A DNA stretch of 49,911 bases, taken from positions 9,758 to 59,668 of the forward strand of contig DHNJ01000274.1 of the NCBI GenBank assembly GCA_002409445.1, written 5' to 3'. Position 1 is the stretch's first letter. Each line of letters begins with the position of its first letter. The stretch is from Armatimonadetes bacterium UBA5419. GTDB lineage: Bacteria > Armatimonadota > UBA10988. Shown in pieces: positions 1-49,911 of this stretch. Both the position numbers and the translations under genes were made by a program. The notes under the pieces were generated by a model, which was not told the origin of the DNA, did no database searches, and was given only the letters and a program-made list of their open reading frames with translations.

Positions 1-642
1 GTTGAACGTGGTCAGCATGGCCATCTCGGAGCTGGCCTGCACCAACCGCTCCGCGACCCGCCGCCGCAACGGACTCAGTGGCACCAAGTCGCCCTCCGCG
101 CCGTTCTCTGCCGGCGCCACTACGGGCGCCGCAGCGGCGGGCGGCGCCGCCCGCACGGGCGCCGGCTCAGCGGGAGTGGCGTCCGGTGTCGCGCTGCCCG
201 CCTCCAGGTATGCCAGAACATCTTCCTTCAGCAGACGGTCACCGGGCCCGCTCGACGGTACCTGCGCCGCGTCGAGGCCATGCTCGGCGAGCAAGCGCTT
301 GGCTGCCGGGCTGATGCGCCGGTCGTCGGCCACCTCCGGCTCCGCCGTCGGTGCCTCACTCGCCGCGGGCTGTGGGGGCGCTGCGGGAGCCGCCGCCGCC
401 CCCGCACCCTCCTCGACCATCGCCGCGACGGCCCCAACGGCCAGTGTCTCGCCGGGCTGCGCCTTGATGGTCGCCAGCACGCCGGCGACCGGCGCGGGCA
501 GCTCGAAGGTGACCTTGTCGGTTTCTATCTCGGCCAACGGCTCATCCACCTGCACCGGGTCGCCCTCGGCCTTCAGCCAGCGACCGATGACGACTTCGGT
601 GATCGACTCACCGACCGCGGGAATGATGACCTCCACTGCCAT
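1..642 (-). CDS. sucB: 2-oxoglutarate dehydrogenase E2 (dihydrolipoamide succinyltransferase), N-terminal part; gene continues past the left edge
   Basis: Not in the ORF track because its stop lies outside the window. The reverse complement from ATG 642..640 reads MAVEVIIPAVGESITEVVIGRWLKAEGDPVQVDEPLAEIETDKVTFELPAPVAGVLATIKAQPGE, a lipoyl domain with the ETDK motif. An Ala/Pro linker follows, then RISPAAKRLLAEHGLD (E3-binding domain), then ..PLSPLRRRVAERLVQASSEMAMLTTFN at position 1. An AAGGA RBS precedes the start, which lies 15 nt after the sucA stop. Confidence 0.9.
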   Translation of the reverse strand, partial: MAVEVIIPAVGESITEVVIGRWLKAEGDPVQVDEPLAEIETDKVTFELPAPVAGVLATIKAQPGETLAVGAVAAMVEEGAGAAAAPAAPPQPAASEAPTAEPEVADDRRISPAAKRLLAEHGLDAAQVPSSGPGDRLLKEDVLAYLEAGSATPDATPAEPAPVRAAPPAAAAPVVAPAENGAEGDLVPLSPLRRRVAERLVQASSEMAMLTTFN

Positions 643-657
643 GCCTGTTGTCCTTTA

Positions 658-3483
<2,826 letters not shown>

Positions 3484-3530
3484 AGTATGACAGCAAGCGG
3501 CCCGAAATGGTGTCGTTGGGCGCTCCCGCG

Positions 3531-3559
3531 TTGACCAGGCCCGATTCGCCCCCTACAAT
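3531..3559 (+). promoter_or_regulatory. sigma-70-type promoter for glyQS (TTGACC-17 nt-TACAAT)
   Basis: TTGACC at 3531-3536, a 17-nt spacer, TACAAT at 3554-3559, and a GAGGAG RBS before the ATG at 3587. Confidence 0.55.
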
Positions 3560-3586
3560 TGGGCCCGGGACCGAGGAGTAGGACCG

Positions 3587-5059
3587 ATGATCGGCATGGA
3601 GCAGTTGGTTTCGCTGTGCAAGCGGCGTGGGTTCATCTTCCCTAGCTCCGAGATCTACGGTGGTTTCCAGAGCACCTACGACTACGGCCCTCTCGGCACG
3701 CTGCTCAAGAACAACATCAAGGCCGCCTGGTGGCGCGCCGTGGTCCAGGAGCGGTTCGACATGGAGCCGCTCGACGCCAGCATCCTCATGCACCCGCGCG
3801 TCTGGGAGGCCTCGGGCCACGTCGCCGTGTTCAATGACCCGCTGGTCGACTGCAAGGCCTGCCAGGGCCGCTTCCGCGCCGACCACGTTTGGTACGTCGA
3901 AGCCGTCCGCGGTGATCAGAGCGCCTCCTACGCCATCGACGCGGGCGAGCCGGACGAGGCCGAGGCCAAGGCCCGCGAGAAGTACCAGATCGGCAAGCGC
4001 TTCGAGGTCCGCCTCCAGCCGATGCTGGTCGACGCCGCGGAGGGCACGCCGCACATCTGCCCCAACTGCGGCGCGACCGATAGCTTCACGGAGCCGCGCG
4101 CGTTCAACATGATGTTCCGCACCGAAGTCGGCGCGGTCGCCGGCTCGATCGCCTACCTCCGCCCGGAGACCGCGCAGGGCATCTTCGTCAACTACGACAA
4201 CGTCCTAACGACCATGCGCCGCAAGCTGCCCTTTGGCATCGCCCAGGTCGGCAAGGCCTTCCGTAACGAGATCGTCACCGGCAACTTTACGTTCCGCACC
4301 CGCGAGTTCGAGCAGATGGAGATTGAGTACTTCTGCTGGCCCGAGGACGGCGCGCGCCTGCACCAGGAGTGGATCGACGCACGCCTCGGCTGGTACCAGC
4401 GCTACGGCATCAGCGCCGATAACCTCGACCTCTACGAGCACCCCGACGCCAAGCGCAGCCACTACTCGACGCGCACGGTCGACATCATGTACCGCTTCCC
4501 GATGGGCTTCTCCGAGCTCGAGGGCATCGCCAATCGCACCGACTTCGACCTCACCCAGCACGGCGAGTACTCGGGCCACACGCTCGACTATTTCGAGACC
4601 AAGACCGAGCGCCGCGTCGTGCCGCACGTCATCGAACCGTCGGCCGGCGTCGACCGCGCGGTGCTAGCCTTCCTGACCGAAGCCTACGAGGAGGAGCAGC
4701 TGACCAACCAGAAGGGCCAGGCGGACAACCGCACGGTCCTGCGCTTCCACCCCGCGCTGGCCCCGGTCAAGGCCGCGGTCATGCCGCTGGCCCGTAACCG
4801 CCAGGAGCTGGTGGACGCGGCGATGGACCTGGCCGGCCAGCTCAAGCCGCACTTCACCACGCAGTACGACGACACCGGCTCGATCGGCCGCCTCTACCGC
4901 CGCCAGGACGAGATCGGCACGCTCTACTGCATCACCGTCGACCACCAGACGGTCGATGACGACGGCCAGGTGACCATCCGCGACCGCGACACCATGGAAC
5001 AGATCCGCCTCCCGCGCGAGGAGGTGCTCGGCTGGTTGCAGGAACGCATCACCACCTAA
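3587..5059 (+). CDS. glyQS: glycine--tRNA ligase (single-chain class II GlyQS type)
   Basis: N-terminus LVSLCKRRGFIFPSSEIYGGFQSTYDYGPLG, plus FRNEI..GNFTFRTREFEQMEIEYF and VIEPSAGVDR motifs. Confidence 0.95.
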   Translation: MIGMEQLVSLCKRRGFIFPSSEIYGGFQSTYDYGPLGTLLKNNIKAAWWRAVVQERFDMEPLDASILMHPRVWEASGHVAVFNDPLVDCKACQGRFRADHVWYVEAVRGDQSASYAIDAGEPDEAEAKAREKYQIGKRFEVRLQPMLVDAAEGTPHICPNCGATDSFTEPRAFNMMFRTEVGAVAGSIAYLRPETAQGIFVNYDNVLTTMRRKLPFGIAQVGKAFRNEIVTGNFTFRTREFEQMEIEYFCWPEDGARLHQEWIDARLGWYQRYGISADNLDLYEHPDAKRSHYSTRTVDIMYRFPMGFSELEGIANRTDFDLTQHGEYSGHTLDYFETKTERRVVPHVIEPSAGVDRAVLAFLTEAYEEEQLTNQKGQADNRTVLRFHPALAPVKAAVMPLARNRQELVDAAMDLAGQLKPHFTTQYDDTGSIGRLYRRQDEIGTLYCITVDHQTVDDDGQVTIRDRDTMEQIRLPREEVLGWLQERITT

Positions 5060-5119
5060 CCCAACGCTCACACGCGGCCGCGTGATTTGCCCTATTCTGT
5101 ACGGATAGGAGGACCCCGC

Positions 5120-5623
5120 ATGTCCAAGGGTCAGCACCTAGCCGCACGTTGGCAAGAGATCGCCGAAGGCACCGTCCGTCACCTGGAGCGCGTACCGCTC
5201 GAACACTGGGACTGGCGCCCGCACCCCAAGTCGACGCCCCTGGGCGAGTTGACCATCCATCTAGTGACCATGGCCGGCTGGGGCCGGTGGGTCATCAACT
5301 CCGAGAAGGTGGACATGACCAACGAGGGCCCGGCCGCACGCGACGTGTCTAGCGTGACCAACGAGTCATTGGTCGCCGAGTTCCGCGCGGGCGCGGCCGC
5401 GAGCACTGAGGCCCTCGAGACCGTCAGCGACGACGTCCTGGCCGAGCACTGGCAACTGGTCGGGGGTGACCAGGTGTACATCGACCAGCCACGCGAGTGG
5501 GTGCTCGGCTCGATCGTCCTCGACCACATCATCCACCACCGCGCCCAGCTTGGTGTCTACCTGCGCCTGCTGGACGTCGCGGTGCCAGGCATCTATGGTC
5601 CAAGCGCGGACGAGACGTTCTAG
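5120..5623 (+). CDS. DinB-superfamily (DinB/YfiT-like) four-helix-bundle protein
   Basis: The ORF track gives 5087..5623. An AGGAGG RBS at 5107-5112 favours the ATG at 5120 (MSKGQHL). The pattern of His residues (TIHLV, DHIIHHRAQL) and the size are typical of the DinB family. Confidence 0.65.
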   Translation: MSKGQHLAARWQEIAEGTVRHLERVPLEHWDWRPHPKSTPLGELTIHLVTMAGWGRWVINSEKVDMTNEGPAARDVSSVTNESLVAEFRAGAAASTEALETVSDDVLAEHWQLVGGDQVYIDQPREWVLGSIVLDHIIHHRAQLGVYLRLLDVAVPGIYGPSADETF

Positions 5624-5626
5624 CGA

Positions 5627-6709
5627 CTAGCCCTTGTCCTCAGTGGGCGGGCCGGCGCTAGCCGGATGCTCGGCTCCGGCGCCCGGGTCGGAGCCGAGCA
5701 CCGTCGCCTCAGGATGGCCCTCGTGGACCAGCTCGACCGGCGGCTCCTCGGGCTTTGGCGGCCGCACAACCGAGGCCACGACACCGGTCGTTAGCAGCGC
5801 GACAATGACGAACAGCGACATCTCGGTGCTGGGCTTGAACGGCGTCTGGAACAGCATCATCTTCAGGCCGATGTAGACCAGGATGAAGATCAGCGCCGTC
5901 TTGATGTGGTGGAAGCGGCGGATTGCGCCGGCCAGCACGAAGTAGAGCGAGCGCAGACCGAGGATCGCGAAGACGTTCGACGTGAAGACGATGAACGGGT
6001 CCTTGGTGATGCTGAAGATCGCCGGGATGCTGTCCACGGCAAACATCACGTCCGTGGTCTCGATGACCAGCAGCACCAGGAACAGCGGCGTCATCGCCCG
6101 CCGCCCGTCCTCGAGATGGGTGAAGAACCGCGAACCCTCGTAATACGAGGTCACGGGGAAATGCTTGCGCGCCAAGCGGACCAGCGGGTTGTGCTCGGGG
6201 TCGAGCTTCTCGCTGCCGCTCTTCATCATCTTATAGGCGGAGAACAGTAGGAGCGCGCCGAAGACGTACATGATCCACTCGAAGCGGTGGATGAGCGTCG
6301 CGCCGACCGCAATCATCAAGCCGCGGAAGATCAGTGCCCCGAGGATGCCCCAGAACAGAGTGCGGTGTTGGCTGATCTCCGGGACGTTGAAGTAGCCGAA
6401 GATCAGCGCGATGACGAACACATTGTCGAGGCTAAGCGAGTACTCGAGGATATACCCGGTAAGGTAGTCGATCGCCGCTCGGCGGCCATCCCCTATCCCG
6501 TCATAGAGCGGGCTCTGGATGTTGAACCAGCCGTTCTGATAGATCAGGTACACCACCACTGTAAAGACGAGCGAGGTGCTGACCCAGAGGACGGTCCAGC
6601 GGAGGGCTTCCTTGGTCGAGATGACGTGCGCCTTGCGGTTGAACACGCCAAGGTCGAGGGCGAGGAAGAAGAGGATAAGCAGCGTGAAGCCGGCGTACAG
6701 CGGTAGCAT
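5627..6709 (-). CDS. TerC/Alx-family integral membrane protein
   Basis: Multi-TM protein carrying the two TerC signature blocks, SLDNVFVIALIF and AVDSIPAIFSITKDPF. G+C is noticeably lower than in the neighbours. Confidence 0.85.
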   Translation of the reverse strand: MLPLYAGFTLLILFFLALDLGVFNRKAHVISTKEALRWTVLWVSTSLVFTVVVYLIYQNGWFNIQSPLYDGIGDGRRAAIDYLTGYILEYSLSLDNVFVIALIFGYFNVPEISQHRTLFWGILGALIFRGLMIAVGATLIHRFEWIMYVFGALLLFSAYKMMKSGSEKLDPEHNPLVRLARKHFPVTSYYEGSRFFTHLEDGRRAMTPLFLVLLVIETTDVMFAVDSIPAIFSITKDPFIVFTSNVFAILGLRSLYFVLAGAIRRFHHIKTALIFILVYIGLKMMLFQTPFKPSTEMSLFVIVALLTTGVVASVVRPPKPEEPPVELVHEGHPEATVLGSDPGAGAEHPASAGPPTEDKG

Positions 6710-6715
6710 CGGATT

Positions 6716-6724
6716 ATTCTAGCA
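6716..6724 (-). promoter_or_regulatory. extended -10 (TGcTAGAAT) placed so that transcription would begin at or next to the TerC ATG (leaderless candidate)
   Basis: The reverse complement reads GTGCTAGAATAATCCGATG. Only 6 nt separate the -10 from the ATG at 6709, and there is no Shine-Dalgarno sequence. Confidence 0.4.
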
Positions 6725-6861
6725 CGTCGCCGCCCGATTCGAGTCGGTGAGCTTTCGGTTAATCTCGGCCCGAACGCAGGGCTTGCTGGTAGCCTGGCGA
6801 ACATCGCGACCACATGATCGCGAGTTCCGGCGCACGCTGTGCGCCCCACGAGGAGAGAGCC

Positions 6862-9279
6862 ATGCGCCACCGTGCCCTACTCGCCCTGCTCGCCCTGGCC
6901 CTCGCTGGCCTGACGGCCAGCGCCCAGCGGCCCGTGATCGACCGCACCGTCGGCAAGATCGACGAGACCCAGGGCATCGCCACCAACAACTGGGTCCTGC
7001 GGCCGGCCGGTGACCTTGTCCCAACCGATGAGTTCCCGCAGGCTGTTGCCATCAGCCCGAACGGCCGGTACGTCGCCGTGGCCAATGCCGGCCACGGGGT
7101 CCACTCGATCCTGCTCGTCGACCTCACCGACAGTCAGATCGTCCAGCGCGTGACCTTTCCCCACCCCAAGGCGATTTTCCGCGGTATGGCCTTCTCCGCT
7201 GACGGCAGCAAGCTGTACGTCACCGGCGGGCCGACCGACGTCATCCGCGAGGTGACCATCAATCCGGGTGAAACCGAGCCGCAGACCGCGCGCGAGATCC
7301 CGCTGCGAGTCATCTCCAGCGCGCCGCCGGTCGACAACCCAGAGCAGTACGCGGGCACGGCCGAGCTGCCCGACCCCGTCAGCGACGGCGTCATCCTCTA
7401 CCCGGGCGGCCTGACGCTCTCCCCCGACGGCAGCCGCCTGTGGGTCAGCGAGATCCTCGGCAATGCGCTGGCGATCGTCAACCCGGTCTCGGGTGAGGTC
7501 GAACGGCGCATCAAGGTCGGGTTGAACCCCTACGACGTGACCTTCGACACGAAGCACGCGCAGGCCTTCGTTAGCCTCTGGGGCGCCGGTGCCGTCGTCG
7601 TCCTTAACCCGACGACCGGCGAGGCCACGGCGCGCCTGGAAGTCGGTGCGCAGCCGACTGGCATGGCCCTCGATGCCGACCGCGACCGCCTGTACGTGAC
7701 CTGCGCGCACAGTGACGAGGTAGCCATCATCAACACCGCCACGCGCGAAGTGCTTGCCCGCGTGCCGGTCAAGCCGTACGCGGACGCGCCGCTCGGCAGC
7801 GCGCCGACCGCCGTGGTCGTCACCCCCGACGGCGGCACGCTGTACATCGCCTGCGCCGGCGACAACGCGGTCGCCGCGGTCACGCTGAACGCGGCCCGCA
7901 CCCATGGGCAAGTCACCGGCCGCCTACCCGCCGGCTGGTACCCGACGGACATCAAGCGGGCCGCCAATGGCCGCCTGCTCGTCTGCAGCGCGCGCGGTAC
8001 CGGCTCCGAGCAGAACGGCCTGCCCCAGCGCCGCTACATCCCGCGCACGATGATTGGCCTGCTGCAGATCATTCCGGCGCCCACCGCGACGGACCTGGCG
8101 CGCGGCCTGGCCGACGTGACCAGCTTCAACAACTGGCAGCTGGGCACCGACGTGCGCTTCCTCTCCACCGGTGAACCTTCGCCGATTCCCGCGCGTGTTG
8201 GCGGCTACTCGCCGATCCGCTACTGCGTCTACGTAATCAAGGAGAACCGCACCTACGACCAGGTTTTCGGCGAGCTGCCCCAGGGCCGTGGCGAGCCCTC
8301 GCTGACCATGTTTGGCCGCGATGTGACGCCGAACCAACACCGCCTGGCCGAGCAGTACGTCTTGCTGGACAACTTCTACGTCAACGGCACGGTTAGCGTC
8401 GACGGCCACCAGTGGGCCAAGCACGCCAGCGCCGGCCACGCGCTCGAACGCGGTTGGGGCCTCAACTACAGCCAGCGCGGCCCGATGCTGCCCGGCCCGC
8501 TGCGCCAGCCAGCGACCCGCCAGCTGTGGCTGCAGGCGGGCGACGCGGGCATTGCGTACAAGGTCTACAACAGCTCGATCAAGGAGGGCGAGGACCTGAA
8601 GACCACCGCGCGCGTGGTCGACGACCTCGCTGGCTGGACCGCGGACGGCGAGATGCCGCAGCTGTTGGTCATCCACCTGCCGAACAACCACACCCAGGGC
8701 ACGCGCACCGGTTCGCCGACTCCTCGCGCGATGGTCGCCGAGAACGACCTGGCCGTGGGCCAGCTGGTCGAGGCGCTGTCGAGTAGCCCGTTCTGGAACG
8801 AGATGGCCATCTTCATCTGCGAGGATGACGCGCAGGACGGCCCGGACCACATCGATTCGCACCGTAGCCCGGCGCTGGTCATCGGCCCGCACGTGCGCCG
8901 CGGCATCGTCGATAGCACCTACTACGACCAGGTCGCCATGCTGCGCACGATCGAGTTGATCCTCGGTCTGCAGCCGCTGAGCGTCTTCGATGCGTCGGCG
9001 ATGCCCATGTGGACGGTGTTTGGCCCCGAGGCCAAGCCCGAACGCTACCAGGCGGTCGTCCCGAACCAGCCACTGGACGAGATGAACGCCGCTGGCGCCT
9101 ACGGGCAAGCCTGGTGCGACGCACAGGACTGGGCAACGGTTGACGAACAGCCGTGGCCCGAGTTCAATCGGATCCTGTGGGCCGCCTGCATGGGTGAAGA
9201 CGCACCCCTGCCCGTCATCCGGAGCACACGCTACGCCATGGCCGTCACCGTGGCGGGCGAGGACGACGACGAGGAGTAG
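6862..9279 (+). CDS. secreted fusion protein: YncE/YVTN-type beta-propeller plus phosphoesterase (PLC/AcpA-type) domain
   Basis: The ORF track gives 6814..9279. A GGAGAG RBS and the signal peptide MRHRALLALLALALAGLTASAQ favour the ATG at 6862. Repeated propeller blades are present (SPDGSRLWVS, TPDGGTLYIAC). The C-terminal half has VIKENRTYDQVFG and EDDAQDGPDHIDSHRSP. Confidence 0.75.
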   Translation: MRHRALLALLALALAGLTASAQRPVIDRTVGKIDETQGIATNNWVLRPAGDLVPTDEFPQAVAISPNGRYVAVANAGHGVHSILLVDLTDSQIVQRVTFPHPKAIFRGMAFSADGSKLYVTGGPTDVIREVTINPGETEPQTAREIPLRVISSAPPVDNPEQYAGTAELPDPVSDGVILYPGGLTLSPDGSRLWVSEILGNALAIVNPVSGEVERRIKVGLNPYDVTFDTKHAQAFVSLWGAGAVVVLNPTTGEATARLEVGAQPTGMALDADRDRLYVTCAHSDEVAIINTATREVLARVPVKPYADAPLGSAPTAVVVTPDGGTLYIACAGDNAVAAVTLNAARTHGQVTGRLPAGWYPTDIKRAANGRLLVCSARGTGSEQNGLPQRRYIPRTMIGLLQIIPAPTATDLARGLADVTSFNNWQLGTDVRFLSTGEPSPIPARVGGYSPIRYCVYVIKENRTYDQVFGELPQGRGEPSLTMFGRDVTPNQHRLAEQYVLLDNFYVNGTVSVDGHQWAKHASAGHALERGWGLNYSQRGPMLPGPLRQPATRQLWLQAGDAGIAYKVYNSSIKEGEDLKTTARVVDDLAGWTADGEMPQLLVIHLPNNHTQGTRTGSPTPRAMVAENDLAVGQLVEALSSSPFWNEMAIFICEDDAQDGPDHIDSHRSPALVIGPHVRRGIVDSTYYDQVAMLRTIELILGLQPLSVFDASAMPMWTVFGPEAKPERYQAVVPNQPLDEMNAAGAYGQAWCDAQDWATVDEQPWPEFNRILWAACMGEDAPLPVIRSTRYAMAVTVAGEDDDEE

Positions 9280-9306
9280 CCGGGCGCCTAGCACTGGTGA
9301 GACTAG

Positions 9307-10164
9307 GTGCCTTTGTGGTGGTGGTTCTGTCTGGGCGTCGGCCTGCTGCTCGCGGTTACAGCGCTGTACGGCGCAACAGTGGTCGCGTGGCGCTTCCGCT
9401 TGCAGCAGGTCGAGGTCCGGCCGCCGCTCTGGCCGGCTGAGCTCGACGGCCTGACCCTCCTCCAACTCTCCGACCTCCACTGTCGCCGCTCTAGCCGCGT
9501 CGAGAACTGGCTCGCGCAGCTAGCCGAGACCGTCGAGACCCCGGACCTGGTCGTGCTCACCGGCGACTTCTGCGATGGGCGCGCCGGACTCGAATCGTGC
9601 GGCGCGGCCCTGGCGCGCTTCCGTGGGCGCCTCGGCACCTTCGCCATCCTCGGCAACCACGACTTCTACGGCCCCCAACAGAGCACCTACGTCGCCCAGA
9701 TGCTCGACGGCGCGGGCGCGCGGCTATTGCGGGACGAGGGCCTGGCGGTGCGGACCGAGGCCGGAGAGTTCTGGCTCGCTGGAGTCAGCTACGTACGCCT
9801 GGACCGCGGCGGGACCTACGAGCCGCCGCTTGCTCAGGCGCTCGCCGGCCGTGGCGAGCGGCCGGTACTGCTGCTGGTCCACTCGCCCGACGCCATCATC
9901 GAGGCCGCCGACGCCGGTGTGGCGCTAATGATCTCCGGCCACACGCACGCCGGCCAGATCTGCTTCCCCGGTGGGCTGCCGGTGATCAACGGCCTGGACC
10001 GCTTCTCCGTCACCCGCCACTCACGCGGCGTCAGTCAGCGCGACCAGACCACGCTCGTCGTCAGCCCCGGACTCGGCGCCACGCAGCCGGCCATCCGGCT
10101 CAACTGTGAGCCGGCGGCCCTCTGGATCACCGTCCGCGCTACTGCCCCCGATAGCGGTAGTTGA
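9307..10164 (+). CDS. membrane-anchored metallophosphoesterase (YkuE-like)
   Basis: N-terminal TM helix, then the SDLH, GDF, GNHD and GHTH metallophosphatase motifs in order. Confidence 0.8.
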   Translation: MPLWWWFCLGVGLLLAVTALYGATVVAWRFRLQQVEVRPPLWPAELDGLTLLQLSDLHCRRSSRVENWLAQLAETVETPDLVVLTGDFCDGRAGLESCGAALARFRGRLGTFAILGNHDFYGPQQSTYVAQMLDGAGARLLRDEGLAVRTEAGEFWLAGVSYVRLDRGGTYEPPLAQALAGRGERPVLLLVHSPDAIIEAADAGVALMISGHTHAGQICFPGGLPVINGLDRFSVTRHSRGVSQRDQTTLVVSPGLGATQPAIRLNCEPAALWITVRATAPDSGS

Positions 10165-12307
10165 ACCGACCGTTTGGTAGCGCGTCGCCGTTGGTCAGGA
10201 AGGCCATCAGGTCGCCCTCGACCACCGGGTTGTCGACCCACTTGAAGTCGACCGCGAAAGGATCGCCCGTCAAGCCGAGCAGTGTCCGCGGCAACTCAAC
10301 CGCCAACGACGCGCCGTCGAGGTACAGCGGTGCCTGCCCCACCTCCCGCCAGGTGAAGCCTGGGCCCTGCCAGGCCTCGACGATGGTGATGGTCGGGTCG
10401 GCCAGCCGGCGGTTGAGCATGAAGTCATAGCCCTCCCAGCCGGTCTCGCGGCGCCCGTCCACGTCCAGCAGCAGCCACATCCAGGTCGGGTCGGTCGACG
10501 GCGTGATGGGCTCGCGGCATTCGACCTGGAAGGTGACCGTCTCGGCGTTGTGGATCACGCGCGCGGCGACCAGGTCGTTGCGGCCGGTGTTGTTCACGTA
10601 GGCCGGCTGCGAGCCGTAGCCCGGGTGGTCGCGCCGCGCCTCGTCGTGCGACTCGTCGACCACCACCGGCGGCACCGCGGCCCAGGCCGCCGCACCGGCA
10701 CCCGGCGCCAGCGAGCGCCGCGCGGCGGGCGGTGGTGCCGACGCGACGCCCTTGAACCGGCGCACGAAGTCGACCAGCTGGTAGTAAAACGCGTCCAGGT
10801 GCCCGCCGACCATCGGCTCCATGTCGCGGCTATGCGCGCGGTCGAACTGGTCGACGAACATGACCGGGTAGTCAACACCGCCGAACGAGGTGAACCGCCC
10901 AGCGATCCACTCATTCCAGCCGGTGACGAAGACGATGCGCGGGTCCTCGGCCAGAGCGTGCTCGGCCTGCTCGACGAAGTTGAGCCCCAGGTCGACCGCC
11001 GCCGGGTCGGGGTCCCAGGCGCCGTTATGCCACGCGCGGCCCTTGGCATCCGGTTCGCTCATCGAGCCGAGCCGCTGGTCCACCGCGTTCTGCGCCACGC
11101 CGACGCCCATCATCTCGCGCTCGCCCGCCGCATTATGGAACACGTGCTGCGGATAGACTTCCAGCCAGCTCCACTGGTCCGGGCCCGTGGGACCAACGAA
11201 GTAGTCGGGCTGCGGTTTGCGGAAGGTAAAGAAGTCGCGCATCGGGTCGCCCGTCCCGCCGACGTACGTGAGCCGCAGCGTGCGGTCGCCCTCGACCGGC
11301 TCGCCGTCCAGCAACGCCGTTCCGTCCGGCAGGGCATCTCGCGTCACACCCCACCAGCCGACGGTCCCAGTGGGCTCGCTGAGCTCGATCGTGTATTCGC
11401 CGGCCGGCCACCCGTTAGGATTGGCTAGCGTGAGCCAGTCGTTGTCAAACAGCTCCTGGGCGGTCGCCTCGGCCAGGACGGTGCCGGTTGGACCGCCCGC
11501 TCGGAGGCGAATCGTCGCATGGCTGCCCTGCTCGTTCCAGGTCGGGGTCGCGACCGCCACGCTGTCGAACGCCTGGGGCGCGGTGAAGCTCTGGCCCAAC
11601 ACCTGGCCCGGCAGCAACCGGGTCGGATAGCCGTGCTCGCTCAGCCCGGTCATGCCACCGAGCAGGTGCGGGTCCGCCAGAATCAGCGGCTTGCCATCCA
11701 GGTGGTACCACAAGTCAGGGTAGAGGCCCGACTCGTACAGGTCAGCCCACAACTCGCGGACCACCTTGTCCGGCTGCCAGAAGGGGCAGAGGAAGGCCAC
11801 CTGCGGTGTCCGGCCGCCCTCCGCGCGAACCTGGCTCCAGGTCTCCAGCAGCGCCGTGTACCACTCCCGATAGGTGATCTGGTTGGTGACATCGAAGACC
11901 ACGAAGTCAACGCCCGCGTCGCTCAGCATCTGCGCGTGCCGCCGTAGCACGTACGGGTCGTCGGTGCGGTAGTAACCGAACAGCGGCTCACCCCAGTGGT
12001 GCGGCGCATGGATCGGCCCCCAGAGCGGGCTGTCGGGCTTCTGCATGGCCTCGGGGTCGGCAGCGAGGATCTTGGTCACGTCGTAAGGTCCGACCCAGCC
12101 GTTGCCGCCCTGCGCGTGCGCGCCAAGCCAGAGGAAGTAGAAGATGCCGACCTGCTTCTCCGGTCGAGGTGGGCCCGTTTCGGCCGCCGGCGTCAGCGTC
12201 CGGCCCAGGTGGTCGGTGGCCACCACGTCCTCGCGCAGGCCCAGCGGTGGGCCTTGGGCCCAGGTTGTGCTCGCCACCACCAACAGCGTCACCGTCCAGG
12301 GTCGCAT
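10139..12307 (-). CDS. secreted putative glycoside-hydrolase-like protein, family not recognised
   Basis: Signal peptide MRPWTVTLLVVASTTWAQ. The segment GIFYFLWLGAH...WGEPLFGYYRTDDPYVLRRHAQMLSDAGVDFVVFDVTN resembles TIM-barrel glycosidase-like proteins. The C-terminal segment is beta-rich (WMWLLLDVDGRRETGWEGYDFMLNRR). The family assignment is a guess. Confidence 0.4.
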   Translation of the reverse strand: MRPWTVTLLVVASTTWAQGPPLGLREDVVATDHLGRTLTPAAETGPPRPEKQVGIFYFLWLGAHAQGGNGWVGPYDVTKILAADPEAMQKPDSPLWGPIHAPHHWGEPLFGYYRTDDPYVLRRHAQMLSDAGVDFVVFDVTNQITYREWYTALLETWSQVRAEGGRTPQVAFLCPFWQPDKVVRELWADLYESGLYPDLWYHLDGKPLILADPHLLGGMTGLSEHGYPTRLLPGQVLGQSFTAPQAFDSVAVATPTWNEQGSHATIRLRAGGPTGTVLAEATAQELFDNDWLTLANPNGWPAGEYTIELSEPTGTVGWWGVTRDALPDGTALLDGEPVEGDRTLRLTYVGGTGDPMRDFFTFRKPQPDYFVGPTGPDQWSWLEVYPQHVFHNAAGEREMMGVGVAQNAVDQRLGSMSEPDAKGRAWHNGAWDPDPAAVDLGLNFVEQAEHALAEDPRIVFVTGWNEWIAGRFTSFGGVDYPVMFVDQFDRAHSRDMEPMVGGHLDAFYYQLVDFVRRFKGVASAPPPAARRSLAPGAGAAAWAAVPPVVVDESHDEARRDHPGYGSQPAYVNNTGRNDLVAARVIHNAETVTFQVECREPITPSTDPTWMWLLLDVDGRRETGWEGYDFMLNRRLADPTITIVEAWQGPGFTWREVGQAPLYLDGASLAVELPRTLLGLTGDPFAVDFKWVDNPVVEGDLMAFLTNGDALPNGRFNYRYRGQ

Positions 12308-12308
12308 G

Positions 12309-13052
12309 CTACTCCTCCAGGCGTAGGCTGACCTCCCCCGCGGTCACCTGCCGCTTCGAGCCGTCTTCCAGTCGGATGGTCAGCCCACCATGCTGGTCCA
12401 AATCTTCCGCCTGCCCCAGCCACGAGCCCTCCGGCCCGTCGACGCGGACCGCGTGGCCCAACGTCACGTCACGCGAGCGCCACGCATCGCGCACCGGGCC
12501 CGGGCCGTCGCGCAGCAGCCGCTGGTAGAGCGTCCGCAGAGCCTGGGTTAGCACCGGCAACAAGTCGTCTGGCGCGAACTCCCGCTCCGCGGCGGTATTC
12601 AGCGAGGTCGCGGTCTCGGCCAACTCCTCGCCAAAATCGCCTGGCGCCTGGCCGACGTTCAGCCCGCAGCCGACGAGGGCCGCATACGAGTCGCCACAGA
12701 GCACCGTCTCGACCAATACGCCGCCGACCTTGCGAGCACCGAGCAGAACGTCGTTCGGCCACTTGAGCGCCGGCTCCAGCCCGGTCGCCTCGGCCACAGC
12801 CTGGGCCATCGCCGCGCCGGCGGCCAGGGCCAGCCAGGCGCTGTGGGTGAGGTGTGCCGGCGGCCGCAGGATGTAGGTCACGAGCAGCGAGGTGCCCGCG
12901 GGCGCGGTCCACGCCTTGCCCCGGCGCCCGCGCCCGGCCAACTGGTAGCCCGCGACGACCGCCGTGCCCTCGCGCGCGCCGCGTCGCGCCTGGTCGCGGG
13001 CCAGGTCGTTGGTGCTCGTGACTTCCGCGTACCGTATGGCCCTACCCCACAT
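12309..13052 (-). CDS. birA: biotin--[acetyl-CoA-carboxylase] ligase (no HTH domain)
   Basis: The ORF track gives 12309..13166. The ATG at 13052 (MWGRAIRYAEVTSTNDLA) overlaps the upstream stop as TGATG. The GRGRRGKAW biotin-binding loop is present. Confidence 0.9.
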   Translation of the reverse strand: MWGRAIRYAEVTSTNDLARDQARRGAREGTAVVAGYQLAGRGRRGKAWTAPAGTSLLVTYILRPPAHLTHSAWLALAAGAAMAQAVAEATGLEPALKWPNDVLLGARKVGGVLVETVLCGDSYAALVGCGLNVGQAPGDFGEELAETATSLNTAAEREFAPDDLLPVLTQALRTLYQRLLRDGPGPVRDAWRSRDVTLGHAVRVDGPEGSWLGQAEDLDQHGGLTIRLEDGSKRQVTAGEVSLRLEE

Positions 13053-13615
13053 CAGTCGACCGTCCCTTCGCCGCTCAGAACCTTCATCAACAGGTGGCAC
13101 AGCACCGCGTGCGCATCCTCGGCGTGCTGCATGTCCCTCGTCGGCGCAATGACCGCGACGTCGCACAGCGGCGCGCAGCGACCGCCGCCGAACGCCAGCA
13201 GGCCGGCCGTCCGGCCCTCGTGCGCACGCGCCCAGGCCAGCGCCCGTACGCAGTTCTCCGAGTTGCCACTGCCCGAGATGACCAGCAACAGGTCGCCCGC
13301 TTGCCAGTGATTCGGCAACTGGGCGGCGAATACCTCGGCGTAGTCGACATCATTGCCGTAGGCCGTCAACGTGGCCAGGTTGTCGACCAGCGGGATGACG
13401 CGGAACGGCGGTAGGTCGGGCCGCAAGCAGCCCTTGTTCAGGTCGGCGGCCAGGTGGCTGGCGAGGGAGGCGCTGCCGCCGTTGCCACAGACGAACACCC
13501 GGTGGCCGTCGCGGCGAGCCTGTTCCAGGGCGGTGACCAGATCGCTGACCGCGGCCAGGTCGAAGGCCTGGATGACGCGCGCGGTCTCGGCCAGGTAATC
13601 GGCCAGATAGCTCAT
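13052..13615 (-). CDS. gmhA: SIS-domain protein, D-sedoheptulose-7-phosphate isomerase-like
   Basis: 187 aa with VFVCGNGGSASLASHLAADL and LLVISGSGNSEN, as in GmhA/DiaA-type SIS proteins. Confidence 0.7.
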   Translation of the reverse strand: MSYLADYLAETARVIQAFDLAAVSDLVTALEQARRDGHRVFVCGNGGSASLASHLAADLNKGCLRPDLPPFRVIPLVDNLATLTAYGNDVDYAEVFAAQLPNHWQAGDLLLVISGSGNSENCVRALAWARAHEGRTAGLLAFGGGRCAPLCDVAVIAPTRDMQHAEDAHAVLCHLLMKVLSGEGTVD

Positions 13616-13632
13616 CCGCTCCTCCGCTCCGC

Positions 13633-14466
13633 TCAGCGCGCCAGGGCGAACCGCCGCACCGCTTCGGCCAGCCCGTCGTGGTCACAGTCGGCGACGACCG
13701 CATCGGCGACGGCCTGCAGCTCCGGGCAGGCCTGGCCCATGGCCACTCCGATGCCGGCCCGGCTGACCATCTCGATGTCGTTCAGTCCATCACCAATCGC
13801 CAGGATAGCCGAGCCGTCATAGCCCCGCAAGGCAGCCCAGCGCTGCAGCGCGGTCCACTTGCCCACGCCCGGCGCGATGAAGTCGAGGATCCACCGCCCG
13901 TAAAGCGGATGCCACAGTGGCGAGACCGTGCAGCGCCCAGCGAAGCGCTCACCTAGAATGATCGTCTGCGCCTTGACCAGGCGCTCGGCGGCCGCGTCGT
14001 CGCCGACCAGGGTCGTTAGCATCAGCGGGTCGTCGTGAATCCAGGCCGCGACGTCACCGACCTCGTCGATGAGGCCCTCGAAGCGCTGGGCGAACGGTGC
14101 TGGCAGCCGCGCGATGCTGGGCACGGCGACGCGTTCGGTCACGGCGTGGAAGACGTAGGCGTCCAGACCCAGCTCGCCCAGCGCGCCGACGACGTTGCGC
14201 GCGACCGTAGCCGGGACATAGCTGGTCCAGAGCGGCGGCTGGTCGAGCCGCGGCCAGGCCAGCGCGCCGTTGTTGACGATCGCGCCGAGCCGCGGGTCGA
14301 TGGCCTCGATGACCGGCCGAGTCGTACTGAGCACGCGGCCGGTGGCGAGGACAACCTCGATGCCGGCGTCGAGCGTTTCGACCAGCACCGTGCGGGTTGC
14401 GGGACGCACTTCGTGGTTGCTGTCGGTCGTCGTGCCGTCGATGTCCAACGCGATGAGGCGGATCAT
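13633..14466 (-). CDS. Cof-type HAD-IIB phosphatase
   Basis: IRLIALDIDGTTTD and GDGLNDIEM motifs. The ATG at 14466 overlaps the upstream stop as ATGA. The ORF track start is 14481. Confidence 0.8.
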   Translation of the reverse strand: MIRLIALDIDGTTTDSNHEVRPATRTVLVETLDAGIEVVLATGRVLSTTRPVIEAIDPRLGAIVNNGALAWPRLDQPPLWTSYVPATVARNVVGALGELGLDAYVFHAVTERVAVPSIARLPAPFAQRFEGLIDEVGDVAAWIHDDPLMLTTLVGDDAAAERLVKAQTIILGERFAGRCTVSPLWHPLYGRWILDFIAPGVGKWTALQRWAALRGYDGSAILAIGDGLNDIEMVSRAGIGVAMGQACPELQAVADAVVADCDHDGLAEAVRRFALAR

Positions 14467-15299
14467 GGGTTCAGCACCCACCGCTCAACCGCCGCGGCCA
14501 GTCCGTCGTCATCGACCGTGCCGGTCACGGCGTCGGCCACAGCCAAAGCTGCGGGTGACGCATCCCCCATCGCCACACCCCAGCCCACCTCGGCCAACAT
14601 CGCCACGTCGTTGTCGGCGTCGCCGACGGCCATCACGTCGCTCAGTGGCACCCCGCGACGCGTGGCGAAAGCCGCCACCGCCGCGCCCTTATCCGCGCTC
14701 GGGTGGACGAACGTAAGAATCCAGAGGTCGTCAGCATGGTACGGCGCGCCCGCGACGGTTGCGCGGTCCACGTACTCTGCCCGCCAACGCTCCGCCCACG
14801 GCAGCAACGCCGCTTCGGGCCCAGCGACCACGACGACCAGAGGCGGCTCGTGGAGCCATTCCAAGACATCGCCATACCAGACGTCGTGCACATCGAGATC
14901 GACAAAACTAGGCAGCGGCCGCCGCGGCAGGTCCGCCGCGATGGTCTGGCCGCGCAGCGGGTCCTGGTAGACGAACGGTGTCGCCCCCGCCGCCCGCGCT
15001 GCGCGGACGACGTCGCGCGCCGTCGCCACATCGAGCATCGCGTGGCCGAACGGCGCATGCTCGGTGCTGTCGGCCAGCACGGCGCCGTTGCACAGCGCCA
15101 GGCCGACCGGCTCCGCCAGCCGCAGGTCCTCGACCACCGCCGCCGCGCCGTCGCCGGCCCGACCGGTGGCGAGGACCAGGTCCACCCCACCCGCCTGCGC
15201 CGCCCGCAGCACCTCGCGGGTGCGAGGCGAGACGCGGTTCGAGCGACCGACAAGCGTCCCGTCCACATCCAGAGCTAGCAAGCGATACCGCAACCTCAA
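14463..15299 (-). CDS. Cof-type HAD-IIB phosphatase (tandem paralog)
   Basis: LLALDVDGTLV and GDADNDVAM motifs. The TTG start overlaps the gltX stop (TTGA). Confidence 0.8.
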   Translation of the reverse strand: MRLRYRLLALDVDGTLVGRSNRVSPRTREVLRAAQAGGVDLVLATGRAGDGAAAVVEDLRLAEPVGLALCNGAVLADSTEHAPFGHAMLDVATARDVVRAARAAGATPFVYQDPLRGQTIAADLPRRPLPSFVDLDVHDVWYGDVLEWLHEPPLVVVVAGPEAALLPWAERWRAEYVDRATVAGAPYHADDLWILTFVHPSADKGAAVAAFATRRGVPLSDVMAVGDADNDVAMLAEVGWGVAMGDASPAALAVADAVTGTVDDDGLAAAVERWVLNP

Positions 15300-16780
15300 C
15301 CCTCCAGAGCCGGCAGATGGCGCAGGCGGTGCAGCACCCGCTCACGCCCCAGCGCCAGGCACAGTTCGAACGCGCTCGGCCCGACCGCATAGCCGGTGAC
15401 GGCGGTCCGCAAGCCGTTGATCAACAGCCCAGCGCCCACGCCTTCCTCCTCGGCGTAGCCACGCAAGGCTGCCTCAAGGCTCTCGTGATCAAAAGGCACC
15501 GCCTCGAAGCGGTTAGCCAACTCATTAAGCAACGGTCCAGTGCGCGGGTTCTTGGCCAGGTTCTTCTTGACCGCGGCGGGGTCGTACTCGACGCGGTCGC
15601 TCAGGTAGGCGGCGCCCTGGACGACGAAGTCCTCCAGGGTCCAGAACCGCTGGCGGATCAGATCGATGGTCGCCTCGAACCATTCGGCCTGCGCGCCGAT
15701 GAAGTCGTCGGACCAGAGACCCGCACGCTCCAGCCAGGGCCGCAGGTGCGGCAGCAGGTCGGCGATGGGCATCGAGCGGATCCACGAGGCGTTGAGGTTC
15801 TGAGCCTTGGCGTCGGTCCACTGCTTGGGGTTGCTCGCGTCGTAGATGAACTTCGCATTCGAGCGGCCGGCGCGGCTCAGGTCGAAGTCGGCGGCCAGCT
15901 GGTCGAGGGTCAGCAGCTCGGACTCCTCGGCCTCGCCGGTCGAGTAGCCAAGCTGCGCCAGGAAGCTGCACATCGCCTCGGGCAGGAAGCCGCGGTCGCG
16001 ATAGGTGGTGATGCTGACCACCTCGCCGTGCCGGCGCTTGGACAGCTTGCTGCCGTCGGGCGCCATGATTAACGCCAGATGGCCAAACTGCGGCACCGGG
16101 GCGCCGAGCGCCTGGTAGAGCAGGATCTGCTTGGGCGTGTTGGACAGGTGGTCCTGGCCGCGCAAGATGTGCGTGATGCCTTCGTCGATGTCGTCGCAGA
16201 CGACGCTGAGCATGTAGAGCGGCGAGCCGTCGGCCCGCAGCAGAACGAAGTCATCGATTTCGTCGGGGTCGATCGACTGCGGCCCGTAGACCAGGTCCTC
16301 GAACTCGATGCGTCCGGCCGCCCGCGGCACACGACAGCGCACGACCGACGGCGCGCCGGCCGCCGCGCGCGCGGCCTGCTCCTCGGCCGAGATCACGCAA
16401 TCGGGCCCCGTGTACTTCCAGGACGGCACGCCGCGCGCGGCCGCGGACTCACGGGCGGCGGCGATCTCCTGGGTCGTGGCGTAGCAGCGGTAGGCGTGGC
16501 CGCTGGCCAGCAGTTGGTGGGCGGCGGCGGTGTGGCGGTCCAGGTTCTCGCTCTGGTAGATGACGTCGCCGTCCCATTCGAGCCCAAGCCAGCGCATCGA
16601 GTCGAGGATGACCTCAACGTGCTCCGGGGTCGAGCGTTCGCGATCGGTGTCCTCAATGCGGAGGATGAACTCGCCGCCCTGCTGGCGGGCGAAAAGCCAA
16701 CTGAACAACGCGGTACGGGCGCTGCCGACGTGGAAATAGCCGGTCGGCGAGGGCGCCATGCGGGTCCGAACCTGGGCCAT
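15296..16780 (-). CDS. gltX: glutamate--tRNA ligase
   Basis: MAQVRTRMAPSPTGYFHVGSARTALF (HIGH region), RIEDTD, and KLSKR (KMSKS). A GGAGG RBS sits before the ATG at 16780. The ORF track start is 16846. Confidence 0.95.
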   Translation of the reverse strand: MAQVRTRMAPSPTGYFHVGSARTALFSWLFARQQGGEFILRIEDTDRERSTPEHVEVILDSMRWLGLEWDGDVIYQSENLDRHTAAAHQLLASGHAYRCYATTQEIAAARESAAARGVPSWKYTGPDCVISAEEQAARAAAGAPSVVRCRVPRAAGRIEFEDLVYGPQSIDPDEIDDFVLLRADGSPLYMLSVVCDDIDEGITHILRGQDHLSNTPKQILLYQALGAPVPQFGHLALIMAPDGSKLSKRRHGEVVSITTYRDRGFLPEAMCSFLAQLGYSTGEAEESELLTLDQLAADFDLSRAGRSNAKFIYDASNPKQWTDAKAQNLNASWIRSMPIADLLPHLRPWLERAGLWSDDFIGAQAEWFEATIDLIRQRFWTLEDFVVQGAAYLSDRVEYDPAAVKKNLAKNPRTGPLLNELANRFEAVPFDHESLEAALRGYAEEEGVGAGLLINGLRTAVTGYAVGPSAFELCLALGRERVLHRLRHLPALEG

Positions 16781-16808
16781 GGAGGGCCTCCTAGCAACGT
16801 AAACGCAA

Positions 16809-16834
16809 CCGGGGCGCGGGTGGCCGCGCCCCGG
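16809..16834 (-). terminator. GC-rich hairpin (11-bp stem, 4-nt loop) after argG
   Basis: CCGGGGCGCGG-GTGG-CCGCGCCCCGG, followed on the minus strand by TTGCGTTTACGTTG. It lies between the argG stop (16862) and the gltX start (16780). Confidence 0.55.
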
Positions 16835-16861
16835 AGCAAAGGTCATGCGGCCGCGGACAGC

Positions 16862-18064
16862 CTACTGGCGTTCGCGTTCGAGCGCCGCGCTGAGCTTGGT
16901 CGGCAGGCCCCAGATGGTGATGAACCCGAGCGCCGCCGAATGGTCGAACTGGTCGGCCTTGTCGTAGGTTGCCATCTCGTAGCTGTACAGGGCGTTCGGC
17001 GACTTGCGGCCCTCGACCACGGCGCTGCCCTTGTAGAGGCGGACCCGCACTTCGCCGGTCACGTTGCGCTGCGTCGAGTCGACGAAGGCATTCAGGTGCG
17101 GCAGCAGCGTGCCGTGCCACAAGCCATTGTAGACCAGCTGGCCCCAGCGCTGCGAGACGCCGCGCTTGAACTCTAGCGTGTCCTTGTCCAGCGTCAGATG
17201 CTCGAGATCCATGTGCGCCGCATACAGCACCGCGCCGGCGGGCGCCTCGTAGATCTCGCGCGACTTGATGCCGACCAAGCGGTCCTCAAGCACGTCGTAC
17301 CGGCCGACGCCGTGGCGGCCAGCGATTTCGTTGAGCTGAGCGATCAGCGGCGACGGGTCGAGCGCCTGGCCGTTGAGCGACACGGGGACGCCCTGCTCGA
17401 AGCCGATCGTCACGCGCTCGGGCTCGTTCGGCGCGTCCAGCGGATCGACGGTCCACTCGTAGGCGCCGGCGGGCGGCGAGTTGTTCGGATCCTCGAGCAC
17501 GCCGCACTCGCAACTGCGGCCCCACAGGTTCACGTCGGTGCTGTAGGGGTTGTCTAGGTCGACGGGAATGGGCACACCGTGCACGCGGGCGTACTCGATC
17601 TCCTCGTCGCGCGACATGTTCCACTCGCGCGCGGGGGCGATCACGGTCAGGCTGGGGTTCAGGGCGGCGAAGCCGACCTCGAAGCGCACCTGGTCGTTGC
17701 CCTTGCCCGTGCAGCCGTGGGCCACGGCGTCGCAGCCGGTCGCCTCGGCGATGCGGACCATCTCCTCGACGATCAGCGGCCGGGCCAGCGCGGTGGCCAG
17801 CAGGTACTTGTCGTTGTAGACGGCCCCGGCCTTCAGCGCGGGCCACAAGAACTCGCGCACGAAACGGTCACGCGCGTCGACCACATGCGATTCGACGGCA
17901 CCGACGGCCAAAGCCTTGGTCCGAATCGCCTCGTAGTTCTTCTCTTCACCGACGTCGATGGCCACGGCCACGATCTCGGCGTTGTACTTCTCGGCCAACC
18001 ACTTGACCGCGACGCTCGTGTCGAGCCCGCCCGAATAGGCCAGCGCGATCCGCTTGATGCTCAT
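16862..18064 (-). CDS. argG: argininosuccinate synthase
   Basis: MSIKRIALAYSGGLDTSVAVKWL, and full-length similarity to ArgG by eye (GCTGKGNDQVRFE). Confidence 0.95.
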   Translation of the reverse strand: MSIKRIALAYSGGLDTSVAVKWLAEKYNAEIVAVAIDVGEEKNYEAIRTKALAVGAVESHVVDARDRFVREFLWPALKAGAVYNDKYLLATALARPLIVEEMVRIAEATGCDAVAHGCTGKGNDQVRFEVGFAALNPSLTVIAPAREWNMSRDEEIEYARVHGVPIPVDLDNPYSTDVNLWGRSCECGVLEDPNNSPPAGAYEWTVDPLDAPNEPERVTIGFEQGVPVSLNGQALDPSPLIAQLNEIAGRHGVGRYDVLEDRLVGIKSREIYEAPAGAVLYAAHMDLEHLTLDKDTLEFKRGVSQRWGQLVYNGLWHGTLLPHLNAFVDSTQRNVTGEVRVRLYKGSAVVEGRKSPNALYSYEMATYDKADQFDHSAALGFITIWGLPTKLSAALERERQ

Positions 18065-18090
18065 GTCTGGGTACCTCCAGCCCGTCCCTT

Positions 18091-18118
18091 AGTCTACCAC
18101 TGTGGCGCTAGGCGCCAA
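18091..18118 (-). promoter_or_regulatory. candidate argG promoter (TTGGCG-16 nt-TAGACT)
   Basis: The reverse complement of 18091-18118 reads TTGGCGCCTAGCGCCACAGTGGTAGACT. A GGAGG RBS follows. Confidence 0.4.
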
Positions 18119-18134
18119 GGACGCGGGTGGAACC

Positions 18135-19412
18135 CTACTCCTCGGCCTCACCCGCCAGCTGCTCCGGCGTGTGGCACTGCTCGCAGTAGTTCGACTGGTG
18201 GCACTTGACGCACGGCTGGTCCTGGCCGAACTTCGCCTCGCCCGCGTGGCCGTAGATGTAGTTGCGCGGGTGCGGCACGGTCGCGCCGTGGCAGTCGCGG
18301 CAGTCGTTGCTCGTATGGCAGCGGCCGCAGTCCTCGCTGCGCCCCAACGCCTCCAGGCCGTGGACCCGCTCGTAGTCCGCCGGGTGCGGCATCGGCCGGC
18401 CGTGGCAGTCGTCACATTCGCGCTGCTGGTGGCACTTAGCGCAGTTGTCTGGGCTGGACTTCGCCTGCGCGCCGTGCTGTGTGTCGAAGCCTGTCGGGTG
18501 CGGCAATCGCAGCCCGTGGCAGGAGTCGCAGTAGCTCTGCGTGTGGCAGGTCGCGCATCTCGGGTCGTCGCGCTTGGCGGCCGGCCCGTGGGTCGTGCCA
18601 AAGTTGCTCGGGTGCGGGTTGTTGCCTGCGTGGCAGCTGTCGCAGTCGCGCTGGGTGTGGCAGGTGCTGCACTGGCGCTGGTCATGCTGCCCGTGGACGT
18701 CGATGAAGCCCGCCGGGTGCGGCATCGGGAAGCCACCGTGGCAGTCGTTGCAGTAGCTCGGGGTGTGGCAGGTGCCGCACAGCTCCGACTGCGACTTGGC
18801 CATCGGCCCGTGGCTGGCGGCGAAGCCGGCCGGGTGCGGCAGGCTCAGCCCGTGGCAGTTGTCGCACTGGCGCTGCGTGTGGCAGGTCAGGCAGGTCTCC
18901 TGCGGCGCGTCCTGCCCGTGCCCGCGTGCGAAGTCGGCGCGCTTGTGGCTCTCGGGCATGATCACTTCGCCCGCGGTGTGGCAGGTGCGGCAGTCGTCCG
19001 GCGCCTGGTTACCGTCGTGGCAGGCGCCGCAGTGCCGGCTGACACCCCAGGAGTGCTGGATGCCGACCTTCTCGGCGGGTACGGGCGAGTGATCCTCGGC
19101 GGTGTGGCACTGATTGCAATGCAGGCCGCGGTCGGTGTGGTTCTGGTGCGAGAAGCGCAGCCGGCCCTGCATGTCCTCCAGCGGCGTGTGGCACTCGAAA
19201 CAGGTCAGCCCGGTGAGGATATTGCCCTCCACCGTGGGCACACCGGTCACGCCGGGCAGCAGCGACGCGCCCTCGTCGGTCATTGCCTCGGTCCGCGCGG
19301 CGCGCTGGAGTGGCGTCGTCTGTGTGCCGTCGCGCAGGCCGCAATGGGTCAGCAGCGGTGCCAACAGCGCCAGCACCAGCGCCAGGAGGCTCGCGCGTCG
19401 GTGGCTACTCAT
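18135..19412 (-). CDS. multiheme cytochrome c with 18 CxxCH motifs (4 N-terminal plus 7 diheme repeats)
   Basis: The ORF track gives 18135..19565. The ATG at 19412 (MSSHRRASLLALVLALLAPLL, a hydrophobic signal or anchor) overlaps the upstream stop by 8 nt. The 18 motifs, counted by eye, are: CFECH, CNQCH, CGACH, CRTCH, CLTCH, CDNCH, CGTCH, CNDCH, CSTCH, CDSCH, CATCH, CDSCH, CAKCH, CDDCH, CGRCH, CRDCH, CVKCH, CEQCH. Confidence 0.85.
   Translation of the reverse strand: MSSHRRASLLALVLALLAPLLTHCGLRDGTQTTPLQRAARTEAMTDEGASLLPGVTGVPTVEGNILTGLTCFECHTPLEDMQGRLRFSHQNHTDRGLHCNQCHTAEDHSPVPAEKVGIQHSWGVSRHCGACHDGNQAPDDCRTCHTAGEVIMPESHKRADFARGHGQDAPQETCLTCHTQRQCDNCHGLSLPHPAGFAASHGPMAKSQSELCGTCHTPSYCNDCHGGFPMPHPAGFIDVHGQHDQRQCSTCHTQRDCDSCHAGNNPHPSNFGTTHGPAAKRDDPRCATCHTQSYCDSCHGLRLPHPTGFDTQHGAQAKSSPDNCAKCHQQRECDDCHGRPMPHPADYERVHGLEALGRSEDCGRCHTSNDCRDCHGATVPHPRNYIYGHAGEAKFGQDQPCVKCHQSNYCEQCHTPEQLAGEAEE
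18171..18893 (-). repeat. in-frame tandem coding repeat (~114 nt / ~38 aa, about 6.5 copies) encoding diheme units
   Basis: The unit is CxxCH-T-x3-CxxCH-G-x3-PHP-x-GF-x3-HG-x-AK. Copies begin at residues 174, 212, 248, 286, 324, 362 and 401 of the 425-aa protein. Confidence 0.8.
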
Positions 19413-20169
19413 CCTCGGCCGCCTTTGCTCCGTCGGCGTCGACCGTCGGCAGTGGCTGCGTCGGCACGATGCCGTCCGGCCCCGCGAACGCGTCGGCGCC
19501 TTGCGCTTCGAGCACTTCAAGTTCGTTGGGGTGCAATTCCTCCATCTGCTCGCGAGACATCTCACCCGACCACCAAACCATGTTGAGCGGCCAGATGCCG
19601 TTGGCCACGTGCACGTGGTAGACGTGCCCGATGAGCAAGAAGACCAGCGCGAGTACCGACTCTAGGCTGTGCAGATGGACCGCTACGTCGTAGCCAGTTG
19701 GCCCGACCACCGCGTGGGCGGTGGCCTTGAACCAAATGACCAAGCCCGTGCCAATCATCAGCACACTACCGCCGGTGGCCGCCCAATAGTCGAACTTCTC
19801 GATGAAGGAATAGCGGGCGAAGCGCGGGTGGTCGGGCCGTTGACCGATCAGATACTGCACTAGGTGCCAGGCATCCTTGAAGTCGACCAGCCGCGGGATC
19901 GTGCTGAAGCGGAAGGTCCGAGAGCGCCACCGCAGCAGCAGATAGACGATGTGCCAGAGGAAACAAACCGTCAGCGCGGCGCCGAAGAACTTGTGCACCA
20001 GCATCATGTTCTCGACCCCGCCGAACATCCCCGCGATCGTCTGCGCGGGCCTCGTGTCGGCATAGCGCTGGGGCATGCCGGTCAGACCCAGCATGATCAC
20101 CGAGACGAGCAACAACTGGTGCTGGCGAATCTGCGACTTGTCCCAGCGGCGGTAACGGCGTCCTCTCAT
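19405..20169 (-). CDS. FdnI/HydC-type cytochrome b-like integral membrane subunit
   Basis: About 4 TM helices with His residues inside them (RQHQLLLVSVIMLGLTG, LVHKFFGA, VAVHLHSLE, LLIGHVYHVH) and the EKFDYWA block typical of Ni/Fe-hydrogenase/formate dehydrogenase b-type cytochromes. Both ends overlap the neighbouring genes. Confidence 0.75.
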   Translation of the reverse strand: MRGRRYRRWDKSQIRQHQLLLVSVIMLGLTGMPQRYADTRPAQTIAGMFGGVENMMLVHKFFGAALTVCFLWHIVYLLLRWRSRTFRFSTIPRLVDFKDAWHLVQYLIGQRPDHPRFARYSFIEKFDYWAATGGSVLMIGTGLVIWFKATAHAVVGPTGYDVAVHLHSLESVLALVFLLIGHVYHVHVANGIWPLNMVWWSGEMSREQMEELHPNELEVLEAQGADAFAGPDGIVPTQPLPTVDADGAKAAEDE

Positions 20170-21143
20170 GCGTGGCCTCCCGCCTCATCCTCGCGCGCTG
20201 CCTGAGCGGCCAGCGCCGCGCGCGCCGCCCGCCGATAGTTGAGGCGCCGGCGCGTGATGTCGAGGAAAATGTGGATGAACATGACCCCCAGGACCAGGCT
20301 CATCAGGAAGTAGTGGACCTTGCCGATCAGGAAGACAATCGGCCGCACTTGGAAACTGGGCACCTCATGCCCAAAGCTGAGTGCGAACTTCTCGCCCACG
20401 CCCGGATGGCAGCCGGCTCGCCCGCAGCCCTGGTCCACGTTCGCAGGATTGACCGTCGACTGTGGATCGCCCGGCTTGAGGATGGTGTGCGCGTTCTCTG
20501 CCGGCGCATGACAACTGGTGCACACCGCCACCCGACGGTCACCGATCAGTCGTTTGCGCCCATGGAAGTGCAGGTCGTAGGTCTCAACCACGTGCGTGCC
20601 GAGCTGAACCTGGGCCATCACCTTCTGGTCTGCGTGGCAGCTGGCGCAGGTGTCGACCTGCTGGTCGATACCCACCGGACTCTCGAGGTCGTCGAGGCTG
20701 CTGATGTAGTGGTTGCCGTGGCAACTGTCACAGAGCGGGGCGATTTCGCTGCCGGCCTTGCGTGCCTGGCCATGGTCGCTCGCCATGTAGCCGACCGCGG
20801 CCTCCTTGTGGCAGCCCATACAGTTGTTCAGTGCGATCTGGCGGCTAGTGCTCAGCCCCTGCAGGAACGGCGCGTACTGCTCGTCGATGGCCGGCAGGCG
20901 GCCCGCAGCCAAGTCGTGCGGTCCCAAGCCCAACTCGCCATGGCAGCCCAGGCAGCCTTCGCCCCCGTGCTGGGAGAGGAAGAACTTCTGGCCGTCCACA
21001 TGCAGTGAGCGCACGGAGCCGTCCGGCCGCCGCTCGGCCAGGGCGCCCGCATGACAGACCAGGCAGTCGCTGGTCACATCGGCGGGCGCGCTGGTCACCA
21101 ACCAGCACAGACCCACCGCGAAGCTAAGCAGGACATACCTCAC
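20166..21143 (-). CDS. multiheme cytochrome c (6 CxxCH plus one CGRAGCH) with a C-terminal TM anchor
   Basis: Signal peptide MRYVLLSFAVGLCWLVTSAPA. Motifs: CLVCH, CLGCH, CMGCH, CDSCH, CASCH, CTSCH, plus CGRAGCH. C-terminal helix IVFLIGKVHYFLMSLVLGVMFIHIFL, then a basic tail. Confidence 0.85.
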   Translation of the reverse strand: MRYVLLSFAVGLCWLVTSAPADVTSDCLVCHAGALAERRPDGSVRSLHVDGQKFFLSQHGGEGCLGCHGELGLGPHDLAAGRLPAIDEQYAPFLQGLSTSRQIALNNCMGCHKEAAVGYMASDHGQARKAGSEIAPLCDSCHGNHYISSLDDLESPVGIDQQVDTCASCHADQKVMAQVQLGTHVVETYDLHFHGRKRLIGDRRVAVCTSCHAPAENAHTILKPGDPQSTVNPANVDQGCGRAGCHPGVGEKFALSFGHEVPSFQVRPIVFLIGKVHYFLMSLVLGVMFIHIFLDITRRRLNYRRAARAALAAQAAREDEAGGHA

Positions 21144-22105
21144 AGGTCGTCATCCTCGGCGTCGGCGGCCATCTGCGCAGCGATTGCGTCAAACGGCTCG
21201 GGTAGCGGGTCGTGGCACATGCCGCAGTAGTCGGGCTGGTGGCAGTTGAGGCAGGTGTAGGAAAACTCGGCCGCCTCCGTGCCGTGCTCCATGACGTACT
21301 CCTCGGCATGCGGGTAGTCAATCGCGTGGCACTGGTTGCAGAACTCCTGCTGGTCGTGGCAGGTGTAGCAAGTGTCTTCCTTGCCCCGTGCATCGTCGCC
21401 ATGGCCTAAGCGGAAGTCCTTGCGCGCATGGTTCTCAGGCTGCGGCACGTTGCGCCCATGGCAGCCAATGCACAGCGCGCTCTGTGACCGTCGCAAGAGA
21501 TTACGCTGCTCGGTGCCGTGGAACTGGTGGCACATCGAGCACGCCAGAGACCCCTCGTACAGCGGGTGGTGCAGCCCCTGCGCCGCGCGCTCATCGAGGT
21601 CGTCGTGGCAGGGCGAACAGTCCTTGCCCACCTCGGTCTTGAGCAACTGCGTCCGCTCCACCGGCCGATGGACCTCGTGGCATTCGGTGCAACCCAACAG
21701 CTCCGAGTGGTCGCGGTCGAACCACAGACCTTCCTCGATACCCAGGTCCTCGTGGCAGGGCAAGCAGATGGTCGCGCGCTCCTGCACCTCGAGGTCGGCC
21801 CAGGCGACGATCGCCTTGCGGTCGGGCCCGACATGCAGTTCGCCGGGTCCGTGGCAGCCTTCGCAGCCACGTAGGTTGGCCGGCACGGGTGGCTCGGACA
21901 TCAGCTCGCTGTGCTCGACCGAAGCCCATAGCTGCGCGTAAGTATGGTGGCAGGTCATGCACATCGGCGTGCCGATGTAGGCCGCCTCCTCTTGCCCAGG
22001 ACCACGCACCGGACCAGACGGGCCCGCCTGGCCGGTCGCGCTCAGGGCGAAGGCCACGACCGCGAGCAAAGCGAAGACTATTGTGGGGACGCGTTTGAAT
22101 ACCAT
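21140..22105 (-). CDS. multiheme cytochrome c with 11 CxxCH motifs
   Basis: The ORF track gives 21140..22384. The ATG at 22105 yields MVFKRVPTIVFALLAVVAFALSATGQA (signal or anchor). Motifs: CMTCH, CEGCH, CLPCH, CTECH, CSPCH, CSMCH, CIGCH, CYTCH, CNQCH, CLNCH, CGMCH. Confidence 0.85.
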   Translation of the reverse strand: MVFKRVPTIVFALLAVVAFALSATGQAGPSGPVRGPGQEEAAYIGTPMCMTCHHTYAQLWASVEHSELMSEPPVPANLRGCEGCHGPGELHVGPDRKAIVAWADLEVQERATICLPCHEDLGIEEGLWFDRDHSELLGCTECHEVHRPVERTQLLKTEVGKDCSPCHDDLDERAAQGLHHPLYEGSLACSMCHQFHGTEQRNLLRRSQSALCIGCHGRNVPQPENHARKDFRLGHGDDARGKEDTCYTCHDQQEFCNQCHAIDYPHAEEYVMEHGTEAAEFSYTCLNCHQPDYCGMCHDPLPEPFDAIAAQMAADAEDDDL

Positions 22106-22220
22106 CTCGCTGTGGCGAGTATGCAATGCTTCTGCCGCATCCGGACACGCGGGTATACTATCCACAGGGCTTGGCACCGAGTCGTCGCGCGGTGGCTCCC
22201 TACGACCAGGAGAGGGTTCC

Positions 22221-23513
22221 ATGTTGAGTGTGACTCGGCTGCTGTGCGGTACGACCAGCGCCAACGACGCGCTGCGATACGGGCGGAAAGCGGGCAAGAT
22301 GCCTGCCCACCTGCTGCACTTCAGCCGGGACAAGAAACCCGTGGTGGTCTGGAACTGTACCCGCACTTGTAACCTGCGGTGCATCCACTGCTACGCCAGC
22401 TCGCACAACGAGCACTACCCCGGCGAGCTCACCACTGACGAAGGCCGTGCGCTGATCGACGATCTGGCGCAGTTCGGCTCGCCCGTCGTGCTCTTCTCTG
22501 GCGGTGAGCCGCTGATGCGACCCGACCTCTTTGAGCTGGCCGCGCACGCCAAGGACCGCGGCCGCCGCGCCGTGCTCTCGACCAATGGCACGCTGATCGA
22601 CGACAGCACCGCCGACCGCATCGCCGAGGCCGGCTTCTCGTACGTCGGCATCAGCCTCGACGGTCTTGAGGGTGTGCACGACAAGGTCCGTGGCGTGAAG
22701 GGCTCGTTCGAGGCCGCCGTCGAAGGTATCCGCCGCTGCCGCCAGCGTGGCATCCGCGTCGGCCTGCGCTATACCGTGCACAAGCTCAACCTAGAGGAGC
22801 TGCCGGGGATCTTCGACCTGCTTGAGAGCGAGGACATCCCGCGCTGTTGCTTCTACCACCTGGCCTATGCCGGACGAGGCGACAAACTGCAACGGTTCGA
22901 CCTTACCCATGATGAGACCCGCGGCGCGATCGACTACGTCTTCGACCGTACCTTAGACTTCCACCAGCGTGGGCTGGACAAGGAAATCCTGACCGTCGAC
23001 AACCACACCGACAACGCCTACCTCTACCTGCGCCTGCTCCGCGATCAGCCCGAGCGCGCGGACGAAGTCTACCGGCTGCTGGCATGGAACGGTGGCAACC
23101 AGTCCGGCATCGCCATCGGCTGCGTCGACAACCTGGGCCACGTCCACCCTGACCAGTTCTCTTGGCATGTCGACCTGGGCAATGTCCGTGAGCGCCCGTT
23201 CTCCGAGATTTGGAGCGACACCAGCCATCCGCTGATGGCTCTGATGAAGGAGAAGCCGCGCAAGATCGGCGGCAAGTGCAGCCGCTGTCGCTTCTTCGAG
23301 ATCTGCAACGGTAACCTGCGTGTCCGTGCGCACAGTAAGTACGATGACTGGCGCGCGGAGGACCCCGCCTGCTACCTGACCGAGGAAGAGATCGACATCA
23401 ACCTGCCGGTGCCGGATATGAAGGTGCTCGACGCGGTTGACGATGATGCGGCCGCGGCGGATGCCGCGCTGGCTGGCGAGATGGTCGCTGGCGGAGGCGA
23501 GTGCGGACCATGA
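22221..23513 (+). CDS. radical SAM/SPASM protein of the NirJ/AhbC family (candidate Fe-coproporphyrin III synthase AhbC)
   Basis: The ORF track gives 22083..23513. An AGGAGAGGG RBS favours the ATG at 22221. PVVVWNCTRTCNLRCIHCY contains the CxxxCxxC cluster. SGGEPLMRPDLFEL, FYHLAYAGRG and GCVDNLGHVHPDQF are present. The SPASM tail is GKCSRCRFFEICNGNLRVRAH..EDPACYL. By eye these blocks resemble NirJ. Confidence 0.65.
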   Translation: MLSVTRLLCGTTSANDALRYGRKAGKMPAHLLHFSRDKKPVVVWNCTRTCNLRCIHCYASSHNEHYPGELTTDEGRALIDDLAQFGSPVVLFSGGEPLMRPDLFELAAHAKDRGRRAVLSTNGTLIDDSTADRIAEAGFSYVGISLDGLEGVHDKVRGVKGSFEAAVEGIRRCRQRGIRVGLRYTVHKLNLEELPGIFDLLESEDIPRCCFYHLAYAGRGDKLQRFDLTHDETRGAIDYVFDRTLDFHQRGLDKEILTVDNHTDNAYLYLRLLRDQPERADEVYRLLAWNGGNQSGIAIGCVDNLGHVHPDQFSWHVDLGNVRERPFSEIWSDTSHPLMALMKEKPRKIGGKCSRCRFFEICNGNLRVRAHSKYDDWRAEDPACYLTEEEIDINLPVPDMKVLDAVDDDAAAADAALAGEMVAGGGECGP

Positions 23514-24670
23514 GCGGACACCCCGGGGGCCACCCCACCCACCTCAGCGGCCAAGCCGCTGCCGAGCGCCACGGCCACGACGTGAACATGATGCGCGTCG
23601 ACTTCAACCAGGCGCCGTTCACCGTCGTCTGGGAGTTGACCCGTGCCTGTGTCCTGCGCTGTGTCCACTGCCGCGCGGTGGCTCAGCGCACGCGCCACCC
23701 GCAGGAGCTGACCACCGACGAGGGCCGCGACCTGCTCGCGACAATCAAGTCGTTCGGCAACCCGATCCTGGTGCTCACCGGAGGCGACCCGCTGATGCGC
23801 CCGGACCTGACCGAGCTGATCCGCTACGCGGTCCATGACCTCGGCCTGCGCGCCTCGCTGACACCGTCGAGTACGCCGTTGGTGACCAAGGAGCGACTGA
23901 CCGAGGTCAAGGAGGCCGGCATCAAGCGCCTGGCGATGAGCCTGGACGGGGCGACGGCCGATGTCCACGACGCCTTCCGCGGCTTCAGCGGCTCGTTCGA
24001 GCGGACGATGCGCATCCTCGCCGACCTGCGCGAGATCGACCTGCCGTTCCAGCTGAACACGACGGTAACCAACACCAACGTCGACACCCTGCCCGAGATC
24101 ATGGAGCACGTGCGGGCCAGCGGCGCGGTGCAGTGGAGCGTCTTCTTCCTCGTGCCGACCGGCCGGGCCAACGTCGATCAGATGGTCTCGCCCGAACGGC
24201 ACGAGGAGCTGATGCATTGGTTGGCCGAGCTGAGCGAGAAGGCGGTCTTTGACATCAAGTCGACCGCCGCGCCGTTCTACCGCCGCGTGGCGATCGAACG
24301 CCGCCGCGCCGCGGCCGGTGGCGGGCCGGTGACCTTCGCCGGCGCGGGCTTCCGCTACGAGGACGGCCTCGATCGGCCCGTGCAGGGCGTCAACGATGGC
24401 AAGGGCTTCGTGTTTGTCAGCCATATCGGCGAGGTCTACCCGAACGGCTTCCTGCCGGTCAGCGCGGGCAACGTGCGGACCGAGAGCCTGGTCGACATCT
24501 ACCGCGACAGCCAGCTGTTCCGCGACCTACGCAACCCGGACAAGCTCTGGGGCAAGTGCGGCCGCTGCGAGTACCGCGATGTCTGTGGCGGCAGCCGCGC
24601 CCGCGCCTACGGCGTGACCGGCGACATGTTCGCCGACGATCCCGCCTGCGTCTACCAGCCGGCCGACTAG
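23510..24670 (+). CDS. radical SAM/SPASM protein of the NirJ2/AhbD family (candidate heme b synthase)
   Basis: The ATG at 23510 overlaps the upstream stop as ATGA. Blocks present: APFTVVWELTRACVLRCVHCRA, LTGGDPLMRPDL, FQLNTTVT, FFLVPTGRA and GKCGRCEYRDVCGGSRARAYG..DDPACVYQP. Confidence 0.6.
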   Translation: MSGHPGGHPTHLSGQAAAERHGHDVNMMRVDFNQAPFTVVWELTRACVLRCVHCRAVAQRTRHPQELTTDEGRDLLATIKSFGNPILVLTGGDPLMRPDLTELIRYAVHDLGLRASLTPSSTPLVTKERLTEVKEAGIKRLAMSLDGATADVHDAFRGFSGSFERTMRILADLREIDLPFQLNTTVTNTNVDTLPEIMEHVRASGAVQWSVFFLVPTGRANVDQMVSPERHEELMHWLAELSEKAVFDIKSTAAPFYRRVAIERRRAAAGGGPVTFAGAGFRYEDGLDRPVQGVNDGKGFVFVSHIGEVYPNGFLPVSAGNVRTESLVDIYRDSQLFRDLRNPDKLWGKCGRCEYRDVCGGSRARAYGVTGDMFADDPACVYQPAD

Positions 24671-24724
24671 GCGGAGGGTTTCGCCCAGCGCCGCCGAATC
24701 ACCCGTCCCCAAGGAGTGCGGGTG

Positions 24725-25768
24725 ATGGCGGAACTGCGCGTTGGCATCGTGGGCATGGGCATCGGGCGTGACAACGCCCTGGCAATCGCACGCAACCCGC
24801 GCGGCCGTGTGACCGCGCTGTGCGATCTCAACGAGGCGCGCCTGCCCGGCGTCGCGGCCGAACTGCCGAGCCAGCCCAAACTGTTTGCCGACTACAAGAA
24901 GATGTGTGCCGATCCGGAGGTCGACGCCGTCTTCGTCGGTACGCCGAACCAGTTGCATGTACCCGTCGCACTCGAAGCGGTGCGCCAGGGCAAGCACGTC
25001 ATGGTTACCAAGCCGCTGAGCGACGCCCTGGCGCCCGCGCGGCGCCTGGTCGCCGCGCAAGAAGAGGCCGGCGTCGTGGGCATGATGTCGCTATCGACGC
25101 GCTTCGACAACGGCGCACAGTACCTCGGTCGGCGCCGGGCGGAGGGCTTCTTCGGCAGCATCTACTGGGCCAAGGCGATCAGCGTCCGCCGCTCAGGTAT
25201 TCCCGACTGGAACCTCGGCTTCATCGAGGCCGGCGGCGGCGCCATGCGCGACATGGGCGTCCACGTGCTCGACTGCGCCTGGTGGATCATGGGCTGTCCG
25301 CCGCCGGTTAGCGTCTCGGGCGTGGCCGCTGCCAACTTCGGCCCGCGCGGTCAGGGGTACTGGGACTTCCGCCAACCACCCGAACGGTTCTGGAGCAAGT
25401 ACGACAGCGATGACTTCGGCGGCGGTTTCGTCCGCTTCGCCGACGGCCAGGGCCTGCAGCTCGAGAGCCACTGGGCCAGCCACATGCCGACGACCTTCAA
25501 CCTCGAGCTGTTCGGCACCGAGGCCGGCGCGACGATGTCGCCCCTGCGCCTCTACCGCACGGTTGATGGCGCGCCGCAGGACCTCTCGGTCAACCTGCCG
25601 CCCGGCCCCAACGCCTGGGACAACATCGCCGCGCACTTCATCGCCTGCTGCCTGGACGGCATCCCCTGCGAGGCGCCGCTGCGTCACGGGATGGTGGTCC
25701 AAGAGATGCTCGAAGCCCTGCTCAAGAGCGCCCAGACCGGCCGCGAAGTGCGGGTCAAGGGCGAGTAG
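24725..25768 (+). CDS. Gfo/Idh/MocA-family NAD(P)-dependent oxidoreductase
   Basis: The Rossmann N-terminus LRVGIVGMGIGRDNA and the VMVTKPL block are present. An AAGGAG RBS lies 8 nt before the ATG at 24725. The ORF track start is 24716. Confidence 0.8.
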   Translation: MAELRVGIVGMGIGRDNALAIARNPRGRVTALCDLNEARLPGVAAELPSQPKLFADYKKMCADPEVDAVFVGTPNQLHVPVALEAVRQGKHVMVTKPLSDALAPARRLVAAQEEAGVVGMMSLSTRFDNGAQYLGRRRAEGFFGSIYWAKAISVRRSGIPDWNLGFIEAGGGAMRDMGVHVLDCAWWIMGCPPPVSVSGVAAANFGPRGQGYWDFRQPPERFWSKYDSDDFGGGFVRFADGQGLQLESHWASHMPTTFNLELFGTEAGATMSPLRLYRTVDGAPQDLSVNLPPGPNAWDNIAAHFIACCLDGIPCEAPLRHGMVVQEMLEALLKSAQTGREVRVKGE

Positions 25769-25786
25769 CCAAGAACCACGGGAGTC

Positions 25787-26590
25787 ATGACCATGAAGAT
25801 CGGGTTCATCGCCGAGAACGACCTGGCTCGGCTCGAAGCGGACGCGCGTTTCTGCGCTGACCAGGGCCTCAACGGCCTGGAGTTCAACCACTGGGGCGGG
25901 TTCAGCGAGTTGACCGTCGAGTACATCGAGGCCGCTCGTGCCGTGCTCGACAAGTATCGAATCGAGTGTTCCAGCCTCGGCCTCTGGGGCTGGAACCACA
26001 CCTCGACCGACGAGGCTGAGCGCGCCGCCGCCCTCGCCCAGTTCGACCGGCTTGTCGACTTTGGCGGCCGGCTCGGCGCCAAGGTCCTGATCACCGGCGG
26101 CGGCAACCGGCCCGGCGCGGGCCTGGCGGCCAATGTCGATGCCTTCGAGCAGTACATCGCGCCATACCTGCCGCGGATCAGCGCTGGTGGCCACAAGCTC
26201 GCGCTCTATGCCGTCCATGGCAACACCTTCACCGACAGCCCCGAGGCCTACACGGCCCTCTGGCAGCGGTTCCCCGAGGTGGGTATCAAGTGCGACCCGG
26301 CGAACCTCCACCACGCGGGCTGGGACTACATCGAGTTCCTCTGGCGCCACGGCGGCCGCATCACCCACATGCACATCAAGGAGCACCTCTACCACGCGGG
26401 CGCCTTGATCGCCCAGCCCGCCGCGGGCATGGGCAGCATCCACTGGGGCCAGGTCTTTTGCTTCCTCCACGAGCACTGCTACCAGGGTTATCTGGTGATC
26501 GAGCCGCACGGCGAGCGCTGGACCCGCGACGACCTGCGCTACCGCGGTGTGACGCTGAGCACCCGCTACATCGAGCAGTTCCTGACCTAG
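25787..26590 (+). CDS. sugar phosphate isomerase/epimerase (xylose-isomerase-like TIM barrel)
   Basis: 267 aa. The HMHIKEH and LVIEPHGE metal-ligand blocks and the overall pattern are typical of AP_endonuc_2-type TIM barrels, which are often paired with Gfo/Idh/MocA genes. Confidence 0.6.
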   Translation: MTMKIGFIAENDLARLEADARFCADQGLNGLEFNHWGGFSELTVEYIEAARAVLDKYRIECSSLGLWGWNHTSTDEAERAAALAQFDRLVDFGGRLGAKVLITGGGNRPGAGLAANVDAFEQYIAPYLPRISAGGHKLALYAVHGNTFTDSPEAYTALWQRFPEVGIKCDPANLHHAGWDYIEFLWRHGGRITHMHIKEHLYHAGALIAQPAAGMGSIHWGQVFCFLHEHCYQGYLVIEPHGERWTRDDLRYRGVTLSTRYIEQFLT

Positions 26591-26612
26591 CCGCCGGCGC
26601 AATCTCGGCCCC

Positions 26613-26641
26613 TTGACAGCCGCTGCCCACGCCGCCACAAT
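26613..26641 (+). promoter_or_regulatory. near-consensus sigma-70 promoter (TTGACA-17 nt-CACAAT)
   Basis: TTGACA at 26613-26618, a 17-nt spacer, and CACAAT at 26636-26641, 37 nt upstream of the ATG at 26678. Confidence 0.6.
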
Positions 26642-26644
26642 AAG

Positions 26645-26658
26645 CAAACATATGTTTG
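26645..26658. promoter_or_regulatory. perfect 14-bp palindrome CAAACATATGTTTG (Cheo/LexA-box-like operator) over the predicted +1
   Basis: AAAC-ATAT-GTTT differs from the Gram-positive-type SOS box core GAAC-N4-GTTC only at the outer position of each half-site. It starts 4 nt after the -10 and is an AT-rich island in GC-rich DNA. Confidence 0.5.
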
Positions 26659-26677
26659 TGTTTAGTGGAGGGGAGCG

Positions 26678-27874
26678 ATGAAGCGGACGGTGCTGCATGT
26701 CGAGCTGCCGGGGGTGCATGTGGCGGCGGTGCGCGAGCTGGATCTGGTCCGCGCAGGGGAGCCGGTGGTGGTCATCTCCGGGGGGCGGGTGCTGGATGTC
26801 GAGGGGTTGGATGGGGTCCATCGGGGGCAGGCGGTGCTGCGCGCGCGGCGGGTGGCGCCGGGAGTCGAGTTTATCCCGGCGGGGGTCTTGGCGGGGGCCG
26901 AGACCTACCGCGCGGCGTGGGACGAGCTGTTGACGATGGGTCCGAGCGTCGAGCCGACGGCCTGGCATGCGGGCTATGTCGAGGTCACCGGCTGTCTGCC
27001 GCGGCGCGGGGTCAAGGCGCACCTGGCCGCGTTGGGTCGACGGCTTGAAGCGGTCACCAGCCAGCCGCCGGCCCAGGGGCTGAGCGTGAACAAACTGATC
27101 GCCCGCCACGCGTCGCCCGCCGGCCAGGTGGTCGGCGCACGTGAGGCACTCGGCTTCCTCCATCGCCAGCGGCTGCGGCCCTCGGTCCTGATCGATAAGC
27201 GCGTCATCGCCTTGCTCGACGAACTGGGCTGCCGCCGCTGGGGCCAGGTCAGCGAGGTGCCGGAGCCGCGGCTGCGGGCGCTGTTTGGCCTGCGCGGCTC
27301 GGTGCTCGCGCGCTGGGCGGCGGGCGATGATCCGCGGCCGGTCAAGCCCCGCTACCCGCCGCCGATCGAGACTGCGGGGGTCATCTTGGGGCCCGAGGAA
27401 CGTGAGGCCTGGCTGAACCACTGCCAGCAGCTGGCCGCAACGTTGGCCGCGCGGCTGGTGCGGCGGGGCGAGCTGACCACCGAGATCATCTTGACCCTAG
27501 CCCTCCGCCCCTGCCAAGCTTCGGCCTGGCGCCGCGACGTCTGGCGCACGTTTCGCCGCCGGCTGGCGCGCGGGGTAAACGGGGCCGAACGGCTGACGCA
27601 AATCGTCCTGGGGCTGCTGCCGGCCGATCTCGACCCGCTGAACATCGACGAGATCCGCATCACGCTGCGCGGGCTGCGCTCCGCGGGGGCGGTGCAAGGC
27701 ACCCTCTTCCGCGACGCCCGCGAGGAGCGTGACCACCTGCTGGATAGCGCCTTCGCCCGCGTGCGGGCGCGCTACGGGTTACTAGGCTTAGCCTATGCGC
27801 CGGAGGTCAGCGACACAGGGCCGCGGCTGGCTGAGACGGTGTTGGAGATGGACGGAGTCGCCGCCCTGGCTTAG
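26678..27874 (+). CDS. Y-family DNA polymerase homolog lacking the catalytic carboxylates (ImuB-like)
   Basis: VLHVELPGVHVAAVRE aligns by eye to DinB ILHVDMDAFYASVE, and TAWHAGYVEVT aligns to LSLDEAYLDVT. Under that alignment D8/D103/E104 become E/H/A. An HhH-like region follows (IALLDELGCRRWGQVSEVPEPRLRALFG). Confidence 0.55.
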   Translation: MKRTVLHVELPGVHVAAVRELDLVRAGEPVVVISGGRVLDVEGLDGVHRGQAVLRARRVAPGVEFIPAGVLAGAETYRAAWDELLTMGPSVEPTAWHAGYVEVTGCLPRRGVKAHLAALGRRLEAVTSQPPAQGLSVNKLIARHASPAGQVVGAREALGFLHRQRLRPSVLIDKRVIALLDELGCRRWGQVSEVPEPRLRALFGLRGSVLARWAAGDDPRPVKPRYPPPIETAGVILGPEEREAWLNHCQQLAATLAARLVRRGELTTEIILTLALRPCQASAWRRDVWRTFRRRLARGVNGAERLTQIVLGLLPADLDPLNIDEIRITLRGLRSAGAVQGTLFRDAREERDHLLDSAFARVRARYGLLGLAYAPEVSDTGPRLAETVLEMDGVAALA

Positions 27875-28581
27875 TCCTCGGGCGGCACGCGGGGCAGATC
27901 GCCGGCGGCTGCGGGCGGATCCGTCGCGGCGGGGCGGGCTGCGGGCGGCGCCGGGGCGTCGGCCGTGACCGATGTACCACAGGCGTGGCAGAACCGCGCG
28001 CCGGCATGCAGCGCCGCGCCGCAGCTAGCGCAGAACCCGCCGCCAGCCGCCGGGGCAGGCGCAGGCGGCGTCTGGTCGCGGTCGCGCGCGCCGCGCATGG
28101 CCTCGATGTCCTCGTCGATCTCGACCTCACGACGGGTCGAGACACGCTGCCGCGGGCCCTCGTACTCCTCGTCGAGCCGGCCGTGTTGGTTGACGTACCA
28201 CTCGACGTAATCGAGCACGCGCTCGGGCAGCTTGAGCTGCTGGTAGATGCCGTAGCCGGTCGCCGCGCCGGCGCCGATGGCGATCAGCGGGTTGATCAGG
28301 CGCAGGCCCACCGCCGCCGCGGCGCCAACACCCTTGTCGAGCCATTCGCCGGTGCTCACATCAACGCGGAACCCACGCGCCAGCGGTGTCAGCCGAACGT
28401 TGACCGCCTGCGAGTTGAAGGACAGCTTGGTGACCAGGTTCTCCTTCTTGGCCTGCAAGAAGATCGTCGCGCCCTCGATGAAATCCTGGACCTCGAACCC
28501 GTCCTGCACGAACCAATCGATGACACCATCGGCCAGGTCGTCCAGATCGAGATCGACGTTGCGGTACACACGTTCGGGCAT
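27871..28581 (-). CDS. hypothetical protein with a Gly/Ala-rich hydrophobic segment and a C-terminal zinc ribbon
   Basis: 236 aa. It has the segment GVGAAAAVGLRLINPLIAIGAGAATGYG and the zinc-ribbon motif CASCGAALHAGARFCHACG, followed by a Pro/Ala tail. The N-terminal domain of about 110 aa is not recognised. Confidence 0.5.
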   Translation of the reverse strand: MPERVYRNVDLDLDDLADGVIDWFVQDGFEVQDFIEGATIFLQAKKENLVTKLSFNSQAVNVRLTPLARGFRVDVSTGEWLDKGVGAAAAVGLRLINPLIAIGAGAATGYGIYQQLKLPERVLDYVEWYVNQHGRLDEEYEGPRQRVSTRREVEIDEDIEAMRGARDRDQTPPAPAPAAGGGFCASCGAALHAGARFCHACGTSVTADAPAPPAARPAATDPPAAAGDLPRVPPED

Positions 28582-28670
28582 CGTCTGCTCCCTTAGTCAC
28601 GCTAAGCCACGCCGTGCGCGCGGCCCCTATTGCCTAGGATAGTGTCGTCCGGCCAGCGACGCAAGCGGAA

Positions 28671-28699
28671 TTGACAGGCCGGGGCCCGGCGGCTAGACT
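28671..28699 (+). promoter_or_regulatory. sigma-70-type promoter for tatA (TTGACA-17 nt-TAGACT)
   Basis: TTGACA at 28671-28676, a 17-nt spacer, and TAGACT at 28694-28699. A GGTGGGAG RBS precedes the ATG at 28744. Confidence 0.6.
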
Positions 28700-28743
28700 G
28701 GGAGCACGGTCGACGCGTGTGAAACGACCGGTGGGAGCGCACT

Positions 28744-28998
28744 ATGGGTCTCGGCCCTCCAGAACTGATCATCATCCTGGTCATCCTCTTCCTGCTCTTC
28801 GGCGCGAAGAAGCTGCCCGAACTGGCCAAGTCTTCCGGCGAAGCGCTCCGTGAATTCAAGAAGGCGACCAAGGAAGCCATGGCCGAAGACGACGAACCGG
28901 CCAAGACCGCTGCGGCTGCGCCGGCTGAGCCCACGCAGCGTCGCATGGAGACCACCACCGAAGAGCCGACCACCACGGTTACCGACTCGTCGGCCTAG
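28744..28998 (+). CDS. tatA: twin-arginine translocase subunit TatA/E
   Basis: [41 protein letters not shown] is the canonical TatA TM helix plus amphipathic helix. Confidence 0.9.
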
Positions 28999-29015
28999 TC
29001 CCCACCCCTCTTCAC

Positions 29016-29049
29016 CGACGCCCGCGCACCGCTCAGGTCGCGGGCGTCG
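29016..29049. terminator. hairpin (11-bp stem, 12-nt loop) at the convergent tatA/hypB junction
   Basis: CGACGCCCGCG (29016-29026) pairs with CGCGGGCGTCG (29039-29049). The loop contains the hypB stop codon. GCTTTGGG follows on the plus strand. Confidence 0.45.
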
Positions 29050-29698
29050 CGCTTTGGGTCGCCCGCCGCGCGCGCAGCCACTCAAACCAGGCATCCAACC
29101 CCTCGCCGCTCGTACTCGACACGTGGATCACCTCCACCGTGCCGTTGAGCTGCCGGAGGTCATCCATGAACCGTTCCAAGCGAAACGGCACGTGCGGCAG
29201 CAGGTCGGCCTTGGTCAAGAGCACGAGATCCGCCTCGCGCCACAGCCGCGGGTACTTGACGATCTTGTCCTCGCCCTCGGTCACGCTGAGCAGGCCGATC
29301 TTGGTGTCGTGGCCCAGATCGTAGCCGACCGGACAGACCAGGTTGCCCACGTTCTCGATGTACAGCACGTCGAACTCGTCCAGGTCGAAGTGCTCCAACG
29401 CGTTCGACACCATCGCCGCGTCAAGATGGCAGCCGCCATCGGTATTGATCTGGACCGTCTGGGCAAACGGTGCCAGGCGCTCGGCGTCCAAAGATGTCGC
29501 CAGATCTCCGACGACCACCGCCTGCCGCCACTCCTGCGCAAAGTGCTGTAGGGTCTGCTCTAGCAACGTCGTCTTGCCCGACCCGGGCGAACTGATCAGG
29601 TTCGGGCAGAACACACCCGCGGCGCGCAGCCGCGCGCGGATCCCACCCGCCAGGGCGTCGTTCAGCTTGAGTACGTTGTGGACCACATCAACCCGCAT
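29033..29698 (-). CDS. hypB: hydrogenase nickel-incorporation GTPase HypB
   Basis: SSPGSGKTTLLE (P-loop), IENVGNLVCP and LLTKADL blocks. There is no N-terminal CxxCGC motif or His-rich stretch. Confidence 0.9.
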   Translation of the reverse strand: MRVDVVHNVLKLNDALAGGIRARLRAAGVFCPNLISSPGSGKTTLLEQTLQHFAQEWRQAVVVGDLATSLDAERLAPFAQTVQINTDGGCHLDAAMVSNALEHFDLDEFDVLYIENVGNLVCPVGYDLGHDTKIGLLSVTEGEDKIVKYPRLWREADLVLLTKADLLPHVPFRLERFMDDLRQLNGTVEVIHVSSTSGEGLDAWFEWLRARRATQSATPAT

Positions 29699-30035
29699 CG
29701 CTCAACTCCACGCGCGTCAGCAGCAGCTCCGTGCCGTCCACCGTCTCGCAATCCGCGACGTCGCAAACCGGACACAGGAAGACGACATCGTCGACCGCAA
29801 ACTCAAGGCCGCAGCGCCGGCAACGCGCGCGCACCGGCACCGTCTCAATGACTAGAGCGGCGTCCTCGGCCGCCGTACCCACCGCCAAGCCGCGAAACGC
29901 CAACTCCAGGCTCGCTGGCACGACCCCGGCCAACTCACCAGCCTGCACCGTGATCGCCGCTACTCGCGTACCATGCTCCGCCGCGATCTCCAGCACCACG
30001 GGCAGGAGCGCCGCCGCCAGGCTGACTTCATGCAA
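29688..30035 (-). CDS. hypA: hydrogenase maturation nickel metallochaperone HypA
   Basis: MHEVSLAAAL N-terminus (MHE nickel site) and a CRRCG...CPVCD zinc site. 115 aa. Overlaps hypB by 11 nt. Confidence 0.85.
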   Translation of the reverse strand: MHEVSLAAALLPVVLEIAAEHGTRVAAITVQAGELAGVVPASLELAFRGLAVGTAAEDAALVIETVPVRARCRRCGLEFAVDDVVFLCPVCDVADCETVDGTELLLTRVELSDAG

Positions 30036-30534
30036 GGCTAGGCCCTGCCTCCCCCAAAGCGCCAGCCAGCAGCGCAGCCACGAGCGCCTCGGCGCGCGCG
30101 TGGCAGGCTGGCGTCAACTGGTCGTGAAACTCGAAGTCCTCGCCCCGCACCGTGCAGCGGAAGCCCTCGGCACTGCGCCCATACGCACTGTCGGCGAGCG
30201 CCAACAGGGTCGCCGGATCGAGGACATGGGAGGTCAGGCCCAGCCCCGAGCGGCGGTCGACCGGCGCGACCAGCACGTCCGGCTCACCCACGTGCGCGTC
30301 AATGAACAGGACTCGATCTACCTGCGCGCAATCCTCGGCGAGCCCCATGTCGAGTTGCTGCACCCACATCGTCCGCACCCGGTGCTCCGCGACATTGACC
30401 CAGGCGGTCCCCGGCTCGCCCAGCAGCCCGACCGCCGGCAGGCCCCAGGCCGCGTTGAGGCGGTTCAGGACGTAGTGGCCGGCGCCGTCATCGGTGCGGC
30501 TCGGGTTCCCGTAGGCGATGGCCAGGAGGTCCAT
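30028..30534 (-). CDS. hydrogenase maturation endopeptidase (HyaD/HybD/HycI family)
   Basis: The ORF track gives 30028..30612. The ATG at 30534 yields MDLLAIAYGNPSRTDDGAGHYV, the GNxxRxDDGxG motif. The LFIDAH and TSHVLDP blocks supply the metal ligands. Confidence 0.75.
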   Translation of the reverse strand: MDLLAIAYGNPSRTDDGAGHYVLNRLNAAWGLPAVGLLGEPGTAWVNVAEHRVRTMWVQQLDMGLAEDCAQVDRVLFIDAHVGEPDVLVAPVDRRSGLGLTSHVLDPATLLALADSAYGRSAEGFRCTVRGEDFEFHDQLTPACHARAEALVAALLAGALGEAGPSLA

Positions 30535-30583
30535 GGCGGGCAGTGTAGCATAGCGCTTCGGCCGCCGTGGCCACCCGCTGGAC

Positions 30584-32866
30584 TTGCCCAGAATCGTAAT
30601 CGGCGGGATCATGTCAGGGCACCAGCCGAAGGAAGTCGCGACGTTGAGCCATACCGATAACTCACCCGGCGGGGCGCCGATTGAGCCGCCGCCGAGCTAC
30701 ATCAGCTACCGTGTCGTCGAGAAGCCGCGCCCGGGCCGCGGCCGCCGCCACCGGTCCGACGCGAGCAACGCCCGCCCCAGCAGCCGCGTCCGGCTCGTGC
30801 AGCACGCCGATGCACCGCGCATCGGCCCCACCCTGCGCCGGGCGATGGGCATCCTCGCCCTCGCCCTGGTCACTGGCACTCTGGTCGGCTTGAGCGTGCC
30901 GCGCTCGGGCCGGACGGGCTGGAGCCAGCTCGCCCGCCTCGACCTGCCCCGGTTCCACTGGCCGGTCTTCGCCCGCTACACGCCACGCGTCTACGTCGCC
31001 AGAGAGGATAGCCCTCTGGTGCGCGGACGCTACCTCAGTGACCGTCCGCTGCAGATCTCCCTCGCCCGCCCCCTCGCCCTGTATGGCGTCCTCGCGCCGG
31101 GCAACTACGACGCCCCGCAACCTGATCCGCTGCTCGACACACCCGGTCCGCGGCTGCCGAGCCTGACCTCGGGCCTCAGCCGCAACGCCCTGCGCCACCG
31201 TCAGGTTTGGGGCCTCCGGCCGGCCGAGTTTGCCCCGGTCGCCGACGCCGCCTACGTGCCGTTCGTCACCTACCACGACGTCGTGGCGGGCGAGAAAGAC
31301 GTCTGGTTCGATGTCGAGGCGGCCGAGTTCGAGGCGCAACTCGACCAGATCGCCGCCGCCGGCGCCACGCCGATCAGCCTGCGGCAGTGGTGGAACTACG
31401 CCACACGCGGTGACTCGCTACCACCCAAGCCCATCGTCCTGACCTTCGATGACGGCTACGAGAGCATCTACACCGAGATCTGGCCGCGGCTCGCCAAGCG
31501 CGGCTGGCCCGCGGTCTACTGCATCGTCACTGGCACCGTCGGCCGCCAGGTCAACGTGAAGCCGAAGGTCACCTGGGACCAGCTCCGCGAGATGGCCGCC
31601 AGTGGCCTTTGCGATTTCGTTTCGCATTCAGTCAATCACCCGATCCTGACCAATGTCTCGATGGACGAGGTGCGCCGCGAGTTGGCCGAGAGCAAGGCGA
31701 CTCTGGAACGAGAACTCAAGGCGCCAATGCAGTTTTTCTCGTATCCCGAGGGCAAGTACAACCAGCGGATCATCGCGGCGGTCGAGGACGCCGGGTACGT
31801 GGCCGCACTGGCGTACACCCCGGGCGCGAGTTCCGTGGCCAAGACACCGTTCGAGGTCATGCGCTACACCGACACGCAACTGGACTACGCACTACGGCGA
31901 GCCGATGCGAGTTGGCTGCGCGAGGCTCCTTACTCAGCAGACGCGCAGATCGCGGATCTGGCCCCCGGCGAGAGCCGCAACTACGGCCCAATCGAGATCC
32001 GGCAGCGTGACCTGAAGGTTGGCCGCCAAACGATCCCGATGACCTGGATTACCGGTGGCGTACCCATCACGGTCCATGCCGACTACCGCTATGCCGTCGG
32101 TGATGTCGCTGCGGTTGTCGGCGCGCCGGCGGGCATCAACGGCAGCTTCTTCCAGCTCGCGCACCTTCGCGACATCTCCAATGCGATGTTGGGACCGGTC
32201 ATGTCGCAGCTGACCACGACCCGCGATAGCGACCGCTGGCGTCGTGAGCAGCTCGCCGTGCCCGCCTCGATCCAGGACTACAACCAATACATCCCCGGCG
32301 CGCCGCACGATGTCGTGCGCCTGGTTGGCCGACCGTACGTGCTCATCGGCCGCAGTCAGATCAAGGTTGTGCCCTTCGCGGAGAACCTCAACTCGTTGGC
32401 GGCGGCACAACAGATCGTCCCCGACGTGACCGACGCGTTCGTCGGTGGCGGCTGGCTGGTGCGCGATGGCCATCCGCTGACCAAGGAGGAAATGGACCAG
32501 GTCGCCACACGGGACCACGACGACACGCGCCGGCGCGCCTGGTTTGCGATCGACCGCCACGGCGCACCGATGATCGGCGCCTGCCCCAGCAGCCAGCGCA
32601 GTACCACCGTCGCCGAGGCGCTGGTCAAGTGCGGTGCCTACCAGGCCGTGCTGCTCGACTCGGGGTTCTCCAGTTCGCTGATCTTCCAGGACAACATCTA
32701 CGTCACCGGCCACTCGGACCGCCAGCCTTCACGACCCGTACCCCACATGATCCTGCTGAAGGGCGCGGTCAACGAGGATACCGCCGCGAGCGTCGAAGCG
32801 CCTGCCGCGCACCAGTTGGGCAACGACCCCGGCGCTGCCAGAGCAGGTAGCCGGCGCCGCCGCTAA
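30584..32866 (+). CDS. membrane-anchored fusion: polysaccharide deacetylase (NodB) plus phosphodiester glycosidase (DUF2233-like) domains
   Basis: TM helix MGILALALVTGTLVGL. NodB motifs LTFDDGYES and HSVNHP. The C-terminal segment RRAWFAIDRHGAPMIGA...AVLLDSGFSSSLIF is present. The start is uncertain (30584 or the ATG at 30611). Confidence 0.7.
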   Translation: MPRIVIGGIMSGHQPKEVATLSHTDNSPGGAPIEPPPSYISYRVVEKPRPGRGRRHRSDASNARPSSRVRLVQHADAPRIGPTLRRAMGILALALVTGTLVGLSVPRSGRTGWSQLARLDLPRFHWPVFARYTPRVYVAREDSPLVRGRYLSDRPLQISLARPLALYGVLAPGNYDAPQPDPLLDTPGPRLPSLTSGLSRNALRHRQVWGLRPAEFAPVADAAYVPFVTYHDVVAGEKDVWFDVEAAEFEAQLDQIAAAGATPISLRQWWNYATRGDSLPPKPIVLTFDDGYESIYTEIWPRLAKRGWPAVYCIVTGTVGRQVNVKPKVTWDQLREMAASGLCDFVSHSVNHPILTNVSMDEVRRELAESKATLERELKAPMQFFSYPEGKYNQRIIAAVEDAGYVAALAYTPGASSVAKTPFEVMRYTDTQLDYALRRADASWLREAPYSADAQIADLAPGESRNYGPIEIRQRDLKVGRQTIPMTWITGGVPITVHADYRYAVGDVAAVVGAPAGINGSFFQLAHLRDISNAMLGPVMSQLTTTRDSDRWRREQLAVPASIQDYNQYIPGAPHDVVRLVGRPYVLIGRSQIKVVPFAENLNSLAAAQQIVPDVTDAFVGGGWLVRDGHPLTKEEMDQVATRDHDDTRRRAWFAIDRHGAPMIGACPSSQRSTTVAEALVKCGAYQAVLLDSGFSSSLIFQDNIYVTGHSDRQPSRPVPHMILLKGAVNEDTAASVEAPAAHQLGNDPGAARAGSRRRR

Positions 32867-32884
32867 GCCGCCGCCCAAAGCCGC

Positions 32885-32910
32885 GCGCCGCCACCCGCAG
32901 GCGGCGGCGC
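32885..32910. terminator. short GC hairpin at the convergent junction before the gdhA stop
   Basis: GCGCCGCC (32885-32892) pairs with GGCGGCGC (32903-32910). There is no clear U-tract. Confidence 0.3.
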
Positions 32911-32940
32911 ACCGGCGCTCAACGCTGCCCCGTCAGGAGG

Positions 32941-34311
<1,371 letters not shown>

Positions 34312-34326
34312 TCACTCCAAGAGCGC

Positions 34327-34377
34327 ACACTATCACGAGGTCGCCATAGCTCCAAGGGTTTGTTTCTGACTTGTTTC
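34327..34377 (-). promoter_or_regulatory. candidate gdhA promoter (TTGGAG-17 nt-TAGTGT) with two GAAACAA direct repeats (11-nt period) just upstream of the -35
   Basis: On the minus strand, -10 is at 34332-34327 and -35 is at 34355-34350. The repeats GAAACAAgtcaGAAACAA occupy 34377-34360. Confidence 0.35.
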
Positions 34378-34388
34378 GAGGGGGTGGA

Positions 34389-35300
34389 TCACGCGTGGTT
34401 CAGCTGGGACCGCACGTCGGCGACGTCGCGGGCGATCTGGGCTTGCAGACTAGTGAGGTCGGGGAACCGTTGCTCTTCGCGCAGGAAGGCGACGAGATCG
34501 ACGGAGATCGTCTGTTCGTAAAGGTCGCCACGCCAGTCGAGCAGAAATGCTTCCACGGTGACCGCGCCCGCGGCGTCGACCGTCGGCCGACGGCCGATGC
34601 TGAGGGCGGTAGCTACCGGCTCCGCCTGGCCGGGCACGTGTGTCCAGGCGGCGTAGATACCGACTCGGGGCACGAGCTTGCGCGGGTCAAGGGTAACGTT
34701 GGCCGTGGGAAAGCCGATCTGCCGACCGAGGCGCCGGCCGCGGGCCACCGGGCCACGCAACTGCGGCGCACGGCCCAGCAGCCGCGTCGCCTGCTCGACA
34801 TCACCGGCCAGGAGCGCCGCGCGCACCGCCCCGCTGCTGACCCGCTCGCCATCGAGCCGCAGTGGCGCCACAACCTCAACGCTCGCCCCACCCTCGGCGG
34901 CGAGCGCCTGCAAAGCTGCGGCATCCCACGCCCGCCGATGGCCGAACCGGAAGTCGTAGCCGACGACGAGGTGGCGCGCGCCGAGCCGGCCCAGCAGCTC
35001 CTCGCGTACGAACCACTCGCCCGAGCGGCTAGCAAACTCGCGGTCGAACGTCAGCACCTCGACGTGGTCGAGTCCCAGCGAACGCAGCCGCTCGACTCGT
35101 TCGTCAAGGGTGTCGATGGTTGGGACCAGCGTACCGTCGCCCAGCACCTCCCGGCCAGGGCGGTCAAACGTTACGGCCACCGCAGCACAGCCGGCCGAGT
35201 CGGCAGCGGCACGGGTGGCGGCGAGCAGTGCCTGGTGGCCGAGATGGACACCATCGAAGAAGCCGATCATCGCCGCACAAGGCTCTGCCATGGCCGTCAT
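34389..35300 (-). CDS. ribF: bifunctional riboflavin kinase / FAD synthetase
   Basis: IGFFDGVHLGHQALL, and GRRLGRQIGFPTAN..GIYAAW in the C-terminal kinase half. Confidence 0.9.
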   Translation of the reverse strand: MTAMAEPCAAMIGFFDGVHLGHQALLAATRAAADSAGCAAVAVTFDRPGREVLGDGTLVPTIDTLDERVERLRSLGLDHVEVLTFDREFASRSGEWFVREELLGRLGARHLVVGYDFRFGHRRAWDAAALQALAAEGGASVEVVAPLRLDGERVSSGAVRAALLAGDVEQATRLLGRAPQLRGPVARGRRLGRQIGFPTANVTLDPRKLVPRVGIYAAWTHVPGQAEPVATALSIGRRPTVDAAGAVTVEAFLLDWRGDLYEQTISVDLVAFLREEQRFPDLTSLQAQIARDVADVRSQLNHA

Positions 35301-35320
35301 GATAGCATCGCGCCCCCGCC

Positions 35321-36037
35321 CTAACCCGCGCGTTCAAGCGCTTCGCGGGCCAGCGTGGTGATGACCGGCCGCATTGCGGGGTCACCACCGATGGCCGGGT
35401 CAAGAGTTATGTCAACGGTGTTGCCAATCGTCGACAGCGCCTCGCGCACATCCACCTGTAGGTGACCGGCATCCGCGATCATCCAGGGGAGAACGAGCAC
35501 CCGCGGTGTCGTCAGCGCCGTGAGCGCGGCCGGAATGTGCGGCTCTGCTTCGACGAAGGCGGCTGCCGCCGGCACGCCGCGTTGCCCCAACCTTGCCACC
35601 ACATCCAGTGCGCTGCGCTGCGCGCCGGGCACCGTCGCCGAGCCGTGCGCGACTAGCAGGAGCCCCACCGACCCAATCGGTGCGTGGCCCAGCACCCCAA
35701 GCCACCGCTCATAGACTACCTGTTCAAGCGCCGGTGCGGTGCCCAACGGGGCGGCGATGCGCCACGTAGGTCGCTGGTCGATGTCGAGTCGCGAGGGCAG
35801 GTGCCGCCGGGTGAACGCGCCCTCCGCCATGAACAGCGGCACAACCACGACCTGCTGCTCTCCCGCCCAGTCGGCCAGTACGGGTTCGAGCGCTGGCTGC
35901 CCGTTGAGTACCGCAAGCCGCACCTCGCCCCACTCGCCCCCCGTGGCCAGCGCTGCGGCGTGAGCGGCCAGCGGCGTGAGCGCCGCTGGGTGACGGGGGC
36001 TACCGTGTGCGACGAGCAGAAGCAGAGGCTGGCGCAT
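35321..36037 (-). CDS. cbiX: two-domain CbiX/SirB-type sirohydrochlorin chelatase
   Basis: The ORF track gives 35321..36367. The ATG at 36037 yields MRQPLLLLVAHGS. A second LLLVAHGS repeat lies about 125 aa later, with a ...DAGHLQVDV block. Metal specificity (Fe or Co) cannot be read from the sequence. Confidence 0.65.
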   Translation of the reverse strand: MRQPLLLLVAHGSPRHPAALTPLAAHAAALATGGEWGEVRLAVLNGQPALEPVLADWAGEQQVVVVPLFMAEGAFTRRHLPSRLDIDQRPTWRIAAPLGTAPALEQVVYERWLGVLGHAPIGSVGLLLVAHGSATVPGAQRSALDVVARLGQRGVPAAAAFVEAEPHIPAALTALTTPRVLVLPWMIADAGHLQVDVREALSTIGNTVDITLDPAIGGDPAMRPVITTLAREALERAG

Positions 36038-36173
36038 GTCCCTATGATGAGTGATGGTTGGCCGAGCGGCAAGCTGGGCACAAGCGGCGAAGAAGAACCC
36101 GTCGTCCGGCGTTGTATGCTTCGTGAGTGGCGCGCGGCCATCCTGGCGGGCGTGCAGGTGAGGAGCGAGTGGC

Positions 36174-39100
36174 ATGAAATGGGCTTGGTTGATCCTGCCC
36201 CTGTGCGCGGCGCTGGCCTGGGGCCACGACGTCCGCGTCCTCGACGACCAGCGGTGGAACACCGTGGCCGATGGTCCGCTGGGCGGACGCATCATCAACG
36301 ATGACGTCCCCGCCGCCGGGCATCGGTCGGTCCGCGGCCTGCGCCAGGCACCGCCTTGGTTCACCATGCTCCAGCGTCACGGCCTGCTGCCAGCCAACCA
36401 ACCGCCGCCCACGACCCCAGAGTACTGGGTCCGCAGCAGCCAGGGCCGGCTGATCACCCCTGAGCTTGACGCCTCGCGGCAGGCGAGCACCCTGGGAAAC
36501 CCGGGCAACCGGCTGACCTGGGACTTCTCGCGGCCCGCGGGCGACCCGGACGCGGTCGCTTGGTCAACGACGCAGGTCGCCACTCTCCGCAACTACCTCA
36601 ACGCCGCGACCGCCGAGACTTTGAAGGTTTGGGGTGCACCGGCCTTCGCCAACAAGGTGCGCATCGTCCACGACCCGAACCTGAACAGCCTGGAGATGGC
36701 CGCCTACGATGCGACCCGCAACGAGATCCGCATCGAACTGCTCAACGACGCGCGCAGCAGCGACCCCGCGGCGACGGTCATCGACGACTACGACCTGTAC
36801 GTCCTGACGCACGCCGTCCTGCTGGCCTATCGTGACGATGCGGCGATCGGTTACGACTCCTGGGAGTCGGGCATGGCGCGCGCGGCGCAGTTGACGATCA
36901 TCTCCAGCACAAAGCCGTCGTTCGGCTTCCTCAAGCGCGATTTCAACCTACTGTTTGGCGCTTACGATCTGCTGAACCAGCCCGGCCTGGAGAGCCCGCG
37001 CTTCCGCGGCGCCGACACCTCGGCCGCGGCCGACATCCTGACCGACGCCCTCGGCAGCATTCGCGCCTACATGAGCCAGGCCGCCTGGCTGAAGGCGCTC
37101 GCCGAGCGGCCCGGCCTCTTCGCCGACTTCAACGCCGCCTACTACCGGGCCATGGTCAGCGCTGGCAACAGCATCAAATACTCGATCCCCGCGCTGCGCC
37201 GCATCATGACCGGCCTCATCCCGGAGGTCGAGGGCCTCGGCTTCGCCGACTGGTACACGCGCCAGTACGCCTTGGACACCGCCCAGGTGCCTGGCGCCAA
37301 GCTGTATATCTTCGGCACCGTGGCCAAAGACTTCATCGGCGGCCAGCCGACCAACTCGTTCCCCATGAGCATCTATCACTGGGAAACGACACCGTCGAAC
37401 GAGCATCGCGCGCTAACCGGCACCGTACGGTTCACCTACACCGCCTACGATGACTTCAACCTGACTGCGGCGGTCGAGGGCGCCTCGGGCAAGGGCGGCA
37501 TCGAAGCCCGGCTGGGCGAGGCCGGCAATGCGCCCGGTATCGCCAGCGTCGTGCCGCTGTTCTTCAATATCGAGGGCGACCAGGGCCAGCAGATGCAGCG
37601 GATCATCGTCCGCGGCGAGCTGAACGGCATGGATCGACGGCTCTACTTCGCCAACGACGTCGCCGCCAGCGACCAACAGTTGCGCTACGACCTCTACGGT
37701 TTGGTCACCCACGGCTGGCGTGGCAAGCTGAAAATCGAGATTGAAGGCCGCGACAGCGTCGAGACCGACGTGATTCAGGGCGCCTTCCGCGCACGTATTC
37801 CCGGTGGCCTGCCGACCGCGGCGCGCGCCACGCTGACCTGGACCCCGGCCGCCGACAAGGGCTACTCGAAGCCTGACGTCCTGCGCCGCAACGTCATGTA
37901 CCTCGGGCTGCTGGGTAGTGGTATCGACGCGGCCAACGGGGAGGTAACGCTGGTTCTTGACACCCCGCCGCAGACGGCCACCAAGTTCACGAAGACCATC
38001 CCCGCGGGCATCTCGATGATCTCGGTACCGGCCTACGCGGGCCGCAGTAACCTGGCCGAGATCCTCGGGGTGGACGCCGGTGAGTTGCTGCTCGCGCGCG
38101 CCGACGGTGCGGTGACCAGTGCGCAGCCCTGGCGGCAAAACGAGATCTACCGCCTCTGGCCGAGCACACCGAGCTTCCAGCCCGGGTACGGTTACTGGGT
38201 ACGTACGACCAAGCCAGTGACACTGACGTACGAAGGTGTCCCCGCCGACTCGACGCAGCCCTACCGCCTTTGGCTGCCACCCGGTTGGCAGCAGATCGGC
38301 AACCCGTTCCCCGAGTTGCTGCTGACAGTTGGTAGCCTCCGTGTCCAAGCGCCGGACGGCAACGCCGCGGTCAGCCTAGCCCAGGCGCAGACCGCCGGAC
38401 TCGTGTCCAGTGGCCTGTTCTCGTGGGCGGGGAGCACCGGCTATCGGCTCCTGTCACCGACCAGCCAGCTCACGCCGTACGCGGGGTTCTGGATCAACGT
38501 GCTCAGCCCCAAGGGCGTCACACTGATCTTCCCGAACTCGCTGTCACCCTCGGCCCGCGCGACGCTGGAGCGCGCCGAGGCCGCCGACGCGCAGGGCTGG
38601 CAGGTTCAGCTGTCCGCTCGCACTGACGAGTCGAGCGAGCAGCTCGCCGTCCTCGGCGTGCAGGCCGGCGCGGGCGAGGGCTACACTTGGCGCGACGCGC
38701 CGCGGCCGCCCGCGCCACTGGGCAGCCACGTGGCCGTCTCCTTCCCGCGCGACGACTGGGGCGCGCAGAGCGGGCGCTACGTGCGTGACCTGCGCGATCC
38801 GGCCGCCGGCACGGCAAGCTGGGACGTGCTGGTCGAAACCGACCAGATCGGCCGCGACGTGACGCTCAGCTGGCCCAGCCTCAAGAGCGTACCCGGCGAT
38901 GTGTCGCTGGTCCTGACCGACCTGACCAACGGGCGGCAGCAGTTCATGCGCACCAGTGCGGCGACGACCTTCCGCGCGGCGGCGGGCGGCAACCGCTTCC
39001 GCATCACCGCCAGCCGCGCGAGCAACACACGCCTGGCGGTGCTCGATCTGGGCGCCCAGGTCACCCGCGCACGCGCGGGCACGATGACCTACACGCTGTC

Positions 39101-39326
39101 AGGGCCCGCGACGGTCAACGCCGTGCTCTACAGCCAGGCCGGCCAGCGGATCAAGGCCCTCACCGAGGGCCGGGCGGCGGGTGCGGGGACCGGCAGCATC
39201 GAGTTCCTACCCACCGACGAGGCCGGGCGGCCGCTGCCCAACGGCGTCTATCGGCTGGACCTCATCTGCGTGGGTGAAGACGGACAACAAGCGCGGGCCA
39301 GCCGGCTCGTGGTCGTGGAGCGCTGA
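36174..39326 (+). CDS. large secreted protein of unknown function (1050 aa) with a C-terminal FlgD-Ig-like beta-sandwich
   Basis: Signal peptide MKWAWLILPLCAALAWG. No catalytic motif was recognised. The C-terminal 80 aa (TYTLSGPATVNAVLYSQAGQRIKAL...NGVYRLDLICVGEDGQQARASRLVVV) resemble FlgD-Ig/T9SS-type sorting-like domains. Confidence 0.5.
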   Translation: MKWAWLILPLCAALAWGHDVRVLDDQRWNTVADGPLGGRIINDDVPAAGHRSVRGLRQAPPWFTMLQRHGLLPANQPPPTTPEYWVRSSQGRLITPELDASRQASTLGNPGNRLTWDFSRPAGDPDAVAWSTTQVATLRNYLNAATAETLKVWGAPAFANKVRIVHDPNLNSLEMAAYDATRNEIRIELLNDARSSDPAATVIDDYDLYVLTHAVLLAYRDDAAIGYDSWESGMARAAQLTIISSTKPSFGFLKRDFNLLFGAYDLLNQPGLESPRFRGADTSAAADILTDALGSIRAYMSQAAWLKALAERPGLFADFNAAYYRAMVSAGNSIKYSIPALRRIMTGLIPEVEGLGFADWYTRQYALDTAQVPGAKLYIFGTVAKDFIGGQPTNSFPMSIYHWETTPSNEHRALTGTVRFTYTAYDDFNLTAAVEGASGKGGIEARLGEAGNAPGIASVVPLFFNIEGDQGQQMQRIIVRGELNGMDRRLYFANDVAASDQQLRYDLYGLVTHGWRGKLKIEIEGRDSVETDVIQGAFRARIPGGLPTAARATLTWTPAADKGYSKPDVLRRNVMYLGLLGSGIDAANGEVTLVLDTPPQTATKFTKTIPAGISMISVPAYAGRSNLAEILGVDAGELLLARADGAVTSAQPWRQNEIYRLWPSTPSFQPGYGYWVRTTKPVTLTYEGVPADSTQPYRLWLPPGWQQIGNPFPELLLTVGSLRVQAPDGNAAVSLAQAQTAGLVSSGLFSWAGSTGYRLLSPTSQLTPYAGFWINVLSPKGVTLIFPNSLSPSARATLERAEAADAQGWQVQLSARTDESSEQLAVLGVQAGAGEGYTWRDAPRPPAPLGSHVAVSFPRDDWGAQSGRYVRDLRDPAAGTASWDVLVETDQIGRDVTLSWPSLKSVPGDVSLVLTDLTNGRQQFMRTSAATTFRAAAGGNRFRITASRASNTRLAVLDLGAQVTRARAGTMTYTLSGPATVNAVLYSQAGQRIKALTEGRAAGAGTGSIEFLPTDEAGRPLPNGVYRLDLICVGEDGQQARASRLVVVER

Positions 39327-39328
39327 GC

Positions 39329-40501
39329 ATGAAGAACCTCTGGCGATCGTTGGCCTCTCTGGCCGCCTCTATCCTGGCCCTAGCCCTGCTCGCCGCCTGT
39401 GGCAGCGGCGGCGGCGGCGGGAGCACCCCACCCCCGCCGTCCTCGAAGCTGGTGGTCGTACCCAGCGCCGTCTCGGTCGAGGCCGAGCAGACAGTCCGGC
39501 TGCAGGCCAGCGTGGCCGGCGTCACCGACCCGGTGTTCACCTACACCCTCCAGGCCCCGGCCGGCGTGGCGGCGACCGATGTGGCGACCCGCTTCGGCGT
39601 GCTCTCGCCCAACGGTAGCTTCACCGCCGCGGCCAACGCACGGCCCGGTCTGCGCGGCAGCATCGTCGTGCGCGAGACACGACGCAACGTGTCGGCCACG
39701 GTACCGGTGGTGATTGTGCCGTTCGTCAAGCAGGTGGTCGTCACGCCAACGTCCGCGTCGGTACTTGCGGGTCAGACTCAGACCTTCACCGTCGTGCCGT
39801 TCGACATCAACGGCAACCCGATCCCGGACTTTGTGGTCGACTGGCGCGTGACCGGTGGGATCGGCACGATCACGCCCGCCGGTCTGTTCACTGGAACCAA
39901 CGCCGGCTCCGGCACCGTCACCGCGAAGATCGGTGACGCGGCGGCCGTCAGCGTGCCGGTCACCGTGGTCGGCTCAGTGGTCGGTCTAGCTATCCAGCCC
40001 GCGGGCAACCCGATCCTGGTCGAGGCCGGAGTCCGGCGCCAATTCCGCGCGGTCGTGCGCGACGCGGCCGGGCGAGAGACGGAGGTCAAGGCCACCTGGA
40101 CCGTGAGCGAAGCGGTCGGCACGATCAGTGCCGCGGGCTTGTTCACCGCGACCAAGACCGTCGGCGCGACCGGTACCCTAACCGCCACCTACCAGACCCA
40201 GAAACTGTCGCTGCCGATCCGGATCGTTCCGCTGGTGCCGCCGCCCGGTCTGCCGGCGAACATCAAGGGCCGGGTCGACCAAGGCGGCCAACCGGCGAGC
40301 AACGTGAAGGTCGAGGCCTTTGCCAGCGGCCAGACGACGGCCACGGCCAGCGGGACCACCGGCAGCGACGGGGAATACTACTTCTGGCTGCCCGCCGGCT
40401 CGTATGAGATTGTCGCGACCAAGGGCTCGGCGGTGGTCAAGCGGGTGGCGAATCTGCTGTCCGCGGATGACGTGCGGGTGGTCAACTTCGTCCTCCCGTA
40501 G
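39329..40501 (+). CDS. lipoprotein with three Big_2 (bacterial Ig-like) domains and a carboxypeptidase-regulatory-like domain
   Basis: Lipobox LLAAC followed by GSGGGGGS. There are three repeats of the pattern V.P....v..G.t..f.a......V.W.vs..iGTIs.aGLFTa. The C-terminus reads IKGRVDQGGQPASNVKVEA...DGEYYFWLPAGSYEIVA. Confidence 0.7.
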   Translation: MKNLWRSLASLAASILALALLAACGSGGGGGSTPPPPSSKLVVVPSAVSVEAEQTVRLQASVAGVTDPVFTYTLQAPAGVAATDVATRFGVLSPNGSFTAAANARPGLRGSIVVRETRRNVSATVPVVIVPFVKQVVVTPTSASVLAGQTQTFTVVPFDINGNPIPDFVVDWRVTGGIGTITPAGLFTGTNAGSGTVTAKIGDAAAVSVPVTVVGSVVGLAIQPAGNPILVEAGVRRQFRAVVRDAAGRETEVKATWTVSEAVGTISAAGLFTATKTVGATGTLTATYQTQKLSLPIRIVPLVPPPGLPANIKGRVDQGGQPASNVKVEAFASGQTTATASGTTGSDGEYYFWLPAGSYEIVATKGSAVVKRVANLLSADDVRVVNFVLP

Positions 40502-40507
40502 TAGTGA

Positions 40508-40536
40508 TTGAATCGACGTGAACCATGTGCTAGACT
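40508..40536 (+). promoter_or_regulatory. sigma-70-type promoter (TTGAAT-17 nt-TAGACT) with an ~80-nt GC-rich leader
   Basis: TTGAAT at 40508-40513, TAGACT at 40531-40536, with TG at -15/-14 (TGcTAGACT). Confidence 0.5.
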
Positions 40537-40618
40537 GCGCCCAGGTCCGCGCCGGAGAGAGCGCGCTGCCAGGGCAGCCACGGGAGTCCGCTGCCGCGAA
40601 CGCCCAGGAGAGGGATGA

Positions 40619-41245
40619 ATGATGCAACGCTGGAGCAAGACCTCGCGCTTGATCATGGGCCTCGGTGCCCTGCTTGGCCTGGCCATCATGGCCGGCTGTG
40701 GTGGTAGCAGCAGTAGTACGCCCCCGGGCGGCAACGCTGTATTGAATGGTCGCGTCCTCGACGCGGCCGGTAAGCCTGTGCCGGGTGTCCGCATCACGGT
40801 TGCGGGCCGCACAGCGACCACCGACGCCAATGGCAACTACCGGTTGACCGGGCTGCCCAACACTGGTACCTGGAGCGTTTCGGCGTCTAAGGCCGGCTAC
40901 CAGACCTTCAATACGACGGTGCCCGCCGGCACGTCCAGCCTGCCGATCACCCTGGTGCCCGGCACCGGCGCGACGGCTACGCTAACTGGTAAGGTCACCG
41001 ATCGGGTCACCGGGCAAGCCATCGCCGGAGCCAAATTGGCCGTCGGCAACCTGAGCGCCACGAGCGCCGCCGACGGCACCTACCGCCTGGCGGGCGTGCC
41101 CGCGGCTGCCGACTTCACGCTGGTCGCCTCGCGAACCGGTTACGAGACACTGTCGCAGACTGTACGCTCGGGCACGCGGACGGCCAACGTCCAGTTGGTG
41201 AAGAGCACGGACGGCCCGCCTGCACCGCCGGTCTTCCCGAACTAA
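40619..41245 (+). CDS. lipoprotein with two carboxypeptidase-regulatory-like domains
   Basis: Lipobox IMAGC followed by GGSSSS. Two copies of the pattern L.G.V.D...G.p..G..i.v......T...G.Y.L.G.P are present. Confidence 0.7.
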   Translation: MMQRWSKTSRLIMGLGALLGLAIMAGCGGSSSSTPPGGNAVLNGRVLDAAGKPVPGVRITVAGRTATTDANGNYRLTGLPNTGTWSVSASKAGYQTFNTTVPAGTSSLPITLVPGTGATATLTGKVTDRVTGQAIAGAKLAVGNLSATSAADGTYRLAGVPAAADFTLVASRTGYETLSQTVRSGTRTANVQLVKSTDGPPAPPVFPN

Positions 41246-41331
41246 CCTATCACCCAAACTACTGGGACGATGGCCCAGGCTGCGCCTAGCTCCGGCAGGG
41301 CTCAGCCTGGGTTCATCGTGACTACTCACCC

Positions 41332-42864
41332 ATGCGTCGCTCGCCACTCCTAGTCACCGGCGCGCTGTTGCCGCTCGGCCTGGCGTTCATCGCCTGGCAG
41401 GTCGCGCTGAGCCGCGCCGCGACTCCGGACGACGGTTGGGTACCGTCGCCGTCCGCGGTCACGGTCACGTTCCTTGACCACTCCGAACGCCAGCTCAACC
41501 GCCATGGCCAGATCACCGGCGAGTTCCAGGCGGGTCGGCTCGATGTGTTGAGCAACGGGGACTATACCATCCAGGATCTGGAGCAGGGCGTCTGGCAGCG
41601 CGGCGAGAACGAACTGCTCTTCCGCGCCGACAACGCCCGACTCGAGGCGATCAGTCACGACCTTGCCCTCTCCGGTAAGGTCGTCGCCCGTGGCGCGGCA
41701 GGGCTCACCCTACGCGCGCCGGCCGCATTTTACTTCCAGAGCGAGGACAAGCTCTTCGTGCCCGAACTGGAGCAGCTCGACTGGCCCGGCCCGCCACAGC
41801 CCGACGGCAGTCCCGCCACTGGGCCCGCGGTGATCATCCGCAGCCAGCGCCTCTTCCTCTGGCCGGGGCAGGGCCGGCTCAACTTGCCTGATCCGCTGAC
41901 CGCGATCCGCGGGGAGGACCAACTGGTCGCCGAGGCGGCGTCAGCACTGGCCGCCAAGGGGCAGATCGCGCTGCTCGGCCCCGCGACCCTGACCGCCAAG
42001 CTCGCGGGCGACGCGGGTCCGCGCCCACTGCTGCTGACCTCCGACACCGGTGGCCAGATCACCTACAACACGACCAGCGGCGCAGCGACCATGGCCGGCG
42101 GCATGGCCGCGCAGCTGCCCACCGACGGTGTGCGGCTGACCGCCGCGACCGCCACCTACAGCGGACACCATACCCGCACCCTGGAACTGTCTGGCCGCGT
42201 GGGGCTGAACGACCCTTCCGGCAGCCTCACCGCCGAGCGCGGCCGTGTGACCCTGGCCAACCAACGCGCCGCCTTCAGCGGCAACGTCACCTTCGACCAC
42301 GTCGGCGAGTCCGGCCCGCTCAGCCTCCGCGCGCACCAGGTCATCTACGACTACGCCCCGAGCGCGCGGCGGGCCGCGGCGCGCGGAGACGTGGCGTTGT
42401 CGACCAATGAAGCCGACGCCACCGCGCCCTCGCTCAGCGTCAACCTGCACGCCGAGACCGCCGCGCTGACCGGTGGTGTCCACCTGCGCACCAAGCCCGG
42501 TGCCCTCGGCGCGCCGGCCAGCGGTGATGCGGTGGACCAGGCGCTCGCCACGCCCGTGGATGTCTACGCGCAGGCCATAGACCACAGCTACCGCCGCGGC
42601 GCGCGCTGGATGCGGGCGCGCGGGCGCGTGCGCTACGCGCAGGTAGATAGCTCCGGCCGCGGCGACCGTGAAGGCAGCTCCGATCATCTGCGTTTGGACC
42701 AGGAGCAACAAGTGCTGGTGCTCGAGGGGAACGTGAACTTCCGGAATCAGGCCGGCGAGCGCGCGCGCTGTGGCAAACTTACGTACAATCTACGGGCTGG
42801 CACGATGCTGATCGAACGCCCAATATCCGCTGAGCTGCATCTCAGCGACGAGGACCTGGATTGA
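41332..42864 (+). CDS. membrane-anchored protein built of repeated OstA/LptC/LptA-like beta-jellyroll segments (510 aa)
   Basis: N-terminal TM helix LLVTGALLPLGLAFIAW. Segments of the type A..a.y.......L.G.V recur: LFRADNARLEAISHDLALSGKVV, LTAERGRVTLANQRAAFSGNVTF, LSVNLHAETAALTGGVHL and LRLDQEQQVLVLEGNVNF. Assigned by pattern only. Confidence 0.45.
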   Translation: MRRSPLLVTGALLPLGLAFIAWQVALSRAATPDDGWVPSPSAVTVTFLDHSERQLNRHGQITGEFQAGRLDVLSNGDYTIQDLEQGVWQRGENELLFRADNARLEAISHDLALSGKVVARGAAGLTLRAPAAFYFQSEDKLFVPELEQLDWPGPPQPDGSPATGPAVIIRSQRLFLWPGQGRLNLPDPLTAIRGEDQLVAEAASALAAKGQIALLGPATLTAKLAGDAGPRPLLLTSDTGGQITYNTTSGAATMAGGMAAQLPTDGVRLTAATATYSGHHTRTLELSGRVGLNDPSGSLTAERGRVTLANQRAAFSGNVTFDHVGESGPLSLRAHQVIYDYAPSARRAAARGDVALSTNEADATAPSLSVNLHAETAALTGGVHLRTKPGALGAPASGDAVDQALATPVDVYAQAIDHSYRRGARWMRARGRVRYAQVDSSGRGDREGSSDHLRLDQEQQVLVLEGNVNFRNQAGERARCGKLTYNLRAGTMLIERPISAELHLSDEDLD

Positions 42865-43871
42865 TGCGACCGTCGTGGTGCCTGGTGCTGAGCCTGGCCC
42901 TGGCGCTCTGCGCGCTGGGCCAAACCGCCACGCCCCCACCCCCGCCACCCCCTGCTGAGCCCGCCGCCGACGCCGAGCCGGCGCGCACCACGACCCGGGT
43001 CCTCGTCTACAACCTTGACCCCAACACCCGCATCAGCACCGGCACCGATCGCAGCGTGGTCGCCCGCGGCAAGCTGCTGCTCGTCCTACCCGATGACGAG
43101 TTGATCGCCTATGCGGACAACATTGACTACTCCGGCACGCAGACTGGCATCGCCACGCTGACCGGCAACCTCCGCATGCTCTCCGGCGAGATTGTCGGCC
43201 ACGGGGACAAAAGCGCCATACCGCAGCCCGAGCACACGCTCGTCGGCGCCATCGCCTGGGTCTTCACCAAAGAGAAACGCGCGGTGGTCGAAGGTGACCT
43301 CGATGGCAAACTTGAGCGGACGGTCGTCCTCGTGCGCTCGCCCCAGGAGGAGATGCCCGAGGATGCCGACCGCTTCGACCGTGCGAAGTACGAGCCCCTA
43401 ACCCTTCGGTGCGACCGGCTCACCTTCTGGTACCGCCGCGGTGACCGCAAAGCCGTGGCCGCCCCGAAGGCGCCGAAGACCACGATCCACTTTGCCCAGG
43501 AGACCCAGCGCGGCACCGCCGGCCGGGCGACGTACTTCGAAATCCCCGAGGAGCGCGCCGACACGGGCGACATCCTCGACCTCGAGGGCGGCGTGTTGAT
43601 CAGCAACGACGACGGTGACTCGATCGAGGCCGGCGCTGCGCGCATCTTCGTCGACACCGAGACCTCGCAGTGGTTCATGCTCAAGAGCCTCGTGCTGAAC
43701 GTCGAAGAGGAGGACGAGGAGGAGACAGCGCCGGCCGAGCCGCCCGCTGAAACGCCGCCGGAGCCGACGCCCGAGCCCGAACCCACCGAGCCGCTACCCG
43801 AGCCGCCCACCGGCCAGGACGAGCCCGCCGCCCCGCCCGCGCCGCCGAGCGAGCCGTCGCTGCAGACCTAA
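42861..43871 (+). CDS. secreted OstA/LptA-like protein with a Pro/Glu-rich C-terminal tail
   Basis: Signal peptide MMRPSWCLVLSLALALCALGQ. Segments IAYADNIDYSGTQTGIATLTGNLRM and GRATYFE...ILDLEGGVLISNDDGDSIEAGAARIFVD are present. The tail reads EEEDEEETAPAEPPAETPPEPTPEPEPTEPLPEPP. There is a 4-nt overlap with the upstream gene. Confidence 0.45.
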   Translation: MMRPSWCLVLSLALALCALGQTATPPPPPPPAEPAADAEPARTTTRVLVYNLDPNTRISTGTDRSVVARGKLLLVLPDDELIAYADNIDYSGTQTGIATLTGNLRMLSGEIVGHGDKSAIPQPEHTLVGAIAWVFTKEKRAVVEGDLDGKLERTVVLVRSPQEEMPEDADRFDRAKYEPLTLRCDRLTFWYRRGDRKAVAAPKAPKTTIHFAQETQRGTAGRATYFEIPEERADTGDILDLEGGVLISNDDGDSIEAGAARIFVDTETSQWFMLKSLVLNVEEEDEEETAPAEPPAETPPEPTPEPEPTEPLPEPPTGQDEPAAPPAPPSEPSLQT

Positions 43872-43919
43872 CCGAACGTCCGCCCTCGTCCTGGCGTCCG
43901 TACCTAGGAGGAAGCCCGC

Positions 43920-44894
43920 ATGCCGTCCAATCCGCCGACCGCCGACGCCCGCCGCGAGATGCTGCGCCGCATGATGCTCGCTCGTCGCTTCGACGAGCGG
44001 CTGATGGACCTGTTTGGCGAGGGGCTTATTGGCGGCACGGCGCACGCGGCCTGCGGCCAGGAGGCGGCAGCGATCGGCGTCTGTGCGGCGCTGCGCCCAG
44101 GTGACCAGGTCACCAGCACGCATCGCGGCCACGGCCACCTGTTGGGCCTGGGCGGCTGCCCGCGGAAGCTCATGGCCGAGCTGTTCGGACGGGTCGATGG
44201 CTACTCGCGCGGACGCGGGGGCAGTCAGCACGTCGCCGCCTACGACATCGGCTTCCTCGGCAGCAACGGCATCACCGCCGGCGGCCTGCCCATCGCCACT
44301 GGCGCCGCACTGGCCCTGCACCATCAAGGCACCGACCACGTCGTCGCCGCCTTTCTCGGCGACGGCGCAACCGGTCAAGGCGCCTTCCACGAGGCGCTGA
44401 ATGTCGCCGCCGCCTGGAAGCTGCCAATCGTCTACGCCTGTGAGAACAACCTCTACGCCATGGGCACCGCGTTGAGCCAGACCTCCGCGCTCGACCACGT
44501 CGCTGAGCGGGCCGCCGGGTTCGGCATGCGCGGGGTTATCGTCGACGGGCAGGACGTCGATGCCGTCTACGCCGCGACCGACGAGGCCGTCGCGCGGGCC
44601 CGGGCGGGCGAGGGTCCCACCCTCCTGGAGTGCAAGACCTACCGCTACTTCGGCCACTCCAAGGGCGATCGCGACCGCCCGTACCGCACGCGCGAGGAAG
44701 AGCACGCCTGGACCGCGCGCGACCCGATCAGCCTCGCCGCCGGCCGCCTGGTCGACGAGGGACTGCTCGACGAGGCTAGTCTGGACGCGCTGTGGACCGA
44801 GACCGAGGCGCTCATCGACGACGCCGTCGCCTTCGCGCGCCAGAGCCCGGTGCCGGCGGCGGACGAGGCCACCATCGACGTATTCGCCGACTGA
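43920..44894 (+). CDS. TPP-dependent 2-oxoacid dehydrogenase E1 component, alpha subunit
   Basis: ERLMDLFGEGLIGGTAHAACGQEA, THRGHGH, the TPP fold GDGATGQGAFHEALN and CENNLYAMGT. An AGGAGG RBS is present. Confidence 0.85.
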   Translation: MPSNPPTADARREMLRRMMLARRFDERLMDLFGEGLIGGTAHAACGQEAAAIGVCAALRPGDQVTSTHRGHGHLLGLGGCPRKLMAELFGRVDGYSRGRGGSQHVAAYDIGFLGSNGITAGGLPIATGAALALHHQGTDHVVAAFLGDGATGQGAFHEALNVAAAWKLPIVYACENNLYAMGTALSQTSALDHVAERAAGFGMRGVIVDGQDVDAVYAATDEAVARARAGEGPTLLECKTYRYFGHSKGDRDRPYRTREEEHAWTARDPISLAAGRLVDEGLLDEASLDALWTETEALIDDAVAFARQSPVPAADEATIDVFAD

Positions 44895-44932
44895 CGAGCC
44901 CAAACGCCGGCCGGCAAAGAGACGCGCCCTCC

Positions 44933-44941
44933 TGGTACAAT
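44933..44941 (+). promoter_or_regulatory. extended -10 element TGgTACAAT upstream of the feo locus
   Basis: TG at 44933-44934 and TACAAT at 44936-44941. The predicted ~50-nt leader includes an AT-rich patch, CTAGATCAGAATGATTCCTAAC. Confidence 0.45.
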
Positions 44942-44997
44942 GGTGCTTGCGGGAACCTGCCTCCTAGATCAGAATGATTCCTAACAAGGCTTGAGCA

Positions 44998-45888
44998 ATG
45001 GCCGAACGCGAACAGCTCGAAGACGCGCTGAAACTGCTCTATGACGCGCTCGACAGCGGCGAGACCGTCCGCAGCGCCGACCTACCGGTGTCTGCGGAAC
45101 TGGTCGCCGCGGAGTTAGCACGGGATGCTGGCGACGGCACCCTGGCGCTGACCGACGCCGGCCGCGAGTACGCGCTGCAAGTTATCCGTGCCCACCGCCT
45201 CTACGAGACCTACCTGGCTCACCGCACCGGCCACCCCGCCGACGAGTGGCACCGCCAGGCCCATGCTGTCGAGCACACCCTAGATGCCGAGGCCGTCGAG
45301 GACATCGCCCGCGCGCTGGGTGACCCCCTCTACGACCCGCACGGCGACCCCATCCCGACCGCCGACGGCCAGTTGCCCCCGCCGCGCGGCTGCGGTCTGA
45401 GCGAGCGACCCGTCGGCTGGGCCGGACGAATCATCCACGTCGAGGACGAGCCGCCCGAGTTGTATCAGGTGCTGGCGCAGGCTGGATTCGCGCCGGACGT
45501 GCGCCTGCGCATCGAAGCCACCGGCACTGACGGCACGACCGTCCGCGTCGCCGGCCACACCGTGACGCTGAGCGCCGGGCAGGCCGCTCTGGTCCAATGC
45601 GACGGATTGCGACCTGACGAGGTCTTCGACGCCTCGGTCATCCGCCTGCGCGACCTGCGCGAGGGTGAGACCGCGGAGGTGGTCAGCATCTCGCCGCTGG
45701 TGCGTGGCCTGGCGCGCAGCCGCCTGCTCGACCTTGGCGTCGTGCCCGGTTCCGTGCTGACGATCGCCCTGCGCGGGCCGGGCGGCCAGCCGGTAGCGTA
45801 CCTCATCCGCGGCGCGACGATCGCCCTCCGCGAGGAGCAGACCGAGCGCATCATGATCCGGCGCCGCGCGGCTTCGGAGGCGGCATAA
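44998..45888 (+). CDS. DtxR/MntR-like metal-sensor module fused to two FeoA (SH3-like) domains
   Basis: LALTDAGREYALQVIRAHRLYETYL...HAVEHTLDAEAVEDIARALGDPLYDPHGDPIP aligns by eye to the DtxR dimerisation/metal-binding domain. It is followed by two FeoA-like segments (GRIIHVEDEPPELYQVLAQAGFAPDVRLRIEA and LREGETAEVVSISPL..RLLDLGVVPGSVLTI). Confidence 0.65.
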   Translation: MAEREQLEDALKLLYDALDSGETVRSADLPVSAELVAAELARDAGDGTLALTDAGREYALQVIRAHRLYETYLAHRTGHPADEWHRQAHAVEHTLDAEAVEDIARALGDPLYDPHGDPIPTADGQLPPPRGCGLSERPVGWAGRIIHVEDEPPELYQVLAQAGFAPDVRLRIEATGTDGTTVRVAGHTVTLSAGQAALVQCDGLRPDEVFDASVIRLRDLREGETAEVVSISPLVRGLARSRLLDLGVVPGSVLTIALRGPGGQPVAYLIRGATIALREEQTERIMIRRRAASEAA

Positions 45889-46691
45889 TGGCACGAACGA
45901 CGAGCCCCTGCGCGACCTGCGCCCTGTCCACCCCCCAGCTCGACCGGCTCGGCCTCGACGCCCAGGAAGTCGACTACGTAGTCGCCCTCGCCGGCAACCC
46001 GAACACCGGCAAGTCCACGGTCTTCAACAACCTCACCGGATTGCGACAGCATACGGGCAACTGGCCGGGCAAGACCATCGCCCGCGCCGAGGGCGCCTTC
46101 GCCTACCGCGGCGCGCGCTACCGCATCGTCGACCTGCCCGGCACCTACTCGCTGCTCTCCGCCACGCCGGACGAGGAGGTCGCCCGCGACTTCATCCTCT
46201 TCGGCAAGCCCGCCGTGACCATCGTCGTCGCCGACGCCACGCGGCTGGAACGCAACCTCAACCTGCTCCTGCAGGTCCTGCACATTACCGATCGCGCGGT
46301 GCTTTGCGTCAATTTCCTCGACGAGGCCGAAGCGCACGGACTGGTGCTTGACCTCGGCGGCCTGAGCACCGAGCTGGGCATCCCCGTTGTCGGCGCCGCC
46401 GCGCGCCAGGGCCGCGGCATCCCCGAGCTGCTCGAAGCCGTCGCCGACGTCGCCGAGGGCCGCGTCGAGTGTCGGCCGCTGCGGCCGCGCTTCGAGATCC
46501 CTGGGCTCGACCACGCCATCGCCGAGCTCCTGCCGCTGCTCGACCACGCCTACCCCGGCGTCTCGCACGCCGACTGGGTCGCGATGCGCCTGTTGGAGGG
46601 CGACGAAGAGATGGCCACGGCCGTCCGCGACGGGCATCTGGGCGAACTGCGCGCCGACCACGTGGCGACCGAGGCAGGCGGCCATGAGTGA
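45888..46691 (+). CDS. feoB: FeoB N-terminal GTPase (G-domain plus helical domain) as a separate ORF
   Basis: VALAGNPNTGKSTVFNNLTG (G1), DLPGTYSL (G3) and CVNFLDEAE (G4-like). The start overlaps the upstream stop as TAATG. Confidence 0.9.
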   Translation: MARTTSPCATCALSTPQLDRLGLDAQEVDYVVALAGNPNTGKSTVFNNLTGLRQHTGNWPGKTIARAEGAFAYRGARYRIVDLPGTYSLLSATPDEEVARDFILFGKPAVTIVVADATRLERNLNLLLQVLHITDRAVLCVNFLDEAEAHGLVLDLGGLSTELGIPVVGAAARQGRGIPELLEAVADVAEGRVECRPLRPRFEIPGLDHAIAELLPLLDHAYPGVSHADWVAMRLLEGDEEMATAVRDGHLGELRADHVATEAGGHE

Positions 46692-48114
46692 CGACCCGCG
46701 CCGCGATGTGCTCGATGCCGCCGACCGGCTGCGCTGGGACCTGCCCCAGAACTTCCGCGACCGCTGGGTCGAGCAGACCTACGCCGAGTCCGAGCGCCTA
46801 GCCAGCGCCTACGTTCGCCAGGACCAGCCCTCCCGCCGCCTCGCCTGGGAGCGCCGGCTGGACGCCTTCCTGACCAACCGCTGGACCGGCTACCCGACGA
46901 TGGTCTTGATGCTGGCCGTCGTCCTCTGGATCACGATCAGCGGCGCGAACGTGCCGTCCGAGCTGCTCGCCACGCTGCTGGTCGACCGCGGCACCGCGCT
47001 GTGGCACAGCCTGTTCGCCGCGCTGCACGCCCCAGCCTGGCTCTCCGGCCTGCTGATCGACGGCATCTGGCTGACCACTGCCTGGGTGGTTGCGGTCATG
47101 CTGCCCCCGATGGCCATCTTCTTCCCGCTCTTCACCCTGCTGGAGGACTTCGGCTATCTGCCGCGCGTCGCCTTCAACCTGGACAGCACCTTCAAGTGGG
47201 CCGGCGCACACGGCAAGCAGGCGCTGACGATGACCATGGGCTTTGGCTGCAATGCGGCCGGCGTCGTCGCCACGCGCGTCATCGACTCCCCGCGCGAGCG
47301 CCTCATCGCCATCCTGACCAACAACTTCTCGCTCTGCAACGGCCGCTGGCCCACGCAGATTGTCCTAGCGACCATCTTCATCGGCGTCCTCGTGCCGAGC
47401 CACCTCTCGCAACTGGTCGCGACCTCGGCCGTGCTCGGCATCGCCCTGCTCGGTGTCGTCTTCATGTTTGGCTCGTCATGGCTGCTCTCGCGCACGGTGC
47501 TGCGGGGTGAAGCCTCGACCTTCTCGCTTGAGCTGCCGCCCTACCGACCACCCCGGGTTCTGCAGACCCTCTACACCTCGCTCATCGACCGCACGCTGAT
47601 CGTCCTCTGGCGCGCGATCGTCTTCGCCGCGCCCGCCGGTGCGCTGCTTTGGCTGATCACCAACATCCACGTCGGTGGCCTGTCGATCGCCGAGTACGGC
47701 ATCAACGCGCTCCAGCCGCTCGGTTGGCTGATGGGCCTCAACGGCGTTATCCTGCTGGCCTACGTCGTCGCGATCCCGGCCAACGAGATCGTCATCCCGA
47801 CGATCATCGCGCTAACCACCATGACCACCGCCGCGGCCGTTGGTGCGCCGGAGACCACTGGCGTCATCTACGAGTTTAGCGACCAGAATGTCCTCAAGTC
47901 GCTGCTCGTCGGTGCTGGCTGGACCACGCTGACCGCGGTCTGCCTCATGCTCTTCAGCCTGCTGCACAACCCCTGCTCGACGACCCTCTACACCATCTAC
48001 AAAGAGACGCACAGCGCCAAGTGGACCACGGTCGCCGCGCTGATGCCAATCGCCTTTGGGATCGTCGTCTGCAGCCTGGTCGCCCTCGTTTGGCGCGCGC
48101 TCGGCGGCAGCTAG
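46684..48114 (+). CDS. feoB: FeoB permease (gate/nucleoside-recognition membrane domains) as a separate ORF
   Basis: The ATG at 46684 (MSDDPRRDVL) overlaps the G-domain stop by 8 nt. It is polytopic, with typical FeoB blocks LLEDFGYLPRVAFNLD and GFGCNAAGV. The ORF track start (46387) lies inside the upstream gene. Confidence 0.85.
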   Translation: MSDDPRRDVLDAADRLRWDLPQNFRDRWVEQTYAESERLASAYVRQDQPSRRLAWERRLDAFLTNRWTGYPTMVLMLAVVLWITISGANVPSELLATLLVDRGTALWHSLFAALHAPAWLSGLLIDGIWLTTAWVVAVMLPPMAIFFPLFTLLEDFGYLPRVAFNLDSTFKWAGAHGKQALTMTMGFGCNAAGVVATRVIDSPRERLIAILTNNFSLCNGRWPTQIVLATIFIGVLVPSHLSQLVATSAVLGIALLGVVFMFGSSWLLSRTVLRGEASTFSLELPPYRPPRVLQTLYTSLIDRTLIVLWRAIVFAAPAGALLWLITNIHVGGLSIAEYGINALQPLGWLMGLNGVILLAYVVAIPANEIVIPTIIALTTMTTAAAVGAPETTGVIYEFSDQNVLKSLLVGAGWTTLTAVCLMLFSLLHNPCSTTLYTIYKETHSAKWTTVAALMPIAFGIVVCSLVALVWRALGGS

Positions 48115-48117
48115 GGG

Positions 48118-48885
48118 TTGGCCGTGACGACCGACCCGCCCGAAGGCCTGGCGCTGCCACCACCCGACCCGCCGCGCTGGCCGAAGGTCGTCGGTGGGCT
48201 GCTCGCGCTGGTGGTCATCGGTGCGCTGATCGCGGTCTGGGCGCTCGCGCCGCGCCGAGTCCTGCCCGAGGAGCGGCTGGCGCCGGAGGTCCTCACCCGC
48301 GTGCAGCGCGCTACCGTCGGCGTGGAGGCACGCGATGCAGGCACGCAAGGCAGCGGTTACGTGGCCGCGCAAGACCTCATCGTGACCAACGCCCACGTCA
48401 TCGCTGGTGGCCGCGATCTTTGGATCACCTTCGACTCGGGCACGAGCAGCGCCCGCACGCTCAAAGGCACCTTCGTCCGTGAAGGCCGCCCTGGCGAGCC
48501 CGACGACCTCGCGTTGATCCGCGTGCCGACAGGCCAAGCGCCGGTCCTGCCGCTCGCCGACCTGGCCCAGGTGCCGATCGGCTCGATCCTCGTCTCCTTC
48601 GGCTACCCGCTCGGCTGGGACCTGAGTTTGGATGCGCGCGGGCCGGAGATCAGTGTCCACGGCGGCCGCTTGACCGCGCTGCGCAGACTTGACGGGCGCG
48701 TGGGCTGGGTCGAGAGCGACCTGCTCGTCGAGATCGGCAACAGCGGTGGCCCCGTGGTCGATGAGACCGGTGCCGTGGTCGGCTTGGTGACGGTCATTGC
48801 CGGACCGAACCTGCGCACCGCCCTATGCGCCTCCGCCGACCAGATCCGCCACTTCGCCCCAGAGCTCAGCGGCAGTCAGCCCTAG
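48118..48885 (+). CDS. membrane-anchored trypsin-like (S1) serine protease
   Basis: TM helix VVGGLLALVVIGALIAVWAL. The catalytic triad contexts are TNAHV, DDLALIRV and GNSGGPV. TTG start at 48118, or possibly the GTG at 48124. Confidence 0.8.
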   Translation: MAVTTDPPEGLALPPPDPPRWPKVVGGLLALVVIGALIAVWALAPRRVLPEERLAPEVLTRVQRATVGVEARDAGTQGSGYVAAQDLIVTNAHVIAGGRDLWITFDSGTSSARTLKGTFVREGRPGEPDDLALIRVPTGQAPVLPLADLAQVPIGSILVSFGYPLGWDLSLDARGPEISVHGGRLTALRRLDGRVGWVESDLLVEIGNSGGPVVDETGAVVGLVTVIAGPNLRTALCASADQIRHFAPELSGSQP

Positions 48886-49911
48886 TCGCTCGCCTGGGCC
48901 TCGGCCAGCAGCCGCTCCGCCCGCGCGCGATCCTCGGGTGTCAGCCCCCGCGCGGCCAGCGCCTCGGCCCGCAGCTCGCGATCGTCACCGGCCGACGCCT
49001 CGATCTCGTCGATCGTCGCCAGGTACGCCTCCAGCAATGGCACCGCGCGGGCGCGCGCGTCCGCCGCCTCCGCCGCATCACCCGTCAGCGCGGCGAGTCG
49101 CAACAGTGCCTGGGCTTGGATCGTGTCGACCTGGAAGTCCAGCGCGCGGATCTGCAGAGCCGGTGAGGTGGCCAGGCGGTCGAGTTCGCGGTAGGCGGTG
49201 AGAGCTTCGACGGGTCGATCAGCAGCCTCCAACAGCGCCGCCAACTGGCCGCGACTCTGCAGGTTGAGCGGGCTCAGCGCCACGCCGCGGGCCGACTCGG
49301 CCACGGCTTCGTCCAGGCGTCCCCAGCGCTCTTCGGCCGCCGCCCGGCGGTAACGCAGGCGGGCGCTGAACGGCCGCAGCGCCTCGACGCGGGCGTAGTC
49401 GGCGCGCGCCGCTCGCTCCGGCCCGCGGGCTACGGCCGCCGCCGCGCGCTGCTCTAGTGCCGCCGCGTTCCCGCTCCACCAGGCTACCGCACGGTCGTAG
49501 TCGCCGGCCGCGCGCGCCACCTCGCTGACCGCGACGCAGCCTTGCACGACCAGCAGCAGCGCCCCCGCGACGAGCCAACCGTGGCTCCGACGCGGCGCTG
49601 GTGCGCTCACCGGCTCCGCCAGCGCCGCCCCGAGCACCACCAGCGACCCAGCGACCGAGGTCACCGCCCACGCCGTGTCCACAAGGCCTGCCACGGCCAC
49701 CGCCGCGCCGCTCGCCAAGCCCGCCGCCCCCAGTGCCGGCCGCCGCGCCATCTGCCGCCAGGCTGCCCGCGCCACCAAGAGGTAGAACGCTGCCAGCGCC
49801 AGCAGCCCGGCGATGCCCGTCTCGGCCCAGATGCCGAGGCAGTCGTGGTGCGCGTGCTGGGTGAAGGCGCCGCGGGCGAACGGGCCGTACGCCAGCGTCC
49901 ACCCGCCTAGC
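48882..49911 (-). CDS. O-antigen ligase (Wzy_C)-like membrane protein, C-terminal part with a helical-repeat (TPR-like) extension; gene continues past the right edge
   Basis: The ORF track begins at an internal Met (49778). The same frame stays open to the window edge and reads ..GGWTLAYGPFARGAFTQHAHHDCLGIWAETGIAGLLALAAFYLL, which matches the Wzy_C signature H-x-H-N/D-x-x-L-x4-E-x-G. More TM segments follow, then an Ala/Arg/Glu-rich helical region. Confidence 0.6.
   Translation of the reverse strand, partial: LGGWTLAYGPFARGAFTQHAHHDCLGIWAETGIAGLLALAAFYLLVARAAWRQMARRPALGAAGLASGAAVAVAGLVDTAWAVTSVAGSLVVLGAALAEPVSAPAPRRSHGWLVAGALLLVVQGCVAVSEVARAAGDYDRAVAWWSGNAAALEQRAAAAVARGPERAARADYARVEALRPFSARLRYRRAAAEERWGRLDEAVAESARGVALSPLNLQSRGQLAALLEAADRPVEALTAYRELDRLATSPALQIRALDFQVDTIQAQALLRLAALTGDAAEAADARARAVPLLEAYLATIDEIEASAGDDRELRAEALAARGLTPEDRARAERLLAEAQASD

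Follow-up and report, generated by a model that had tools for sequence, protein, structure and literature searches.

We propose that the four-gene cluster A-D of Armatimonadetes bacterium UBA5419 encodes a menaquinol:cytochrome c oxidoreductase of the CbcA/CbcB type (genes B and C) that passes electrons outward to two further multiheme cytochromes (A and D), a reading to which we give a probability of roughly 0.65. The most likely role of such a system is extracellular or periplasmic electron transfer. Judged by layout, distribution, and association with a BccR-like regulator, B-C appears to be a match to CbcBA of the Cbc5 cluster, which is genetically characterized in Geobacter (bioRxiv 10.1101/2021.04.15.440034), and not a wholly unknown system. 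Within the 49,911 nucleotides that we analyzed (hereafter the window), the cluster comprises the following features:

A, 21140-22105, minus strand: periplasmic 11-heme c-type cytochrome (11 CxxCH, 321 aa)
[quoted passage not shown]
C, 19405-20169, minus strand: four-helix diheme cytochrome b with FdnI fold, CbcB-like quinone/quinol-interacting subunit (254 aa)
D, 18135-19412, minus strand: 18-heme c-type cytochrome, probable lipoprotein (18 CxxCH, 425 aa)
Cx4CH site CGRAGCH (B residues 240-246), 20406-20426, minus strand: seventh heme site of B, the last before the membrane anchor
C-terminal transmembrane (TM) helix of B, FLMSLVLGVMFIHIFLDIT (residues 279-297), 20253-20309, minus strand: hydropathy peak 2.14
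Repeat region of D (residues 171-425), 18138-18902, minus strand: about 7.5 tandem copies of a 36-39-residue diheme unit

A preliminary description of this DNA had reported four minus-strand genes overlapping at each junction, and these coordinates were reproduced from open reading frames and translations: A and B have GTGA in common (21140-21143), B and C overlap by ATGA (20166-20169, with GGAGG upstream), and C and D by ATGAGTAG (19405-19412). The start of A at 22105 is Met94 of a longer ORF and the signal peptide comes next; the heme count of D was taken with its start at 19412. Motif counts and hydropathy agreed with the subunits as described, i.e., 11 CxxCH and a signal-like N-terminus for A, six CxxCH plus CGRAGCH and a single C-terminal TM helix for B (which also has an N-terminal signal), and, by motif count, 18 CxxCH for D. 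These three are the only ORFs of any size in the window that bear CxxCH motifs. The absence of CxxCK, of catalytic enzymes, and of an MtrB-like porin from cluster and flanks also held: motif counts found no CxxCK in A, B, C, or D, Pfam scans of 33 window ORFs (five at 44995-49910 lay outside) turned up neither a porin nor a respiratory enzyme of the molybdopterin or Fe-S type, and a tblastn search with the MtrB-like protein of a relative gave no match anywhere in the window. Genes for MtrB, MtrC, a terminal reductase, or an outer-surface cytochrome are all missing from these 50 kb. LptC/LptA-like genes in the window indicate a diderm envelope, in line with what had been suspected. The window also contains hypA and hypB, which shows that the organism matures a Ni enzyme, probably hydrogenase.

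The assignment of C as an FdnI-type four-helix b subunit proved well founded. This protein has no CxxCH but 12 histidines, exceeds the cut-off of PF01292 (54.5 bits, cut-off 30.1), and is placed as FdnI-like by NCBIfam as well. Its AF2 model (pLDDT 76) shows four long helices with FdnI as best PDB fold match (1kqf_C; E 2.3e-6, TM 0.70/0.80), and the family profile matches the same chain with E 7.9e-11 at 18% sequence identity between C and FdnI. Residues H17, H59, H167, and H182 align with the FdnI heme ligands H18, H57, H155, and H169 and are invariant in 26 diverse C homologues together with H73 and H187, which are without counterpart in FdnI. [quoted passage not shown] The TM helix of B contains a histidine too, as do the helices of 14 out of 19 aligned homologues. 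In this alignment (A3), the CGRAGCH block reads CxxCH or Cx4CH in all 19 members with both cysteines and the histidine invariant, and five heme motifs of B are invariant. Hydropathy reveals a C-terminal TM peak in nearly all B-like proteins. No protein of the window reaches the threshold of PF03264, where B scores 15.1 bits against a cut-off of 24.1. The proposed FdnH/FdnI-like layout (1KQF) was confirmed insofar as B contributes one C-terminal TM helix placed like the FdnH anchor; its redox centers, however, are seven c hemes where FdnH has four Fe-S clusters, and an FdnG-like molybdoenzyme is absent.

The published CbcA has seven hemes and a C-terminal TM helix, CbcB is a four-TM diheme protein, and cbcA precedes cbcB; in Geobacter sulfurreducens, the Cbc5 cluster consists of cbcA (GSU0594), cbcB (GSU0593), cbcC, cbcD, and cbcE. 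CbcC is a dodecaheme periplasmic cytochrome encoded after cbcB that accepts electrons from CbcA in vitro (PMC13591261). Our locus shares with Cbc5 the gene for a seven-heme, C-terminally anchored c subunit directly before that of a separate four-TM diheme PF01292 b subunit, a large periplasmic multiheme cytochrome encoded just 3' of the latter, and a cluster without catalytic enzyme. It differs in that an MtrA-like 11-heme gene (A) precedes the core, equivalents of cbcD and cbcE are absent, and the downstream partner is the 18-heme diheme-repeat lipoprotein D, which we liken to CbcC by position alone. A σ54/BccR-type regulator and upstream hypothetical genes are also lacking from the A-D locus, with no σ54 activator in the window and no -24/-12-like element upstream of A. 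Published CbcBA homologues come from Anaeromyxobacter, Calditrichaeota, Bacteroidetes, and Verrucomicrobia, with fused forms in Chloroflexi, and the spread that we observed, fused forms included, is of the same kind. The putative link to CbcBA (GSU0594 and GSU0593) is drawn from architecture, published phyletic distribution, and Anaeromyxobacter intermediates.

Of the Geobacter Cbc/CbcL-like, quinol-coupled conduit envisaged earlier, the Cbc-like part thus stands with CbcBA/Cbc5 as the match, while CbcL (Cbc1) is not the counterpart. CbcL resembles our system in joining a b-type quinol-oxidizing domain to a multiheme c domain for low-potential extracellular acceptors, but combines both domains, with nine hemes and six TM helices, in one chain, compared to separate subunits with four plus one helices here, and is reported to be without sequence homology to CbcB (Joshi et al.). 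Similarly, the NapC/NirT/CymA/NrfH tetraheme quinol dehydrogenases pass quinol electrons to periplasmic cytochromes, but we assign the quinone chemistry to a b-type subunit and not to an N-terminally anchored tetraheme c.

The B-C family is large, with 3402 proteins at E<=1e-10 among 8000 candidates scored. Among the best 80 of more than 583 genomic loci, the gene for a B-like multiheme cytochrome with C-terminal TM helix immediately precedes that for a C-like cytochrome b in 77, across more than 15 phyla that include Zixibacteria, Calditrichota, Ignavibacteriales, Acidobacteriota, Bacillota, Myxococcota, Chloroflexota, Bacteroidota, and others. Geobacter is absent from these 80 loci and from the 120 best proteins. 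Natural B-C fusions occur in Anaeromyxobacteraceae as well as at L050 and L087, and at Anaeromyxobacter locus L080, a fused seven-heme and PF01292 protein is followed by a histidine kinase and then by a BccR-like regulator with the receiver-σ54-HTH architecture reported for BccR. In Calditrichota (L004/L014), a CbcL-like fusion of 11 hemes with a multi-TM b domain adjoins the C-like gene. B-C-D units are also found at L025, L043, L050, L070, L086, and L087; at L025, an Armatimonadetes chromosome, these parts precede genes for an A-like decaheme cytochrome of MtrA type and, next to it, an MtrB_PioB porin (26.2 bits, cut-off 23). The full A-B-C-D order was found in Armatimonadota-type contigs only, where order and heme numbers are kept at 41-63% identity (L001-3, L005/6, L009, L010). 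The suggestion of an uncharacterized system in the preliminary description applies to what is lineage-specific, namely the additions of A and D and the ahbCD linkage, and not to the widespread CbcBA-like core, so that synteny to a named complex exists for half of the module (B-C).

Gene A encodes a distant relative of MtrA/DmsE, a soluble periplasmic protein with signal peptide and MtrA/DmsE-like body. It aligns with MtrA of MtrCAB (6r2q_A) over about ten heme motifs (phmmer E 2.3e-13) and matches the GSU2203-family and DmsE-family models of NCBIfam, though below both cut-offs (129.7 bits vs. 325 and 97.7 bits vs. 192, respectively); unlike MtrA, it carries 11 hemes and ends in two D-type diheme units. 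D has an N-terminal signal by hydropathy and a lipobox-like LLTHC whose cysteine is shared by close homologues (with canonical lipoboxes in some of them), and is therefore a probable lipoprotein. A c7-like N-terminal heme domain (residues 86-146; PF14522, 67.9 bits) is followed by the repeats, whose units (consensus xxxCxTCHTQxxCDxCHGxxxPHPxGFxxxHG) line up, with hemes spaced 9 and 27-30 residues apart in regular alternation; the unit alignment (A5) shows C, C, H, C, C, H, P, H, and H as invariant positions. A profile of this unit had no significant match among PDB sequences, and the model of D (pLDDT 57) was too poor for shape and gave zero fold matches. Each of the six close homologues listed contains 18 hemes, and the family (554 representatives at E<=1e-10) ranges from 6 to 37 hemes per protein with a functional name on no member. 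Many relatives with D-type repeats are fused to a NapC/NirT N-terminal domain, and at L088 (Armatimonadota) such a repeat protein is encoded directly 3' of a Psr/Nrf-type molybdopterin-FeS-NrfD enzyme, which suggests that D-like wires serve conventional periplasmic enzymes too.

In the model that we favor, B and C would together act in the inner membrane as a menaquinol:cytochrome c oxidoreductase of the Cbc5 type. C would bind a stack of two b hemes that spans the membrane, with H59 and H167 as ligands on the periplasmic and H17 and H182 on the cytoplasmic side, and exchange electrons with the quinone pool, while the TM helix of B would dock on C as the FdnH anchor does on FdnI and thereby place the Cx4CH heme, the last of B, beside the outer b heme. 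From there, electrons may travel along the heme chain of B to the two co-translated periplasmic proteins, A and the lipid-tethered 18-heme repeat chain D in the place held by CbcC in Geobacter. The four proteins, which may carry as many as 36 c and 2 b hemes between them, would connect the quinone pool with redox partners located in the outer part of the periplasm or past it. Physical assembly, direction of flow, position of the quinone site, and terminal partner are what we infer here, and it is gene overlap and synteny that suggest an association of A and D with B-C. Were the quinone site on the cytoplasmic side, where FdnI has its own, oxidizing quinol would draw on the membrane potential, a cost in keeping with the part that CbcBA plays in Geobacter at low yield and low potential.

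It is conceivable, though doubtful, that B-C alone is a complex and that A and D are unrelated periplasmic cytochromes merely co-transcribed with it, in which case a four-gene "stoichiometric complex" would have been over-read from start/stop overlaps. GC-rich genomes often have short gene overlaps, most of the 80 best B-C loci lack A and D, and CbcC of Geobacter is no fixed subunit but a soluble protein that is in redox equilibrium with its partner CbcA. However, the A-B-C-D order persists even in L010, where identity falls to 41-46%, a D-like gene follows the C-like gene in at least 10 independent loci, and A and D have one diheme repeat unit in common, which suggests their co-evolution.

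As FdnI natively reduces menaquinone, flow through A-D could also run inward, from an extracellular or periplasmic donor such as Fe(II), reduced humics, a syntrophic partner, a cathode-like mineral, or a periplasmic hydrogenase via A and D to B and C, with menaquinone reduced on the cytoplasmic side and proton-motive force generated by a redox loop like that of FdnI. The likeness of C to FdnI in fold and all four heme ligands, the role of MtrA-family proteins also in the Fe(II)-oxidizing PioAB/MtoAB systems, and hypA/hypB would agree with this direction, and nothing in the cluster fixes polarity. We nevertheless consider it unlikely because CbcBA, the sole studied relative, runs outward from the quinol pool to low-potential acceptors (Geobacter uses the module for metal respiration), because Cyc2, hydrogenase structural genes, and an oxidase are all absent from the window, and because many anaerobic lineages that reduce metals or sulfur have B-C pairs (e.g., Anaeromyxobacter, Desulfosporosinus, and Calditrichota). 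It seems more improbable still that the module is a quinol-dehydrogenase hub like CymA/NapC/NrfH that feeds soluble periplasmic reductases for nitrite, N-oxide, sulfur, or metalloid encoded elsewhere, with A and D as periplasmic electron buffers and not a surface conduit. The lack of a porin or surface cytochrome in the cluster, the NapC/NirT fusions, and the L088 gene order fit such a hub, but 36 c hemes are far above its need, the MtrA-like subunit is co-translated with the core, the parts at L025 are contiguous with an MtrB/PioB porin, and none of the seven A-B-C-D loci has a linked reductase.

Two heme-synthesis-like genes lie divergently next to A:

AhbC-like radical SAM/SPASM protein (12,18-didecarboxysiroheme deacetylase family), 22083-23513, plus strand: TIGR04546 588 bits, cut-off 650
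AhbD-like radical SAM/SPASM protein (heme b synthase relative), 23501-24670, plus strand: TIGR04053 480 bits, cut-off 395

The TIGR04546 match begins at residue 50 of the AhbC-like ORF, and the true start is probably near 22190-22250. This gene was not found upstream of the cluster in L010 and is in the same divergent place in L001-L003, L005, and L009 (79% identity). The AhbD-like protein stays below the cut-off of the AhbD model itself (TIGR04545; 375 bits, cut-off 500), and its gene is syntenic in L001, L002, L005, and L009 (78-90% identity). The ahbC/ahbD-like pair thus adjoins the operon in the closest relatives as a lineage-specific linkage. On the other side, argG and gltX lie downstream of the four-gene cluster.

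The putative electron-transfer operon consists of four genes, here called A to D, whose open reading frames have the GC bias by codon position that is typical of real genes and overlap at their three junctions by 4, 4 and 8 bases.

The four cytochrome genes of the window
21140-22105 (-): A, MtrA/DmsE-like cytochrome, start at 22105 (Met94 of a long ORF), signal peptide and 11 CxxCH motifs
20166-21143 (-): B, 6 CxxCH motifs and one CGRAGCH
19405-20169 (-): C, cytochrome b-like protein, 12 His, no CxxCH
18135-19412 (-): D, start at 19412, 18 CxxCH motifs

By hydropathy, A, B and D each carry a signal at the N-terminus and B has one TM helix at its C-terminus, and the preliminary description of these ORFs, with its heme-motif counts, overlapping junctions and B helix, was borne out. 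Motif counts found no CxxCK in A, B, C or D, and no further ORF of any size across the 50-kb window contains more than one CxxCH. Downstream of the operon lie argG and gltX; upstream, in divergent orientation, come a pair of radical-SAM genes and then genes of sugar metabolism. Pfam scans of 33 window ORFs (the five at 44995-49910 lay outside the scan) recognized neither a respiratory enzyme nor a porin, including PF11854 at E<=1e-5.

C is a member of PF01292 (54.5 bits; cut-off 30.1) that remains below the cut-offs of the formate-dehydrogenase gamma models (44.2 bits vs 115.85 for the equivalog TIGR01583). Its AF2 model (pLDDT 76) shows four helices, and the sole significant fold match in the PDB was FdnI (1kqf_C; TM 0.70/0.80), to which a profile built from 26 diverse C homologues also aligned with an E value of 7.9e-11. 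H17, H59, H167 and H182 of C fall in this profile alignment on the FdnI heme ligands H18, H57, H155 and H169, giving C the four-helix bundle and the two His pairs for two b hemes of PF01292/FdnI diheme cytochromes b. These four histidines are invariant in the 26 homologues, and so are H73 and H187, for which FdnI has Met and Phe instead. H73 and H187 are located in helices 2 and 4, in the half towards the cytoplasm, and may be part of a quinone site or of a third or extra cofactor site unlike FdnI.

The multiheme partner B has its TM helix at residues 279-297 (hydropathy peak), with a helix His present in 14 of 19 aligned homologues. Five heme motifs are invariant in this alignment, and the last heme site of the family is occupied by either CxxCH or Cx4CH in the same columns, which makes CGRAGCH a genuine heme site. 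B-like proteins across the related loci carry 5-11 hemes and nearly all end in a C-terminal TM helix. A CbcL-, NapC/NirT- or NrfH-type identity of B was ruled out by topology and sub-threshold scores; CbcL (Cbc1) is one polypeptide with a six-TM b domain and a nine-heme c domain, whereas B and C are separate ORFs and C has four helices.

A word-index protein search with C alone returned only 10 proteins, and contigs encoding 57-63% identical C proteins share both the gene set A-B-C-D, in unchanged order, and the divergent radical-SAM pair. Scanning one genome per species for relatives of C yielded more than 583 loci, of which the best 80 were kept; the closest of these 80 is an Armatimonadetes groundwater MAG with C at 61% identity and argG downstream at 88%, so that the window most likely derives from Armatimonadota. 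The C match in this closest genome (L009, 7983-8713) covers only the C-terminal 130 residues, within a 166-aa ORF, which is probably a frameshift or assembly error of that MAG. Synteny was assessed by tblastn of every window protein against 86 loci. In 77 of the best 80 of more than 583 loci, the gene immediately before the C-like one encodes a B-like multiheme c; two of the remaining three are interrupted by a contig end, and one has no B-like gene. B and C form a single ORF in Anaeromyxobacteraceae and Myxococcales. A profile search for the C family found 3402 proteins at E<=1e-10 among 8000 candidates scored, under generic names such as "cytochrome b/b6 domain-containing" or "formate dehydrogenase gamma". 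The best 120 proteins listed are mostly from Deferrimicrobiaceae, and Geobacter appears neither among them nor among the best 80 of the more than 583 loci. A Calditrichota contig (L004/L014, 273-4804) encodes a C-like cytochrome b, a 522-aa multiheme protein and, third in order, a 654-aa protein in which 11 CxxCH motifs are fused to a multi-TM PF01292 domain, a CbcL-like architecture.

A remnant of a formate dehydrogenase or hydrogenase was rejected on two grounds, the multiheme c partner upstream of C in 77 of the best 80 loci and the lack of Mo, Ni or Fe-S subunits nearby; unlike formate dehydrogenase-N, the window locus has no neighboring molybdopterin or Fe-S subunit genes. The closest described counterpart of B-C is CbcBA (Cbc5) of Geobacter, in which the seven-heme periplasmic cytochrome CbcA has a TM domain at its C-terminus and CbcB, encoded after it, is a diheme four-TM cytochrome b (Joshi, Chan and Bond, bioRxiv 10.1101/2021.04.15.440034). 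Likewise, B is a periplasmic c-type subunit with seven heme sites anchored by one C-terminal TM helix, and C is a separate four-TM PF01292 diheme cytochrome b encoded directly after B with an ATGA junction overlap. Joshi, Chan and Bond describe CbcBA homologues in Calditrichaeota, Bacteroidetes and Verrucomicrobia, in Anaeromyxobacter close to BccR-like σ54 regulators, and, as fusions, in Chloroflexi; the phyletic distribution of our B-C loci reproduces this published one. In Anaeromyxobacter and Myxococcales, fused clusters that adjoin a receiver-σ54-HTH regulator and that Joshi et al. call CbcBA homologues match C at 33-37% identity (tblastn E 1e-34 to 1e-39). The Anaeromyxobacter locus L080, for example, encodes a fused 7-heme and PF01292 protein, then a histidine kinase and then a receiver-σ54-HTH regulator with the domain architecture reported for BccR. 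Set against GSU0594/GSU0593 by published description, B-C is a probable member of the CbcBA family on the grounds of architecture, distribution and these Anaeromyxobacter intermediates. The preliminary description, which had put the module forward as a candidate uncharacterized system, read a real structure well, but the core of the module falls into a known, very widespread family. Unlike the Geobacter system, the window has no σ54 activator (no GAF[TS]GA-containing ORF) and no -24/-12-like TGGC-N8-TGC element upstream of A; the accessory genes differ as well, and window C itself has all four FdnI-type ligands. Downstream of cbcB, Geobacter encodes the dodecaheme CbcC, which takes electrons from CbcA in vitro (PMC13591261; PMC11434368).

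What is new here is the Armatimonadota-specific accessory set and an uncharacterized diheme-repeat family. A matches MtrA of the MtrCAB structure (6r2q_A; phmmer E 2.3e-13) with about ten heme motifs aligned, and scores 97.7 bits against the DmsE family TIGR03508 (cut-off 192.2) and below the GSU2203-family cut-off as well. By these scores A is a distant MtrA/DmsE relative that the curated threshold leaves outside the family. An MtrB/PioB-type porin was sought window-wide by tblastn with the porin of L025, an Armatimonadetes chromosome, as query and gave no match. In L025 itself (5347-14643), the gene order is B, B, C, C, D (26 hemes), an MtrA-like decaheme and an MtrB_PioB porin (26.2 bits; cut-off 23), so that, for one relative at least, this set of parts is linked with a porin-cytochrome conduit. 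Two large secreted proteins with signal peptides, of 734 aa (10139-12343, -) and 1054 aa (36162-39326, +), lack any Pfam match at E<=1e-5; as porin candidates they were rejected on reading their sequences, which are not beta-barrel-like. One window ORF (41290-42864, +) has weak LptC and LptA/LptD-N matches, no single stretch of which passes alone, and such LptC/LptA-like genes would be consistent with a diderm envelope with an LPS-containing outer membrane.

D, probably a lipoprotein, opens with a c7-like heme domain and continues as about 7.5 tandem units of 36-39 residues (CxxCH-x4-CxxCH-G-x3-PHP-x-GF-x3-HG), two of which also form the end of A. Close homologues of D retain the Cys of its lipobox-like LLTHC, and canonical lipoboxes occur among them; more distant relatives have an N-terminal TM helix in its place. 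Searching 1.84 billion proteins with D gave 554 cluster representatives with E<=1e-10, of which 64 reach E<=1e-30; the best 150 relatives carry 6-32 hemes and, where named, are called "hypothetical" or generically "cytochrome c3/NapC". Many relatives of D bear a NapC/NirT N-terminal domain. The AF2 model of D (15-sequence alignment) reached only pLDDT 57 and pTM 0.27 and had no fold match in Foldseek, and a profile of the repeat unit gave no significant PDB sequence. Another Armatimonadota MAG (L088, 2955-8434) encodes a Psr/Nrf-type set of Fe-S, NrfD and molybdopterin oxidoreductase genes directly followed by a 21-heme D-like protein, an arrangement indicating that D-type wires also pair with catalytic enzymes. 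Together with the NapC/NirT-fused relatives, this Psr-type case suggests that D-like wires attach to several kinds of quinone module.

The full A-B-C-D order was found in L001-3, L005/6, L009 and L010, all of them Armatimonadota-type contigs, with an identity to the window of only 41-46% in L010. B-C-D units are more widespread than this full set, and the heme count of D varies among them.

Heme counts of D-like proteins at related loci
L043: 11 or more
L050: 13
L070: 20 and 32 (two proteins)
L025: 26
L087: 28
L086: 37

L070 (228-11774) and L086 (2080-14713) contain tandem arrays of B-C(-D) modules inside a single locus, which look like modular duplication of a quinol-oxidase-plus-wire unit. 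Our literature search on Armatimonadota multiheme cytochromes turned up no more than a mention of "multiheme cytochromes of unknown function" for a hot-spring lineage.

The divergent radical SAM/SPASM pair (22083-24670, +) comprises an AhbC-like protein (588 bits against the AhbC model; cut-off 650) and an AhbD-like one (375 bits against the AhbD model, cut-off 500; 480 vs 395 for the related TIGR04053). The pair is syntenic and 78-90% identical in the closest relatives (L001-3, L005, L009); in L010 it is not upstream of the cytochrome cluster, and neither ahbA nor ahbB is present in the window. The pair hints that this Armatimonadota lineage makes heme by a siroheme-dependent or oxygen-independent route. 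It is plausible, as an association only, that oxygen-independent heme synthesis is co-located with an operon needing up to 38 hemes per set.

In the best-supported model, B-C would act as a CbcBA-type quinol:cytochrome c oxidoreductase that feeds two periplasmic multiheme proteins, A and D. The anatomy, fold, ligand histidines and conserved pairing and gene order are the observed parts of this model, to which we add by inference how the subunits assemble, where the quinone site lies, which way electrons flow and what partner stands at the far end. With a quinone site on the cytoplasmic side, like that of FdnI, outward flow would draw on the membrane potential; judging from the established bioenergetics of Fdn-N, this cost would agree with the low-yield role of CbcBA at very low potential. 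There are three rival readings: Electrons might be taken up inward through the same complex, B-C might be a CymA-like hub serving soluble reductases, or A and D might merely be co-transcribed carriers.

A CbcBA-type B-C core feeding A and D can also be joined with the D family into a broader reading, in which D-type cytochromes are length-tunable tethered heme wires and B-C, D and an MtrA-like protein make a complete conduit in Armatimonadota; we consider this rather doubtful, with a probability of roughly 0.3. D-type proteins string together a 38-residue diheme unit, range from 6 to at least 37 hemes and have no solved relative. Tethered by a lipid or TM anchor, such wires would plug into CbcBA-, NapC- or Psr-type quinone modules, and B-C plus D plus the MtrA-like protein would carry electrons from the inner to the outer membrane. 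Armatimonadota are known mostly as aerobic heterotrophs, and a true conduit would give this phylum a capacity for extracellular electron exchange.

CbcBA is a proposed marker of extracellular respiration beyond Geobacter, with only one organism studied. The window locus puts this two-gene core into a different conserved accessory set of an MtrA-like cytochrome, a diheme-repeat lipoprotein and linked anaerobic heme-synthesis genes, in a poorly known diderm phylum and with a porin added in one relative. If the assembly is real, it would offer a compact four-gene test case for wiring a quinol oxidase across the periplasm, an uncharacterized heme-repeat fold and a genomic signature of electron exchange for Armatimonadota of groundwater and sediment; otherwise, the locus would be another uncharacterized member of a very large cytochrome bc family. 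Elsewhere in the window, no hydrogenase structural genes were recognized among the ORFs scanned, and hypB-like (CobW/HypB) and hypA genes at 29033-30113 (-) imply that a Ni enzyme, probably a hydrogenase, is matured.
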